Assembly (NCBI RefSeq): GCF_006345805.1
Contig: NC_043021.1
Location: 2,542,001 to 2,606,000, forward strand
DNA: 64,000 nt
Direction of reading: 5' to 3'
Source of the DNA: Octopus sinensis
Lineage: Eukaryota
In this document: one piece after another, positions 1 through 64,000 of the stretch
How positions within the stretch are numbered: the first letter of the stretch is position 1
How the letters are laid out: each line of letters opens with the position of its first letter
Notes under the pieces: generated by a model
Told to the model about the DNA's origin: nothing
Seen by the model: the letters and a program-made list of their open reading frames with translations, nothing else
Database searches by the model: none
Program-made: the position numbers and the translations under genes

Positions 1-197
1 ATCTGGGACTGTGTGAGAGGATGGTTAAGTAATAGTTAGTTTAGATGTGATACAAAACAGAGAGTGAGGTGGAGGAAAGAGAATAGATGTGAGATATGTA
101 GGGATATTGTATTTCTTTTTTATCAATGTGTTTGTAGCTTTGAATTAATCATCCATATCTCTCACTATATAAGTGTGTGTGTGTGTGTGTATATATG

Positions 198-252
<55 letters not shown>

Positions 253-1084
253 CTTCTTGGGACAAAAAACTCTACTTGTAAAGACCTGTTGAGGCGAGTG
301 AAAATCAAAATCGATCAACATCAATGGAAATTGCAGCTGTGATACCAGTGCCGGTGGTACGTAAGAGAACCATCCGAACGTGGCCGTTTGCCAGCCTCAT
401 CTGGCACATAAAAAGCACCCACTACACTCAAGGAGTGGTTGGCGTTTGGAAGGGCATCCAGCCTTAGAAACATTGCCAGATCAGACTGGGCCTGGTGCAG
501 CCTTCTGGCTTCCCAGACCCCAGTTGAATCGTCCAACCCATGCTAGCATGGAAAGCGGACGCTAAACGATGATGATGATGATGATGATACACTTACATGC
601 TCTGACATGTGTCATGATACAAACACATTGATAAAAAAAAAATCATTCCTGAATCAATTTTCTGTTTGGTAAGTATGTCTACTTAATCCTTTTGATATCA
701 CCTCCATCTGGGACAGCCCATGGATCAATGATATGAATTCCATATTTTGAAGTGATCTGAATGAAAACCTGCTCTTGAAATTTCTTGTTAATTTAGGTTC
801 CAAACACCAGTTTTTGCAATGACAAAGATATTTTACTGAATTCATTTTTTTGAAAATTAATTGTAACAAAAATAATATTATTTTGACAGATATGGTGACA
901 AAAGGGTTAAAGTGATCTAAATTAAAACCTGCCATTAAAATTTTATGCTAATTTGTGTTCCAAACTTCATGTCAAATTTATTTTACTCAGTTAGTCATTA
1001 TTTTCAAAATTAATTAAAAACAAAGTATATTTTGATAAATATGGTAACAAAAGGTTTAAAGTGATCTCACTGTCTACTTTGCAG

Positions 1085-1276
1085 GATCGACTACAGCGCT
1101 GTGCCCTCGACTGCAAAGACCAAGTTCGTGACAGGATGAACCCTACCGCTACGGATATGACCCAGTATCGTGGAGAGCTCGAGTCTTGTGTACGGAAGTG
1201 CTCGGAGACTCATATTAATTTGATACCAACTCTTATGAAACGCATACGGGAGACAATAGCAGTACAGTCGAAGTAG
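1085..1276 (+). CDS. FAM136A: FAM136A-like protein, terminal coding exon (upstream exons lie before the window)
   Basis: Translates DRLQRCALDCKDQVRDRMNP...ELESCVRKCSETHINLIPTLMKRIRETIAVQSK*, matching the C-terminal CX3C pairs of FAM136A (human DRLARCTMHCNDKAKD...LDSCVTKCVDDHMHLIPTMTKKMKEAL). Phase-0 acceptor ctactttgcag|GAT at 1084/1085; TAG ends at 1276. Confidence 0.9.
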   Translation, partial: DRLQRCALDCKDQVRDRMNPTATDMTQYRGELESCVRKCSETHINLIPTLMKRIRETIAVQSK

Positions 1277-1924
1277 CACATGGACCTTGTAGTCACAGCA
1301 GAGTTAGAGTTCGGGTGGATGAACAGATGGATTGGGTGAGTGGATGGATGGACGAATGAGAGCAGTCATTGTTTATGTTTCCCTGTTGGTTTTGGTGCTT
1401 ATCCCTCCCGTGGACATATGCAGGTATCACCTGATCAAGAGAAACATTGCAGAGGTTTTCTTGTTGGTTGGGTGGATGGGGCAGAGGATATGAGGCATAT
1501 TGGTGGAGAAATGCAATTGGAATTACAAGAATTCTAACTGGAATTGCAACAGTTCTAACTAAGAGAAAATAAAATTCTTATAAAATGAAAGTGAAGCGTT
1601 TTGTGTTTGTTGTCATTTCTAGTCTTTGACAGCAATGAGTGTAAGCAGCAAGGACTTATTCCTGTAGAATGAACAAAGGAATTCTCACAATCGGTAAGAA
1701 TTCTTACTGCTGGTGTGCGACAGGTTTTTACTTCACAAACCTCCTCTAAGTAAGATGTATTTTGATGATAACAATTTAATTCTTCTAAGGTGGAAAACTT
1801 GCAGAACCATTAGCACACAGAGACAAAATGCTCAGCGGCTGAGCATTTTTTCCGTCTTTACATGCTGAGTTCAAATTCTGCCGAGGTCGACTTTGCCTTT
1901 CATCCTTCCAGGGTCAATAAAATA

Positions 1925-2163
1925 AATACCTATTTCTTTATTACCCACAAGGGGCTAAACATAGAGGGGACAAACAAGGACAGACATAGGTATTAAGTCG
2001 ATTGCATCGACCCCAGTGCGTAACTGGTACTTAACTTATCGACCCCGAAAGATGAAAGGCAAAGCCGACCTCGGCGGAATTTGAACTCAGAACGTAACGA
2101 CAGACGAATTACGGCTACGCATTTCGCCCGGCATGCTAACGTTTCTGCCAGCTCGCCGCCTTC
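1925..2163 (-). mobile_element. tRNA-derived SINE type B (representative)
   Basis: ggcgagctggcagaaacgttagc...ctgagttcaaattccgccgaggtcg..tttgcctttcatc..tcggggtcgataa; other copies at about 1750, 2290, 2535, 4030, 13130, 20870, 24920, 35250, 53293, 54385 and 61245. Confidence 0.85.
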
Positions 2164-2494
2164 TATAAAATAAATACCAGTTGAACGCCGGGGGGGGGGG
2201 GATGGTGTCAATGTAGATGGCATGCCCCCTCCTACAAAATTGCTGGCCTTGTGCCAAAATTTGAAAGCAATAATTTAATTCCTCTGTGACAAAATGGTTA
2301 GCACACCAGGCAAAATACCGAGCAGCTTTTCATCAGTCCTTATGTTCTGAGTTCAAATTCTGCCACGGTCGACTTTGCCTTTTATCCTTTCGGGGTCGAT
2401 AGATTAAGTACCAGTTGCATACTGGGGTCGATGTGATCAACTAGAACCCTCCCCACAAATTTGATGCCTTGGGCCTCCAGTAAATAGGATTATG

Positions 2495-2532
<38 letters not shown>

Positions 2533-3510
2533 CGAGGTGGCAAGCTGGTAGAATCATTAGCACGCCAGGTGAAATGCTTAGTGGTATTTCGTCTGTCACT
2601 ACGTCCTGAGTTCAAATTCCACCAAGGGCGGCTTTGCCTTTCATCCTTTCAGTAAAATGAGTCCCGGTTGCATACTGAGGTCAAATGTAATCAACTGACC
2701 CTTCTCCATACTTGCCAGCCCTGTGCCAAAATTTGAAACCAAAATTTCAATTCTTTTATTTTGTTTTCGAGAATCCATTCTTGCTTTCCAACAACGCATT
2801 GCAAAGGGTTCTACAAAATGTGGGAACACACACAAGAAATTATTGCTAAGAAACAAAAATAAACAAGAAGTGGAGCAAAAAAAACATTATCACAGGTGTG
2901 GCTGTGTGGTAAGAAGCTTGCTTCCCAACCACATGGTTCCAGGTTCAGTCCCACTGCGTGGCACCTTTAGCAAGTGTCTTCTACTAAAGCCTTGAGCTGG
3001 CCAAAGCACTGTGAGTGGATTTCGTAGACGGAAACTGAAAGAAGCCCATCGTATATATATATGTGTGTGTCTGTGTGTGTGCATGTGTATATATCTATAT
3101 ATAGGTGTGTGTCTGTGTTTGTCCCACCACCACCATTGGTGTTGGTGTGTTCCCGTCCCCATGACTTAGTGGTTCAGCAAAAGAGATCAATAGAATAAGT
3201 ACCCGGCTTTAAAAAAAAAGTACTGGGGTTGGTTCATTGGACTGAAATTCTTCAAGGCAGTGCTCCAGCATGGCCACAGTCCATTGGCTGATTAAAGTAA
3301 ATGATAAAAGATTTAATGATAAATATAATTTCTTAAATTATATGAAAAGAAATTAAATTATTTTAAAGTCTAATTCAAATGTTTGGTTTTGTTTTGTTTC
3401 TTCACAGAATGCTTTTTTTAAATTTTTTTTTTTTTCTGTATTTCTTTACTTCACTTACCTGGGCTTTGCCTGAGCAGGTATCACTTTACCTGGCTGTCTG
3501 GAGCAGGTAT

Positions 3511-3960
3511 AGTTAAGTTAGTTAAGTTAATTTTTTGGCTCAAAAAGCAAAAAGCAAGGCCATGTAGGGGGACATGGAGTTATGTACAGGGTGGTGTTCA
3601 TGTAAAGAGTTCAGGCCACTCGTGGTCAAGGGAGACTTTGAACCGAGCGGTCGTCGGCATCTTCACTATCTCGTCCAGCAGCTTATTCCACAGTTCCGCA
3701 ACCCGGACGGAGAAAGCCCCTCTCCTTCGATTGAGATGAAATCGTCGCAGATAGAGCTTTTCGGAGTGACCCCGCAGCCGACGCTCTGGAGCAAGAGTGA
3801 AGATAAGCTCTTTCGAGAGGTTACACTTTCCACTTATGATGTTGTGAGCAAGAATGAGATTACCACGGCGGCGGCGTTTTTCTAGAGAATAAAGGTCGAG
3901 CGTCCTCAGCCTTTCTTCAAAAGACAAATGCTTCATTTTACCTGCCTTGTAACGTGGGTT
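3511..3960 (-). mobile_element. CR1/L2-like LINE 3' end
   Basis: LSFEERLRTLDLYSLEKRRRRGNLI...LRGHSEKL...RRGAFSVRVAELWNKL is the typical CR1/L2 ORF2 C-terminus; short (TAACT)-like repeat tail at about 3511-3530. Confidence 0.85.
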
Positions 3961-4431
3961 ATGAAGTCTACAAAAAAAAAACCAAAATAAAGTAGGGATA
4001 AATATTCTGATATATTTTCCTCTACATGGTGGCGAGCTAGCAGAACCGTTAGCACACCGGGCGAAATGCTTAGCGGTATTTTGTCTGTCTTTACGTTCTG
4101 AGTTCAAATTCCGCCAAGGTCGACTTTGCCTTTCATCCTTTCAGGGTCGATAAATTAAGTACCAGTTGCGTCTTTCTCTTGTATCATACTTATCATCTTT
4201 TGAAGTATATTTATGTGTGTTTATCACTACCACCATTTGAGAACCAGTATTGGTGTGTTTACATTCCTGTAACTTAGTAGTTTGGCAAAAGCGATCAATA
4301 GAATAAGTCTCGAGGCCAATTTCTTTGACTAATAAAAACCCCTTAAGGCAATACTCCAGCATGGCCACAGTCAAATGACTGAAACAAATAAAAGAATATA
4401 ATTACAGTACTGCACAACACCCATGCCATTG

Positions 4432-4830
4432 GCATCTATAAAAAGGAGAGTAAGTTGCCCCTTAGACATGTATAAAAGGAGAGTAAGTAGCACCTTAGAC
4501 ATGTATAAAAGGAAAGTAAGTTGCCCCTTAGACATGTATAAAAGGAGAGTAAGTAGCACCTTAGACATGTATAAAAGGAGAGTAATTTGCCCCTTAGACA
4601 TGTATAACAGGAGAGTAAGTAGCACCTTAGGCATGTATAAAAGGAGAGTAAGTTGCCCCTTAGACATGTATAACAGGAGAGTAAGTAGCACCTTAGACAT
4701 GTATAAAAGGAGAGTAAGTTGTCCCTTAGACATGTATAAAAGGAGAGTAAGTAGCACCTTAGACATGTATAAAAGGTGAGTAAGTTGCCCCTTAGACATG
4801 TATAACAGGAGAGTAAGTAGCACCTTAGAC
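4432..4830. repeat. 33-bp minisatellite, about 12 units with A/B alternation (66-bp higher-order repeat)
   Basis: atgtataaaaggagagtaagttgccccttagac alternates with atgtataaaaggagagtaagtagcaccttagac. Confidence 0.95.
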
Positions 4831-5344
4831 AAGTGCTAGCAACCTCTTAATTTCCCGTGCCACAAACACAGTGAAGATGTTAGCAGCAGGATGTCAGATA
4901 AGCAACAAGGTGGAAGAGTCCCAGACCAACAGCTTGAAGGTTTTGGCAGCCAAGTGGGTACCAACTTGCATGGAAGCTGCTACAGCAATCCTGCTCATTA
5001 CTCTCTTGCGTACAACTGGGTATCTGGCAAGGCGACCTGGATTAGCCATCTGGTGGAGAGGGCAATGTCAACTGCCTGACTCATCATCGAAGATGTTTTT
5101 TTATCAACAGAATGGTCAACACTGACAACAGACAGCTGCTGCTGCTGCTACCGATGACAACACATATAATGCAAAAATACTCTGCCAATAGAAATAATCA
5201 ATAAAAAGAGAAATAGAATTTTAAAACCTATTCTTTCTGTGCAGCCCAATACTAAATGATTGACAACTGGTGGCTGGGGTCCCCTGGTCTAGAACGCTTC
5301 ACCATAAATGGAGACCACAGGTAAGTGGTGTATTATACTGAATT

Positions 5345-6098
5345 TATCAGCGCCGCCTCGACTGGCCTCTGTGCCGGTGGCACATAAAAAGCACCATCCG
5401 AACGTGGCCGATGCCAGCGCCGCCCCGACTGGCTTTTGTGCCGGTGGCACGTTAAAAGCACCATCCGAACGTGGCCGATGCCAGCGCTGCCTCGACTGGC
5501 TCCAGTGCCGGTGGCACATAAAAAGCACCATCCGAACGTGGCCGATGCCAGCGCCGCCTTGGCTGGCTTCTGTGCCGGTGGCACGTTAAAAGCACCATCC
5601 GAACGTGGCCGATGCCAGCGCTGCCTCGACTGCCTCCAGTGCCGGTGGCACATAAAAAGCACCATCCGAACGTGGCCGATGCCAGCGCCGCCTTGGCTGG
5701 TTTCTGTGCTGGTGGCACGTTAAAAGCACCATCCGAACGTGGCCGATGCCAGCGCTGCCTCGACTGCCTCCAGTGCCGGTGGCACATAAAAAGCACCATC
5801 CGAACGTGGCCAATGCCAGCGCTGCCTTGGCTGGCTTCCGTGCCGGTGGCACGTTAAAAGCACCAACCGATCATGGCCGATGCCGGACCGCCCCTGGCAC
5901 CTGTGCAGGTGGCACGTAAAAAGCACCCACTACACTCTCGGAGTGGTTGGCGTTAGGAAGGGCATCCAGCCGTAGAAACTCTGCCAGATCAGACTGGAGC
6001 CTGGTGCAGCCCCCGGCTTCCCAGACCCTGGTCGAACCGTCCAACCTGTGCTAGTGCGGAAAACGGACGTTAAACGATGATGCTGATGATGATGATGA
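5345..6098 (+). mobile_element. RTE-type 3' tail with eight internal 67-bp tandem units
   Basis: Units start at 5350, 5417, 5484, 5551, 5618, 5685, 5752 and 5819, followed by the standard tail and (GAT)n. Related tails occur at about 247-588(+), 8107-8612(-), 12030-12520(+), 34555-35212(-), 35957-36370(-), 52470-52855(+) and 55255-55636(-). Confidence 0.8.
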
Positions 6099-7015
6099 TT
6101 TCTCTGGGTAAACGATGGAGAGAGACAAGAACTCAGTCAAACTGACTTGCCCTACATACAACATGGGAAGAGAAAACTCTTTTGACACCCTCGTGTAGTC
6201 CAGTTTCTTATATTACTATCACATGATGATGTCACCATAGCAATGGTTGGGGATAATTCGTGTTTATTGATCATTATCAGATGTAGGAAGTTGAAACAAA
6301 AGCTTCACACTTTTTTTCAGTTTTTATGGTTTATTTAATATGCATGGATAGACTTGCGGCAATGGTCAAAACAAAGAAACGACATCTACACCAACAAATC
6401 AATATATCTAAAACTGGACAACCTTGACTTTAATGGCAAATGAGGATACAGTCTTTAAGCACAGGTCCAATGTGGTGGGTGGCGATGTCTGATACAGCAT
6501 TTTTATCATTCATGTAGAACAAAAGAAATTTGAACAATCAATACCAAAATTTTGCAAGCGTTTAAGACATGTTTTTTTCTGTTGTTACATGTATTGAAAA
6601 AAGTAACCAGTATGAAATGCGGCTGAGCTGCAAATAAACGATCAAATGTTGTTGACTATGGGGACTGATTGCATGTCAGTTCACCAGGTATAACCATTGT
6701 TACTAATAATAAAACATTCAAAACAGACCGAAATAGCACAGTCTTTTTAGCAGAAAGTTGAGAAAAATTACACATGTATGTATTATCTAGCCTCCTTGCC
6801 CTGACTGGCTCCTGTGCCGGTGGCATGTAAAAAGCACCCACTACACTCTCGAAGTGGTTGGTGTTAGGAAGGGTCTCCAGCTGTAGAAACACTGCCAGAT
6901 CAGATTGGAGCCTGGTGCAGCCTCCTGGCTTCCAAGACCCCAGTCAAACCATTCCAGCAAGGAAAACAGGCATTAAACGATGATGATGATGACGTAAGCA
7001 TGTGTGTGCATGCAA

Positions 7016-7345
7016 GGAGGTAGGCGCGTGGCTCAGTGGTTAGAGCATCGAGCTTACGATCGTGAGGTTGTGAGCTCGAATCCCGGACCGGGCTGCATGT
7101 TGTGTTCTTGAGCAAGACACTTTATTTCACGTTGCTCCAGTTCACTCAGCTGTAGAAATGAGTTGCGACGTCACAGGTGCCAAGCTGTATCGGCCCTTGC
7201 GTTTCCCTTGGACAACATCGGTGATGTGGAGAGGGGAGACCGGTATGCATGGGCGACTGCTGGTCTTCCATAAAACAACCTTGCCCAGACTTGTGCCTCA
7301 GAGGGTAACTCTCTAGGTGCAAACCCATGGTCAGTGTCTGACCGA
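7016..7345 (+). mobile_element. tRNA-derived SINE type C (V/Meta-like core)
   Basis: A-box TGGCTCAGTGG, B-box-like ctcgaatccc, core gtgttcttgagcaagacactttatttcacgttgctccagttcactcagctg; relatives at about 10405, 33145 and 47620. Confidence 0.75.
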
Positions 7346-7399
7346 AGGGGGTCAAAACAAAAAAAGAAAAAGACAATGCTATAAAAACAAAGAGACTGG

Positions 7400-7862
7400 C
7401 CTGGAGAAACGGTGGAAGCTGAGAATTATATCAGGTAGCCAGAAGGGCAGCTAGGTGAAAGGTTTACATAGCAAAGGGAATAGCTGAAGGTAAGAAGTTT
7501 GCCGATGCTCTACAGTGTGAGGTGTTCAGGATTGCAAAACAGTGAATCAGAGAGAATAGAGATGTGTGCGAATGGATAATGGCTTGCTTGCACTTGGTGA
7601 TTCAGAGAAGAAAGATTCGTGGAAGTGTCACTATGAAAGATTAGTAAGTGTGGAAAATGCATGGGAGAAGGAGAATCTTTCAAATGCTGAACCGAGGGAC
7701 CAGCCATCAGTGTTGATAGCAGTATAAGAGATAAGGCAATTAAGGATATGAAGACAGGGGAAGCCCCTGAGCCATCAGGAGTCACCAATGAGATGCTTAA
7801 AATATCTGGCAGAGTAGGGTACAGCCTAGGTACTCGTATAGTTTATCAGATTATCCAGGAAG
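7400..7862 (+). mobile_element. Degraded RTE LINE fragment (region upstream of RT)
   Basis: AIKDMKTG(K)APEPSGVTNEMLKISGRVGY-like translation, typical of RTE ORFs. Confidence 0.65.
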
Positions 7863-9059
7863 AAAAAAACGCACTGGTTTGGTCATTTGATGCATAAGAA
7901 TGAGGACAGGTACATAAACAAGGGCTGATCAATTAAAGTGGATGGAAGTTGTGGAAGAGGAAGGCAGGAGACTAAGAGTTCAAGACCAATCTCAAACGCT
8001 TGCGAAAGCGATGACAAAGGACTGAGGTATATGGCCCATTGCTGCACTCAAAATGACCCTCTCATCAGAAATGAACAGTATTGATATCCTTAAAGTACTT
8101 CAGTAATCATCATCATCGTTTAACGTCCGTTTTCCGCGCTAGCACGGGTTGGACGGTTCGACCAGGGTCTGGGAAGCCAGAAGGCTGCACCAGGCCCAGT
8201 CTGATCTGGCAGAGTTTCTACAGCTGGATGCCCTTCCTAACGCCAACCACTCCGTGAGTGTAGTGGGTGCTTTTTACGTGCCACCTGCACAGGTGCCAGA
8301 GGGGTCCGGCATTGGCCACGATCGGTTGGAGCTTTTAACGTGCCACCGGCACGGAAGCCAGCCAAGGCAGCGCTGGCAATGGCCACGTTCGGATGATGCT
8401 TTTTATGTGCCACCGGCACAGAAGCCAGTCGGGGCGGCGCTGGCAACGGCCACGTTCGGATGGTGCTTTTTATGTGCCACCGGCACAGAAGCCAGTCGGG
8501 GCGGCGCTGGCATCGGCCACGTTCGGATGGTGCTTTTTATGTGCCACCGGCACAGAAGCCAGTCGGGGCGGCGCTGGCATCGGCCACGTTCGGATGGTGC
8601 TTTTCATGTGCCAATAAAGGGCACTGGTGCTGGAGTCACATAAAAGCCACTGGTGTTGGTGCCACATGAAAAAGTACTCTTGTGTGTGCCATGTAAAAAG
8701 CTTCCGTTGCATTCTGTAAAATGGTTGGCATTAGAAAGGGCATCTAGCTGTAGAAGCCAAACCATAAAAGACTATGGAAGGTGATGATGATCCTGGCTTT
8801 GCCTACTCCAGTCAAACCATGAAGAACCCAGGCTAGCATTGGAAGATGGCTGTTAAATGATGATGATGATGATGATGATATGTGTGTGTGAGCAGCGGCA
8901 GTGGTGTTGTTGGTGATGATGACGATGATGACGGTGATGGAGATGATAAAAATAGCAATGATGAAACCTACGAGAATGAAGAAGAGGAGGAGAGGAGGCA
9001 GAAGCAGGAAATGGCGCAAGAAAATTAAAAGAAGAAGCAGGGAAATTCCACACTTGAAG

Positions 9060-9143
9060 AATGCACACACACACACACACACATATAAAGTATATACACA
9101 CACACACACATGCACAGACATAACAAGTGCCACACACACAAAG

Positions 9144-9185
<42 letters not shown>

Positions 9186-9592
9186 CACACACATAACAAG
9201 TGCCACACACACACACACATGCACACACATAACAAGTGCCACACACACAAAGTATATACACACACACACACACACACACATGCACACACATAACAAGTGC
9301 CACACACACAAAGTATACACACACACACACACACACACATGCACACACATAACAAGTGCCACACACACAAAGTATATACACACACACACACACACACACA
9401 CATGCACACACATAACAAGTGCCACACACACAAAGTATATACACACACACACACACACACACATGCACACACATAACAAGTGCCACACACACAAAGTATA
9501 TACACACACACACACACACACACACATGCACACACATAACAAGTGCCACACACACAAAGTATATACACACACACACTCACACATACATATAC
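9060..9592. repeat. Compound (CA)n minisatellite, unit about 40 bp
   Basis: Recurring cacacaaagtata(ca)n-tgcacacacataacaagtgc; a similar (CA)-rich compound tract lies at 13981-14507. Confidence 0.9.
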
Positions 9593-10688
9593 TTTCATCA
9601 CACTGGTTCGGCTGTATGAATGTACAAGTGTGTATGTGTGTGCGTGGAGGGGGGAGGGGTGGGAGTGTACAACTGGGGGGGTTTCCAAATTCCCCCTGAA
9701 CCCCCCCTCCTTACTGTTCCCTCTCCCTCTCACCCCACCCACTGCTAACAACACATTCTTACACTTTCCTTATGGTTTCTTTTTCACTTTTTCCTCTCCA
9801 TCATCACAACCACCACCACCACCACCACTACCACTACCACAGTCATCGCATGTATGTATGTATATATATTACTCTTTACTCTTTACTCTTTTACTTGTTT
9901 CAGTCATTTGACCAGCGGCCATGCTGGAGCACCGCCTTTAGTCGAGCAACTCGACCCCGGGACTTATTCTTTGTAAGCCCCAGTACTCATTCTATCGGTC
10001 TCTTTTGCCGAACCGCTAAGTGACGGGGACGTAAACACACCAGCATCGGTTGTCAAGCAATGCTAGGGGGACAAACACAAATACACAAATACAGACACAC
10101 ACACACACATATATATATATATACATATATACGACGGAGTTCTTTCAGTTTCCGTCTACCAAATCCACTCACAAGGCATTGGTCGGCCCAGGGCTATAGC
10201 AGAAGACACTTGCCCAAGATGTCACGCAGTGGGACTGAACCCGGAACCATGTGGTTGGTTAGCAAGCTACTTACCACACAGCCACTCCTGCATACATACA
10301 TACAAGGTGCTGCCCCAGCATGGCCACAGTCTAAAAACTGGAACAAGTAAAAGACAAAAGGTATTATAACTGACACTATGCACACATATATATATATATG
10401 CATGAAGGTGCGTGGCTTAGTGGTTAGGGTATTCGGTTCACGATTGTAAGGTCGTGAGTTCAATTCCTGGTGACATGTTGTATCCTTGAGCAAGACACTT
10501 TATTTCATGTCACTCCAGTCCACCCAACTGGCAAAAATGAGTAGTACCTGTAATTCAAAGGGCCAGCTTCATCACATTCTGTGTCACGCTGAATCTCCCC
10601 GAGAATTACATTAAGGGTACACATGTCTGTGGAGTATTTAGCCACGTCGTCATGGTAACTAACAGAGTTCTCCTTCTGTATATATATA

Positions 10689-10724
<36 letters not shown>

Positions 10725-11392
10725 CTATCGCAAAAGCCGCTCTATAAGCTGCCTTTTAAGCTAGCTCCTGTGGAGGGCCCCTCATTGGATCTTGGGCCCA
10801 ACAATGACACTTCATTGAGTATATACTCTTTTATTCTTTTACTTGTTTCAGTCATTTGACTGAGGCCATGCTGGAGCTCCGCCTTTAGTTGAGCAACTCA
10901 ACCCCGGGACTTACTCTTTGTAAGCCCAGTACTTATTCTATTGGTCTCTTTTGCCGAACCGCTAAGTGACGGGGATGTAAACACACCAGCATCGGTTGTC
11001 AAGCAACGCTAGGGGGACAAATACAGACACACAAACATACACACACATATATACATATATATATACATATATACGACAGGCTTCTTCTTTCAGTTTCCAT
11101 CTACCAAATCCACTCACAAGGCATTGGTCGGCCCGGGGCTATAGCGGAAGACACTTGCCCAAGATGCCACACAGTGGGACTGAACCCGGAACCATGTGGT
11201 AGGTAAGCAAGCTACTTACCACACAGCCACTCCTGCGCCTATATTAAATTCTATTAAACTTGACAAATATTTTTTGAGCAATGAACAATTTTCATTAAAA
11301 CAATGATTTGTCGACTTGGAACTTATTGCAAAGCTTCATGACAAACAATATTTTTGTCTTGCCATTGGGGTGTTAGTACAATTTTTTTCTAA

Positions 11393-11424
<32 letters not shown>

Positions 11425-12636
11425 CTTTCTGTTGATTGTTTTCAACCATCGCCATCACAACTGCCATACACCATTCAGACTTCTGATGCCACCACCACCA
11501 ATACCTTCGCCTTCACCGCCTTCTCTTCCACCACCATCACCACTCTCTTTCACATCATTTACTATCAACGTCATCCTTGAGCACCTCAGCTACCACCACC
11601 ATCACGATCATCACCATCGCCTCCGCCTTTATCACAACTACAGCTCATACTATTTCTAACACCCCATTACCATCACAACCATCAATCTACTATCCCCTCT
11701 CACCATCTACTATTATACTCACCCCAACATGAGGAATAGTCGAAGTGTCATGAATAGTGAGAGAGGAGTCGAAGTGTGACACACTGACACACAGAAAATT
11801 CGTTTTGGCATTTAATATTTTTACATATATACATAAAGAAAACAGAAAATGGAGAAATATTGATGAATGACAATTGACTTACATTATTATTATTTATTAA
11901 TTCAATACAAATAGACTGCATCCCATGTATTGGATTGAATTAATAAATAATAATTGATGCAAGTCAATTGTTGTTCATCAATATTTCTCCATTTTCTGTA
12001 TTCTTTAAATTTTATTTCTTGATAAACTCATGTTTAAATCGATCAACATCAATGGAAATTGTAGTTGTGATACCAGTGCTGGTGGCACATAAGAGAACCA
12101 TCCGAACGTGGCCGTTGCCAGCGCCGCCCCGACTGGCCTCCGTGCCGGTGGCACATAAAAAGCACCATCCGATCATGGCCGTTGCCAGCCTCGTCTGGCC
12201 TCCGTGCCAGTGGCACGTAAAAAGCACCATCCGATCATGGCCGTTGCCAGCCTCGTCTGGCCTCCGTGCCGGTGGCACATAAAAAGCACCATCCGATCGT
12301 GGCCGTTGCCAGCCTCGTCTGGCCCCCGTGCCAGTGGCACATAAAAAGCACCCACTACACTCACGAACTGGTTGGCGTTAGGAAGGGCATCCAACTGTAG
12401 AAACATTGCCAGATCAGACTGGGCCTGGTGCAGCCTTCTGGCTTCACAGACCCCAGTTGCACCGTCCAACCCATGCTAGCATGGAAAGCGAACGTTAAAT
12501 GATAATGTTGATGATGATGAGCATAATATGTTTGTATATGTATGCCCATGGTTAAAGCATACGTGATATACCAGTAGTGTAATGGATGCTTCTATCCCTT
12601 GGACAATTATTTTAACCTCTAACTCCCGCTAACCTA

Positions 12637-12683
<47 letters not shown>

Positions 12684-12709
12684 GCTTTCAGACAGTTTTT
12701 CTAAATCAG

Positions 12710-12745
<36 letters not shown>

Positions 12746-14207
12746 ATATAATATATAGATAATAATACATATATAATATATACACACACCACACATTTAT
12801 ATACATATATATACACACACATATATATACATATATACATATATATATATATTTACATATATATACATATATATATATATTTATACATACATACATACAC
12901 ACATCTATATACGTTCATAATACATACATACATACATACATACATGGACAGATACAAACAGACAGCAGGCAGACAGACAGTCAGATAGATAGATAGAGAA
13001 TGGGCCAAAAGTCACGAACCAAAACTTTTGGCATTTTATGTTGTTGTTGTTACTGCTGCTGTTGTTGTTATTCACGTTTGATATTCATGTACGTGTGTAT
13101 TCGACATCGATTTATTTCTTTAAGGCAAGCGAGCTGGCAGAAACGTTAGCACGCCGGGCGAAATGCTTAGCGTTATTTCTCGTTCCGAGTTCAAATTCCT
13201 CCCTCACCCACCCGGGTCGACTTTGCCTTTCTTTCATCCTTTCCGGAAGCGATAAATTTAGTACCAGTTGCGTACTGAGGTCGATTTAATCGACTGGGGG
13301 GAGCCCCCTTCCCCTACAAAATGTCGGGCCTTGTCCCTAAGAATAGAAAAGACTATTTTATTTCTTTTATTTGATGTTGGAAGTGGCTGTGTGGTAAGTA
13401 GCTTGTTTACCAACCACATGGTTCCGGGTTCAGTCCCACTGCGTGGCACCTTGGGCAAGTGTCTTCTGCTATAGCCCCGGGCCGACCAATGCCTTGTGAG
13501 TGGATTTGGTGGACGGAAACTGAAAGAAGCCTGTCGTATATATATATGTGTGTGTGTTTGTCCCCCTAGCATTGCTTGACAACCGATGCTGGTATGTTTA
13601 CTTCCCCGTAACTTAGCGGTTCGGCAAAAGAGAGACCGATAGAATAAGTACTGGGCTTACAAAGAATAAGTCCCGGGGTCGACTTGCTCGACTAAAGGCG
13701 GTGCTCCAGCATGGCCGCAGTCAAATGACTGAAACAAGTAAAAGAGTAAAAGAGTAATTTAGTTTGTGCGTGACCTTCGGCGGTGGCGACGTTTGTTGCC
13801 ATGGTGATGATGGCGGCGGTGGCGGCGGCGGCGGTGGTGGTGGTGGTGCGGGTGGCGGCAACAGGCTGCTGTCTTTCAAAAGTTCACATCGTCGACTGGA
13901 AATCCCCACTAAATAAATTCTTCTACTCGACAACTGCGTAACATTTTGAAGGCAAACTTCCTTTAGTGGACTAATCACACGCACACACATACACACTGAA
14001 AAATGCACACATACACAACACATACGCACATACACACACACACACTCACATTCAAACACACATACACACAAATACATATGTATACACACACACATACACA
14101 CAAATACGTACGCATACACACACACGAATACATATACATACGCACACACAAACATACACACACACACACGAATACACACACAAATACATATACATACGCA
14201 CACACAA

Positions 14208-14239
<32 letters not shown>

Positions 14240-14419
14240 GAATACACACACAAATACGTATACATACGCACACACAAGCATACACACACACACACACACG
14301 AATACACACACGAATACACACACAAATACATATACATACGCACACACAAACATACACACACACACAACACACACACACACGAATACACACACAAATACAT
14401 ATACATACGCACACACAAG

Positions 14420-14453
<34 letters not shown>

Positions 14454-14534
14454 TACATATACATACGCACACACAAACATACGCACACACACACACACAC
14501 ACACAATACACCTTACTATCTAAAACAGGCGTAA

Positions 14535-14729
14535 CTTCGGTATAGGTACCGGAAGTACCGGATACATTTCAAGAAACTGTTGTTTATATATATATATATA
14601 TATATGTGGTGGGGTTAGGGTTAGGTTTAAGGTTAGGGTTAGGGTTAGTGGTGGGAGAAAAAAGGGTTTCTGTTATCTTCAGAAATGTAAACAAAGCCGC
14701 TTCCGGTACTTACGGTACCTATACCGAAG
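14535..14729. mobile_element. Small foldback element enclosing TTAGGG-like repeats
   Basis: 28-bp inverted repeat (14535-14562 vs 14702-14729, 27/28 identical); ggttagggttagg.. tract at 14612-14648. Confidence 0.55.
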
Positions 14730-14779
14730 GATCGCAGGCTGCAAGAATATCAGGAGAAAAAAAACACACAAAAAAAAAA

Positions 14780-16590
14780 ACACCACCGCCCCACCACTCC
14801 AATACTACCGTCACCATCACCACCTTCGCCGCCGCCACCACCACCACCATCACCATTATCATCATCACCATCAACATCACTATCAATATTACGACAATCA
14901 CCACAATACCGCCACCACCACCACCATCATCATCATCAATATCACCACAATGACCACCATCACCATAATACCGTCGCCGCCGCCGCTACCACCATCACCA
15001 CAATACCACCACCACCACAACTACCAACATGACCAACACGACAACCACTATCACCACCACCACCACCACCACCGCCACCACCACCACCACCATAACCACC
15101 ACCACCACCATAACCACCACCACCACCACCGTCACCACCATAACCACCACCACCACCACCACCGCCACCACCACCACCACTACAACCACCACCGCCACCA
15201 CCATAACCACCACCACCACCACCACTACAACCACCAACACCACCACCACCACCACCGCCACCACCATAACCACAACCACCACCACCACCGCCACCACCAC
15301 CACCACCGCCACCACCACCGCCACCACCACCACCACCACCATAACCACCACCACCACCACCACTACAACCCCACCACCACCACCACCACCGCCACCACCA
15401 TAACCACCACCACCACCACCGCCGCCACCACCACCACCACGCCACCACCACCACCAACCACACCATAACCACCACCACCACCACCACTACAACCACCACC
15501 ACCCCACACCAACCGCCACCACCATAACCACCACCACCCACCACCACCACCGCCCACCACACCACCACCACCGCCACCACCACCACCACCGCCACCACCA
15601 CCACCACCATAACCACACCACCACCCCACCACCACCGTCACCACCATAACCACCACCACCACCACCATACCCCACCACCACCATAACCACCACCACCACC
15701 ACTACAACACCACCACCACCACCACCACCGCCGCCGCCACCACCATAACCACCACCACCACCACCGCCGCCACTACCACCACCACCGCCACCACCACCAT
15801 AACCACACACCGCCACCACCATAAACCACCACCACCACCACCACCGCCACCACACCACACCACTACAACCACCCACCACCACCACCACCGCCGCCGCCAC
15901 CACCATAACCACCACCACCACCACCGCCGCCATACCACCCACCACCGCCACCACCACCATAACCACCACCACCCCCACCGCCACCACCATAACCACCACC
16001 ACCGTCACCACCGCCACCACCACCACCCACCACCGCACCACCACCACCACTACAACCACCACCACCGCCACCACCATAACCACCACCACCACCACCACTA
16101 CAACCACCACCACCACCACCACCACCACCACCGCCACTACCATAACCACCACCACAACCACCACTACCACCACTACAACCACCACCACCACCACCACCAC
16201 CACCACACCACCGCCACCACCATAACCACCACCACTACCACAACCACCACCACCACTACAACCACCACCACCACCACCACTACCACCACCACCGCCACCA
16301 CCATAACCACCACCACCACCACCACTACAACCACCACCACCACCACCACCACCAATGCCACCACCATAACCACCACCACCACCACCACCGCCACCACCAC
16401 CATCACCACCACCACCACCACCACCACCACCACCACCACCACCACCACCACCACCACCACCACCACCACCACCACAACCACCACCACCACCACCACCACC
16501 ACCCCACCACCGCCGCCGCCACCACCATAACACCACCACCACCACCACCAACACCACCACCACCACCATCACCACCACCACCACCACCAA
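14780..16590. repeat. Approximately 1.8-kb degenerate (ACC)n/(GGT)n triplet tract
   Basis: ACC runs interspersed with ATA, GCC and ACT/ACA variants; source of the poly-T/H/P/G/V/W ORFs. Confidence 0.95.
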
Positions 16591-18156
16591 TATATACAAA
16601 CATAACTGCACACGTCGCACACATAAATGTGTGAGTAGGTGTGTGTGTGAGTGAGTGAGTATGTGTGTGTGTATGTTTACTCTTTTACTCTTTTACTCTT
16701 TTACTTGTTTCAGTCATTTGACTGCGGCCATGCTGGAGCACCGCCTTTAGTCGAGCAAATCGACCCCGGGACTTATTCTTTGTAAGCCCAGTACTTGTTC
16801 TATCGGTCTCTCTTTTGCCGAACCGCTAAGTGACGGCGACGTAAACACACCAGCATCGGTTGTCAAGCAATGCTAGGGGGACAAACACAGACACACAGAC
16901 ACACAAACATACACACAAATACATATATACGACAGGCTTTTTTCAGTTTCCGTCTACCAAATCCACTCACAAGGCATTGGTCGGCCCGGGGCTATAGCAG
17001 AAGACACTTGCCCAAGATGCCACACAGTGGGACTGAACCCGGAACCATGTGGTTGGTTAGCAAGCTACTTACCACACAGCCACCCTGTTTGAATATATAT
17101 ATATATATATAATAATCGAAATCGATAAAAAAATGAAATCGAAATCGAACAAAAATCAATGGAAATTGCAGTTGTGATTACCAGTGCCGGTGGCACATAA
17201 AAAGCACTGTACGATCGTGGCCGTTGCCAAACTCGGCTGGCACCTGTGCCGGTGGCACGTAAAAAGCACCCACTACACTCACGCAAATATACCACAAGGA
17301 AACAATGAAATTATTTTGGTTTCTATTATTGGTATAAATTTGTTTGAAATGGTTTATCCTTTATGTTGGAAATCTATAGGGTCGTCTGCTTCATTGATCG
17401 ATTAAATGGAGCCGCTTGAAACGGCCGTAATGTACTGATACCTGGACATTTTTCTTATTTGTTTACATTATATATATACATGCTTACATGGTACTCGAGT
17501 GTATATCTATATGTGTGCGCGTAAATGTTATGATTTTCCAAGAGGAGTGATAGTGACTTCGAAGTCACTGTTGCCCTCACAAAAACATACAGATAATACA
17601 GACGTTTGAAATAATCTCTTCATTATTTATTTATTCTTTTACTTGTGTCAGTCACTTGACTGCAGCCATGCTGGAGCAGCACCTTTAGTCAAACAAATCG
17701 ACCCCAGGATTTATCCTTTGTAAGCTTAGTACTTATTCTATCGGTCTCTTTTGCCGAACCACTAATTTACGGGGATGTAAACACACCAACATCGGTTGTC
17801 AAGCGATGGTGCGGGGACAAATCTACTCACAAGGCTTTGGCTGCCTCGAGGCTATAGTAGAAGACACTTGCCGAAGGTGCCACGCAGTGGGACTGAACCC
17901 GGAACCAAATAGTTGGTAAGCAAGCTACTTACCACACAGCCACTCTTGCGTCTTGAAGTAGCACCAGCAGGCTAAAGATAACAGTCAAAATAACTCAAAA
18001 CCATAGTTTTCACTTGAACACAAGGGCGAAATCGAAAGAACGGGTAGCAACTGAAAACTGTGGTTTTGAGGTATTTTGACTGCTATCTTTAGCATGATTG
18101 TTAGTAATTGATAATTTAGCCTTTATAGTTCTTTTACGCATGTTAACCACTGATAT

Positions 18157-18256
18157 NNNNNNNNNNNNNNNNNNNNNNNNNNNNNNNNNNNNNNNNNNNN
18201 NNNNNNNNNNNNNNNNNNNNNNNNNNNNNNNNNNNNNNNNNNNNNNNNNNNNNNNN
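18157..18256. other. Assembly gap (100 N)
   Basis: Run of exactly 100 N; true length unknown. Confidence 1.
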
Positions 18257-18310
18257 TGCCATATTAGCTTGCCGATAACTATTATTACCTAGTACTGCTG
18301 CCGTAGTCTC

Positions 18311-18350
<40 letters not shown>

Positions 18351-18478
18351 TAACACATATATACACGTATATATACACATATATATACATATATATATGT
18401 ATATACACATATATATACATGTATATACATATATATATGTATATACATATATGTGTGTGTATACGCACGCACACACAC

Positions 18479-18513
<35 letters not shown>

Positions 18514-19048
18514 GCGAGAGAGAGAGAGAACCGAATTTGTTGCTGCCTAAGTTTTGCAAAATTGGCTATTTTTGAATATATGATTCCAACGAATATGTTT
18601 CAGGTCTAGATTTCGATTACATCAAAATTTTAATTTAAAAAAAACAACAAACAAAAAAAAAAACATGGTGGCGTTGTTGGTGGTGGGAGATAACACATCT
18701 CAACAAAACGTTACAACAAACACGCCATGTTTGAAGTTATCTGTCCGCCATCCCACTTTTGTTTCTTTTGTTCGTTTTCGTTGTTATTTTGAAGATCAAA
18801 TTCCAATACTCGTAATCCGCACCATCAGAGAAGTGTTGGTAGAAAATTTTATCTGAAAATTATTCGATTTTCAGAAGAGTATGAAGAAACATGAGCCGCG
18901 TCAATTATCCGATACCCTTCTTCAGCTTTTGAAGAAAAAAAATCACAACAAATTTCCGTATCACGAACCTATACAATCTAAAAAATATTTCTGGAAACTG
19001 TCATTAGAAAATACGAGTTTCTCAGAAAGTTACATAAAAGCGAAGTCG

Positions 19049-19435
19049 GTAGACCTTTCCGTCGATTTCCGTAAAAAAATTTTTTTTTTTTACATATGGG
19101 CTTGCGGAAACTTTTGAAGTAATGAGAGCGAAAGAGACCAAAAGAAAGCGATTGTATGACGAGGGAAGTTCTTTTGAAGTTACCGTGCATGGCAAGCATT
19201 GATGTACATGTGTGTGTGTGTGTGTGTGTTCGATGGGGTGTGGGAGACAGAAAGTATGTTGTGTAAGTGAAGTGCTTCTGTTAGTGTGTGTGAAGAGACA
19301 GAGTAATGTGTGAAAGAGAGAGATAACTGAAATTTCGCTCTCATTACTTCAAAAGTTCCCGCAAGCCCATATGTAAAAAAAAAAAAAGTTTTTACGGAAA
19401 TCGACGGAAAGGTCTACTAGGGACGAAAGATCGCC
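19049..19435. mobile_element. Long-TIR MITE, copy 1 (MULE-like), 9-bp TSD
   Basis: GCGAAGTCG at 19040-19048 and 19436-19444; TIR gtagacctttccgtcgatttccgta...gaagtaat; left tip lacks about 18 bp. Confidence 0.7.
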
Positions 19436-20234
19436 GCGAAGTCGAGTATCGGGCGCACGCATATAGCTAAACCATTTGTCTTGTTTTGCATTAAAATTAC
19501 ATCTTCCCTTTCATTTTTTACCAATTTAGCCCTTTACTTAGTCAAAGCAAAGCATTTTCACAAGTTTGTCCTAGACGTTCATGCTTCTTTACAGATTTTC
19601 TGTTGGCCCTTGTAGTATACGTTTTTGAGCAATATAAAACTTTCCTTTCACAAGTTCCAAGTTGCTCTGATGCTTGAAAATTTGGAATGCGTTTCACGAT
19701 GCATAAACAACAGAGAAATATATCCTATAGGCGCAGGAGTGGCTGTGTGGTAAGTAGCTTGCTAACCAACCACATGGTTCCGGGTTCAGTCCTACTGCGT
19801 GGCATCTTGGGCAAGTGTCTTCTGCTATAGCCCCGGGCCGACCAATGCCTTGTGGGTGGATTTGGAAACTGAAAGAAGCCTGTCGTGTATATATATAATT
19901 GTGTGTGTATATGTTTGTGTGTGTCTGTGTTTGTCCCCCTAGCATTGCTTGACAACCGATGCTGGTGTGTTTACGTCCCCGTCACTTAGCGGTTCGGCAA
20001 AAGAGACCGATAGAATGAGTACTGGGCTTACAAAGAATAAGTCCGGGGTCGATTTGCTCGACTAAAGGCGGTGCTCCAGCATGGGCGCAGTCAAATGACT
20101 GAAACAAGTAAAAGAGAGTAAAGAGTGTGAATATATGTGCACTGTGATACACAGGACTAATGAAGGTTGAGACAATAAGGGTGCGATTTAAGGTTAAATG
20201 TGTCTGCTATCTTTATCTCGTTGGTAAACAACTA

Positions 20235-20750
20235 CCATAAATCCTCAAGTATAGTCTGCCCTTGAGTATAATACGCAGGGGATTTTTAGGGGGCTGTACC
20301 TCTGAAAAATTTAAACCTGTGTATAATACGCACCCCTTCTCTAAATTGAGTCAAGGAGGTCTATATAACGTCCTTGGTTGTTTGTAAAAATGTATACGGA
20401 AACTCCTTTATTATTGTATATATAATAACATAATGCAAACGTGTAGCTTTTTTGTGCATTTTGTTTGCAGAAAATAAGAAAGAAATAACAGTAATAACGT
20501 TTAATAAATGTTGCTTACTGCAAGTTATGGATGAGCCTTTTATGACTTCATTGCTTTCAGGCTTAGCTTAAGTTATTTTCACGCCCGACATCACAAAATG
20601 CGTCTGAATAAACATTGCCAGACAGCAAATAGAGACTCGGACATGGTTTAGAAAATAATTTTCATTTTTAACCTCGTATATAGTATGCACTATGGATTTT
20701 GACCTTTAAATTTTGGGGGGGAAATGCGGATTATACTCAAGGATTTACGG
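20235..20750. mobile_element. pogo/Tigger-like (Tc1-mariner) MITE
   Basis: TA|CCATAAATCCTCAAGTATAGTCTGC ... TGCGGATTATACTCAAGGATTTACGG|TA; imperfect TIR of about 25 bp with TA flanks. Confidence 0.7.
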
Positions 20751-21072
20751 TATATATAAAAAAAAGTCTCCTTAGCTTCAGGTAAACTGGTTGACGTGCA
20801 TTTTACGGGCGTAAAAATATGAAATTTTTCTGAGAATAATCCTTTTTTTTTTATTAAAGGTACAAGGCCTGAATTTGGTGGGGTGGGGCTACTTAATTAA
20901 ATTGACCCAGTACTTAAGATGCCATAAGGATAAAAGGCAAAGTCGACCTCGACAACATCTGAACTCAAATTATACCGCTACGTATTTTGTCTGGCGCGTT
21001 AACGATTCTTCCTCCTCGCCGCCTAAAACTAAATTTTAAGAGAAACCGTATATGACAGTGACATCCTGTAAT

Positions 21073-21307
21073 TTCATGGAAATAATGTGACGTAACCACT
21101 GAATAAGTACCCTGGCGGCTGCTTCTGAAGTACTTACCCCATTACGAGAATGTACTAACCCATTACGAGAATGTACCTAACCCATTACGAGAATGTACTA
21201 ATAGTTATTTTTGTTCGTGGACGTGGCATAAGCGAGTTCTTTTAACAAAAGTTTTAAAATGTCATTGTTGTCGATTCTAGTTTTTATTGCAAATTACTTT
21301 CACTTTT
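21073..21307. promoter_or_regulatory. Candidate IRF promoter/enhancer: GAS (TTCATGGAA), CRE-like TGACGTAA, 3x GAS-like TTCTCGTAA repeat, IRF-E AAAAGTGAAAGT
   Basis: Motifs read directly at 21073-21081, 21088-21095, 21142/21163/21185 and 21296-21307, 0.86-1.1 kb upstream of the IRF ATG. Function is inferred. Confidence 0.45.
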
Positions 21308-21596
21308 TTAGGACAGTTTACTTACACCTTTTTTTTTTTTTTTTTACCGTAAACTGTATTTAAACCACGAAACTTTTATCGTGTATTTTATTTTTGACGT
21401 GGCCATTCCTACAGGTGCTATGAATTTTTCAAGATTATTTCTATTAACCGAGAAACTAAACTTTACATGTCATCGAATTCCGGAAAAAAAAATTCATAGC
21501 AGTAATTAAATGGAACGATCGGTTTATTGATTTATTTAATCAATCGACTAGTCCCCACACCACAAATTGCCGGCCTTGTGTCTACAGCAGAAAGGA

Positions 21597-21807
21597 GTAC
21601 TACTACTACTACTACTACTACTACAACAACTACTACTACTGTTGCTATTATTATTATTATTGTTATTATTATTGTTATTATTATTATTATATTATATTAT
21701 TATTATTATATTATTATTTATTATTATTATTTATTATTATTATTATTATTATTTATTATTATTATATTATGATTATTATTTATTATTATTATTTATTATT
21801 ATTATTA

Positions 21808-21842
<35 letters not shown>

Positions 21843-21885
21843 TATTATTATTATTATTATTTATTATTATATTATTATTATTAAG
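21597..21885. repeat. (ACT)n/(ATT)n microsatellite in the presumed first IRF intron
   Basis: Read directly. Confidence 0.95.
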
Positions 21886-22167
21886 GGTAGTGTTCTGGCA
21901 AAATCGTTACCTTGCCATACAAAAGATCTGAACAGCTTTCTTTGATCCATTTTCATGTTCTAAAGTTCAAATGCTGCCAAGGTGGATTTTTCCCTTTATC
22001 ATTCAACCTTTTGGTCAGTAAAATAAATACCGGTCAAGCAGGGGGTGGGCAATGTAATCGACTTACAACACCCCACCCCACCCACCAACCCGCCGTCACC
22101 AAATTTCATTGTTGAAACATTTAATTTTATTTCTATTTTTTAAATTTATTTTTTTTATAAATTCAGA

Positions 22168-22372
22168 ATGCCCAATTACAAAAGAAGAAAACCAATGATG
22201 AAGATCCGAATGAGAGATTGGTTGACCAATTTATTAGACAGCAAAAGTATTCCAGGCCTTGAGTGGCTAGACAAGAATAAACAGATATTCCGGATTCCTT
22301 GGAAGCATGGATCTCGTCAGACCTGGAAAGTAGACGATGCTGATTTGTTCGTGAGGTGGGCAGAACATGGAG
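22168..22372 (+). CDS. IRF: Interferon regulatory factor (IRF1/2-like), first coding exon, N-terminal part of DNA-binding domain
   Basis: MPNYKRRKPMMKIRMRDWLTNLLDSKSIPGLEWLDKNKQIFRIPWKHGSRQTWKVDDADLFVRWAEHG contains all five IRF tryptophans and the PWKH motif. Acceptor attcag|A at 22166/22167 just before the ATG; donor GAG|gtgagt at 22372/22373 (phase 1). Confidence 0.95.
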
Positions 22373-22404
22373 GTGAGTTGTTTTGTCTTCGATGCCCCCT
22401 CTCT

Positions 22405-22795
22405 TTCTATCTTTTACTTGTTTCAGTCATTTGACTGCGGCCATGCTGGAGCACCGCCTTTTAGTCGAGCAAATCGACCCCGGGACTTATTCTTTGTAAG
22501 CCCAGTACTTATTCTATCGGTCTGTTTTGCCGAACCGCTAAGTGACGGAGACGTAAACACACCAGCATCGGTTGTCAAGCAATGCTAGGGGGACAAACAC
22601 AGACACACAAACACATACACACACATACATATATACGACAGGCTTCTTTCAGTTTCCGTCTACCAAATCCACTCACAAGGCATTGGTCGGCCCGGGGCTA
22701 TAGCAGAAGACACTTGCCCAAGATGCCATGCAGTGGGACTGAACTCGGAACCATGTGGTTGGTTAGCAAGCTAATTACCACACAGCCACTCCTGC
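22405..22795 (-). mobile_element. SINE type A, antisense copy in the IRF intron between the DBD exons
   Basis: Reverse complement of the 23123-23518 copy, highly similar by eye. Confidence 0.9.
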
Positions 22796-23122
22796 ATCGG
22801 TTTTTGCCTTAATGTTAATTGGAATCCAGTTGCTTGGTGCTACATTCAACATGACCTCTTGTAATGTTCTTATATATCCATTACACGCTTGGAGTAGTTG
22901 GCGCTACGTAGGGCATCCAGGTATAGAAACCATGGGAAATCAGACTGGAGTCTGGTGCAGCCTTCCCAGCATGGACAATGGACGTTAAATGATGATGATG
23001 ATATATATTATTTATGTCTATGTTTGTTAGTGAAATTCTGTTACCCTTGTCCTCCTGTGTCCTAGTTTACTGGTCATAAAGTTTTGTTTACTAATCAGTC
23101 CATCATCGCAAAAGAAGGTCCA

Positions 23123-23295
23123 GGCGCAGGAGTGGCTGTGTGGTAAGTAGCTTGCTAACCAACCACATGGTTCCGGGTTCAGTCCCACTGCGTGGCATCT
23201 TGGGCAAGTGTCTTTTCTGCTATAGCCCCGGGCCGACCAATACCTTGTGAGTGGATTTGGTAGACGGAAACTGAAAGAAGCCTGTCGTATATATG

Positions 23296-23328
<33 letters not shown>

Positions 23329-23518
23329 GTCTGTGTTTGTCCCCCTAGCATTGCTTGACAACCGATGCTGGTGTGTTTACGTCCCCGTCACTTAGCAGTT
23401 CGGCAAAAAGGGACGGATAGAATAAGTACTGGGCTTACAAAGAATAAGTCCCAGGGTCGATTTGCTCGACTAAAGGCGGTGCTCCAGCATGGCCGCAGTC
23501 AAATGACTGAAACAAGTA
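23123..23518 (+). mobile_element. tRNA-derived SINE type A (representative of about 20 copies)
   Basis: A-box TGGCTGTGTGGT, B-box GGTTCAGTCC, CORE-like cttgggcaagt, central (TA)n(TG)n, AAAGAGT-repeat tail. Other copies at about 2895, 9873(-), 10826(-), 13380, 16678(-), 17630(-), 19730, 22405(-), 25225(-), 25905, 27545, 36825, 37478, 48025, 48770(-), 49335, 50162 and 60206. Confidence 0.9.
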
Positions 23519-23749
23519 CTCTTTTACTTGTTTCAGTCTTTAGACTGTGGTGGCCATGCTGGGACACCATCTTGAAAAGTATGCTAATCTGCTAAATAAC
23601 AGCTACTTTATGGAAGACCACTGGTTGGCCATACATAAGAAGCCCCCCCCCCCTCTATCAAATGTTACATAAACTCAACTCATTATATTAAATAGGAAAC
23701 TTTTTTTTTTTGGCCATATTTTTACGTCTGATGTTAATCTGCTTTTCAG

Positions 23750-23905
23750 GTAAATACAACCAAACGCTAGGGAACCCAAACACAAAAAGGTACAAAGCCA
23801 CTTTCCGGTGTGCACTAAACAGTTTACCAGACTGTGAAGAGCTGAAAAAAGAAAGTAGAAAAAGTGGTTTAAATGCTTTCAAAGTTTACCAATTCAAAGA
23901 CGAGT
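23750..23905 (+). CDS. IRF: IRF second coding exon, recognition helix of the DNA-binding domain
   Basis: (G)KYNQTLGNPNTKRYKATFRCALNSLPDCEELKKESRKSGLNAFKVYQFKDE matches IRF1/2 WKANFRCAMNSLPD. Acceptor ttttcag|GT continues phase 1; donor GAGT|gtgagt (phase 1). Confidence 0.93.
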
Positions 23906-24718
23906 GTGAGTATTCTTAAGACTCTTTAAACCCCGTTGATGGAAAACAACACCCAACATTTTCTACATTCTTAATGTATAGGATTGGGGCGTAATTTTTG
24001 TGGCTTTTTTTTCAATGAATTTTATTCAACAAAAACAGCTTTAAATGATTATTCCGGAGCATATTCACCATCTACTTCAATTACTGCTTCCCATTTGCTT
24101 GGCAGATGGTCAGACGGTCATTTAACCCTTTAGTGTTCACATTATTCTATCACACATAATGCTTATTGATTCACATTGATTTGAATTAATCATGCATTAT
24201 CTCATATCTTCAAGATCTTGATGGTGTAATTACTTAATATAGAATAACATTGTAGGGTAGGTGTGAGGGCCTGGATCTGGTCAGTTTGAACATAAAACAG
24301 ATAAAATATTTTGAACATAAAACAGATAAAAGACGCCCTTACCACCTGCCTAAGTCCACAAGTCACCAAGCTGAATACAGCAGTACATGTCATTCCAAAT
24401 CTATTTATATTTGACAGATTGCTCTGTCAGACATGATAGTTAGTTATTCATGTTACTTTATCATGTAGCTGTAAGATTATTTTTAGAATAACATTGTAGG
24501 GTAGGTGTGAGAAGCCAGATCTTGCTAGTTTGAACATAAGGCCAGTAGAATATTTGGGTCATATATGGCCTTTGAAGTGGATTAATGGATTAACTGACAA
24601 AAAACAATTGGTGCATTCTGAATACTTCCAGCAATAAGTGCCATTCAAATTTAAATTTATTCAGTTTGCATAATTAAATTTATACAATTTACTAAAGTCT
24701 GTCTTTTGTTTATTGTAG

Positions 24719-24771
24719 ACAAAAGAAAACGCTCGAAACACCAAGAACATTCTGATGACGATTCTTTAAAG
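24719..24771 (+). CDS. IRF: IRF exon 3 (basic NLS-like and acidic linker, YKRKRSKHQEHSDDDSLK)
   Basis: Pyrimidine tract plus tag|AC acceptor and AAG|gtaagc donor; phase 1 to 0 keeps the frame open; a basic patch follows the DBD as in IRF1/2. Confidence 0.75.
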
Positions 24772-25738
24772 GTAAGCATTGATGTATTTTGGTCAACCAT
24801 TCACTTCTGATTGAGAAAAACCTATGATCTAAGACATTCCAGCCATGTCCATCCAATTATATTCCTCACATGAATATGAACTTGCTATAGGGACAACAAA
24901 TAATCTTTCCTGCTATAGGCAGAAAGCCTGAAATTTTAAGGGAGGGGGCAAGTCGATTACATCGACCCCAGTACGCAACTGGTACTTATTTCAGTGATCC
25001 CTAAAGGATGAAAGGGAAAGTTGACTTCAGCAGGATTTGAACTTGGGACTTCAAAGACTGATTGGGTTATAATAGTTTGTTCTGCATGATTGTATTAGTA
25101 ATATTATTAATGTTCTAGAGTAAAGATTATTTGCCAACATAACATGGTAGTCCTGTTTTAGGACGAATGTTGCTGTAATTTAGCCCCAGGAGACATCGTC
25201 TCCAACTGGCTATACGACATGATCTCTCTCTTTACTCTTCTATTTGTTTCAGTCATTTGACTGCGGCCATGCTGGAGCACCGCCTTTAGTCGAACACATC
25301 GATCCCAGGACTTATTCTTTGTAAGCCTAGTACTTATTTTATCGGTCTCTTTTGCCGAACTGCTAAGTGACGGGGACATAAACACACCAGCATCGGTTGT
25401 CAAGCAATGCTAGGGGGACAAACACAGACACACAAACACACATACATATATATATATACATATATATGAAGGGCTTTTTTCAGTTTCCATCTACCAAATC
25501 CACTCAAGGCTTTGGTCAGCCCGAGGCTTTAGAAGAAGACACTTGCCCAAGGTGTCACGCAGTGGGACTAAACCCGGAACCATGTGGTTGGTAAGGAAAT
25601 GTCTTACCACACAGCCACTCCTGCGCCTGTGTCTTTATATTTTCAAGCACGTTGTTAGATAATCAATTAGAATTCTTCAAAATTTCAACAGAATTTATTA
25701 ATCTTATCCTATTTCTTTTTTCTTTTTTTTTATCTTAG

Positions 25739-25832
25739 AGTTTTTCAGAGTCCAGTGACATGAGCTCACCAAAAAGAGAAAGTTCCACATCGAGTGATGA
25801 AGAATATCATCGAGTATCACAACAATTTCATG
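25739..25832 (+). CDS. IRF: IRF exon 4 (Ser/acidic-rich, SFSESSDMSSPKRESSTSSDEEYHRVSQQFH)
   Basis: Long T tract plus tag|AG acceptor, CATG|gtaaat donor; phase 0 to 1, open frame. No homology evidence. Confidence 0.65.
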
Positions 25833-26655
25833 GTAAATTCCACTGCTGGTCTTTTGTCTGTTTACTTTTCTGTGAATTCAGTATGATACTTGATGGATGG
25901 TATAGCATGGTATGGCTGTGTTGTATGAGGTTTGCTTCCCAACCACCAGGTTCCAGGGTCGTTCTGACTGTTTGGCACCTTGAGAGGCGTCTTCTACAGT
26001 TTCAAGCTGCCAAAATCTTTGTGAGCAGATTTGGTAGACGGAAACTGAAAGAAGCCCATCATGTGTGTGGACTCAATACATGAAGCAGGATTAATAGAAC
26101 ACAAAAGCCTGTGTGTGTGTGTGTGTGTGTGTGTCTGTCTGTCCCTCGTGTGTGTCTGTCTGTCTGTCCCTCCATTGCTTGACCTCTAGTGTTGGGTTTA
26201 CATCCTGTAACTTAGCAGTTCAGCAAATGAGATCAATGGAGAGACCAAGCTTTATAAAACAAATAAATAAAGAATACTGGGGTTTATTTATTCATCTAGA
26301 AAATCTTCAAGGCAATGCTCCAGCGTGGCCTCAGTCTAATGACTAAAACAAGATAAAAAAACAACAGAAGGATGGAGATAAGTGTCTCAGCTGATCCTTA
26401 TTTCTTTGACCCTGAAAGGTTGAAAGGTAAAGTTGACTTTTAACAACCAAATTTGAACAAAAAAGATGGATGAAATGTTGCTATGCATAACATACTGGGG
26501 ATTCCGCCAGTTGACCATCTTTATACTAGCTTAACCCTTTAGCATTTGAACAGGCCATATTTAGCCCAAATATTTTACCTGTTTTACGTGGAACCTGACT
26601 AGACTCTAATTAACTCTTTAATTACTAATTGAACTTTTTGTTTTTGTTACTTCAG

Positions 26656-26691
26656 ATCAACAAAGTGGCGGCGTCTGCTACAGAACATATG
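26656..26691 (+). CDS. IRF: IRF candidate 36-nt micro-exon (DQQSGGVCYRTY)
   Basis: ttacttcag|AT acceptor and ATG|gtaaga donor; phase 1 to 1, open frame. Splice-signal evidence only. Confidence 0.55.
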
Positions 26692-28085
26692 GTAAGAATT
26701 TGATTTTGGATTTCTGTTGATCGCTTAACTTGCCAGCTAATCTGTGCCTTTGCTAGCTGACTACATGCATGTACACAGTATATCTGGGAATTTAATATCT
26801 TTCTTGCCCTAATGTCTCTCTCTATGTAATATTGGCTATTTTTTTGGCAGTGGGGGATCTATTGAAGGGCTTCTGTACAGTTTTCATCTGCCATATTCAT
26901 TAACTTGGCTTTGGTTAACCCATTCTACCATACAAGATGCTTGCCTATGGTGCCATGCAGTAGGACTGAATACTGCCTTGTGAGGGCACCTGGCTTAGTG
27001 GTTAGGGTGTTGTATTCGCAGTCTTGAAATAATGGTTTTGTTTCCTGAACTGGGGCATTTCATTGGGTTCTTTAAACAAACCACTTCATCTCTTGTTGCT
27101 CTGTAATCATTTCAACACCTGATGTGTGGCACAGCTGTACAGGTCATGTCGATGTGATGGAGGGAAGGAGTTAGTGCAGAGCACAATAAACAAATCATTT
27201 GTTCAGATTGTTAAGCAAGAAATTTCAGAATCATCTTTCTTTGACTCGAGAAATTTCCAAGAAGAATGGTTGCTGTACTACATGTGATTCTTACAAAACA
27301 CCTGTAAATTTGGACAGGTGTTCAGTTATTATAACAGTCTAGTCCAACAGACTGATATAGTTACTGTAGACAGAATCATTTGTTAAACTAAATCAGATAT
27401 GGGTATTCATTGCTTATCACACCTGTGTTCTGAGTTCAAATTCACCCAAGGTTGACTATGATTTTCATCCTTTGATGGGGCAATGAAATCTAGTACCAGT
27501 TAAGTACTGGGGTCAATGTAATCAACAAGGCTCGTTCCCCAGAATTTCAGGTGTATAGTTGTGGTAAGAAACTTGCTTCCCAACTACATGGTTCTAGGTT
27601 CAGTCCAACTGTGACACTTTATACAATTGTCTTCTACTACAGAATCTCATACCAACCAAAGCCTTGTGAGTGGGTTTCAAATATAGAAACTGAAAGAAGC
27701 CTGTTATATATATGTGTGTGTGTCTGTTCTACCACCACTGCATCCCCATAACTTAGCAGTTTGGCAAAAGAGACCAACAGAATAAGTACCAAACTTAATA
27801 AGTACTGGGGGGGTCAATCTGACTAAATCCTTCAAGGCAGAGCTCCAGCATGGCCACAGACTAATGACTGAAACCAGTAAAAGATAAAAGATACTAAATT
27901 TTTCTTTTATGTGGCAGCAATTTCTGAATGACCGGGATGGGTGGGAGGGAGGTCTGCCGAGTTCCGTGAATTGGCATTTATGAAACCAAAGTTTCTTAAA
28001 AGTCATAAAATTATTATATATTTTGCTTTTTTCTTCTTTCTGTTTTTCTTAATTTTAATTATTTCTTTTCTTTCCTTTTTCGCAG

Positions 28086-28112
28086 AAACTCCACAATTTA
28101 AAACAGAAGACG
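28086..28112 (+). CDS. IRF: IRF candidate 27-nt micro-exon (ETPQFKTED)
   Basis: Strong pyrimidine tract plus cgcag|AA acceptor, ACG|gtacgt donor; phase 1 to 1. Confidence 0.55.
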
Positions 28113-28813
28113 GTACGTATCCTTCTTGCAAAATTTACAACAGAGATTTCTTTTACCTTGTCTTGGACAAATACTTAGATATTCCATTCCTTTATCTTCA
28201 CCCCCTACCTCACACACAATCACCCCCCCCTACACACACACACACAAGAGACTTGAAATAAATGGGCGGCCAGTTTATTATATCTTAGGTTTAAATTAAC
28301 CGAATTGGTCTGATTTGGAGATGGGGTCAATTACAGGTGGGGAGAATTACAGGTATATGATGAGAAAAGGCTGCTTCCCAATCATATTTCCTGGTTCGGT
28401 CCCATTGCACAGCACCTTGAGCAAGTATTTTTTGGCAGATAAAAAAAACTGAAAGAAGCTTGTGGGTGTGTCTCCTTGTCTTGACATCACACAATGGTTA
28501 TAAACGAGCATTTTTGTGATTCTTTCATCACTTTCAATCATTATAATCAAAATGAAAAATAACGAAGATTGGTTATTTTGTTATGGATGATTGCACATGG
28601 CTCTTTCCAATTTTTGTTTCCCCACCCCTGATGAGGTGGGAGGAATATTCTTGAAAGTTATTTAGTGACTTTTCTGCTATTGGTACCATATAAAAAGCAC
28701 CCAGTACACCCTGGAAAATGGTTGGCGTTAAGAAAGCATATCCTGCTGTAGAAACTATGCCAAAGCAAACAGCTGAAATTATTGCATTCTTCCGACTCGG
28801 CAGTTCCGGTGGA

Positions 28814-31357
28814 ACCTATTTCTTTACTACCCACAAGGGGCTAAACACAGAGAGGATAAAGAAGGACAGACAAACGGATTAGGTCGATTATATCGACCCC
28901 AGCGCATAACTGGTACTTACTTAATTGACCCCGAAAGGATGAAAGGCAAAGTCGGCTTTAATTTGAACTCAGAACATAGCGGCAGATGAAATACCTATTT
29001 CTTTACTACCCACATGGGGTTAAACACAAAGAGGACAAACAAGGACAGAAAAACGGATTAAGTCGATTATATCGACCCCAGCACATAGCTGGTACTTACT
29101 TAATTGACCCCGAAAGGATGAAAGGCAAAGTCGGCTTTAATTTGAACTCAGAACATAGCGGCAGATGAAATACCTATTTCTTTACTACCCACATGGGGTT
29201 AAACACAAAGAGGACAAACAAGGACAGAAAAACGGATTAAGTCGATTATATCGACCCCAGCACATAGCTGGTACTTACTTAATTGACCCCGAAAGGATGA
29301 AAGGCAAAGTCGGCTTTAATTTGAACTCAGAACATAGCGGCAGATGAAATACCTATTTCTTTACTACCCACATGGGGTTAAACACAGAGAGGACAAACAA
29401 GGACAGAAAAACGGATTAAGTCGATATATCGACCCCAGCACATAGCTGGTACTTACTTAATTGACCCCGAAAGGATGAAAGGCAAAGTCGGCTTTAATTG
29501 AACTCAGAACATAGCGGCAGATGAAATACCTATTTCTTTACTACCACATGGGGTTAAACCAAAGAGGACAAACAAGGACAGAAAAACGGATTAAGTCGAT
29601 TATATCGACCCCAGCACATAGCTGGTACTTACTTAATTGACCCCGAAAGGATGAAAGGCAAAGTCGGCTTTAATTTGAACTCAGAACATAGCGGCAGATG
29701 AAATACCTATTTCTTTACTACCCACATGGGGTTAAACACAAAGAGGACAAACAAGGACAGAAAAACGGATTAAGTCGATTATATCGACCCCAGCACATAG
29801 CTGGTACTTACTTAATTGACCCCGAAGGATGAAAGGCAAAGTCGCTTTAATTTGAACTCAGAACATAGCGGCAGATGAAATACTATTTCTTTCTTTACTA
29901 CCCACATGGGGTAAACACAGAGAGGACAAACAAGGACAGAAAAACGGATTAAGTCGATTATATCGACCCCAGCACATAGCTGGTACTTACTTAATTGACC
30001 CCGAAAGGATGAAAGGCAAAGTCGGCTTTAATTGAACTCAGAACATAGCGGCAGATGAAATACCTATTTCTTTACTACCCACATGGGGTTAAACACAGAG
30101 AGGACAACAAGGACAGACAAACGGATTAAGTCGATTATATCGACCCCAGCACATAGCTGGTACTTACTTAATCGACCCCGAAAGGATGTAAGGCAAGTCG
30201 GCTTTAATTTGAACTCAGAACATAGCGGCAGATGAATACCTATTTCTTTACTACCCACATGGGGTTAAACACAGAGAGGACAAACAAGGACAGACAAACG
30301 GATTAAGTCGATTATATCGACCCCAGCACATAGCTGGTACTTACTTAATCGACCCCGAAAGGATGTAAGGCAAAGTCGGCTTTAATTTGAACTCAGAACA
30401 TAGCGGCAGATGAAATACCTATTTCTTTACTACCCACATGGGGTTAAACACAGAGAGGACAAACAAGGACAGACAAACGGATTAAGTCGATTATATCGAC
30501 CCCAGCACATAGCTGGTACTTACTTAATCGACCCCGAAAGGATGTAAGGCAAAGTCGGCTTTAATTTGAACTCAGAACATAGCGGCAGATGAAATACCTA
30601 TTTCTTTACTACCCACATGGGGTTAAACACAGAGAGGACAAACAAGGACAGACAAACGGATTAAGTCGATTATATCGACCCCAGCACATAGCTGGTACTT
30701 ACTTAATTGACCCCGAAAGGATGAAAGGCAAAGTTGGCTTTAATTTGAACTCAGAACATAGCGGCAGATGAAATACCTATTTCTTTACTACCCACATGGG
30801 GTTAAACACAGAGAGGACAAACAAGGACAGACAAACGGATTAAGTCGATTATATCGACCCCAGCACATAGCTGGTACTTACTTAATCGACCCCGAAAGGA
30901 TGCAAGGCAAAGTCGGCTTTAATTTGAACTCAGAACATAGCGGCAGATGAAATACCTATTTCTTTACTACCCACATGGGGTTAAACACAGAGAGGACAAA
31001 CAAGGACAGACAAACGGATTAAGTCGATTATATCGACCCCAGCACATAGCTGGTACTTACTTAATTGACCCCGAAAGGATGAAAGGCAAAGTCGGCTTTA
31101 ATTTGAACTCAGAACATAGCGGCAGATGAAATACCTATTTCTTTACTACCCACATGGGGTTAAACACAGAGAGGACAAACAAGGACAGACAAACGGATTA
31201 AGTCGATTATATCGACCCCAGCACATAGCTGGTACTTACTTAATCGACCCCGAAAGGATGTAAGGCAAAGTCGACCTCAATTTGAAGTCAGAACGTAGCG
31301 GCAGACGAAATACCGCTACGCATTTCGCCTGGCGTGCTAACGTTTCTGCCATCTCGC
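28814..31357 (-). repeat. Tandem array of 14 x about 179-bp units derived from SINE type B, inside an IRF intron
   Basis: Unit starts at about 28814, 28986, 29165, 29344, 29521, 29698, 29876, 30055, 30231, 30410, 30589, 30768, 30947 and 31126; only the last unit continues into the SINE head. Confidence 0.95.
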
Positions 31358-32084
31358 TACTGGAACCATCCAACCCATGCCAGCATGGAAAACAAATATT
31401 GAATGATGATGATGATGATGATGATGATTTACCGGGGTCAAAAAAGCAACAGAGTATGTAATTTTTTTCACAACCCTTGCAGCACGGAGCACTCCTCACA
31501 AACGTAGCTCATGAGCTGGTTGTGATCAATAAACAGTTTTAAGGAGGAGCTGGTAAAAGACAAACTAACATGCAACGTGCATGTTGCATGCTGAACTCAA
31601 AGAATGGAAGAAAAGACTAAAAACGCAATGTGCATGTCGAAATAATGTAAGAGAGAAGAAAAAAAAACAGGTCCAGTGATGGTCTGTATGTCATGACTGA
31701 CACCACTGATGTGTAGCTCTGCTACAGTTTTCTTGTAGAAGATGTTTTCTTCTAACACTGTACATTCTAGACTCATTATTGTTGATTTGAAAACTTTCTC
31801 AAAAATCAAAGGCTTCATCATCTTCGTTTAATGTCCGCCTTTCCATGCTTGCATGGCTCTGATGGAATTCATTGATGCAGATGTTCTGTGGCTGGGTATC
31901 TTTCCTCTCACCAACTCTTAACCTCTTTCCAAGCAAGCTGATATTTCCACACAGCCAGGTGTGTTTTCCACTAAAGATTATGAAAGGATTACCGTTGCTT
32001 CTATAACAGTGATGTTTGCTAACAACTTGCACGTGATCTCCAGATGAAGAGTTGCACATACATATATATATATATAAACATATC

Positions 32085-32560
32085 ATCATCATCATCGTTT
32101 AGCGTCCGTTTTCCATTCTAGCATGGGTTGGACGGTTCAACTGGGGTCTGTGAAGCCAGAAGGCTGCATCAGGCCCAGTCTGATCTGGCAGTGTTTCTAC
32201 GGCTGGATGCCCTTCCTAACGCCAACCACTCCGCGAGTGTAGTGGGTGCTTTTTACGTGCCACCAGCACAGGGGCCAGGCGAAGCTGGTAACGGACACGA
32301 ACGGATGGTGCTTTTACGTGCCACCGGCACGGAGGCCAGTTGGGACGGCGCGGGCAACGTCCACAATCAGATGGTTTGCTTAACCACAGCTGCAATTTCC
32401 ATTGATGTTCCAAGAAGGAAAGGTATGTAGGCCACAGGTTATGTTCTCACTGGTCTTTCTGGGTCTTCTCACGCACAGCATACTTCCATAGGTCTCGGTC
32501 TCTAGTCATTTCCTTGGTGAGACCTAAAGTTCGAAGGTCATGCTTCACCACCTCGTCCCA
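32085..32560 (-). mobile_element. RTE LINE 3' end (ORF end plus 3' UTR plus (GAT)n tail)
   Basis: The minus strand encodes WDEVVKHDLRTLGLTKEMTRDRDLWKYAVREKT and runs into the repeat ...aaaagcacccactacactc...gttaggaagggcatccagc...ggacgctaaacgatgatgat, tying this abundant tail family to RTE. Confidence 0.8.
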
Positions 32561-33040
32561 TGTTTTCCTTGCAGCAGTCCTTCAGTTTTTCTAAACCCTG
32601 TAAAAGAACTTGGAAAGTTGGACTTCCAACTTAGCCTTTCGTTGACACCCATGAAACCAGGAACTTTTCAGCAACCCTTGGAGATATATATAGTGATAGG
32701 CTTCTTTCAGTTTCTGCCTACCAATTCCATTCCACATAGCTTTAGTCAGTCTGGAGCTAAAGTGGAAGACATTTGGCCTAAGATGCCATATAGTGGGACC
32801 GAACCTGAAACCCTTGTGCTTGAGAAGCAAACTTCTTAACCAGACAACTGTGCCCCCAGGAAGGTTACATCATCATTATTACCGAACCCAGGCATGTCAA
32901 AATTTGAAATTTTTACATAAAAAAAAAATTGATTTTACTTAAAAGTTAATGAAAGATAATTATCTCTTTTACTAATTAGGAATTTAAAGTATCTTGTAGA
33001 AGGCCTTGCATCTTATTTTATTTCTTTTTTTTTTTTTCAG

Positions 33041-33084
33041 GAAGTGCCCAACAAATATTCAACACAATGATGGGATATCAAGTG
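33041..33084 (+). CDS. IRF: IRF candidate 44-nt exon (GSAQQIFNTMMGYQV)
   Basis: Long T-run plus cag|GA acceptor, GTG|gtaagc donor; phase 1 to 0. Confidence 0.5.
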
Positions 33085-35560
33085 GTAAGCTTCCTCTCTT
33101 CACCATATTTACTTTTATTACTCTTCATAATCCTAGTAAAGGTGCGCTGATTAGTAGTTAGGGCATTCGGTTCATCATCGTAAGGTCGTGAGTTCAATTC
33201 CCGATGACATGTTGTAGCCTTGAGCAAGACACTTTATTTAACGTTGCTCCAGTCCACTCAGCTGGCAAAAATGAATTTTACCTGTAATTCAAAAAGGGGT
33301 CAGCTTTGTCATATTCTGTGTCATGCTGGATCTTCCTGAGAATTGCGTTAAAGGGTATGCATGTCTGTGGAGTACTCAGCCACTTGCATGTTAATTTCAC
33401 AGGCAGGCTGTTCCATTAAATCAGATCGACAGGAATCCTGGTCATCGTAACTGTTAGGGAGAGTAGATCCTTTCTACGCAAGCAGGGCGGGCCCTAGGGT
33501 TGCTGGTGCCCTGACCAGATCAGGGCGCTCACACCTAACCTACATTGACATTCTAAAAATGAACAATCACGTCATTGAAACCTCAAAGCTATAAGATAAT
33601 GCATGATTAATTAAAAGCAATTTGAGTAAAAAAATATTACATTTAACAGAGTAATCTGAACACCAAAGGGTTAAAGTAATTGAAAGAAACACAGAGCATC
33701 TCAACAGAAATATGGTAGCAATACGGTTAATAAGAATAGCAATAATAATTTCTTAGATTAGTACATTATCACAGATTTAGTAACTTTTTTTAAAACGGAC
33801 CCTATCCCTCCTTTTACATGCTTGGTACTTTGTCCTATTTTTCTTTTTATCAACTGTAAATCAATGAAAAGTAGGGTCTTCTCCCTTAACGGGGGATTTT
33901 AAAGGACAACTGAAATACAACTTTTACCACCGTATTGGTTTTATTAATTAATTCTGCTGATAATGAAAAGTTCAACTCCTCAATCCTACCCAATCTGCCA
34001 GTCATTACCTACTCTTCCCCAACCTCTGCCCAATGCATATTTATCATTGACCACCCCTCCACCCTTGTCGATCATTCGCTACAACCACCTGCAATCCATC
34101 ATCCTCAATCATCACTCCTCCCTAATGCCCCTAAACTCTTCACTCATTCCCTTATCTCTAACGACTTCCTCTTGCAACTTATTCTGTCCCCGTTCACTTC
34201 TTATCGACTCCTTCTGCCTCGAGGGTCCAGTTTGATACCTCATCGCTATTTTGTCTTCTTTTCCAGCTGCAGCCCGGATACTTCCACCCTCTCTTCTGTA
34301 ATGTGAGTAATCATGTAGGTCCTGGACAATAAAAACACCTCTTGTATTCTGGTCCCTTCCTACATACTTTAATCTCTCATATCCTAACACAAAGTCGCCT
34401 CCTTCTCTACTGTATCCGCCACTCAGTTAAAAGGGATCTCTTCATCCAGTGTGCTAACAATTCTGCAGCTTGCCGCTTTAATAAAATAAGTAACAAATAG
34501 TAATGAGACTAATAATAAAGATAATAAAAATAATGATAATAATAATAAAGATCATCATCATCATCATCATCATTTAGCGTCCGCTTTCCATGCTAGCATG
34601 GGTTGGACAGTTCAACTGGGGTCTGGGAAGCCAGAAGGCTGCACCAGGCCCAGTCTGATCTGGCAATGTTTCTACAGCTGGATGCCCTTCCTAATGCCAA
34701 CCACTCCGTGAGTGTAGTGGCTGCTTTTTACGTGCCACCGGCACAGGTGCCAGACGGGGCTGGCAAACGGCCTCGGTCGGATGGTGCTTTTTATGTGCCA
34801 GACGGGGCTGGCAAAAGGTCATGGTCAGATGGTGCTTTTTACGTGTCACCGGCATGGGGGCCAGGCGAGGCTGGCAAACGGCCACGATCGGATGGTGCTT
34901 TTTATGTGCCAGACGGGGCTGGCAAAAGGCCATGGTCGGATGGTGCTTTTTACGTGTCACCGGCATGGGGGCCAGGCGAGGCTGGCAAACGGCCACGATC
35001 GGATGGTGCTTTTTACGTGCCACCGGAACAGGTGCCAGACGGGGCTGGCAAACGGCCATGGTTGGATGGTGCTTTTTACGTGCCAGACGGGGCTGGCAAA
35101 TGGCCACGGTCGGATGGTGCTTTTTACGTGCCACTGACATGGGGGCCAGGCCAGGCTGGCAACGGCCACAATCGGATGGTGCTTTTTACATGCCACCGGC
35201 ACGGAGGCCAGTCGAATAAAAATAATGATAATAATTCTTTCTGCTATAGACACAAGGCCCGAAATTTTAGCGGAAGGAACTCAGTGATTATATCGACCCC
35301 AGTGCTTGAATGGTATGTATTTTAACCCATTCCAGTGTGCACAATGGACGTTGAAGAGAATGTTGATGATTTAACAAAACTTGACAGGATGAAAGGCAAA
35401 GTCACCATCGGTGGAATTTTAACTCAGAACATAAAAAACAGACGAATTACTGCTAAGCGTTTTGCTCGGTGTGCTAACAGTTCTGCCAGCTTGCCATCTT
35501 AATAGTAGTAATGATGATGATGATGATGCCAATTCACCTTCTCTAATTTTGTAATTGTAG

Positions 35561-35652
35561 GCCAGATTGATCATATTGCGTGTTTCACCGAGTCACCTTA
35601 CAATGTCGACAGATATCTGAAGGACAAAAAGCATTGGGTATCTGAAGGTCTT
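35561..35652 (+). CDS. IRF: IRF candidate 92-nt exon (GQIDHIACFTESPYNVDRYLKDKKHWVSEGL in phase-1 reading)
   Basis: taattgtag|GC acceptor and CTT|gtatgt donor. Open to the donor only in the phase 1 to 0 reading; the phase-0 reading stops at TGA 35618-35620. Confidence 0.35.
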
Positions 35653-35758
35653 GTATGTTACTGCTCTATTGCTACTACTGCTACCCGGGTACTTGGTTCA
35701 GTCTCAGTAATATAATAGCAGGCTAAGTTTTATGGTGGGTGTATGTGCGTGTGGTGTG

Positions 35759-35790
<32 letters not shown>

Positions 35791-35876
35791 CAAAAAAAAA
35801 ATTTTTTATCTTCGGTTTTTTTAAAATATGCTAGGCCACTGGTTTTTAATTGATTAATATTAATTTCTACCCTTAT

Positions 35877-35919
<43 letters not shown>

Positions 35920-36525
35920 ATATATGTATATATATATGTGTATATACATGTATATATCATCATCATCATTTAGCGTCCGCTTTCCATGCTAGCATGGGTT
36001 GGACGGTTCAACTGGGGTCTGGGAAGCCAGAAGGCTGCACCAGGCCCAGTCTGATCTGGCAGTGTTTCTATGGCTGGATGCCCTTCCTAACGCCAACCAC
36101 TCCGTGAGTGTAGCGGTTGCTTTTTACGTGCCACCCGCACAGGTGCCAGATGGAACTGGCAAACGCCCACAGACGGATGGTGGCACAGGCGAGGCTGGCA
36201 ACGGCCACGAACGGATGGTGCTTTTTACGTGCTCCCGGCACAAGGCCAGTCGGGGCGGCGCTGGCAACGGCCATGAACGGATGGTGGTGCCAGACGAGTC
36301 TGGCAAACGGCCATGAACGGATGGTGCTTTTTACGTGCCACCGGCACGGGGGCCAGGCGAGGCTGGCAACATGTATACATGTATATATATATACATATAT
36401 ATATATACATATATATATGTATATATACATATGTATATCTATGGATATATGTGTATATATATGTGTATATATATATATATACATATATATATGTATATCT
36501 ATGTGTATATATACATATGTATATC

Positions 36526-36575
<50 letters not shown>

Positions 36576-38058
36576 TACATACATGTACAGACCCATGTAA
36601 ATATATTTTTTATTTATGCACCCTTTTCAAGCCTAGTCAGGCTCATGGGCCCAGTTTCTATGGCGTATTTGTTACCAAAGCATCATACACCTGATTGGTC
36701 AAGGTCTGTTTGGCAGGCACTCAGTAAATGACCGTTGTCCAGTCAAAAGCTGCATTTGCCATACTATAAAAACAGTGTAGCATTAGTCACTGCTTTTGTG
36801 AATTTATTAATATACCAAATAGGCATAGGTGTGACTGTGGTAAGAAGCTTGCTTCCCAACTACAAGGTTCCAGGTTCAGTCCCACTGTATGGCACCTTGG
36901 CCAAGTGTCTCCTATTATATAGCCTCAGGCTTACCAAAACCTTGTCTGTGGATTTGGTTGATGGAAACTAAAAGAAGCCCATTGTATATGTGTGTTTATG
37001 ACCCTGTAACCTAGCAGGTCAGCAAAAGATACTGATAGAATAAGTTCTGGGTTGATTCAGCCTTTGAGGCAGTGCTCCAGCATGGCTGCAGTCTAATAAT
37101 AAATAAAATAGATAAAAGGTCCTTTCTTCCTTTTAATGTTAATCTTTCTCTCCCTCTCCTATATAACTTCCTCCTTTCTTTCATATTTCTTCCGCTTCTC
37201 AGCCATGTGTCCCCATTTTTACCCCTTAACCATCCTTCCTCATTATCTCCATTCCAAAGCACCATCATCATCATCATCATTAATGAATATATTGTCGTTA
37301 CTAATGATAAACCATTAAAACCACATCAATTACTGCATCAGGACCACCACCGCCACAACCAGCATTCTAAATGGTTGTTCCACATGCTGGAAATAAGTCA
37401 AAATCCTCTTCAAATCAATCTTTAAGGAAGGACAGATTCATTTAGATAATGTGTCACTCCAGAAGATATCCTATCTATGGTTCCGGGTTCAGTCCCACTG
37501 CGTGGCACCTTGGGCAAGTGTCTTCTACTATAGACTCAAGCCAACCAAAGCCTTGTGAGTGGATTTGGTAGACGGAAACTGAAAGAAGCCCGTCGTATAT
37601 ATGTATATATATATATATATGCGTTTGTGTGTCTGTGTTTGTCCCCCTAGCATTGCTTGACAACCGATGCTGGTGTGTTTATGTCTCCGTTACTTAGCGG
37701 TTCGGCAAAAGAGACCGATAGAATAAGTACTGGGCTTACAAAAAGAATAAGTCCCGGGGTTGAGTTGCTCGATTAAAAGCGGTGCTCCAGCATGGCCGCA
37801 GTCAAATGACTGAAACAAGTAAAAGAGTAAAGAGTAAACCACACAAAAAAACAAAACAAAAAAAAAAAAAACCAAGTGGTTGGCATGGCTGGAACGCTTT
37901 TTTGTAGGTCTCCTAGATTAGGAAATGATGACCTTGATTAGGTTTAAACATCAACCACCACCAACACCCTAGAAACCTAAGCATTATCAGTTATTATGTA
38001 TAGAAATCCTTAATCAATACCAAATTACTAACTCCTCCTTTTTTTGCTCACTTTTCAG

Positions 38059-38124
38059 GAAGAAATTGAGAACCACCATTTACTTGACTGTGAGGAGATT
38101 GGGAATTTTACGCTCCTCAGATAA
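38059..38124 (+). CDS. IRF: IRF candidate terminal exon (EEIENHHLLDCEEIGNFTLLR*)
   Basis: cacttttcag|GAA acceptor, phase 0, TAA at 38122-38124, AATAAA at 38226-38231. The model without the 35561 exon gives 226 aa. Confidence 0.5.
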   Translation, partial: EEIENHHLLDCEEIGNFTLLR

Positions 38125-38377
38125 AGAATTGTCTCTTGTGTATATAAACTATCGAATGACTTTTAAACTTGTAAATTCATATCATTTTCCTGCTCTTCCT
38201 CCATCTCCTCTTTTCTATTGTCTGAAATAAAAAAAAACAAAAAAAAATAAAAACTTGTTGACCATTGATCCTTGTGTTTGGAGCTATTTATTTTGCTTTT
38301 GACAGTCCATTAAACGTCGATCCAAGTTACCCATGGGAGTGGACATGGCTGACAAGGCCAATGCAAGACAGGCAGAG

Positions 38378-39075
38378 TCTGTGGCACTGTGGTTACTGAG
38401 AGTGACTCCGAACAAGAGCAGAGTCTGTGGTATTGTGGTTACTGAAAGTGACTCCGAACAAGAGCAGAGTCTGTGGCTACTGAAAGTGACTCTGAACAAG
38501 AGCAGAGTCTGTGGTACTGTGGTTACTGAAAGTGACTCCGAACAAGAGCAGAGTCTGTGGTACTGTGGCTACTGAAAGTGACTCTGAACAAGAGCAGAGT
38601 CTGTGGTACTGTGGCTACTGAAAGTGACTCTGAACAAGAGCAGAGTCTGTGGTTACTGAAAGTGACTCCAAACAAGAGCAGAGTCTGTGGTTACTGAAAG
38701 TGACTCCGAACAAAAGCAGAGTCTGTGGTACTGTGGTTACTGAGAGTGACTCCGAACAAGAGCAGAGTCTGTGGTTACTGAGAGTGACTCCGAACAAGAG
38801 CAGAGTCTGTGGTTACTGAAAGTGACTCCGAACAAGAGCAGAGTCTGTGGTACTGTGGCTACTGAAAGTGACTCTGAACAAGAGCAGAGTCTGTGCTACT
38901 GTGGCTACTGAAAGTGACTCCGAACAAAAGCAGAGTCTGTGGTACTGTGGTTATTGAAAGTGACTCTGAACAAGAGCAGAGTCTGTGGTACTGTGGTTAC
39001 TGAAAGTGACTCCGAACAAGAGCAGAGTCTGTGGTACTGTGGCTACTGAAAGTGACTCCAAACAAGAGCAGAGTT
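38378..39075. repeat. 46/38-bp minisatellite, about 16 units
   Basis: cagagtctgtgg[tactgtgg]ttactgaaagtgactccgaacaagag with an optional 8-bp module. Confidence 0.95.
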
Positions 39076-40049
39076 AACCTTGAAATGTAGTGCACATAAG
39101 GTTGTGATGCACCTGCCTGGTGTACCCTTATCAGACGGGTAGTCATGATGGGTATACTGGGCTTCGTACATTTTACCCCAGTGTTACTTTGATGGCATGC
39201 ACTGCTCTCTCACTCAATAATAATAGTAGTAGTAGTAGTAATAATAATCCAATAACATCGATGGAATTAGATAAAGGGACCTGTGGAAGACTTGAAGGAA
39301 GTGGTCTTGTAACGAAAAAAAAAAAAAACGAAACACGTGATATCATCACAGGAAAGTTTACAAATTATAAAATAGAAATGGAACAAAATAGTAAGTACAT
39401 AAATTGAGTAATTTCGCATACACTCGAATGTCTACACAATCATATATACATTTTGATACCCGTAGGACTACACATACATCTCAATGTTCAGACAACTACG
39501 TGAAATTTACGGGACACACATACACACGCATATGAAAATATGTGTCACAAACGAAGCAAAAACAAAAACAAAACATTTTTCTTTCGTTTTTTTTTCTTTA
39601 TTTCTTTTCATTTTGTGAATTAACACAGTGAACCATCCACAGGTTTAAAAACACCACCGAAAAAAACCCCAAAAAAACTATACTCCGAGATAAATCTATC
39701 AATAAAAAAAAAAATACAGATGAATACTGATCTGTTAGCCTTAAGATGCCACGTTGCGAGTAATGTTTACATGCAGAGAACACGGAGACGGTGCTGTCTC
39801 AAAAAATTGACCGTAAATAGACAAATCTGTCCCCTAAGGTCAATGTTGAAGCTTGTCATGCCTCACTTGTTAACAAAGCAAAATACAAAGTGGAATGGCC
39901 ATCAACTGGATTACAAAAGACCACGTACTCGAATGTTGAACCAGATTCAGGATGAAAAATCAGCTACTGGTTCCCGACACACAGGAGTTGGAAGTACCCC
40001 ACAACCGGAATATTCCAACAGATGGCCATCCATGCTCGTCATCAAATAA

Positions 40050-43000
40050 CCAAAAGAAAACGAACGAAAAATGATCTAGGGAAGATAATAATATCATGGC
40101 ATATATTTCCCCACAGATAAATCTAACACTGTACAAACATACTTAAACTGGAGACAGAACCACCCTGAAGTAAGACCCTACACAGACAGTAACAAACTTG
40201 CCAATGTCAGAAGAAACATTATGAAAAAAAAATTACTGACTGAAGTAGAGATTGACCAAATTAAACAAGCAGTAAAGAATGAAGCTGTAGCTAAATAATC
40301 TACTACAGAGGAAATAATTATAGACCAGATCAGGGCTGATGAAAACGCAGTAAGGATTAAAAGAGTTAGTGTAATTTTTTTTTTTTTGAAATACTCTCTG
40401 AACCAACCATAAACCCTGAGGCAGATGAAAATCAAATAGATGAAGAAAGTCACACAGAAATTGACCCAACAGAATTACATGATCTAAAAAATCCAATCGT
40501 GACTGAATGGCTGAAAATTAAAGAAACCAGTATGAATGAAAGTGATACTCTCCCCAAAAGTTTGCAATTCTAACCAAAACCTGAAAATAATTGGTAAAAT
40601 CCGCCTTGCACTTACAGATATAATTTCAGATAATAATGTTGATATTACAGATCTCAGTTACCTGTACTATGCATCCATGAAAATCTCAACGATTCGTGAA
40701 ATCATGAAAAGATTAGAAGACGACAACATTCCCACAAAAGCCTTCTTGGCAAAAGCGTATTCAACACCTAATTCAGCTCCTTATGTTTGACATAGAATGT
40801 TTGAAAAACCTTAAGTTTGGCAAGACTACCAAACCTACAAAAACCCAAAAATTAAAGAAAAAATATATGAAAACCATACTTGACATTGATGCCACCATAG
40901 AAACCATCAAGCAAAAGGTTATGTCCTAAAGCTGCTTGCATAGCAAGGTATGAAATGCGCGTTAGATTCTTCAAGGATAACATGTTCAAAAATAACCCCA
41001 AAAATTTTCCGGCCACCACAAACAGTTATAGAAGGAGCCTTTCTTATTCTTCAACATAATGACGGACGCCATCATATCATCGATGCCTTTTCTCTACCGT
41101 CATCACCATCGTCGTCTTAGAACTTCACGTCGTCATCTTCGTCGCCATCACCACTAAGAACAATGTTGTCTCAAGTCCACTACAGTCGCCTTTCCACCGC
41201 CACCGTCGACCAAGATGTACATAGCAACTCGCGGAACTTTAGCTTTCACGCTGTTCGTGCATAGCGCGCCAAGGATTAACAGCCCAGTCTATCTGCGAGA
41301 TTCTTCTGTAACGATTTAACCTGTCACAGCATCGAAGCTACAACTGCTACACATTGTGTTCAACCGGCATCTGCATTTGTGATTTCAACATTCTGTTACA
41401 GAACGAACTGCTATTGTGCATCAGGCTATTAGAGACTGGTAAATTAACTCCATATTCCCAGCAGCATATTCCCTAATGAACAGAAAGGATGTAAACGTGG
41501 ATCCTACGGCTGTAAAGACCAACTACTCATCAATAAGATGATCTTAGAAGATTATCACAAACGACACAAAAACTTATCAATAGCCTGGATAGACTATAAA
41601 AAGGCTTTTGATAGCCTACCACATAGCTGGATTAGGAAATGCCTGGAAATGTATAAGATAGCACCTACTCTGCGAAACTTCTTGACTGTAAGTATGAGAT
41701 CATGGAGAACCACACTGACTTTGAACAGTGACAATGAATCTCTAAATGCTAGAGATGTAAAAATTTCATGTGGCATTTTCCAGAGTGACTCACTATCACC
41801 ACTCCTCTTTTGTCTAGCCTTAATACCTCTCTCAAAATTGCTCAATGATGCACAGTACGGATATAAAATGTTTGATAAAAATATAAATCATCTCATTTAC
41901 ATGGATGATTTAAAGCTCTTTGCAAAAAATGACCAACAACTCAAGGGCTTACTAACGATTGTTAAATAATTCAGTGATGACATCAAGATGCAATTTGGCC
42001 TTGATAAATGTGCAAAAGCTACCTTTGTCAAAGGAAAAATGACGGAAACCTTGACCAGCAGAGCGTCATAAAAGAGTTAGGCAGAGAGCTACAAATACCT
42101 ATGGGTACTTGAAGGGGACAGAATCGGGTATTCAGTGATGAGGGAAAGGATCAGAAGAGAATGTTATCGCAGGGTGAGAGCAATACTCAAGACAGAGCTG
42201 AATGCGAGAAACAGGATCGAAGCGATCATGACTTACAGTTTCAATATCGTTAACTGGTCAAAATATTGAAATATGTAATCTTGACAGAAAAATACAAAAA
42301 TGGTTAACAATGCATAGAATGCACCACCCTAAGGCAGATATAGAACGACTTTATCTGCCAAGAAAAGAGGGAGGCCGTGGACTTTTGCAACTGGCAATAA
42401 CAATGAAGATTGCTACAATTGGCCTAGACACCTACCTGAAAAACTCTGAGGACTGGATGTTAAAACTTGTCTCAAAACATGAAAACAAGAAAGCATCATA
42501 CTCAGTAACAAAACAGGCAAAGGAATATCTAAGTGAATTCCGAATACAACAAATTTCGGAATTAGAGATAGACATACAAGAAACAAGCACAGAAAAAGCT
42601 AGGCGCATGAAAACTCGTGCCAAAACTGCGGCCTTAGATATTCTGACTGATAAATGGCAAGAAAAACCTCTCAATGGCAAATACCCAAAGAGAGTGAATA
42701 ATGCTGATGTTGAGGAAGCCCTGACCCATCAATGGCTAATGGCTTCTGGCTTAACATCTGAAACAGAAGGGTTTATCATAGCAGCCCAAGATCAATGCCT
42801 TCCTACAAGGAACTACCAGGCCGACATATTAAAGAACGGCAGTAGCCCAACATGTCGTGTATGTCAACAACAAAATGAAACCATTGATCATGTTGTCTCC
42901 AAGTGCAGTCTTCTTGCGCCTACAGAGTATCTCAACAGGCATGAAAGAGCTGCACAATATACTCGCTGGATAATTTGCAAAAGCTTGGACTTGCCCCATG

Positions 43001-43050
43001 ATAAAAACTGGTGGGAACACAAACCACCTCCAGCACTTGAAAATGATCAC
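40050..43050 (+). mobile_element. Degraded Dong/R4-type (RLE clade) non-LTR retrotransposon, copy 1; interrupted at about 41020-41450, 3' end missing
   Basis: RT motifs [19 protein letters not shown](S)[15 protein letters not shown]; later CRVC...ETIDHVVSKC zinc knuckle; several stops and frameshifts. Confidence 0.85.
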
Positions 43051-46010
43051 CAAATTCGAAAAGAAAATCAAACTGGAGGAGTAGAATTGAAACTGAGATT
43101 GAATCATTGCGAAGGGAGGTATCAATATTAACTGAGCTGTTTGCTGGAAATGGTGTAAGATCAAGAAAAGGTAGGAAGATTGTGAGAAAATATGGATTCT
43201 CAACAAGAGAAGAACTAATGTCAGCGAAAGAAACACTTAAACAAAATGTTCAAGCAAAAGCTCAGAAAATACGCAGATTTGAGAAAAGAATCAAATGCTA
43301 CAAGCAAAATAAGATGTTCAAATCCGACGCCAAATCATTTTACAGGGAAATAGGGAAGGAAAAAAATAACCATTGAAAATCCACCCCTAATGGAAGAAGT
43401 TGAAGACTTTTGGAAGGGGATCTGGAGTGATCAGAAACCATACAATGAAAATGCAGACTGGATCAAACGCACCCAAGATGCCTACAAAAATCTACAAGAA
43501 CAGGTATGGGAAGACATCTCAATCGCCGACCTAAGGAGGGCACTAACGAAGGCTCATAAGTGGAAATCCCCTGGTATTGATAGAGAACCAAATTTCTGGC
43601 TCTCATCCCTCTTGTCCGCACACAAAATCTTAGTAACACTATTTAATAGTATTATGAAAGACCCGGAAAAAACTCCCCATTGGATGGCAAATGGTATGTA
43701 TTACTTACCTCCTCCCCAAAAATAACAAAACGAAAGACCCCAAAAACTACCGGCCTATAACATGTTTGTCTACTACCTATAAGATTTTGACATCTATTCT
43801 AGTAGAGAAAACATATACGCTTATGGAAGAGAATAACCTCTTTCCCACTGAACAAAAAGGATGCAGACGAGGCTCATACGGATGCAAAGATCAGCTCCTA
43901 ATTAATCGCATGATCCTTGAGAACTGCCATAACAAGCGCAGAAATCTCAGGTCTTCATGGATTGATTATAAAAAAGCCTTTGACAGCATACCACATTCGT
44001 GGATTCTGAAATCGCTGGACATTTTCAAAATTTCCCCTGTGATTTCAGATTTTTTAAAGTATAATATGTCACTATGGAACACGAAGCTCCAATTATGCCA
44101 TTCTAATGGAGTATTGTGCTCAAACAATATTAGTATAAACTGTGGCATTTTCCAAGGTGACTCACTTTCACCACTAATTTTCTGCATAGCACTAATACCA
44201 CTCTCAAGTGAACTGAATAGAACAGGGTATGGCTACAAAATTGACAACAGGAAAATAAGCCATCTATTTTATATGGATGATTTAAAACTATATGGCAAAG
44301 ATGATGAAGAGCTTCAAGGACAACTACATACTGTGAAAGGATTTAGTGATGATATCGGGATGGAGTTTGGCCTTGAAAAGTGTGCCAAAGCCACTTTTAA
44401 GAAAGGGAAATTGGTAAAGTCAAGTTCAATCGAATTAGATGTGGAAACAGTAATAAAGGAACTTGAGCAAGAACAAACCTATAAATACCTAGGAATAAAT
44501 GAAGGCTCTGGTATCCAGCATGCAAGCATGAAAGAGAAGTTTAGGAAGGAATGTTATAGAAGAGTTCGAGCAGTCCTGAAATCTGAGATGAATGCATATA
44601 ATAAGGTGTTAGCCATAAATTCCTTAGCAGTACCAGTTGTTCTATATAGCTTCAATAAGTTTAACTGGAATACCAGTGAAATAATGAAAATTGACAGAAA
44701 AATCCGCGAGCTACTGACTTGTAATAAGATGCACCTTCCAAAGGCAGACGGGGATCATTTTTACCTTCCCAGAGCTCAGGGAGGTCGAGGCTTGATCCAG
44801 CTTGAACTTAAGTACAAAACCACCACAATCAGACTGGCCAAATACCTTGAAACAACCAACGATTGGATGCTAAAACTTGTTGAAAAACATGAAAGACCGA
44901 AAAAACTTCACTCTATTCTGAAAGAGAGCAAAAAATTTGCTACTGATCTCTTAGATACCCAACAGATTGATCAGGTTGAAGGAAATGTGCCAACTGCTGC
45001 TGCAAAGAAAATAAAATTAATTGCAAAGATAAAAGCACATGAAAAATTAGCTAGCAGATGGGAACAGAAACCTCTCCATGACAAGTATGTGGCCCGTAGC
45101 AAAAAAGCTGATGTCAACCAGAAACACACACACCAACGGTTACGAAGCAAAAGGCTAAAAGCAGAGAGTGAAAGTTTCATATTAGCTGCTCAAGACCAAA
45201 GCTTATTAACCCGGAACTATCAAGCCAATGTGATAAAAAAATGGAGCTGACCCAAAATGCCGATTCTGTAACGATGAGATTGAAACAATAGACCACCTAA
45301 TCTCAGGGCGTAGAGTCTTAACACCTGTAGAATATAAAGCAAGACATGACAGAGTTGGCCAGTATTTACACTGGACAATATGTCGGCATTATAAAATCAA
45401 AACCACTGACAAATGGTATAAACACCATCCTGAAGCTGTGACTGAGGGAGAAAATGTGTCGATTCTATGGGACTTCCCCGTACAGGCCGACAAGACTATA
45501 AAAGCTAATAAACCGGATATTATTATAAAAGATCATACAAAAAAGATGTGTTTATTAATTGATATAAGTATTCCTTGCGATCACAATATAGCGGAGAAAG
45601 AATTTGACAAGATTAGTAAATATAAAGACCTGCTAATAGAATTTGAAAAAATGTGGCATCTCAAGGCAACTACAGTACCAGTGATTGTGGGATCTCTGGG
45701 AATGATAAAAAAAGGTACTGAAACCTATTTGAAAATGATACCAGGCTTGCCATCCCTACAGGAAGTACAAAAAATCGTGTTAACTGGAACGGCTCATGTA
45801 CTGAGAAGAGCATTATCGCTGTGAAAACAACATCCATTCATGAATTTATTTGTTTATTAATTTTTTAAAATCCATATTTTACCTGTGAATTTGCGTGTGT
45901 AATCTGGGAATGCATGCAATGAGCTTCTATGCCCTAGGTGTTCGGAAAACATTCGGCGAGAAATGGAAGAAAATTTGAAGAAAGAAGGAAAAAATAAAAT
46001 TAATAATGAT
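43050..46010 (+). mobile_element. Dong/R4-type RLE LINE, copy 2 (different subfamily, 5'-truncated, 3' end present)
   Basis: [52 protein letters not shown]...IDHL, then RLE KPDIII...LIDIS...EKEFDKISKY ending at 45824, followed by a 3' UTR with an AAT-rich tail. At least three frameshifts. Confidence 0.9.
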
Positions 46011-46499
46011 TCTTTCTACTAAAGGAAGAAGACCTGAAATTTTGAGGGGACGGAGTGCTCAATCGTTACTTATTTTATTGTCTCTGAAAGGCAAAGTTGA
46101 GTTTGGCAGAATTGATGCAGAACGTAAAGCCAGAAGAAATTCCACCAAACATTTTGTCTGGTGTACTAATGAGCTTACTAGTGAGCTTACCATGGCTGAT
46201 TGCACTACCAGTGCCTGTTCTGGTACTGTTATTCTATATATTTTTGGCAGGGAGATGAATCGCTGCTATCTCTAGCGGGCGAGTGTCCATCACTGATGAG
46301 ATCAAGGAAGGTAAAAATCATGTGATTTGGTGGTCTTGGCATTGGACGTGGTGGGGATTTATCTCCCCTACTTGCACCAAAAAAGCCAATATCAGAGTTT
46401 CTCTCATGGCATCTGCTGCAGTATAGTTTGTTCTAACACAACATTCACGATTGAGGCAGGACAAAACTTTACAATGATGTTTTGCAACATCCTAGTATG

Positions 46500-47199
46500 A
46501 TGCATCCTTGGCCAGTTAATGGTTTAACATTCCTGCTTCCAAAAAATTATAGACCCATTACCTGCTTAACAACAATGTATAAAACACTAACATCTGTCCT
46601 GACGGAATATGCCTATAGTTTTTTAATAGACAGCAGCATTTTCCCTAATGAACAGAAAGGATGTAAACGTGGATCCTATGGTTGTAAAGATCAGCTACTC
46701 ATCAATAAGATGATCCTAGAAGATTGTCACAAATGACACAAAAACTTGTCAATAGCCTGAATAGACTATAAAAAGGCTTTTGATAGTCTACCACATAGCT
46801 GGATTAAGAAACGTCTGGAAATGTATAAAATAGCACCTACTCTGTGAAACTTTTTGTCTGTAAGTATGAGATCATGGAGAACCACAGTGACAATGAATCT
46901 CTAAATGGTAGAGATGTAAAAATTTCATGTGGCATTTTCCAGGGTGACTCACTATCACCACTCCTCTTTTGTCTAGCCTTAATACCTCTCTCAAAATTGC
47001 TCAATGATGCACAGTACGGATATAAAATGTTTGATAAAAATATAAATCATCTCATTTACATGGATGATTTAAAGCTCTTTGCAAAAAATGACCAACAACT
47101 CAAGGGCTTACTAACGATTGTTAAATAATTCAGTGATGACATCAAGATGCAATTTGGCCTTGATAAATGTGCAAAAGCTACCTTTGTCAAAGGAAAAAT
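46500..47199 (+). mobile_element. Dong/R4-type RT fragment, copy 3 (same subfamily as copy 1)
   Basis: KNYRPITCLTTMYK...[23 protein letters not shown] and GIFQGDSLSP...YMDDLKL; aligns to 41461-42040. Confidence 0.85.
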
Positions 47200-49909
47200 T
47201 CAATAAACATTCAATTTCTTTCAGAAGCTATGGAGAAGAACAGTTCACCTGGCTGCAAATTGGTAAACCATTCTATTTACAGATGGCAGCATATCACCAG
47301 TCATTATGTACTGAATTCAAATCCCACCAAGGTAGACTTTGCCTTTCATTGTTTCGGAGTTGATAAAATAAGTACCAGTTGCATACTGGGGTTGTAGAAA
47401 GGATTATTATTACTGTTATGACTAAGGTAATAAGCTGGCAGAATCATTAGTGCATTGGACAAAATGCTTAGCAGCATATTTCTGGGTCTTTACGCTCTGA
47501 GTTCAAATACTACCAAGGTCATCTTTAACTTTCATCCTCCTGGGGTCAATGTAATCAACTTGACCCCCTCCCAATTGCTAGCATTGTGCCATTAATTTTA
47601 AATAATTGTTATTTAGTGAAGGTGCGTGGTCTAGTGCTTCAGGTGGTGAACTCACAATCTAGTGATTGCAGGTTCAATTCTTTGGATGAGTGGTGTGCTG
47701 TGTTCTTGAGCAAAACACTTTGTCTCACGTCGTTCCAGTCTACTTGGCTGTAAAAGGGTGAAACCTGTGATGGACTAGTCTTCCGATCGGGGGAAGTTAG
47801 TCTGGTCACCTAACCCAGCGGGGTGGCACCACCCAAAAGCTAAAACAATGCAAAGTGTATTGTGACCAGCGATATATAACAACATCTGATAGCCTGGTTG
47901 ATCACGTGATCAACCATTATTTAAATTGAAATTCCCAAACATTCTTGAAGAGACAATGCTAACCTTTTTGTCGTGCACATCATTTCAGCTTGTGTACCAA
48001 AAAAAAAAAAAAAAAAAAAAAAAGCGCAAGAGTGGCTGTGTGGTAAGTAGCTTGCTTACCAACCACAGTGCCACTGCGTGGCACCTTGGGCAAGTGTCTT
48101 CTACTATAGCCTCGGGCCGACCAAAGCCTTGTGAGTGGATTTGGTAGACGGAAACTGAAAGAAGCCCGTCGTATATATGTATATATATATGCGTGTGCGT
48201 GTTTGTGTGTCCGTGTTTGTCCCCCCTAGCATTGCTTGACAACCGATGCTGGTGTGTTTATGTCCCCGTTACTTAGCAGTTCGGCAAAAGAGACCGATAG
48301 AATAAGTACTGGGCTTACAAAAGTATAAGTCCCGGTGTCGAGTTGCTCGATTAAAGGTGGTGCTCCAGCATGGCCGCAATCAAATGACTGAAACAAGTAA
48401 AAGAGTATGAGATGCTGTCTCATCATTTTGATCTTCAATTCTTATTGTGTTTGGTTTTCGCTTTCTAAGATGAATTCACCATCAGCACTGTTTTCACATC
48501 TACTTTCCCATTCTTGCATGGGTCGGACAGAGTTCCTTGAGATAGATTTTCTAGTGCCAGATGCCCTTCCTGGAGCCAACTCTCATTCATTTCCAAGCAA
48601 GTTGATACTTCCCCGTGAACAGGCTGGACATTTATAACAGGGAAAACTGGAGGAAACTAAACACACTGCTTGTATGACAGTGATACTCGTTTACAACAAT
48701 CGTATGATGTCAAATGAAAGGGAGAGAAAGAGAGAGTGGGAGAGGGATACACACACACACACACACACATACAGAGAAGGCTTCTTTTTAGTTTGTGTCT
48801 ACGAAATCCACTGACAAGATTTTGGCCAGCCTGGGGCTACAGTACAAGACATATGCCCAAGGTGCCACAGAGTGGGACTGAACCTGAAACCACATGGTTG
48901 GCAAGCAAACTTCTGAACCACAAAATTTCGAAGTCCTTTGATATCACAAAAGTATCAGGATGTGTTGGTTACTGGCAATAAAGCAATAATAATATTCTGT
49001 ATTTGTCAAATGTTTGATATGAGAAGAATATTCTTGTGTATGATGAATGAGTGAGACTTTGGCATTGAGGAGAAGACCCATCAGGCCAAGTAAAATCGCA
49101 GTTATGGCAGATTCCGGGGTCATACAAATGGCATCCGTGCCAGTGGAACGTAAAAGCACCCATTACACTCTCAGAGTGGTTGGCATTAGGAAGGGCATCT
49201 GGCCACAGAAAACTATGCCAAATCAGACTGGAGTCTGGTGCAGCCTTCCAGCGTGTCAGCCCTGGTCAAACCATCCAACACATGCAAGCACGGACAACAG
49301 GCATTAAATGATGATGCTGCTATATAACAATACCACAGTTTGGCTGAGTGGTTAAGAAGATAGCTTTGCAATGATGAAGATTTGGGTTCAGTCCCACTGG
49401 ACGGTACCTCGGGCAAGTGTCTTCTGCTTTAGCTCTAGGCTGACTAATGGCTTGTGAGTGAATTTGGTAGATAGAAACTGTGTGGAAGCCTGTTGTGTGC
49501 GTGTATGTGCTTGTCTACTGTTTGACAACCGATGTTGGTTTGTTTACTTCCCCATAGTTTAGCCGTTCAATAGAACAAGTACCAGACTTTAAAAATATAA
49601 AAAAATAAATGGCGTTCATTTTTGTTCAACTGGACCAGTCAGGAGTAAACTGCAGCCCATGGCACTTTCTGAATGGCACATCTAATTTCACCAGGAAAAT
49701 AGTATTTATTAAAATTTTCCAGTAGTGCGATCCACATGATGATGAGACACATCTCATGTGGCCTGCTTGCCTGCTTCTTGAAAAAAAAAAAAAAAAGGTC
49801 GTCTGTTCCTGGACTAGATCCTTCAAAGTGGTACTCCAGCCTGGCCACAGTCCAGTGATTGAAACAAGTATCGCATAAAAGAAGACGAAGATGTAAGGGG
49901 TTGTCCTGT

Positions 49910-50131
49910 TCAGCGCCAGATTTGTATCTCACCGTCCAGACTGCAGCATGCCAGGGTACTGGGCAAAACTGGATGGTATGCAACATCCATTGTCACAGAG
50001 AATCCAGTCTCAAGACTCTGCAACATTAAACCATTATAGAAGTGGTAAGTATAAACCTTACCATCTGAACTGCCACTACTTACATATCGGCCATCAAAGG
50101 ATATGTCAAAACCAATCTTGTAGCCCAGCAA
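49910..50131 (-). CDS. WDR25: WDR25 terminal coding exon
   Basis: LLGYKIGFDISFDGRYVSSGSSDGKVYTY...VAYHPVLPSTLACCSLDGEIQIWR* vs human [24 protein letters not shown]...[22 protein letters not shown]; ttttgcag|TTG acceptor; minus-strand AATAAA at 49705-49710. Confidence 0.93.
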   Translation of the reverse strand: MLGYKIGFDISFDGRYVSSGSSDGKVYTYHFYNGLMLQSLETGFSVTMDVAYHPVLPSTLACCSLDGEIQIWR

Positions 50132-50340
50132 CTGCAAAAGAAAGAGAAAAAAATTCTATAAGGCGCAGGAGTGGCTGTGTGGTAAGTAGCTTGCTAACCA
50201 ACCACATGGTTCCGGGTTCAGTCCCACTGTGTGGCATCTTGGGCAAGTGTCTTCTGCTATAGCCTCGGGCCAACCAAAGCCTTGTGAGTGGATTTGGTAG
50301 ACGGAAACTGAAAGAAGCCTGTTGTATATATGTGTGTGTG

Positions 50341-50373
<33 letters not shown>

Positions 50374-50829
50374 GTGTGTGTTTGTGTGTCTGTGTTTGTC
50401 CCCCTAGCATTGCTTGACAACCAATGCTGGTGTGTTTACATCCCCATCACTTAGCGGTTCGGCAAAAGAGACCAATAGAATAAGTACTGGGCTTACAAAG
50501 AATAAGTCCTGGGGTCGATTTGCTCGACTTAAGGCGGTGCTCCAGCATGGCCGCAGTCAAATGCCTGAAACAAGTAAAAGAGTAAAGAGTAAGAGTATAA
50601 TATTTCTATAATATCTGTGCGATGAAGAAGGTCTACAAAAGTACCTGCCCTCAACCATTTCGTCTTATCTCTGTAAGCTGATTACAAAGGTTACTCGCTT
50701 GGCAACAGGTGGGGGTTGGTGTCAGGAAGGGCATCCGGCCGTAGAAAACTTGCCACACGCATAGCGCTGCGTATATGTGCATAGTCGCCAGACTATTGAG
50801 ACGTTTCAACAGGGGAGAGAGAGCAAGCA

Positions 50830-51085
50830 GGTCTCCATAAGTGCTACAGTTCAATGGATCGTGTATTCACTCAACCACAGCTTAGAGAACGGGCGAAAGA
50901 ATGCAAGCTGCCTCTCTGCATCACTTTAGTTGACTATGGAAAGGCCTTTGACAGCGTTGAGGCCAACACAGCACTGAAATTGTTGGAAATGCAAAGTGTT
51001 GAGGTACAATACATCAAACTGCTGAGAGATGTGAACTCTGGATGCACAACAGATACAGCTCTGCTATCACCACCAGTAAGGGTTT
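50830..51085 (+). mobile_element. RTE LINE reverse-transcriptase fragment
   Basis: ERAKECKLPLCITLVDYGKAFDSVE matches RTE RT domain 3 (DYEKAFDSV). Confidence 0.75.
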
Positions 51086-51097
51086 CAAATAAGGAGA

Positions 51098-51395
51098 TAC
51101 TATGGAGTAAAGATTGTTTGCCAACATAAAATGGCAGTCCTGGTTTAGGACGAATGTTGCTGTAATTTAGCCCCAGGAGACATCGTCTCCAGCTGGCTAT
51201 ACAACATGATGTGTCCTTATAATTTCGAACAAGGGAATTTAGCACCCCCACTCATATTGCCTTGTTTAAAAATATAAGGACACAGATCGTGTCATATAGG
51301 TAGCTGGAGACGATGTCTCCTGGGGTTAAAATTACAGCAACATTCGTCCTAAACCATAACTGCCATGTTATGTTGGCAAGCAATCTTTACTACAA
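51098..51395. mobile_element. Palindromic foldback MITE (arms about 135 bp, loop about 20 nt)
   Basis: 51098-51236 is the imperfect reverse complement of 51257-51395; one arm recurs at 25115-25223. Confidence 0.8.
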
Positions 51396-51499
51396 AGTAC
51401 TATTGCTGAACATCTCTTGTTGTAAGATTTGAAAATAGTAATTTTCTAAGGAGATACCATCTTAGTAAAAGTTAGTGTTTCAAAGATTGAGCAGTCGAT

Positions 51500-51880
51500 A
51501 TGATATAGACATATATACACCCATACATACAGAATGGAGGGAAGAGAGCGAGAGCAGCTGAGGAAAATATGAAATAGCCAGAAGTTTGACATTGAGTTGT
51601 TTCTCATAAGAAGAAAGAAGCAGAAAGAACGAGATTTGCACAAATTGTTTGCACTATTCTGCAAGACTAGCCTGAGCTTAAGCACTCTATCGCACACCCT
51701 GACTACCTCTATGACCTTATCCACCAATTTCTCTGCAAGAAATATGCCTACACCACCTACTCCGCCAGTTACCTTCCCAGAAGATTTTATACCTATGTGC
51801 TTTGCCTGTGAGGGCCCTGGCTGAAGCTCCTCTCCACCTTACCTCTTGTATGCAGCATACATCAACATGCCTCCGTCTCC
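51500..51880 (-). mobile_element. RTE LINE APE endonuclease fragment
   Basis: RYKIFWEG...GVGIFLAEKLVDKVIEVVRVCDRVLKLRLVL, typical of RTE APE. Confidence 0.65.
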
Positions 51881-52136
51881 ATTATATATATATATATCCC
51901 ATCATCATTTAGTGTTTATTTTCCATGTTGGCATGGGATAGCTGGCTTGGCTGGAACTGGTAAGATGGAGAGCTGCAGCAGGCTCCAATCTTACACACAC
52001 ACACACACACACACACTCATATATTTATACATTTGCATGCATATACAAAAATACATGAAGCTAGATATGCACACACACACACACACGAACACAGACTGTA
52101 CACAAAAATCTTGTTAAGATGAGAAAGAAAACGAAC

Positions 52137-52277
52137 CTTGTGTTTCTCAAATCTCTTGGATTTATCCATCTTGAAAGGGGATTTTGATGAAAACAAGGCG
52201 ATATAACCTCCTTGACTCTGGGCAAGGAATGTATTCTCCCTGGGGTGTTGGCAAAGTCGGGCACATATATATTTCTC
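52137..52277 (-). CDS. WDR25: WDR25 coding exon 4
   Basis: EKYICARLCQHPRENTFLAQSQGGYIALFSSKSPFKMDKSKRFEKHK vs human [30 protein letters not shown]...RRYEGHK; ttgcag|GAG and AAG|gttcgt; 141 nt. Confidence 0.93.
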
Positions 52278-52893
52278 CTGCAAATTGAAACATCAAATGT
52301 AACGAAGTAACATGCAAGTAAGAAATGCCATTTGTATTGATTTAGGTTATGAAATTACATCATCAATATTTAAGGCTCCGCTTTCCCATGCGTGCAGGGG
52401 TTGGAGGGAGTTTACTGAGGCAGATTATGCTAGGGCCTAATGCCCATCCTGTCACCAACCTTTACCTGTGCTAGTAGGGTGCCAAGAGTACCATCCGAGC
52501 ATGATCGTTGCCAGAGCAGCCAACCGGCTTCCGTGCCGGTGGGACGTAAAAGGGCACCATTTGAGCGTGATCGTTACCAACGTCACCTTACTGGCACCTG
52601 TGCCGGTGGCATGTGTAAAAAAGATTCAAGCGAGGTCATTGCCAGTACCGCCTGACTGGCCCCATGCCAGTCACATGTAAAAAGCACCCACTACACCCTC
52701 GGAGTGGTTGGCATCAGGAAGGGCATCCAGCTGTAGAAACTCTGCCAGATCAAGATTGGAGTCTGGTGCAGCCATCTGGTTCGCCAGCCCTCAGTCAAAA
52801 TCGTCCAACCCATGCTAGCATGGAAAGCGGACGTTAAACGATGATGATGATGATATCATAATTAATCTTAAAAACAAAGAATGCAGTACGTAC

Positions 52894-53031
52894 ATGGTAA
52901 ATCTGATTTGAGAGAACAACCCCAGTCTGACAATGCCATGCCATTATATTTCGGTCGGCTGAATCTTGACTGATGATATCACAGCAGCTAAAGAATGTCT
53001 CTCCATCACGCGAGAACACAATGTCCTGTAT
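52894..53031 (-). CDS. WDR25: WDR25 coding exon 3
   Basis: IQDIVFSRDGETFFSCCDIISQDSADRNIMAWHCQTGVVLSNQIYH vs human [46 protein letters not shown]; cccag|ATA and CAT|gtacgt; 138 nt, phase 0-0. Confidence 0.93.
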
Positions 53032-55678
53032 CTGGGATGGAACAGCAGCAATGGGAAGAAAATGGCAAAAAAGATTAGAAGCTAATAAAAACGGAACAAG
53101 ATCAATACAAACAAATATGAGTAATTAATGCAGCAACCATGTTGCTCGTTAATGAATCCTCCTCATCATTTAACGTCTGTTTTCCATGCTGGCATGGGTT
53201 GGATGGTTTAAATGAAAGCTGATAGGCTGGGGAACTGCACCCAGGTTCCAATCTGATTTGGCATGGTTTCTACAGCTGGATGCCCTTCCTAATACCTATT
53301 TCTTTACTACCCACTAAGGGGCTAAACACAGAAGGGACAAATAAGGACAGACAAACGGATTAGGTCGATTATATCGACCCCAGGACGTAACTGGTACTTA
53401 ATTTATCGACCCCGAAAGGATGAAAGGCAAAGTCGACCTTGGCGGAATTTTGAACTCGGAACGTAACGGCAGACGAAATACGGCTACGCATTTCGCCCGG
53501 CGTGCTAACATTTCTGCCAGCTCAACCACTCCAAGAGTGTAGTGGGTGCATTTTATGTGGCACCAGCACGGGTGCCAGTTACGTAACACTAGCATCGACC
53601 ACAACTACGATTCCACTTGGCTTGACGGATCTTCTCAAGCAGGGTGTATTACCAAAGATCTTGGCCACTTGTCACTGACGCCCAACATTCAAAGGGTGCC
53701 TTTTATGAAAAATCAATTTGTGATTTCGTCCCACTTACCCTTCTCTTCCTATTCTTTCTTCTGTTTACTTTTTGTATCTTGAGGGTTCACACTGGCATCT
53801 TGTCATCACCATCTTTCTCTCCCTCTCCAGCTACTCTCCATGTGGAGTAGCTATGTATCTCCTCTACAGCAAGGAACCCATTCTTGCCCCTCTATCATAT
53901 TTCAGCCATTCAACAGCTGGCATAAAACCCAGCCCCATGGCTTTACTACACTTCCACCTAAGCTGAAGGGGCTTATTTTTTTTCTTTTGCCTTGCAAGTT
54001 ACTGGGTGACTTCATTTTGAGCTGGTCTGTTCAGTGTTAAGAAAGACATCAAGCTGTTGAGACCGTGCTGAAGCTCAACTGGAGCTCGATGTTGTCTGAT
54101 AACTTGTTGGACCCTGTCGAATCATCCAACCCAAGCCAACATGTAACAGAGACATTAAATGATGAATATGATGGTGGTGATGAGGAGGATGCCAAACATG
54201 AACATCCTGCCCTATCTTTTAGCAATATCTAGAATTACATTATCTAACATGTTTTTTCTTCATTTACAACAGTAAAAGCCAGCTGCTCTACAAAGTGGTT
54301 GGTGTTAAAAAAGGGCATCCGGCCAGAGAAAATCTCCCGCCATGAATTTCATCTCGCCCATGCAAGCACAGATCAGTGGACATTATATATTTCTTTACTA
54401 CCCACAAGGGGCTAAACACAGAGGGGACAAACGGATTAAGTCGATTATATCGACCCCAGTGCGTAACTGGTACTTAATTTATCGACCCTGAAAGGATGAA
54501 AGGCAAAGTCGACCTTGGCAGAATTTGAACTCAGAATGTAAAGACAGATGAAATACCTATTTCTTTACTACCCACAAGGGGCTAAACAAGGACAGACAAA
54601 CGGATTAAGTCAATTATATCGACCCCAGTGCGTAACTGGTACTTAATTTATCGACCCCGAAAGGATGAAAGGCAAAGTCGACCTCGGCGAATTTGAACCC
54701 AGAACGTAGCGGCAGATGAAATACGGCTACGCATTTCGCCCAGCGTGCTAACGTTTCTGCCAGCTCGCCGTGGACATTATAATGATGATAATGATGATCA
54801 TCATCATCATTTAACGTCTGTTTTCCGCGCTAGCACGGGTTGGATGGTTCGACCGGGGTCTGGGAAGCCAGGGGCTGCACCAGGCTCCAGTCTGATCTGG
54901 CAGAGTTTCTACAGCTGGATGCCCTTCCTAACGCCCACCACTCCGCAAGTGTAGTAATGATGATGATGATAACTAAGAACACGGAATGATATTCTTATCT
55001 ATTCTTCAGTTCTGTTCTGCACAAACCTCTCTGTGCACCCAAATGAAATATCAGGAAAGAGAGTGTAGTTAAGTTGGGTTATAAATTGTTCTGATGATAA
55101 GATATCCTTCCCAACACAAACATTTGTGAATTGAAGTGACAAAGCAGAGCTTAATATCACACAAAGCTTCCCATCCCATTCACACTAAAATAGAAAAGAG
55201 ATGAAACTATAGGACAGCAAAGATCATGATTGTGCTGTTGTGATTATAATAATAATCATCATCATCATCATCATTTAGCGTCCGCTTTCCATGCTAGCAT
55301 CGGTTGGACGGTTCAACTGGGGTCTGTGAAGCCGGAAGGCTTCATCAGGCCTAGTCTTATCTGGCAGTGTTCTACGGCTGGATGCCCTTCCTAACGCCAA
55401 CCACTCCGTGAGTGTAGTGGGTGCTTTTTACGTGCCACCCGCATAGGTGCCAGACGGAGCTGGCAAACGGCCACGAATGGATGGTGCTTTTATGTGCCAC
55501 TGGCACGGGGGCCAGGCGAGGCTGGCAACGGACACGAACGGATGGTGCTTTTATGTGCCACCGGCACGGAGGCCAGTCGGGGCGGCGCTGGCAACGGCCA
55601 CGAACGGATGGTGCTTTTTATGTGCCACCGGCACGTGATTTTATAATAATGAGGTCGTGATAAGGTTTACTAACTTAC

Positions 55679-55847
55679 AGTTCCGAGGCTGTCTTTGTAG
55701 TTGTACTGTCTCACTGGTTCTTGGGCAGTTCTGAGGTCCCAGGAGTAAACGACATTTTTGGTGCCAGTCAACACCAGGTTGGCATTGACTGGTGGTAGCG
55801 AGCACATGGCACAATCTCGTGGTGGGAAAGGGTTTGTAAAGCAGATC
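55679..55847 (-). CDS. WDR25: WDR25 coding exon 2, with a 1-nt frameshift near 55791
   Basis: Phase-1 reading GSALQTLSHHEIVPCARYH switches frame to PVNANLVLTGTKNVVYSWDLRTAQEPVRQYNYKDSLGT. The 169-nt exon is one base short of the phase 1 to 0 requirement. Acceptor catgcacag|GA, donor ACT|gtaagt. Confidence 0.85.
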
Positions 55848-55920
55848 CTGTGCATGAAGATGGTAGCATTAATTAGGCTTTCTGGAAGAGTCTGGTTTTG
55901 GGGCACTGTAAACGTCTCAA

Positions 55921-56149
55921 CCCTTTCACTGCAAAATTAAATTTCATGATCATTCCAGTAAAGATGCTAAATATCTACCCAAAAATACAACTGGTATTTT
56001 CTGCTTCAATAAATTAACACATCTCAATGAATTATAGTTTCAAACACAACCATTCCTTAACAAAAGACAGAATGGGATATAAAACTGCTTTCTGTAGCTA
56101 AGAATTATTAAATTTTGAACAGATATATCTGATTTCCGCAGTAAAAGGG
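55921..56149. mobile_element. piggyBac-like MITE, second family (sister copy at 56672-56911)
   Basis: CCCTTT...CAGTAAAAGGG ends, flanked by TCAA/TTAA here and TTAA/TCAA in the sister copy; internal sequences align. Confidence 0.7.
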
Positions 56150-56283
56150 TTAAGTAATGATAGCAACAATGATGAGAATGATTACACTAATGATACACTA
56201 ATAACATTCCTTATTCTCTCATCATCATTCTCAACATTATAATGTCCACCATCATTATTTAGCATCCGTTTTCATTGTTGGCA

Positions 56284-56647
56284 TCTCTCTATATATAAAC
56301 GGCAAAATGTCTGTGTGCGTGTCCTTTATACAAATCCACAATTTTTCAGTTAGAGAGCTCACACTTTCTATGGTCATTCAAAACCGTCCAAGGGTGGTCG
56401 TGCACATCTTTACATTTCCCCAGTCACCCCGCAAAGCCATTAAAAAAGCAATAGAAATGACTTTTTTGTGAATTTTCTATCCAAAACCCAATCAAAATGC
56501 CTGAAACTTGATACACCAATTGAATGCCAGCTAGCTGTATGTGATTGGTCAGAGATTTGGACAGTACTCGCGTGTATGTGCGCACGCACGCAGCTGTATA
56601 TGCATGCACTAGTACTATGACCCGGCAACGCCGGGTCACAGTGCTGG
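56284..56647 (+). mobile_element. Non-autonomous Helitron
   Basis: A|TC 5' end (tctctctatatataaa); 3' hairpin tgacccggc-aac-gccgggtca (56618-56638) followed 5 nt later by CTGG|T (CTRR); inserted between A and T with no TSD. Confidence 0.8.
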
Positions 56648-56960
56648 TGTATTATAATTAACTAATTTTAACCCTTTAACTGTGAAATTAAATTTCATGG
56701 TTATTCCAGTAATGATGTTAAACATCTCCCAAAAATAGAATCGGTATTTTCTGGTAGTCAGACTGCTTCAATAAAATTGACAAATTTCAATAGAAAATGG
56801 TTTCAAATATAACATTCCTAGACAAAAGACAGAATGGTGTATAAGACTGCTTTCTGCAGTTAAGGGAAATGAAATTTTGAGAGGATGTACGTGATCCCTG
56901 CAGTAAAAGGGTCAAATACACATGAGACAGGCTGATGTGGTTGGGAAGCAAATTCCTTAA

Positions 56961-57180
56961 CCCTTTCGTTACTGTATTTATTTTGAGATGTTCTGTGTTT
57001 CTTTCAATTATTTTAAATATAATAAAGAATTTAGGAAAATAACTTAGTTATTGTTAACCTAGTGTTAGGAATGTAGATTGTCACTAAGGTTTGGTGGAAG
57101 ATTTTAATTCAAAACTTATGAAAACAAGACATTTTACCACAGAGCCAGAGCCGGTTTTGGCCGGGTTAGTAACAAAAGGG
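56961..57180. mobile_element. piggyBac-like MITE
   Basis: TTAA|CCCTTTCGTTACT...AGTAACAAAAGGG|TTAA; 13-bp TIR with one mismatch; TTAA on both sides. Confidence 0.85.
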
Positions 57181-57232
57181 TTAAGCACACAGCTGTTGTC
57201 TCCAAATCTGTAAAATAAAATTAATAACTCAC

Positions 57233-58151
57233 CTGTCTCTACATCCGTAACAACAGCTTTCCGATCGTAGCCACAGGTGAGCACATGACGGCCACAGCTA
57301 CTCCATTCCGCATCTTTAACACAACTAGAATGATGTGTAACTGTCTGGACACACGGTTCCAAAAGCGACCAAACGTTCCATATTTTAACTAGGGAGTCAT
57401 CCGCCACCGATAGCAGGAGATGACTGTACTGAGCGACACACCACCGAATACGGTTAATGCTGCCCACATGAGCTTGAATTGTAGTCTCTTTCTTCTTGGC
57501 TATTTGATTTGGGCCAGGGAAGGCTTTCGATTGGTATGGACCAATTTTACTGTGAACAAAATAAAGTTTCCGCTTGGTTTGCATCGAATTAATTCCAGGT
57601 AAACTTTCAGATGTTGTTCCACGATTCTCGCTTTTATGAAGTCTTTGCTTCTTGCTTGTATAAGCCTTGACACAAGACGATTCTTGTAAATCAGGCACCA
57701 ACGCTTTACTAGACATCGATGCTTCTTGTTCTGGAGCAGTTAATTCTTCTTCTTCTTCATCAAACGGTGTAATTAAAGTTTCAGAATCAGTAACATTTTT
57801 AAGAAAATGTTCTTTCAACTTCCCTGCATTTGCGATTTCTTCTTCAGAAATACCTTCCCAGAAATCCACAGACGGTAAGGAGACGCTGCTTCCGTCATGA
57901 ATTATAACAAAATCAGACACAGTCTTTTGAGGACTTTTATACCATAAATTCGTTGTGTCAGCAGCTGAACTAGTTTTCCCCTCACCTTTTTTCCCCTCCC
58001 TCTTGTTTCCTTCTTCTTCATCATCATCATCATCATCATTTAAAGCAAAGAAGTTAAACCGACGCTTTTCTTTTGGTTCCTTGATATTTTCTTCAGAATC
58101 TGAGTTTGTATCAGAGCTGCTGCTGCTGGAATATTGGCAGAGACGCTTCAT
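57233..58151 (-). CDS. WDR25: WD repeat-containing protein 25, first coding exon
   Basis: MKRLCQYSSSSSSD...(acidic N-terminus)...HVGSINRIRWCVAQYSHLLLSVADDSLVKIWN...VKDAEWSSCGRHVLTCGYDRKAVVTDVETG aligns to human WDR25 (HRGPVNTIQWC...SHMLLSTSMDKTFKVWN...ARWAPCGRRILSGGFD...TDLETG). Acceptor at 58158 just upstream of the ATG; donor CAG|gtgagt, phase 1. Confidence 0.92.
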
Positions 58152-58569
58152 CGATAGCTGCAAAGGAAAAAACAAGAATCTATACATAAAAATGAATATT
58201 GAACACATACATCATCATCATCACCATCACTTAATGCCTATGGTCTATGCTGGAATGGGTTGGATGGAGCAAAGGGCTCCAATGGGTCCAAGGACTGCAC
58301 CCTGTTTTAATGTCTGCTTTGGCATGGTTTCTATGACTGGGGACCCTTCCTAATGTCAACCACTTCACAGCATGCACTGGGTACTTTTTTGTGCCACCAG
58401 CACAAAAAAATAATATTAAAATAAAGAAAATCAAAATAATAAATAAAGAAATAAATAAATGAAAACAAAAGGTAAAATAAAGTAGAAAAATGTAAAAAAA
58501 AATTTATTTTTGAAAATTTTGTAGTTGTTTTGAAGTGTCCTAATGTATTATTAAGGATAGGTTTTGGCA

Positions 58570-60100
58570 TTCATAAAGCTGGTGACTCAGGATGAAGTCA
58601 GGTCAGCTATAGCTTTGATCATGCTCTCCAGAACTTTAGCAAGTCCAAGGACCTCTAGCATTCATGAGTAACGGACGGAGTCAAAAGTATTCTTAGAGCC
58701 CAGCCACATTCCAACTAGTTTTCTCCTATGTTCCCACATCTCTGACTTCACAATTTTCACAGCACATCCCCAGACTCCCTTCTTGTCAGCTGTTTGTTCT
58801 GCTGTGATGATGTTATTACTTACACAATGGTTTTGGAGGAAGAGGATTAAACATGCTGTATTTTATACATTAAATTCTAGCATGCAAATAATTGATAGTT
58901 TTTTTTTTTGCCATGTGGGTGGTTCCGCTTTTGGGGATCAGTTTTGTCTCTGCCAGAAGTAACCAGTGTGGTATTTTACTATTCCCATTGAGGACTTGCT
59001 GGTACAGGCTGATAACATACAGTTAGTAGAAGGTTAGCTTCTTGTACTAGTATCCAACAATCAAATCTCTTCCAGGTGCATTTCCATCCTGAAACTTTGG
59101 GATTACAGTCACAAGGGTATCACCATCAATGCTGTATGTTTTGGACAGGAACTTTGTCAAATTTCTTCCAGCCACAGAGCATCCTGGTTTTTAACCCTTT
59201 ACCATTCAGATTATTCTATCAAATGCTTATTTATTCACATTATCTTGAATAAATCATAGAGTAATAATAATAATAATAATAAACATTGTGTACAGTGCTC
59301 AGGTGCACTACAACTCATCTAAAGTGCATATATAATCAAGTGTAGCTTCGACGGATTTCGGGAAGCATGAGGGCCTTAAAGGATGCAGTGTCATGGCAGT
59401 CAACAACTGACGCAGGCAGTTTATTCCATGCTTCAGCAACTCTGAGCGTGAAGAAATGTTTCCGAAAGTCATGGGAGCTGTGTTGTTTTCTGACTTTGTA
59501 GGCATGTCCACGTGTGTTAGACACATGGAGATCAAAAAGGTGTTCAGTGTTGTTATTGGTGAGGTGGTTGACAACTTTGTGGGCGTTTACCAAGTCCTCA
59601 AAGCTTCAAGATTTCAATGCTGTGACTTTTTGTTTTTAGTATGACTATATAAGGCAGGTATGAGAGGCTGGACCTGGCCAGTTTGAACATAAAACAAACA
59701 GAATATTGGGCCAAATATGCCCAGTCTAAATACTAAACAATTAGACTCCTTCTCTTCACTCCAGATTTTTTTCCAGAAGGAATCTATGGAACTTCTACAT
59801 TTACTGCTTCCCCTCTCATATCCCTGTTCAAGTTCCTGGTTATAGTTTTCTTTCGGTTGCTCCTCTGTGATGTCAGGGTTTCCTTTTTGGCTCCTGCTTG
59901 AAAGTCCTTAGTTGGCAAGTGAGTGTCCTCTTTTTGCTCTCTCCAGACACTTCACTTCTATTTCCTTCACTTTTTATTGGTGAAATGAAACATATACTGC
60001 CAAAAAAAAAAAAAAACCCCAAAAAGCAGAATAAAAAAAGAAAAAGAGGCTTGGGTTGGAATAGCTGTGCCAGGATGTCTTCCTAAGGGTCAGGGTGAAA
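58570..60100 (-). mobile_element. Old Dong/R4-like LINE fragment, split by a nested MITE and CR1 insertion
   Basis: Minus-strand fragments DSFWKKIWSEEK, ALWLEEI, APGRDLIVGY, ETKLIPKSG, KKGVWGC, KNTFDSV resemble the pre-RT and RT regions of copy 2. Confidence 0.65.
59261..59635 (-). mobile_element. CR1/L2-like LINE 3' end
   Basis: NTRGHAYKVRKQHSSHDFRKHFFTLRVAEAWNKLPASVV; (TTA)n tail at about 59261-59282. Confidence 0.8.
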
Positions 60101-61383
60101 AGACGGCAGGCCAACACAAATATGCACCCCACCCCCACAACCACCAATTTTGTTTCCTCGTAAACTTTCAGAAAAATGGATATTCTTTGATAAAATTTTC
60201 TACAAGGAGTGGCTGTGTGGTAAGTAGCTTGTTTACCAACCACATGGTTCCGGGTTCAGTCCCACTGCGTGGCATCTTGGGCAAGTGTCTTCTACTATAG
60301 CCTCGAGGCCGACCAAAGCCTTGTGAGTGGATTTGGTAGACGGAAACTGAAAGAAGCCCGTCATATATATATATGTGTGTGTGTGTGTGTATGTGTGTTT
60401 GTCCCCCTTAGCATTGCTTGACAACCGATGCTGGTGTGTTTATGTCCCCGTTACTTAGCGGTTCGGCAAAAGAGACCGATAGAATAAGTACTGGGCTCAC
60501 AAAGAATAATAAGTCCCGGGGGTCGAGTTTGCTCGATTAAAAGGCGGTGCTCCAGCATGGCCGCAGTCAAATGACTGAAAGAAATAACAAACAAAAAAAG
60601 AAAAGAAAAATACCTTTCAGGGTTTCCGATTATATCGGAATTAAATGTGACTTACATATTGACATACACACACATATATAAATACATATACAAAGATAAA
60701 TAAGGCCGGTCTATGGGAATACTGTGGGTTCCACGTACATAAAGCGCTTAGTTGTGCAACGTTATCAACAGACCCCAAAACCTCGTGAGCACATGGCCGG
60801 CCCCTCTCTCTCATTCTACACACACACATTATATATATATATATATATATATATAACATATATGTACGTACCTACCTCTACATGTACACGCATATATGAG
60901 TACAGGACACCAAAAAGTCGTCGAACACAATGAGAAACGAAAACATAGACACAAACCCAAGGAACTGGACATTTTTTTAAACGACAAAAATATAAAGTAC
61001 AGGACAATTAACACAAAGAAAAAAACCCTTCTTCAGTCGCTATGGTTTCATCTACTCTACGTTTCGAAGGTGATATATATATATATATATACATATATAT
61101 ATACACACATACACAACCTGAAGGCTGATTAGCCAACCATATTATTAATATATATGCAAAATGAAACTTGAAATATCGAAGACATGCGACCTGTGTGTCG
61201 CTATACACGTGTACACATCCACCGAATTATATATATATATATATTGAGGTCGACTTTGCCTTTCATCCTTACGGGGTCGATAAATTAAGTACCAGTTACG
61301 CACTGGGGTCGGTGTAATCGACTTAATCCCTTTGTCTGTCCTTGTTTGCCCTCTCTGTGTTTAGCCCCTTGTGGCTAGTAAAG

Positions 61384-61416
<33 letters not shown>

Positions 61417-61847
61417 CGTTCTAAATTCCGTTTTAATCGTAATATACACCATCCAAGAGGTATTTATAGAGAATTTAATTAAAAAGTGACAATTCTACTG
61501 AAAGTTTTGAAGCAGCAAAGTCGGTGGGACGAAAAGAACGAATGTGGCGGGAAAAAAATGTAAAAGTTGAAATTTTGGAGGGAAATTATTTTCAGAATCG
61601 TAATTTCTGTTGTACGAATCACAGGAATAATAATAATAATGATGCAAAGGGAGCGAGAGAACCACCGTTTTCCTTTCCTATGAAGTGAGGAAGACTTTAA
61701 AAGACGGCAGTTCCAAAACTCTGCTAATTAAGGAATAATGCGAAGATACAATATTAAGGAAATCTTGAGACATTTACCTGATTCAGTCTTTTACAGTAGC
61801 TGTTGATATGGTTTGGGTTGGGAAAGAACAGACAGTGAAAAATATCG

Positions 61848-62271
61848 GGCAATCTTTCGTCTCTAGTAGACCTTTCCGTCGATTTCCGTAAAAAAATTTT
61901 TTTTTTTTTTTTTACATATGGGCTTGCGGGAACTTTTGAAGTAATGAGAGCGAAAGAGACTAAGAGAAAGCGATTTTATGACGAGGGAAGTTCTTTTGAA
62001 GTTACCGTGCATGTGAAGCATTGATGTACATGTGTGTGTTTGATGGGGTGTGGGAGACAGACAGTATGTTGTGTAAGTGAAGTGCTTCTGTTAGTGTGTG
62101 TGAAGAGACAAAGTAATGTGTGAAAGAGAGAGATAACTGAAATCTTTTACTCGGTGTATGTGTATATGTATGTATATTACTTCAAAAGTTCCCGCAAGCC
62201 CATATGTAAAAAAAAAAAAAAATTTTTTTACGGAAATCGACGGAAAGGTCTACTAGAGACGAAAGATCGCC
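61848..62271. mobile_element. Long-TIR MITE, copy 2 (same family)
   Basis: TIRs of about 95 bp, starting GGCAATCTTTCGTCTCTAGTAGACC and ending GGTCTACTAGAGACGAAAGATCGCC; interior closely similar to copy 1; no clean TSD. Confidence 0.75.
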
Positions 62272-64000
62272 GAAATAATTTCCAAACGTTTTGGGAGTTA
62301 ATTAAACCAATTAAAGTAGCTTCGACTTGGAATAGAAAGAAAAACCGAACGCAAAATGTAATGAGTCGTAGCTTACTTTTTTCTTCTTCTTGTTGTCTCT
62401 CTCTTATTCTTAAAATATCGAAGGAGATAAACTGTATGAGAATATAAAACAATAAATCACCAACGAAGTCTTCTTATTTCTTGACATTTTCTTTTCAATT
62501 CCGACCGAGTATTTAACTATTATACGCAAGTTATCTCCCTTGACAGAGCCTCAAAGGAGGTCAATAGGCCTGTTAGAAATAGCAGTCGAACTACACTACA
62601 AGAACAACTTAACACATATTTAAAAAAGGTAAGACGTTGCATCACCGCCGTCGCAAGGCATGGGTACACTGGATTAGTTGCCCGGGCATCTCTCGGGTTT
62701 AGGGGTCAATTCCGACTTGCTGTCAATAAATACTATAGAACCCAATTTGTCCGAGGGTCCATAATACTTCTAAGCTGGGTTGTAAATTGCAATTTTTTTT
62801 TTTTAATATACAAACTTTATTATGCATATAATACGTGTGTATATGATACATATATATAGTATAAAAGAAAAACAGCAAGGATGGGGGGAAAGAAAAGAGA
62901 AAGACATCCATGCAGCACCAAGTGATTCAGTTGGTTGCACACCACAAGCGTACTTGTGGTTGAAATTGCCGAAATGCAAGAAATTAAAGAACAAATAGCT
63001 TACAAACTACAGAATTTTCTCAAGAAAGCCAAGAGAAAAAGATGTTTTATGTAACACATTCTACCAGTATACGAAGTTTAAAAGTGTTTAGTTTCAAAGA
63101 AATTATTTTAAAAATCTGCCGGTCAAAGCGAAAAGATCCGCGTATTTTTATCTTCAAATTAAATTCCATTTTCTTTTTCCAAAAATGCTTAATTTCCACT
63201 TAATGAACCATTCTGTATGCACTATATCATCAAGGTATAACTTGGGGGGAAATTCTTTTAAAAAAATAAAATAAAACTATTTCTAGAATAAGTATTTATA
63301 ATTATTTTAAGTATAGCTACAGGTTGGTTATCCATCACACACACACACGTTCGGCAATATTCATGTTTTAAATTAATTTTTTGCAGAGATACATTTTCAA
63401 GGCTGCAATCGTAGGATTATATTTAAAGTATTTTTTAAAGAAGTTTCGGATTATTCTTTGCTCCCACCTAACTCTATTGTCTTAAGATTCTAAAGACAAC
63501 TCTTATTTTTTTTTTAACATTAAACTCCGATATTCTTCTCGATCTAAAAGGTATTTCTTTTAAGAAAATTTCATTTAAAAATACCCATTTTTCTGAAAGT
63601 GGGGTTCACACTTATGTAGGCATGTCTCACAATAAATCTTATAAAATATGTGAAAAGGGCCTCAATTTTTAGGACAATTGGAAACAAAGTCGGGGAGGAC
63701 TGGGAAGAATGATCCGAAAGTTCTTGGGAAATTTTTTCTTTTCTAAATTTTATGAATATAATTTTAAATGTACACTAAAACAACAACCTGCCTTTGCAAA
63801 GTGAAGGTTCATTATAAGGTGAAAGTAAAGAATACGTACACCTGGTGTTTAGGGTTTTTGTTACGCCAAAAACGGTGGGGGAGAATGTATTCTTTACCTC
63901 CACACATTATAAAACTACGCATTTTCCAGAAAATTAGAAAGAAACAAAGTCGAGAAGAGGAATGTCACACCAAAGGTTAATGTGTGATTATGGTTTATTT

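What the first reader, a model, noticed from the sequence alone, without database searches (positions are those of the whole stretch)
21073..21414. Vertebrate-IRF1-like STAT/IRF motif cluster upstream of an invertebrate IRF gene
Seen within 235 bp: a perfect GAS TTCATGGAA in an extended palindrome (ATTTC-ATG-GAAAT, 21071-21083); TGACGTAA; three tandem 21/22-bp repeats each carrying TTCTCGTAA on the minus strand; and AAAAGTGAAAGT (minus strand, 21296-21307). TTCTCGTAA fits TTCN3TAA and is one base from the m67 SIE TTCCCGTAA; the copies are spaced two helical turns apart. AAAAGTGAAAGT matches the IRF-1/IRF-2 IRF-E consensus. A plausible donor CAG|gtgcta at 21414/21415 would pair with the acceptor at 22166 to give a non-coding first exon. 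Established: mammalian IRF1 is GAS-induced, IRF2 carries an IRF-E, and molluscs have STAT and IRF genes but no recognised interferon. Inference: this is a JAK-STAT-driven, self-regulated antiviral promoter, possibly with STAT sites amplified by a small tandem duplication. A single GAS is common by chance; the clustering is the argument.
Basis: partly seen in the sequence, partly recalled or inferred. Interest (0 to 1): 0.7.

Follow-up and report, generated by a model that had tools for sequence, protein, structure and literature searches.

The report
Likely promoter of an invertebrate IRF gene
A short stretch just upstream of an invertebrate interferon-regulatory-factor gene carries the same set and order of STAT, bZIP and IRF binding motifs seen at IRF1/2-type genes in humans and sea anemones, so it is probably that gene's promoter, but nobody has yet shown that it is transcribed from there or bound by those factors.

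Summary
Taken singly, each occurs in the 64-kb window at chance frequency. The cluster is unusual only under strict motif definitions.

Three things raise it above a motif coincidence:
- The segment 21025-21563 has no other copy in the window. It is not CpG-depleted and lies directly 5' of the first coding exon of an intact IRF1/2-type DNA-binding domain.
- The GAS has the same extended arms as the published human IRF1 STAT1 site (ATTTC-N3-GAAAT) and, like it, a nearby TGACG. This composite appeared in none of 100 shuffles.
- The order GAS, IRF site, TATA, ATG recurs at the Nematostella IRF locus. It is also phylogenetically footprinted in four orthologous IRF1/2-like loci of an unidentified, probably cnidarian, clade.

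The proposed donor at 21414 scores poorly, and GT sites that good occur about 7 per kb. It also sits in a hairpin stem. The "intron" is almost entirely SINE and microsatellite insertions. The 21-bp minisatellite is ordinary for this locus, and its motif is not a canonical GAS.

No cephalopod orthologue or transcript was reachable. The TSS, motif conservation within cephalopods and factor binding remain untested.

Verdict: a plausible new member of a known promoter type.

The parts
20850..21024 (-). SINE copy bounding the window-unique segment on the left
   Evidence: Self-BLAST finds 8 other copies. Local alignment to window SINE copies covers 20850-21007.
21071..21083 (.). GAS-type STAT palindrome ATTTC-ATG-GAAAT (core TTCATGGAA at 21073-21081)
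   Evidence: It is the only ATTTCNNNGAAAT in 64 kb, against 0.13 expected. The arms match the human IRF1 STAT1 site GATTTCCCCGAAATGACGG (PMC3532225) and Nematostella ATTTCTTGGAAAT.
21087..21096 (+). bZIP site GTGACGTAAC (CRE-like TGACGTAA at 21088-21095), starting 4 nt after the palindrome
   Evidence: TGACGTMA occurs twice in the window. The composite with the palindrome occurred in 0 of 100 shuffles. The fit to the E4BP4/NFIL3 consensus RT(G/T)AYGTAAY is from my own knowledge.
21130..21201 (-). 3.3 copies of a 21/22-bp minisatellite. Each copy carries TTCTCGTAA (m67-like, non-palindromic) and TAATGG.
   Evidence: TRF and the repeat finder family D3. The 16-mer CATTACGAGAATGTAC is invariant in the three copies. 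TAATGG occurs three times. TTCYCGTAA is found 3 times against 0.72 expected, but as one duplication event.
21220..21227 (+). GACGTGGC (ACGT-core box), first copy
   Evidence: Three matches in the window against 0.66 expected, two of them in this segment. An ACGTGG box is invariant next to the TATA box in L019-L022.
21296..21307 (-). IRF-E AAAAGTGAAAGT
   Evidence: It is the only AAASYGAAASY match in 64 kb. It is 11/12 identical to Nematostella AAAACTGAAAGT. It contains AAGTGA and GTGAAA, the IRF1 recognition units named in PMC7819612.
21329..21345 (+). T17 tract between the IRF-E and the TATA-like box
   Evidence: TRF.
21357..21364 (+). TATA-like TATTTAAA, a candidate core promoter 61 bp downstream of the IRF-E
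   Evidence: 6 matches in 64 kb on both strands. Inr-like TTATTTT at 21388 and CCATTCC at 21403. Weak on its own.
21395..21403 (+). TGACGTGGC (UPRE/ATF6/XBP1-like), second GACGTGGC copy
21412..21420 (+). Judged weak.
   Evidence: Shapiro-Senapathy score 51.9 against 93.8 for the true donor. It ranks 20th of 238 GT sites. 13.8% of GT sites score at least as well, or 7.3 per kb.
21416..21501 (+). Perfect 14-bp inverted repeat (TGCTATGAATTTTT / AAAAATTCATAGCA). The hairpin would sequester the proposed donor.
   Evidence: the repeat finder pair I4. RNA fold -18 kcal/mol, z = -2.3.
21542..22081 (+). Inserted repeat block: SINE 3' fragment (21542-21602, possibly from about 21443), (TAC)n(TAT)n microsatellite (21598-21883), and a second SINE (21896-22081)
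22167..22372 (+). First coding exon of the IRF1/2-type gene (ATG at 22168, acceptor AG at 22165-22166, donor GAG|GTGAGT at 22372)
   Evidence: Pfam PF00605, E = 4e-35. Closest solved structures are IRF2 at 2.9e-35 and IRF1 at 3.3e-31.
23750..23905 (+). Second coding exon, completing the DNA-binding domain (approximate 3' end)
   Evidence: tblastn and the acceptor sequence read.

Best explanation
The segment from about 21027 to 21440 is the proximal 5' regulatory region, most likely the promoter, of an IRF1/2-type transcription-factor gene.

Reading 5' to 3' it holds:
- a high-affinity-type STAT palindrome (ATTTC-ATG-GAAAT);
- a bZIP site (GTGACGTAAC) starting 4 nt after it;
- a lineage-specific 21-bp minisatellite;
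- an ACGT-core box;
- an IRF-E (AAAAGTGAAAGT);
- a T17 tract;
- a TATA-like box;
- a second ACGT-core box.

Inferred mechanism: an activated STAT dimer binds the palindrome, probably together with a CREB/ATF/PAR-type bZIP factor on the adjacent site. IRF proteins, including the gene's own product, bind the IRF-E about 60 bp upstream of the core promoter and give auto- or cross-regulation.

This grammar is not a vertebrate peculiarity. It recurs at IRF1/2-type genes in a sea anemone and in a second invertebrate clade.

The stretch between this promoter and the ATG exon was later filled by a SINE fragment, a (TAC)n(TAT)n microsatellite and another SINE. With these removed, the TATA-like box lies about 170-270 bp from the ATG, as in the comparators. 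So the present 'intron' is either a young intron or part of an inflated 5' UTR.

The minisatellite is most likely a neutral expansion. Whether it adds weak STAT sites is open.

Shown: sequence, placement, comparators. Inferred: transcription start, factor binding, inducibility.
For: Gene identity:
- The downstream exons encode an intact IRF domain (PF00605, E = 4e-35). It is closest to IRF2 and IRF1 and keeps the five Trp and the RCALNS helix.

Placement:
- 21025-21563 has no other copy in the window and is flanked by SINEs.
- CpG o/e is 1.1-1.8 across 20.6-21.5 kb. The window median is 0.58 and the 95th percentile 1.32. The value falls to 0.4-0.8 from 21.9 kb on, through the gene body.

Element quality:
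- ATTTCNNNGAAAT is found once against 0.13 expected.
- With TGACG within 10 nt it occurred in 0 of 100 shuffles and 0 times in 4 Mb of Markov sequence.
- The human IRF1 STAT1 site is printed as GATTTCCCCGAAATGACGGCA (PMC3532225).
- The IRF-E is the only AAASYGAAASY match in 64 kb.

Independent replicate, using patterns fixed before I looked. At the Nematostella IRF locus L002:
- The only ATTTCNNNGAAAT in 19.3 kb (0.07 expected) lies 447 bp upstream of the ATG.
- A strict IRF-E, GAAAACTGAAAGT, lies 349 bp upstream (0.35 expected per locus).
- TATATAAAA lies 253 bp upstream.
- By my arithmetic, the chance of both motifs falling within 1 kb upstream is about 6e-5.

Phylogenetic footprint. Four syntenic orthologues, L019-L022, have DNA-binding domains 66-83% identical to each other. 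Background three-way identity upstream is 0.1-0.25. Conserved blocks reach 0.5-0.8 and hold:
- TGATGTCA (three of the four loci);
- GAS TTCCCGGAA, about 370 bp upstream of the ATG;
- NF-kB GGGAAATCCC, about 340 bp upstream;
- ISRE GAAATTGAAA, about 245 bp upstream (L022: AAGTGAAAATAGAAAGT);
- a TATA-like box, about 220 bp upstream;
- ACGTGG.

Distances:
- In the window, GAS, IRF-E and TATA-like box lie 1097, 872 and 811 bp upstream of the ATG.
- Removing the repeat block (540-639 bp) gives about 458-557, 233-332 and 172-271 bp.
- That is the range seen in Nematostella (447, 349, 253) and L019 (370, 241, 218).

Biological plausibility:
- Oyster IRF1 binds ISRE and is induced by immune challenge (PMC13524488).
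- Poly(I:C)-induced Nematostella genes, IRFs among them, are enriched for STAT, IRF and NF-kB motifs (PMC8476169).
Against: - No transcript, CAGE, chromatin or binding data exist here, and no cephalopod orthologue could be reached. Neither the TSS nor within-clade conservation is known.
- Each motif alone is at chance frequency. With a broad motif library, 2-9% of all 240-bp windows look as rich.
- No usable donor lies between the cluster and the ATG exon. The proposed one sits in a hairpin stem.
- A second CpG-undepleted, non-repeat patch at 18.5-19.05 kb has two CGCCAT (one within a YY1-like GCCATGTT) and a GAAAACGAA IRF-like motif. It could be the real promoter.
- No NF-kB site is present, unlike vertebrate IRF1 and L019-L022.
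- Several comparators fail the strict patterns. Exaiptasia and L019-L021 lack TTTCNNNGAAA. The lenient IRF pattern AANNGAAAGT is not enriched upstream.
- The relaxed TTTCNNNGAAA tally was defined after I had seen some comparators.
- In Nematostella, single knock-downs of STAT or of each IRF (only 40-60% for the IRFs) did not measurably change cGAMP-induced expression (PMC8713801).
Confidence: 0.5

Rival explanations
1. Chance motif matches in non-functional DNA. The segment is ordinary upstream or intronic sequence, and the real promoter lies elsewhere: at 18.5-19.05 kb, beyond the assembly gap at about 18.14-18.26 kb, or just upstream of the ATG.
For: - Each motif is at chance frequency in the window.
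- 9% of 240-bp windows hold at least 3 motif classes from a 20-motif library.
- The donor is weak and of a commonplace quality.
- Minisatellites are frequent here.
- 18.5-19.05 kb is also CpG-undepleted and carries YY1-like and IRF-like motifs.
Against: - The strict cluster is expected at most 0.007 times per 64 kb, and the GAS + TGACG composite was absent from all shuffles.
- It lies exactly at the 5' flank of an IRF1/2-type gene.
- The same elements in the same order occur at the Nematostella locus, using patterns fixed beforehand, and are footprinted in L019-L022.
- 18.26-19.05 kb has no donor scoring 58 or more either.
Confidence: 0.25
2. The segment is a real regulatory region, but one read by other factors. 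It would be a bZIP-driven promoter or enhancer (CREB/ATF, PAR/NFIL3, ATF6/XBP1-type), possibly with homeodomain factors on the repeats. The GAS-like palindrome would be incidental, so the gene is not JAK-STAT-driven.
For: - There are four ACGT-core elements in 320 bp: TGACGTAA at 21088, GACGTGGC at 21220 and 21396, and TGACGTGG at 21395. GACGTGGC is found 3 times against 0.66 expected.
- ACGTGG is invariant next to the TATA box in L019-L022.
- Each repeat unit holds TAATGG.
- nvSTAT knock-down had no measurable effect on cGAMP-induced genes in Nematostella.
Against: - The palindrome has the extended arms typical of strong STAT sites such as m67 and human IRF1.
- A canonical TTCCCGGAA is footprinted at the orthologous position in the comparator clade.
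- bZIP and STAT sites sit side by side in human IRF1 as well. The two readings are therefore not exclusive.
Confidence: 0.15
3. One reading: the 21/22-bp minisatellite is an adaptive amplification of low-affinity STAT sites (TTCTCGTAA) that lets STAT oligomers bind cooperatively.
For: - TTCTCGTAA is one base from the m67 core.
- Tandem GAS sites are bound cooperatively by STAT1 tetramers (PMC4284922).
- The 16-mer around the motif is invariant in all three copies, and every difference falls in the other 5-6 bases.
- The related 9-mer TTCTCGGAA occurs upstream of the Nematostella and Exaiptasia IRF genes.
Against: - The copies are one duplication event.
- The window holds more than 15 minisatellite arrays.
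- The motif is not palindromic and lacks the ATTTC/GAAAT arms.
- The published tandem probe has a 10-bp spacer (19 bp start to start). Here the spacer is 12-13 bp (21-22 bp start to start).
- By my arithmetic, three changes all missing a 9-bp motif in a 21-bp unit has probability about 0.19.
- The units also read as TAATGG sites.
Confidence: 0.12

Closest known systems
Human/mammalian IRF1 promoter (GAS plus NF-kB module; STAT1-inducible)
   Same: - It sits 5' of an IRF1/2-subfamily gene.
- It has a single perfect GAS with identical 5-bp arms: ATTTC-CCC-GAAAT in human, ATTTC-ATG-GAAAT here.
- A TGACG lies next to the GAS (PMC3532225; PMC7819612).
   Different: - The spacer triplet differs.
- TGACG overlaps the GAS in human but starts 4 nt after it here, where it forms a full TGACGTAA.
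- No NF-kB consensus was found.
- An IRF-E and a TATA-like box are present.
- Inducibility and STAT binding are untested.
- About 0.5-0.6 kb of SINE and microsatellite now separates it from the ATG exon.
IRF-E-bearing, IRF-regulated promoters (IRF2 gene; IFN-beta PRDI)
   Same: - AAAAGTGAAAGT fits G(A)AAA(G/C)(T/C)GAAA(G/C)(T/C).
- It contains the AAGTGA and GTGAAA units recognised by IRF1 (PMC7819612).
- The gene's own DNA-binding domain keeps the DNA-contact residues.
   Different: - That the IRF2 promoter carries an IRF-E is from my own knowledge. No paper in the library held both search terms.
- Only one IRF-E is present here.
- Binding has not been tested.
Nematostella vectensis IRF locus (P0001, GCA_000209225.1 DS470101.1; locus L002)
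   Same: - The order is the same: ATTTCTTGGAAAT 447 bp, GAAAACTGAAAGT 349 bp and TATATAAAA 253 bp upstream of the ATG.
- The IRF-E is 11/12 identical.
- The palindrome arms are identical.
   Different: - No bZIP site lies next to the GAS.
- A second GAS (ATTTCTCGGAAAA) lies 821 bp upstream of the ATG.
- There is no minisatellite and no repeat insertions.
- Its function is also untested.
Footprinted promoter of an IRF1/2-like gene in an unidentified, probably cnidarian, clade (L019-L023)
   Same: Conserved blocks run in the order bZIP-like TGATGTCA, GAS, IRF site, TATA-like box, ACGTGG, all within 400 bp of the ATG.
   Different: - The GAS is the canonical TTCCCGGAA, without ATTTC/GAAAT arms.
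- The bZIP site lies upstream of the GAS.
- A conserved NF-kB site is present.
- The IRF site is of the GAAANNGAAA type.
Tandem GAS elements bound by STAT tetramers
   Same: Repeated STAT-like half-palindromes about two helical turns apart.
   Different: - The published 2xGAS probe has perfect GAS sites with a 10-bp spacer.
- Here the sites are imperfect TTCN3TAA with 12-13-bp spacers.
- They arose by recent minisatellite expansion.

Membership tests
STAT-inducible IRF1-type promoter | Lies at the 5' end of an IRF1/2-subfamily gene | tested here: met
   PF00605, E = 4e-35. Best solved-structure hits are IRF2 and IRF1. The cluster is 0.8-1.1 kb upstream of the ATG exon, with only repeats in between.
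STAT-inducible IRF1-type promoter | Palindromic GAS TTCN3GAA | tested here: met
   TTCATGGAA within ATTTCATGGAAAT. The arms are identical to the human IRF1 site.
STAT-inducible IRF1-type promoter | NF-kB site cooperating with the GAS | tested here: not met
   No GGGRNNYYCC in 21027-21420. It is present and conserved in L019-L022.
STAT-inducible IRF1-type promoter | Transcription starts nearby | not testable with these tools
   No transcript data. There are only a TATA-like TATTTAAA at 21357 and Inr-like matches, plus the CpG o/e step at about 21.5-21.9 kb.
STAT-inducible IRF1-type promoter | STAT binding and cytokine or virus inducibility | not testable with these tools
   Needs EMSA or ChIP, and reporter or qPCR assays.
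STAT-inducible IRF1-type promoter | Conservation in orthologues | tested here: inconclusive
   No cephalopod orthologue was reachable. Distant IRF1/2-type loci share the grammar, but not all fit the strict patterns.
IRF-E / ISRE-regulated (auto-regulated) promoter | Match to G(A)AAA(G/C)(T/C)GAAA(G/C)(T/C) | tested here: met
   AAAAGTGAAAGT is the sole AAASYGAAASY match in 64 kb.
IRF-E / ISRE-regulated (auto-regulated) promoter | The gene's product can recognise GAAA cores | tested here: met
   The five Trp and R88/C89/N92 of the recognition helix are invariant in A1 and A2. Actual binding was not tested.
cAMP-response element | Palindromic TGACGTCA | tested here: inconclusive
   TGACGTAA matches 7 of 8 positions. 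It is a CRE/PAR hybrid.
Tandem GAS for cooperative STAT binding | Two or more GAS sites at a tetramer-compatible spacing | tested here: inconclusive
   TTCTCGTAA occurs three times at 21-22 bp start to start. The sites are not palindromic. The published example has 19 bp start to start.
Non-coding first exon spliced to the ATG exon | Consensus-quality donor paired with the acceptor at 22166 | tested here: not met
   The donor scores 51.9 against 93.8 for the true donor. Sites this good occur 7.3 per kb. It lies in a hairpin stem. The acceptor itself is good.

The most novel reading that the evidence does not exclude
A STAT-to-IRF1/2 input combined with IRF self-regulation was already wired into the promoter of the ancestral IRF1/2 gene before cnidarians and bilaterians split, and before interferons existed. 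Its cis-elements have been kept in near-identical form in octopus, sea anemone and human: ATTTC-N3-GAAAT with a neighbouring bZIP half-site, and AAAA(G/C)TGAAAGT close to the TATA box. In the octopus lineage a minisatellite then multiplied a weak STAT site, giving a tunable, copy-number-dependent input.
Probability: 0.15. Interest if true: 0.7.

Novelty: new member of a known kind. Interest (0 to 1): 0.5.

Why it matters
If the cluster is a working promoter, a mollusc with no known interferon has its IRF1/2-type gene under the same STAT, bZIP and IRF control logic as mammalian IRF1.

Together with the sea-anemone and second-clade loci found here, that makes one question directly testable. Did the STAT-IRF feed-forward and feedback core of the interferon response predate interferons and vertebrates? 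The test needs only three short elements, in reporter and binding assays.

It also gives a concrete promoter for cephalopod immune studies. And it is an example of a 5' UTR or first intron built almost wholly from SINE and microsatellite insertions.

Tried and rejected
- **Cephalopod orthologues or transcripts.** The protein search with the DNA-binding domain found only Nematostella and one metagenome ORF. The exact-ORF look-up found nothing. The metagenome scan with the single protein found nothing. Cephalopod conservation could therefore not be tested.
- **Failed look-ups.** P0087 (Exaiptasia X2) and P0100 (Paramuricea) are not on record.
- **RNA families.** Rfam gave no match anywhere in the window.
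- **Repeat origin of the segment.** It is not a repeat copy within the window.
- **Partial duplication.** The short direct repeats D4 and D6 hinted at a duplication between the segment and the 85 bp before the ATG. The alignment score equals the shuffle mean, so I rejected this.
- **TIR-like pair.** The pair 20744-20765 / 21332-21353 is low-complexity and not significant.
- **Relaxed palindrome TTTCNNNGAAA.** It gives 4 hits in eight 1-kb upstream regions against 0.56 expected. That is a Poisson P of about 0.003 by my arithmetic. I defined this pattern after seeing some comparators, and Exaiptasia and L019-L021 do not meet it. I treat it as suggestive only.
- **Lenient IRF pattern AANNGAAAGT.** It is not enriched upstream: 2 hits against 1.06 expected.
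- **Porites L003.** The picture is ambiguous. TTTTCGGGGAAAA lies about 330 bp upstream of the ATG. IRF-E-like sites lie 587 and 843 bp upstream of the annotated gene start, inside the neighbouring IRF gene's 3' end.
- **L001/L006.** This intronless metagenome IRF ORF has nothing relevant upstream.
- **L008.** Its exon ends at the same point of the DNA-binding domain as the first coding exon here. It has an IRF-E about 440 bp upstream of the exon but no GAS, and its ATG exon could not be placed.
- **Alternative donors.** The best nearby are 20781 CAG|GTAAAC (71.6) and sites inside SINEs. None is convincing.
- **Bacterial promoter/terminator scanner.** Not used, because it does not apply to a eukaryotic locus.
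Full report
**Observation.**
- ATTTCATGGAAAT lies at 21071-21083, with the GAS TTCATGGAA at 21073-21081.
- TGACGTAA lies at 21088-21095.
- A 3.3-copy 21/22-bp tandem repeat spans 21130-21201. It carries TTCTCGTAA on the minus strand at 21142, 21163 and 21185.
- AAAAGTGAAAGT lies on the minus strand at 21296-21307.
- CAG|GTGCTA lies at 21414/21415, and an acceptor ...ttcag|aATG at 22166.
- TTCTCGTAA is one base from the m67 core, as printed in PMC4284922.

**What the gene is.**
- ORF 22168-22434 and a second exon at about 23750-23905 encode a complete IRF DNA-binding domain.
- Pfam PF00605 matches at E = 4e-35.
- The closest solved structures are IRF2 (2.9e-35) and IRF1 (3.3e-31), well ahead of IRF4, IRF3 and IRF7.
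- The five tryptophans and the FRCALNSLPD recognition helix are intact.
- The coding exon ends at a strong donor, GAG|GTGAGT at 22372.
- The ATG sits one base after a pyrimidine-rich acceptor, so an upstream non-coding exon or a long 5' UTR is expected.
- I could not confirm the organism with the tools. The abundant SINE copies look like octopus SINEs from memory only.

**Chance.**
- Individually the motifs are not enriched. Observed against expected per 64 kb: TTCNNNGAA 15 against 18-20, TGACGTMA 2 against about 2, AAASYGAAASY 1 against 0.8-0.9.
- The strict three-way cluster within 240 bp is expected 0-0.007 times per 64 kb.
With a 20-motif textbook library, 9% of 240-bp windows carry at least 3 classes. 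With a 10-motif immune subset it is 1.7%.
- The three TTCTCGTAA copies are one duplication event, and the window holds more than 15 minisatellite arrays.
- On generic motif counting, then, the cluster is only mildly unusual.

**Surroundings.**
- Self-BLAST shows 21025-21563 has no other copy in the window.
- It is bounded by SINE copies at about 20850-21024 (minus strand) and 21542-21602. A (TAC)n(TAT)n microsatellite follows at 21598-21883, then another SINE at 21896-22081.
- CpG observed/expected is 1.1-1.8 over 20.6-21.5 kb. The window median is 0.58 and the 95th percentile 1.32. It drops to 0.4-0.8 from 21.9 kb onward through the gene body.
- That is the pattern expected for an unmethylated 5' region next to a methylated gene body.
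- A second CpG-undepleted patch lies at 18.3-19.4 kb. Part of it (19049-19436) is a foldback repeat with a second copy at 61866-62272.
- The non-repeat part of that patch, 18.5-19.05 kb, carries YY1-like and IRF-like motifs. It remains an alternative promoter candidate.

**The proposed exon.**
- The donor at 21414 scores 51.9 on a Shapiro-Senapathy scale, using a matrix recalled from general knowledge. The true donor scores 93.8.
- 13.8% of GT sites, or 7.3 per kb, score at least as well.
- The site lies in the stem of a perfect 14-bp hairpin at 21416-21501.
- No good donor exists between the cluster and the ATG exon.
- Almost all of the putative intron is inserted repeat sequence. Removing 540-639 bp of it brings the TATA-like TATTTAAA at 21357 to about 170-270 bp from the ATG.

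**Resemblance to human IRF1.**
- PMC3532225 prints the human IRF1 STAT1 site as GATTTCCCCGAAATGACGGCA. That is ATTTC-N3-GAAAT with an overlapping TGACG.
- The window has ATTTC-ATG-GAAAT, then four bases, then TGACGTAA.
- ATTTCNNNGAAAT is expected 0.13 times per 64 kb.
- With TGACG within 10 nt it occurred in 0 of 100 shuffles and 0 times in 4 Mb of Markov sequence.
- PMC7819612 confirms that the IRF1 promoter has a single GAS and is also driven by NF-kB. It also confirms that IRF1 recognises AAGTGA/GTGAAA units.

**Comparators.**
- A profile search recovered 420 IRF domains, and I fetched eight loci with usable upstream sequence.
- *Nematostella (L002).* I used patterns fixed beforehand. The only ATTTCNNNGAAAT in 19.3 kb (0.07 expected) lies 447 bp upstream of the ATG. 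A strict IRF-E, GAAAACTGAAAGT (0.35 expected per locus), lies 349 bp upstream. It is 11/12 identical to the window's. TATATAAAA lies 253 bp upstream. By my arithmetic both motifs falling within 1 kb upstream has a chance of about 6e-5.
- *L019-L022.* These four loci are syntenic, with FKBP and EF-hand genes upstream; L019-L021 also show STT3 downstream. They come from ENA and Tara assemblies of unknown, probably cnidarian, origin. Their IRF1/2-like proteins are 66-83% identical to each other.
- Their upstream regions align at near-random identity except for discrete blocks: TGATGTCA (three of the four), GAS TTCCCGGAA, NF-kB GGGAAATCCC, an ISRE (GAAATTGAAA; in L022 AAGTGAAAATAGAAAGT), a TATA-like box, and ACGTGG. 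All lie within 400 bp of the ATG.
- *Exaiptasia.* Three plain GAS lie within 600 bp upstream, including the same 9-mer TTCATGGAA, plus GAAAAATAGAAAGT 183 bp upstream of the ATG.
- *Porites.* The picture is ambiguous.

**Limits of the comparison.**
- Not every strict pattern holds everywhere. TTTCNNNGAAA is absent from Exaiptasia and from upstream of L019-L021.
- AANNGAAAGT is not enriched upstream.
- Even so, the grammar of bZIP, GAS, IRF site, TATA and ATG recurs at IRF1/2-type genes. After the repeats are subtracted, the octopus distances fall in the same range as the comparators.

**Interpretation.**
- The best reading is that 21027-21440 is the proximal promoter or 5' regulatory region of this IRF1/2-type gene. 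Its STAT/bZIP composite and IRF-E are probably functional.
- I put this at about 0.5, because no transcript, chromatin, binding or cephalopod-conservation evidence could be obtained.
- The minisatellite-as-amplified-STAT-sites idea is possible but weak, at about 0.12. Its motif is non-palindromic. Its spacing (21-22 bp) differs from the published tandem-GAS example (19 bp). Each unit also reads as TAATGG.
- No NF-kB site is present.
- Functional caution comes from Nematostella. Partial single knock-downs of STAT or of each IRF did not measurably change cGAMP-induced expression (PMC8713801).

**Novelty.**
- STAT, IRF and NF-kB motif enrichment in promoters of poly(I:C)-induced cnidarian genes is already published (PMC8476169).
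- Oyster IRF1 binds ISRE (PMC13524488).
- An oyster interferon-like protein and receptor are reported (PMC8218723). The premise that molluscs have no recognised interferon therefore needs softening.
- I found no paper on a cephalopod IRF promoter.
- The finding is therefore a plausible new member of a known promoter kind. Its wider value is that it helps make the antiquity of STAT-to-IRF1/2 wiring testable.

Noticed in passing
L019:9600-9800, L020, L021 (same range), L022:4600-4800: Four syntenic IRF1/2-like loci from ENA/Tara assemblies of unidentified taxon share sharply footprinted upstream blocks: TGATGTCA, TTCCCGGAA, GGGAAATCCC, GAAATTGAAA, a TATA-like box, ACGTGG, and a TTTTCGAAA palindrome. 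This looks like a ready-made comparative dataset for IRF1/2 promoter evolution.
   Followed up: partly
window 19049-19436 and 61866-62272: A foldback (MITE-like) repeat with 85-bp terminal inverted repeats (96% identical) around a (TG)n core. The second copy is 86% identical. Both copies sit in CpG-undepleted patches.
   Followed up: partly
window 21416-21501: A perfect 14-bp inverted repeat with a 58-nt loop, immediately after the proposed donor. It may be a tiny MITE or a structured element. RNA fold z = -2.3.
   Followed up: partly
window 21220-21227 and 21396-21403: The 8-mer GACGTGGC occurs twice on the + strand within 180 bp (3 in 64 kb against 0.66 expected). The second copy forms the UPRE-like TGACGTGG. 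An ACGTGG box is also invariant beside the TATA box in L019-L022.
   Followed up: partly
window 14812-16589: A (CAC)n microsatellite of about 1.8 kb (roughly 600 copies), preceded by (CA)n at 13976-14505. These inflate the local CpG o/e and GC values.
   Followed up: no
window 28814-31314: A 179-bp unit repeated 14 times at 97% identity. The unit is SINE-like. The array lies downstream of the IRF DNA-binding-domain exons, probably in an intron.
   Followed up: no
window 41538-45824: ORFs of a non-LTR retrotransposon on the + strand. The 519-aa ORF matches RVT_1 at E = 7.6e-30.
   Followed up: partly
window 57084-58208 (minus strand): A 374-aa ORF with WD40 repeats (Prp19/THOC3-like beta-propeller hits). 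It is probably an exon of a neighbouring gene whose promoter may lie in the CpG-undepleted 61-63 kb patch.
   Followed up: partly
window ~18138-18257: A run of 100 N, an assembly gap 3 kb upstream of the cluster. Any promoter beyond it would be unseen or misplaced.
   Followed up: no
L001:2583-2954 and L006:2227-2508: A short ORF (123 aa in L001) holding the IRF DNA-binding domain uninterrupted, on metagenome scaffolds of unknown origin. Both have a TTTCNNNGAAA about 550-620 bp downstream of the ORF.
   Followed up: no
window 21598-21883: A (TAC)n(TAT)n microsatellite lies between the candidate promoter and the ATG exon. A polymorphic (CT)n in the shrimp IRF 5' UTR is reported to alter expression and virus resistance (PMC6915115), so length variation here might matter.
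   Followed up: no
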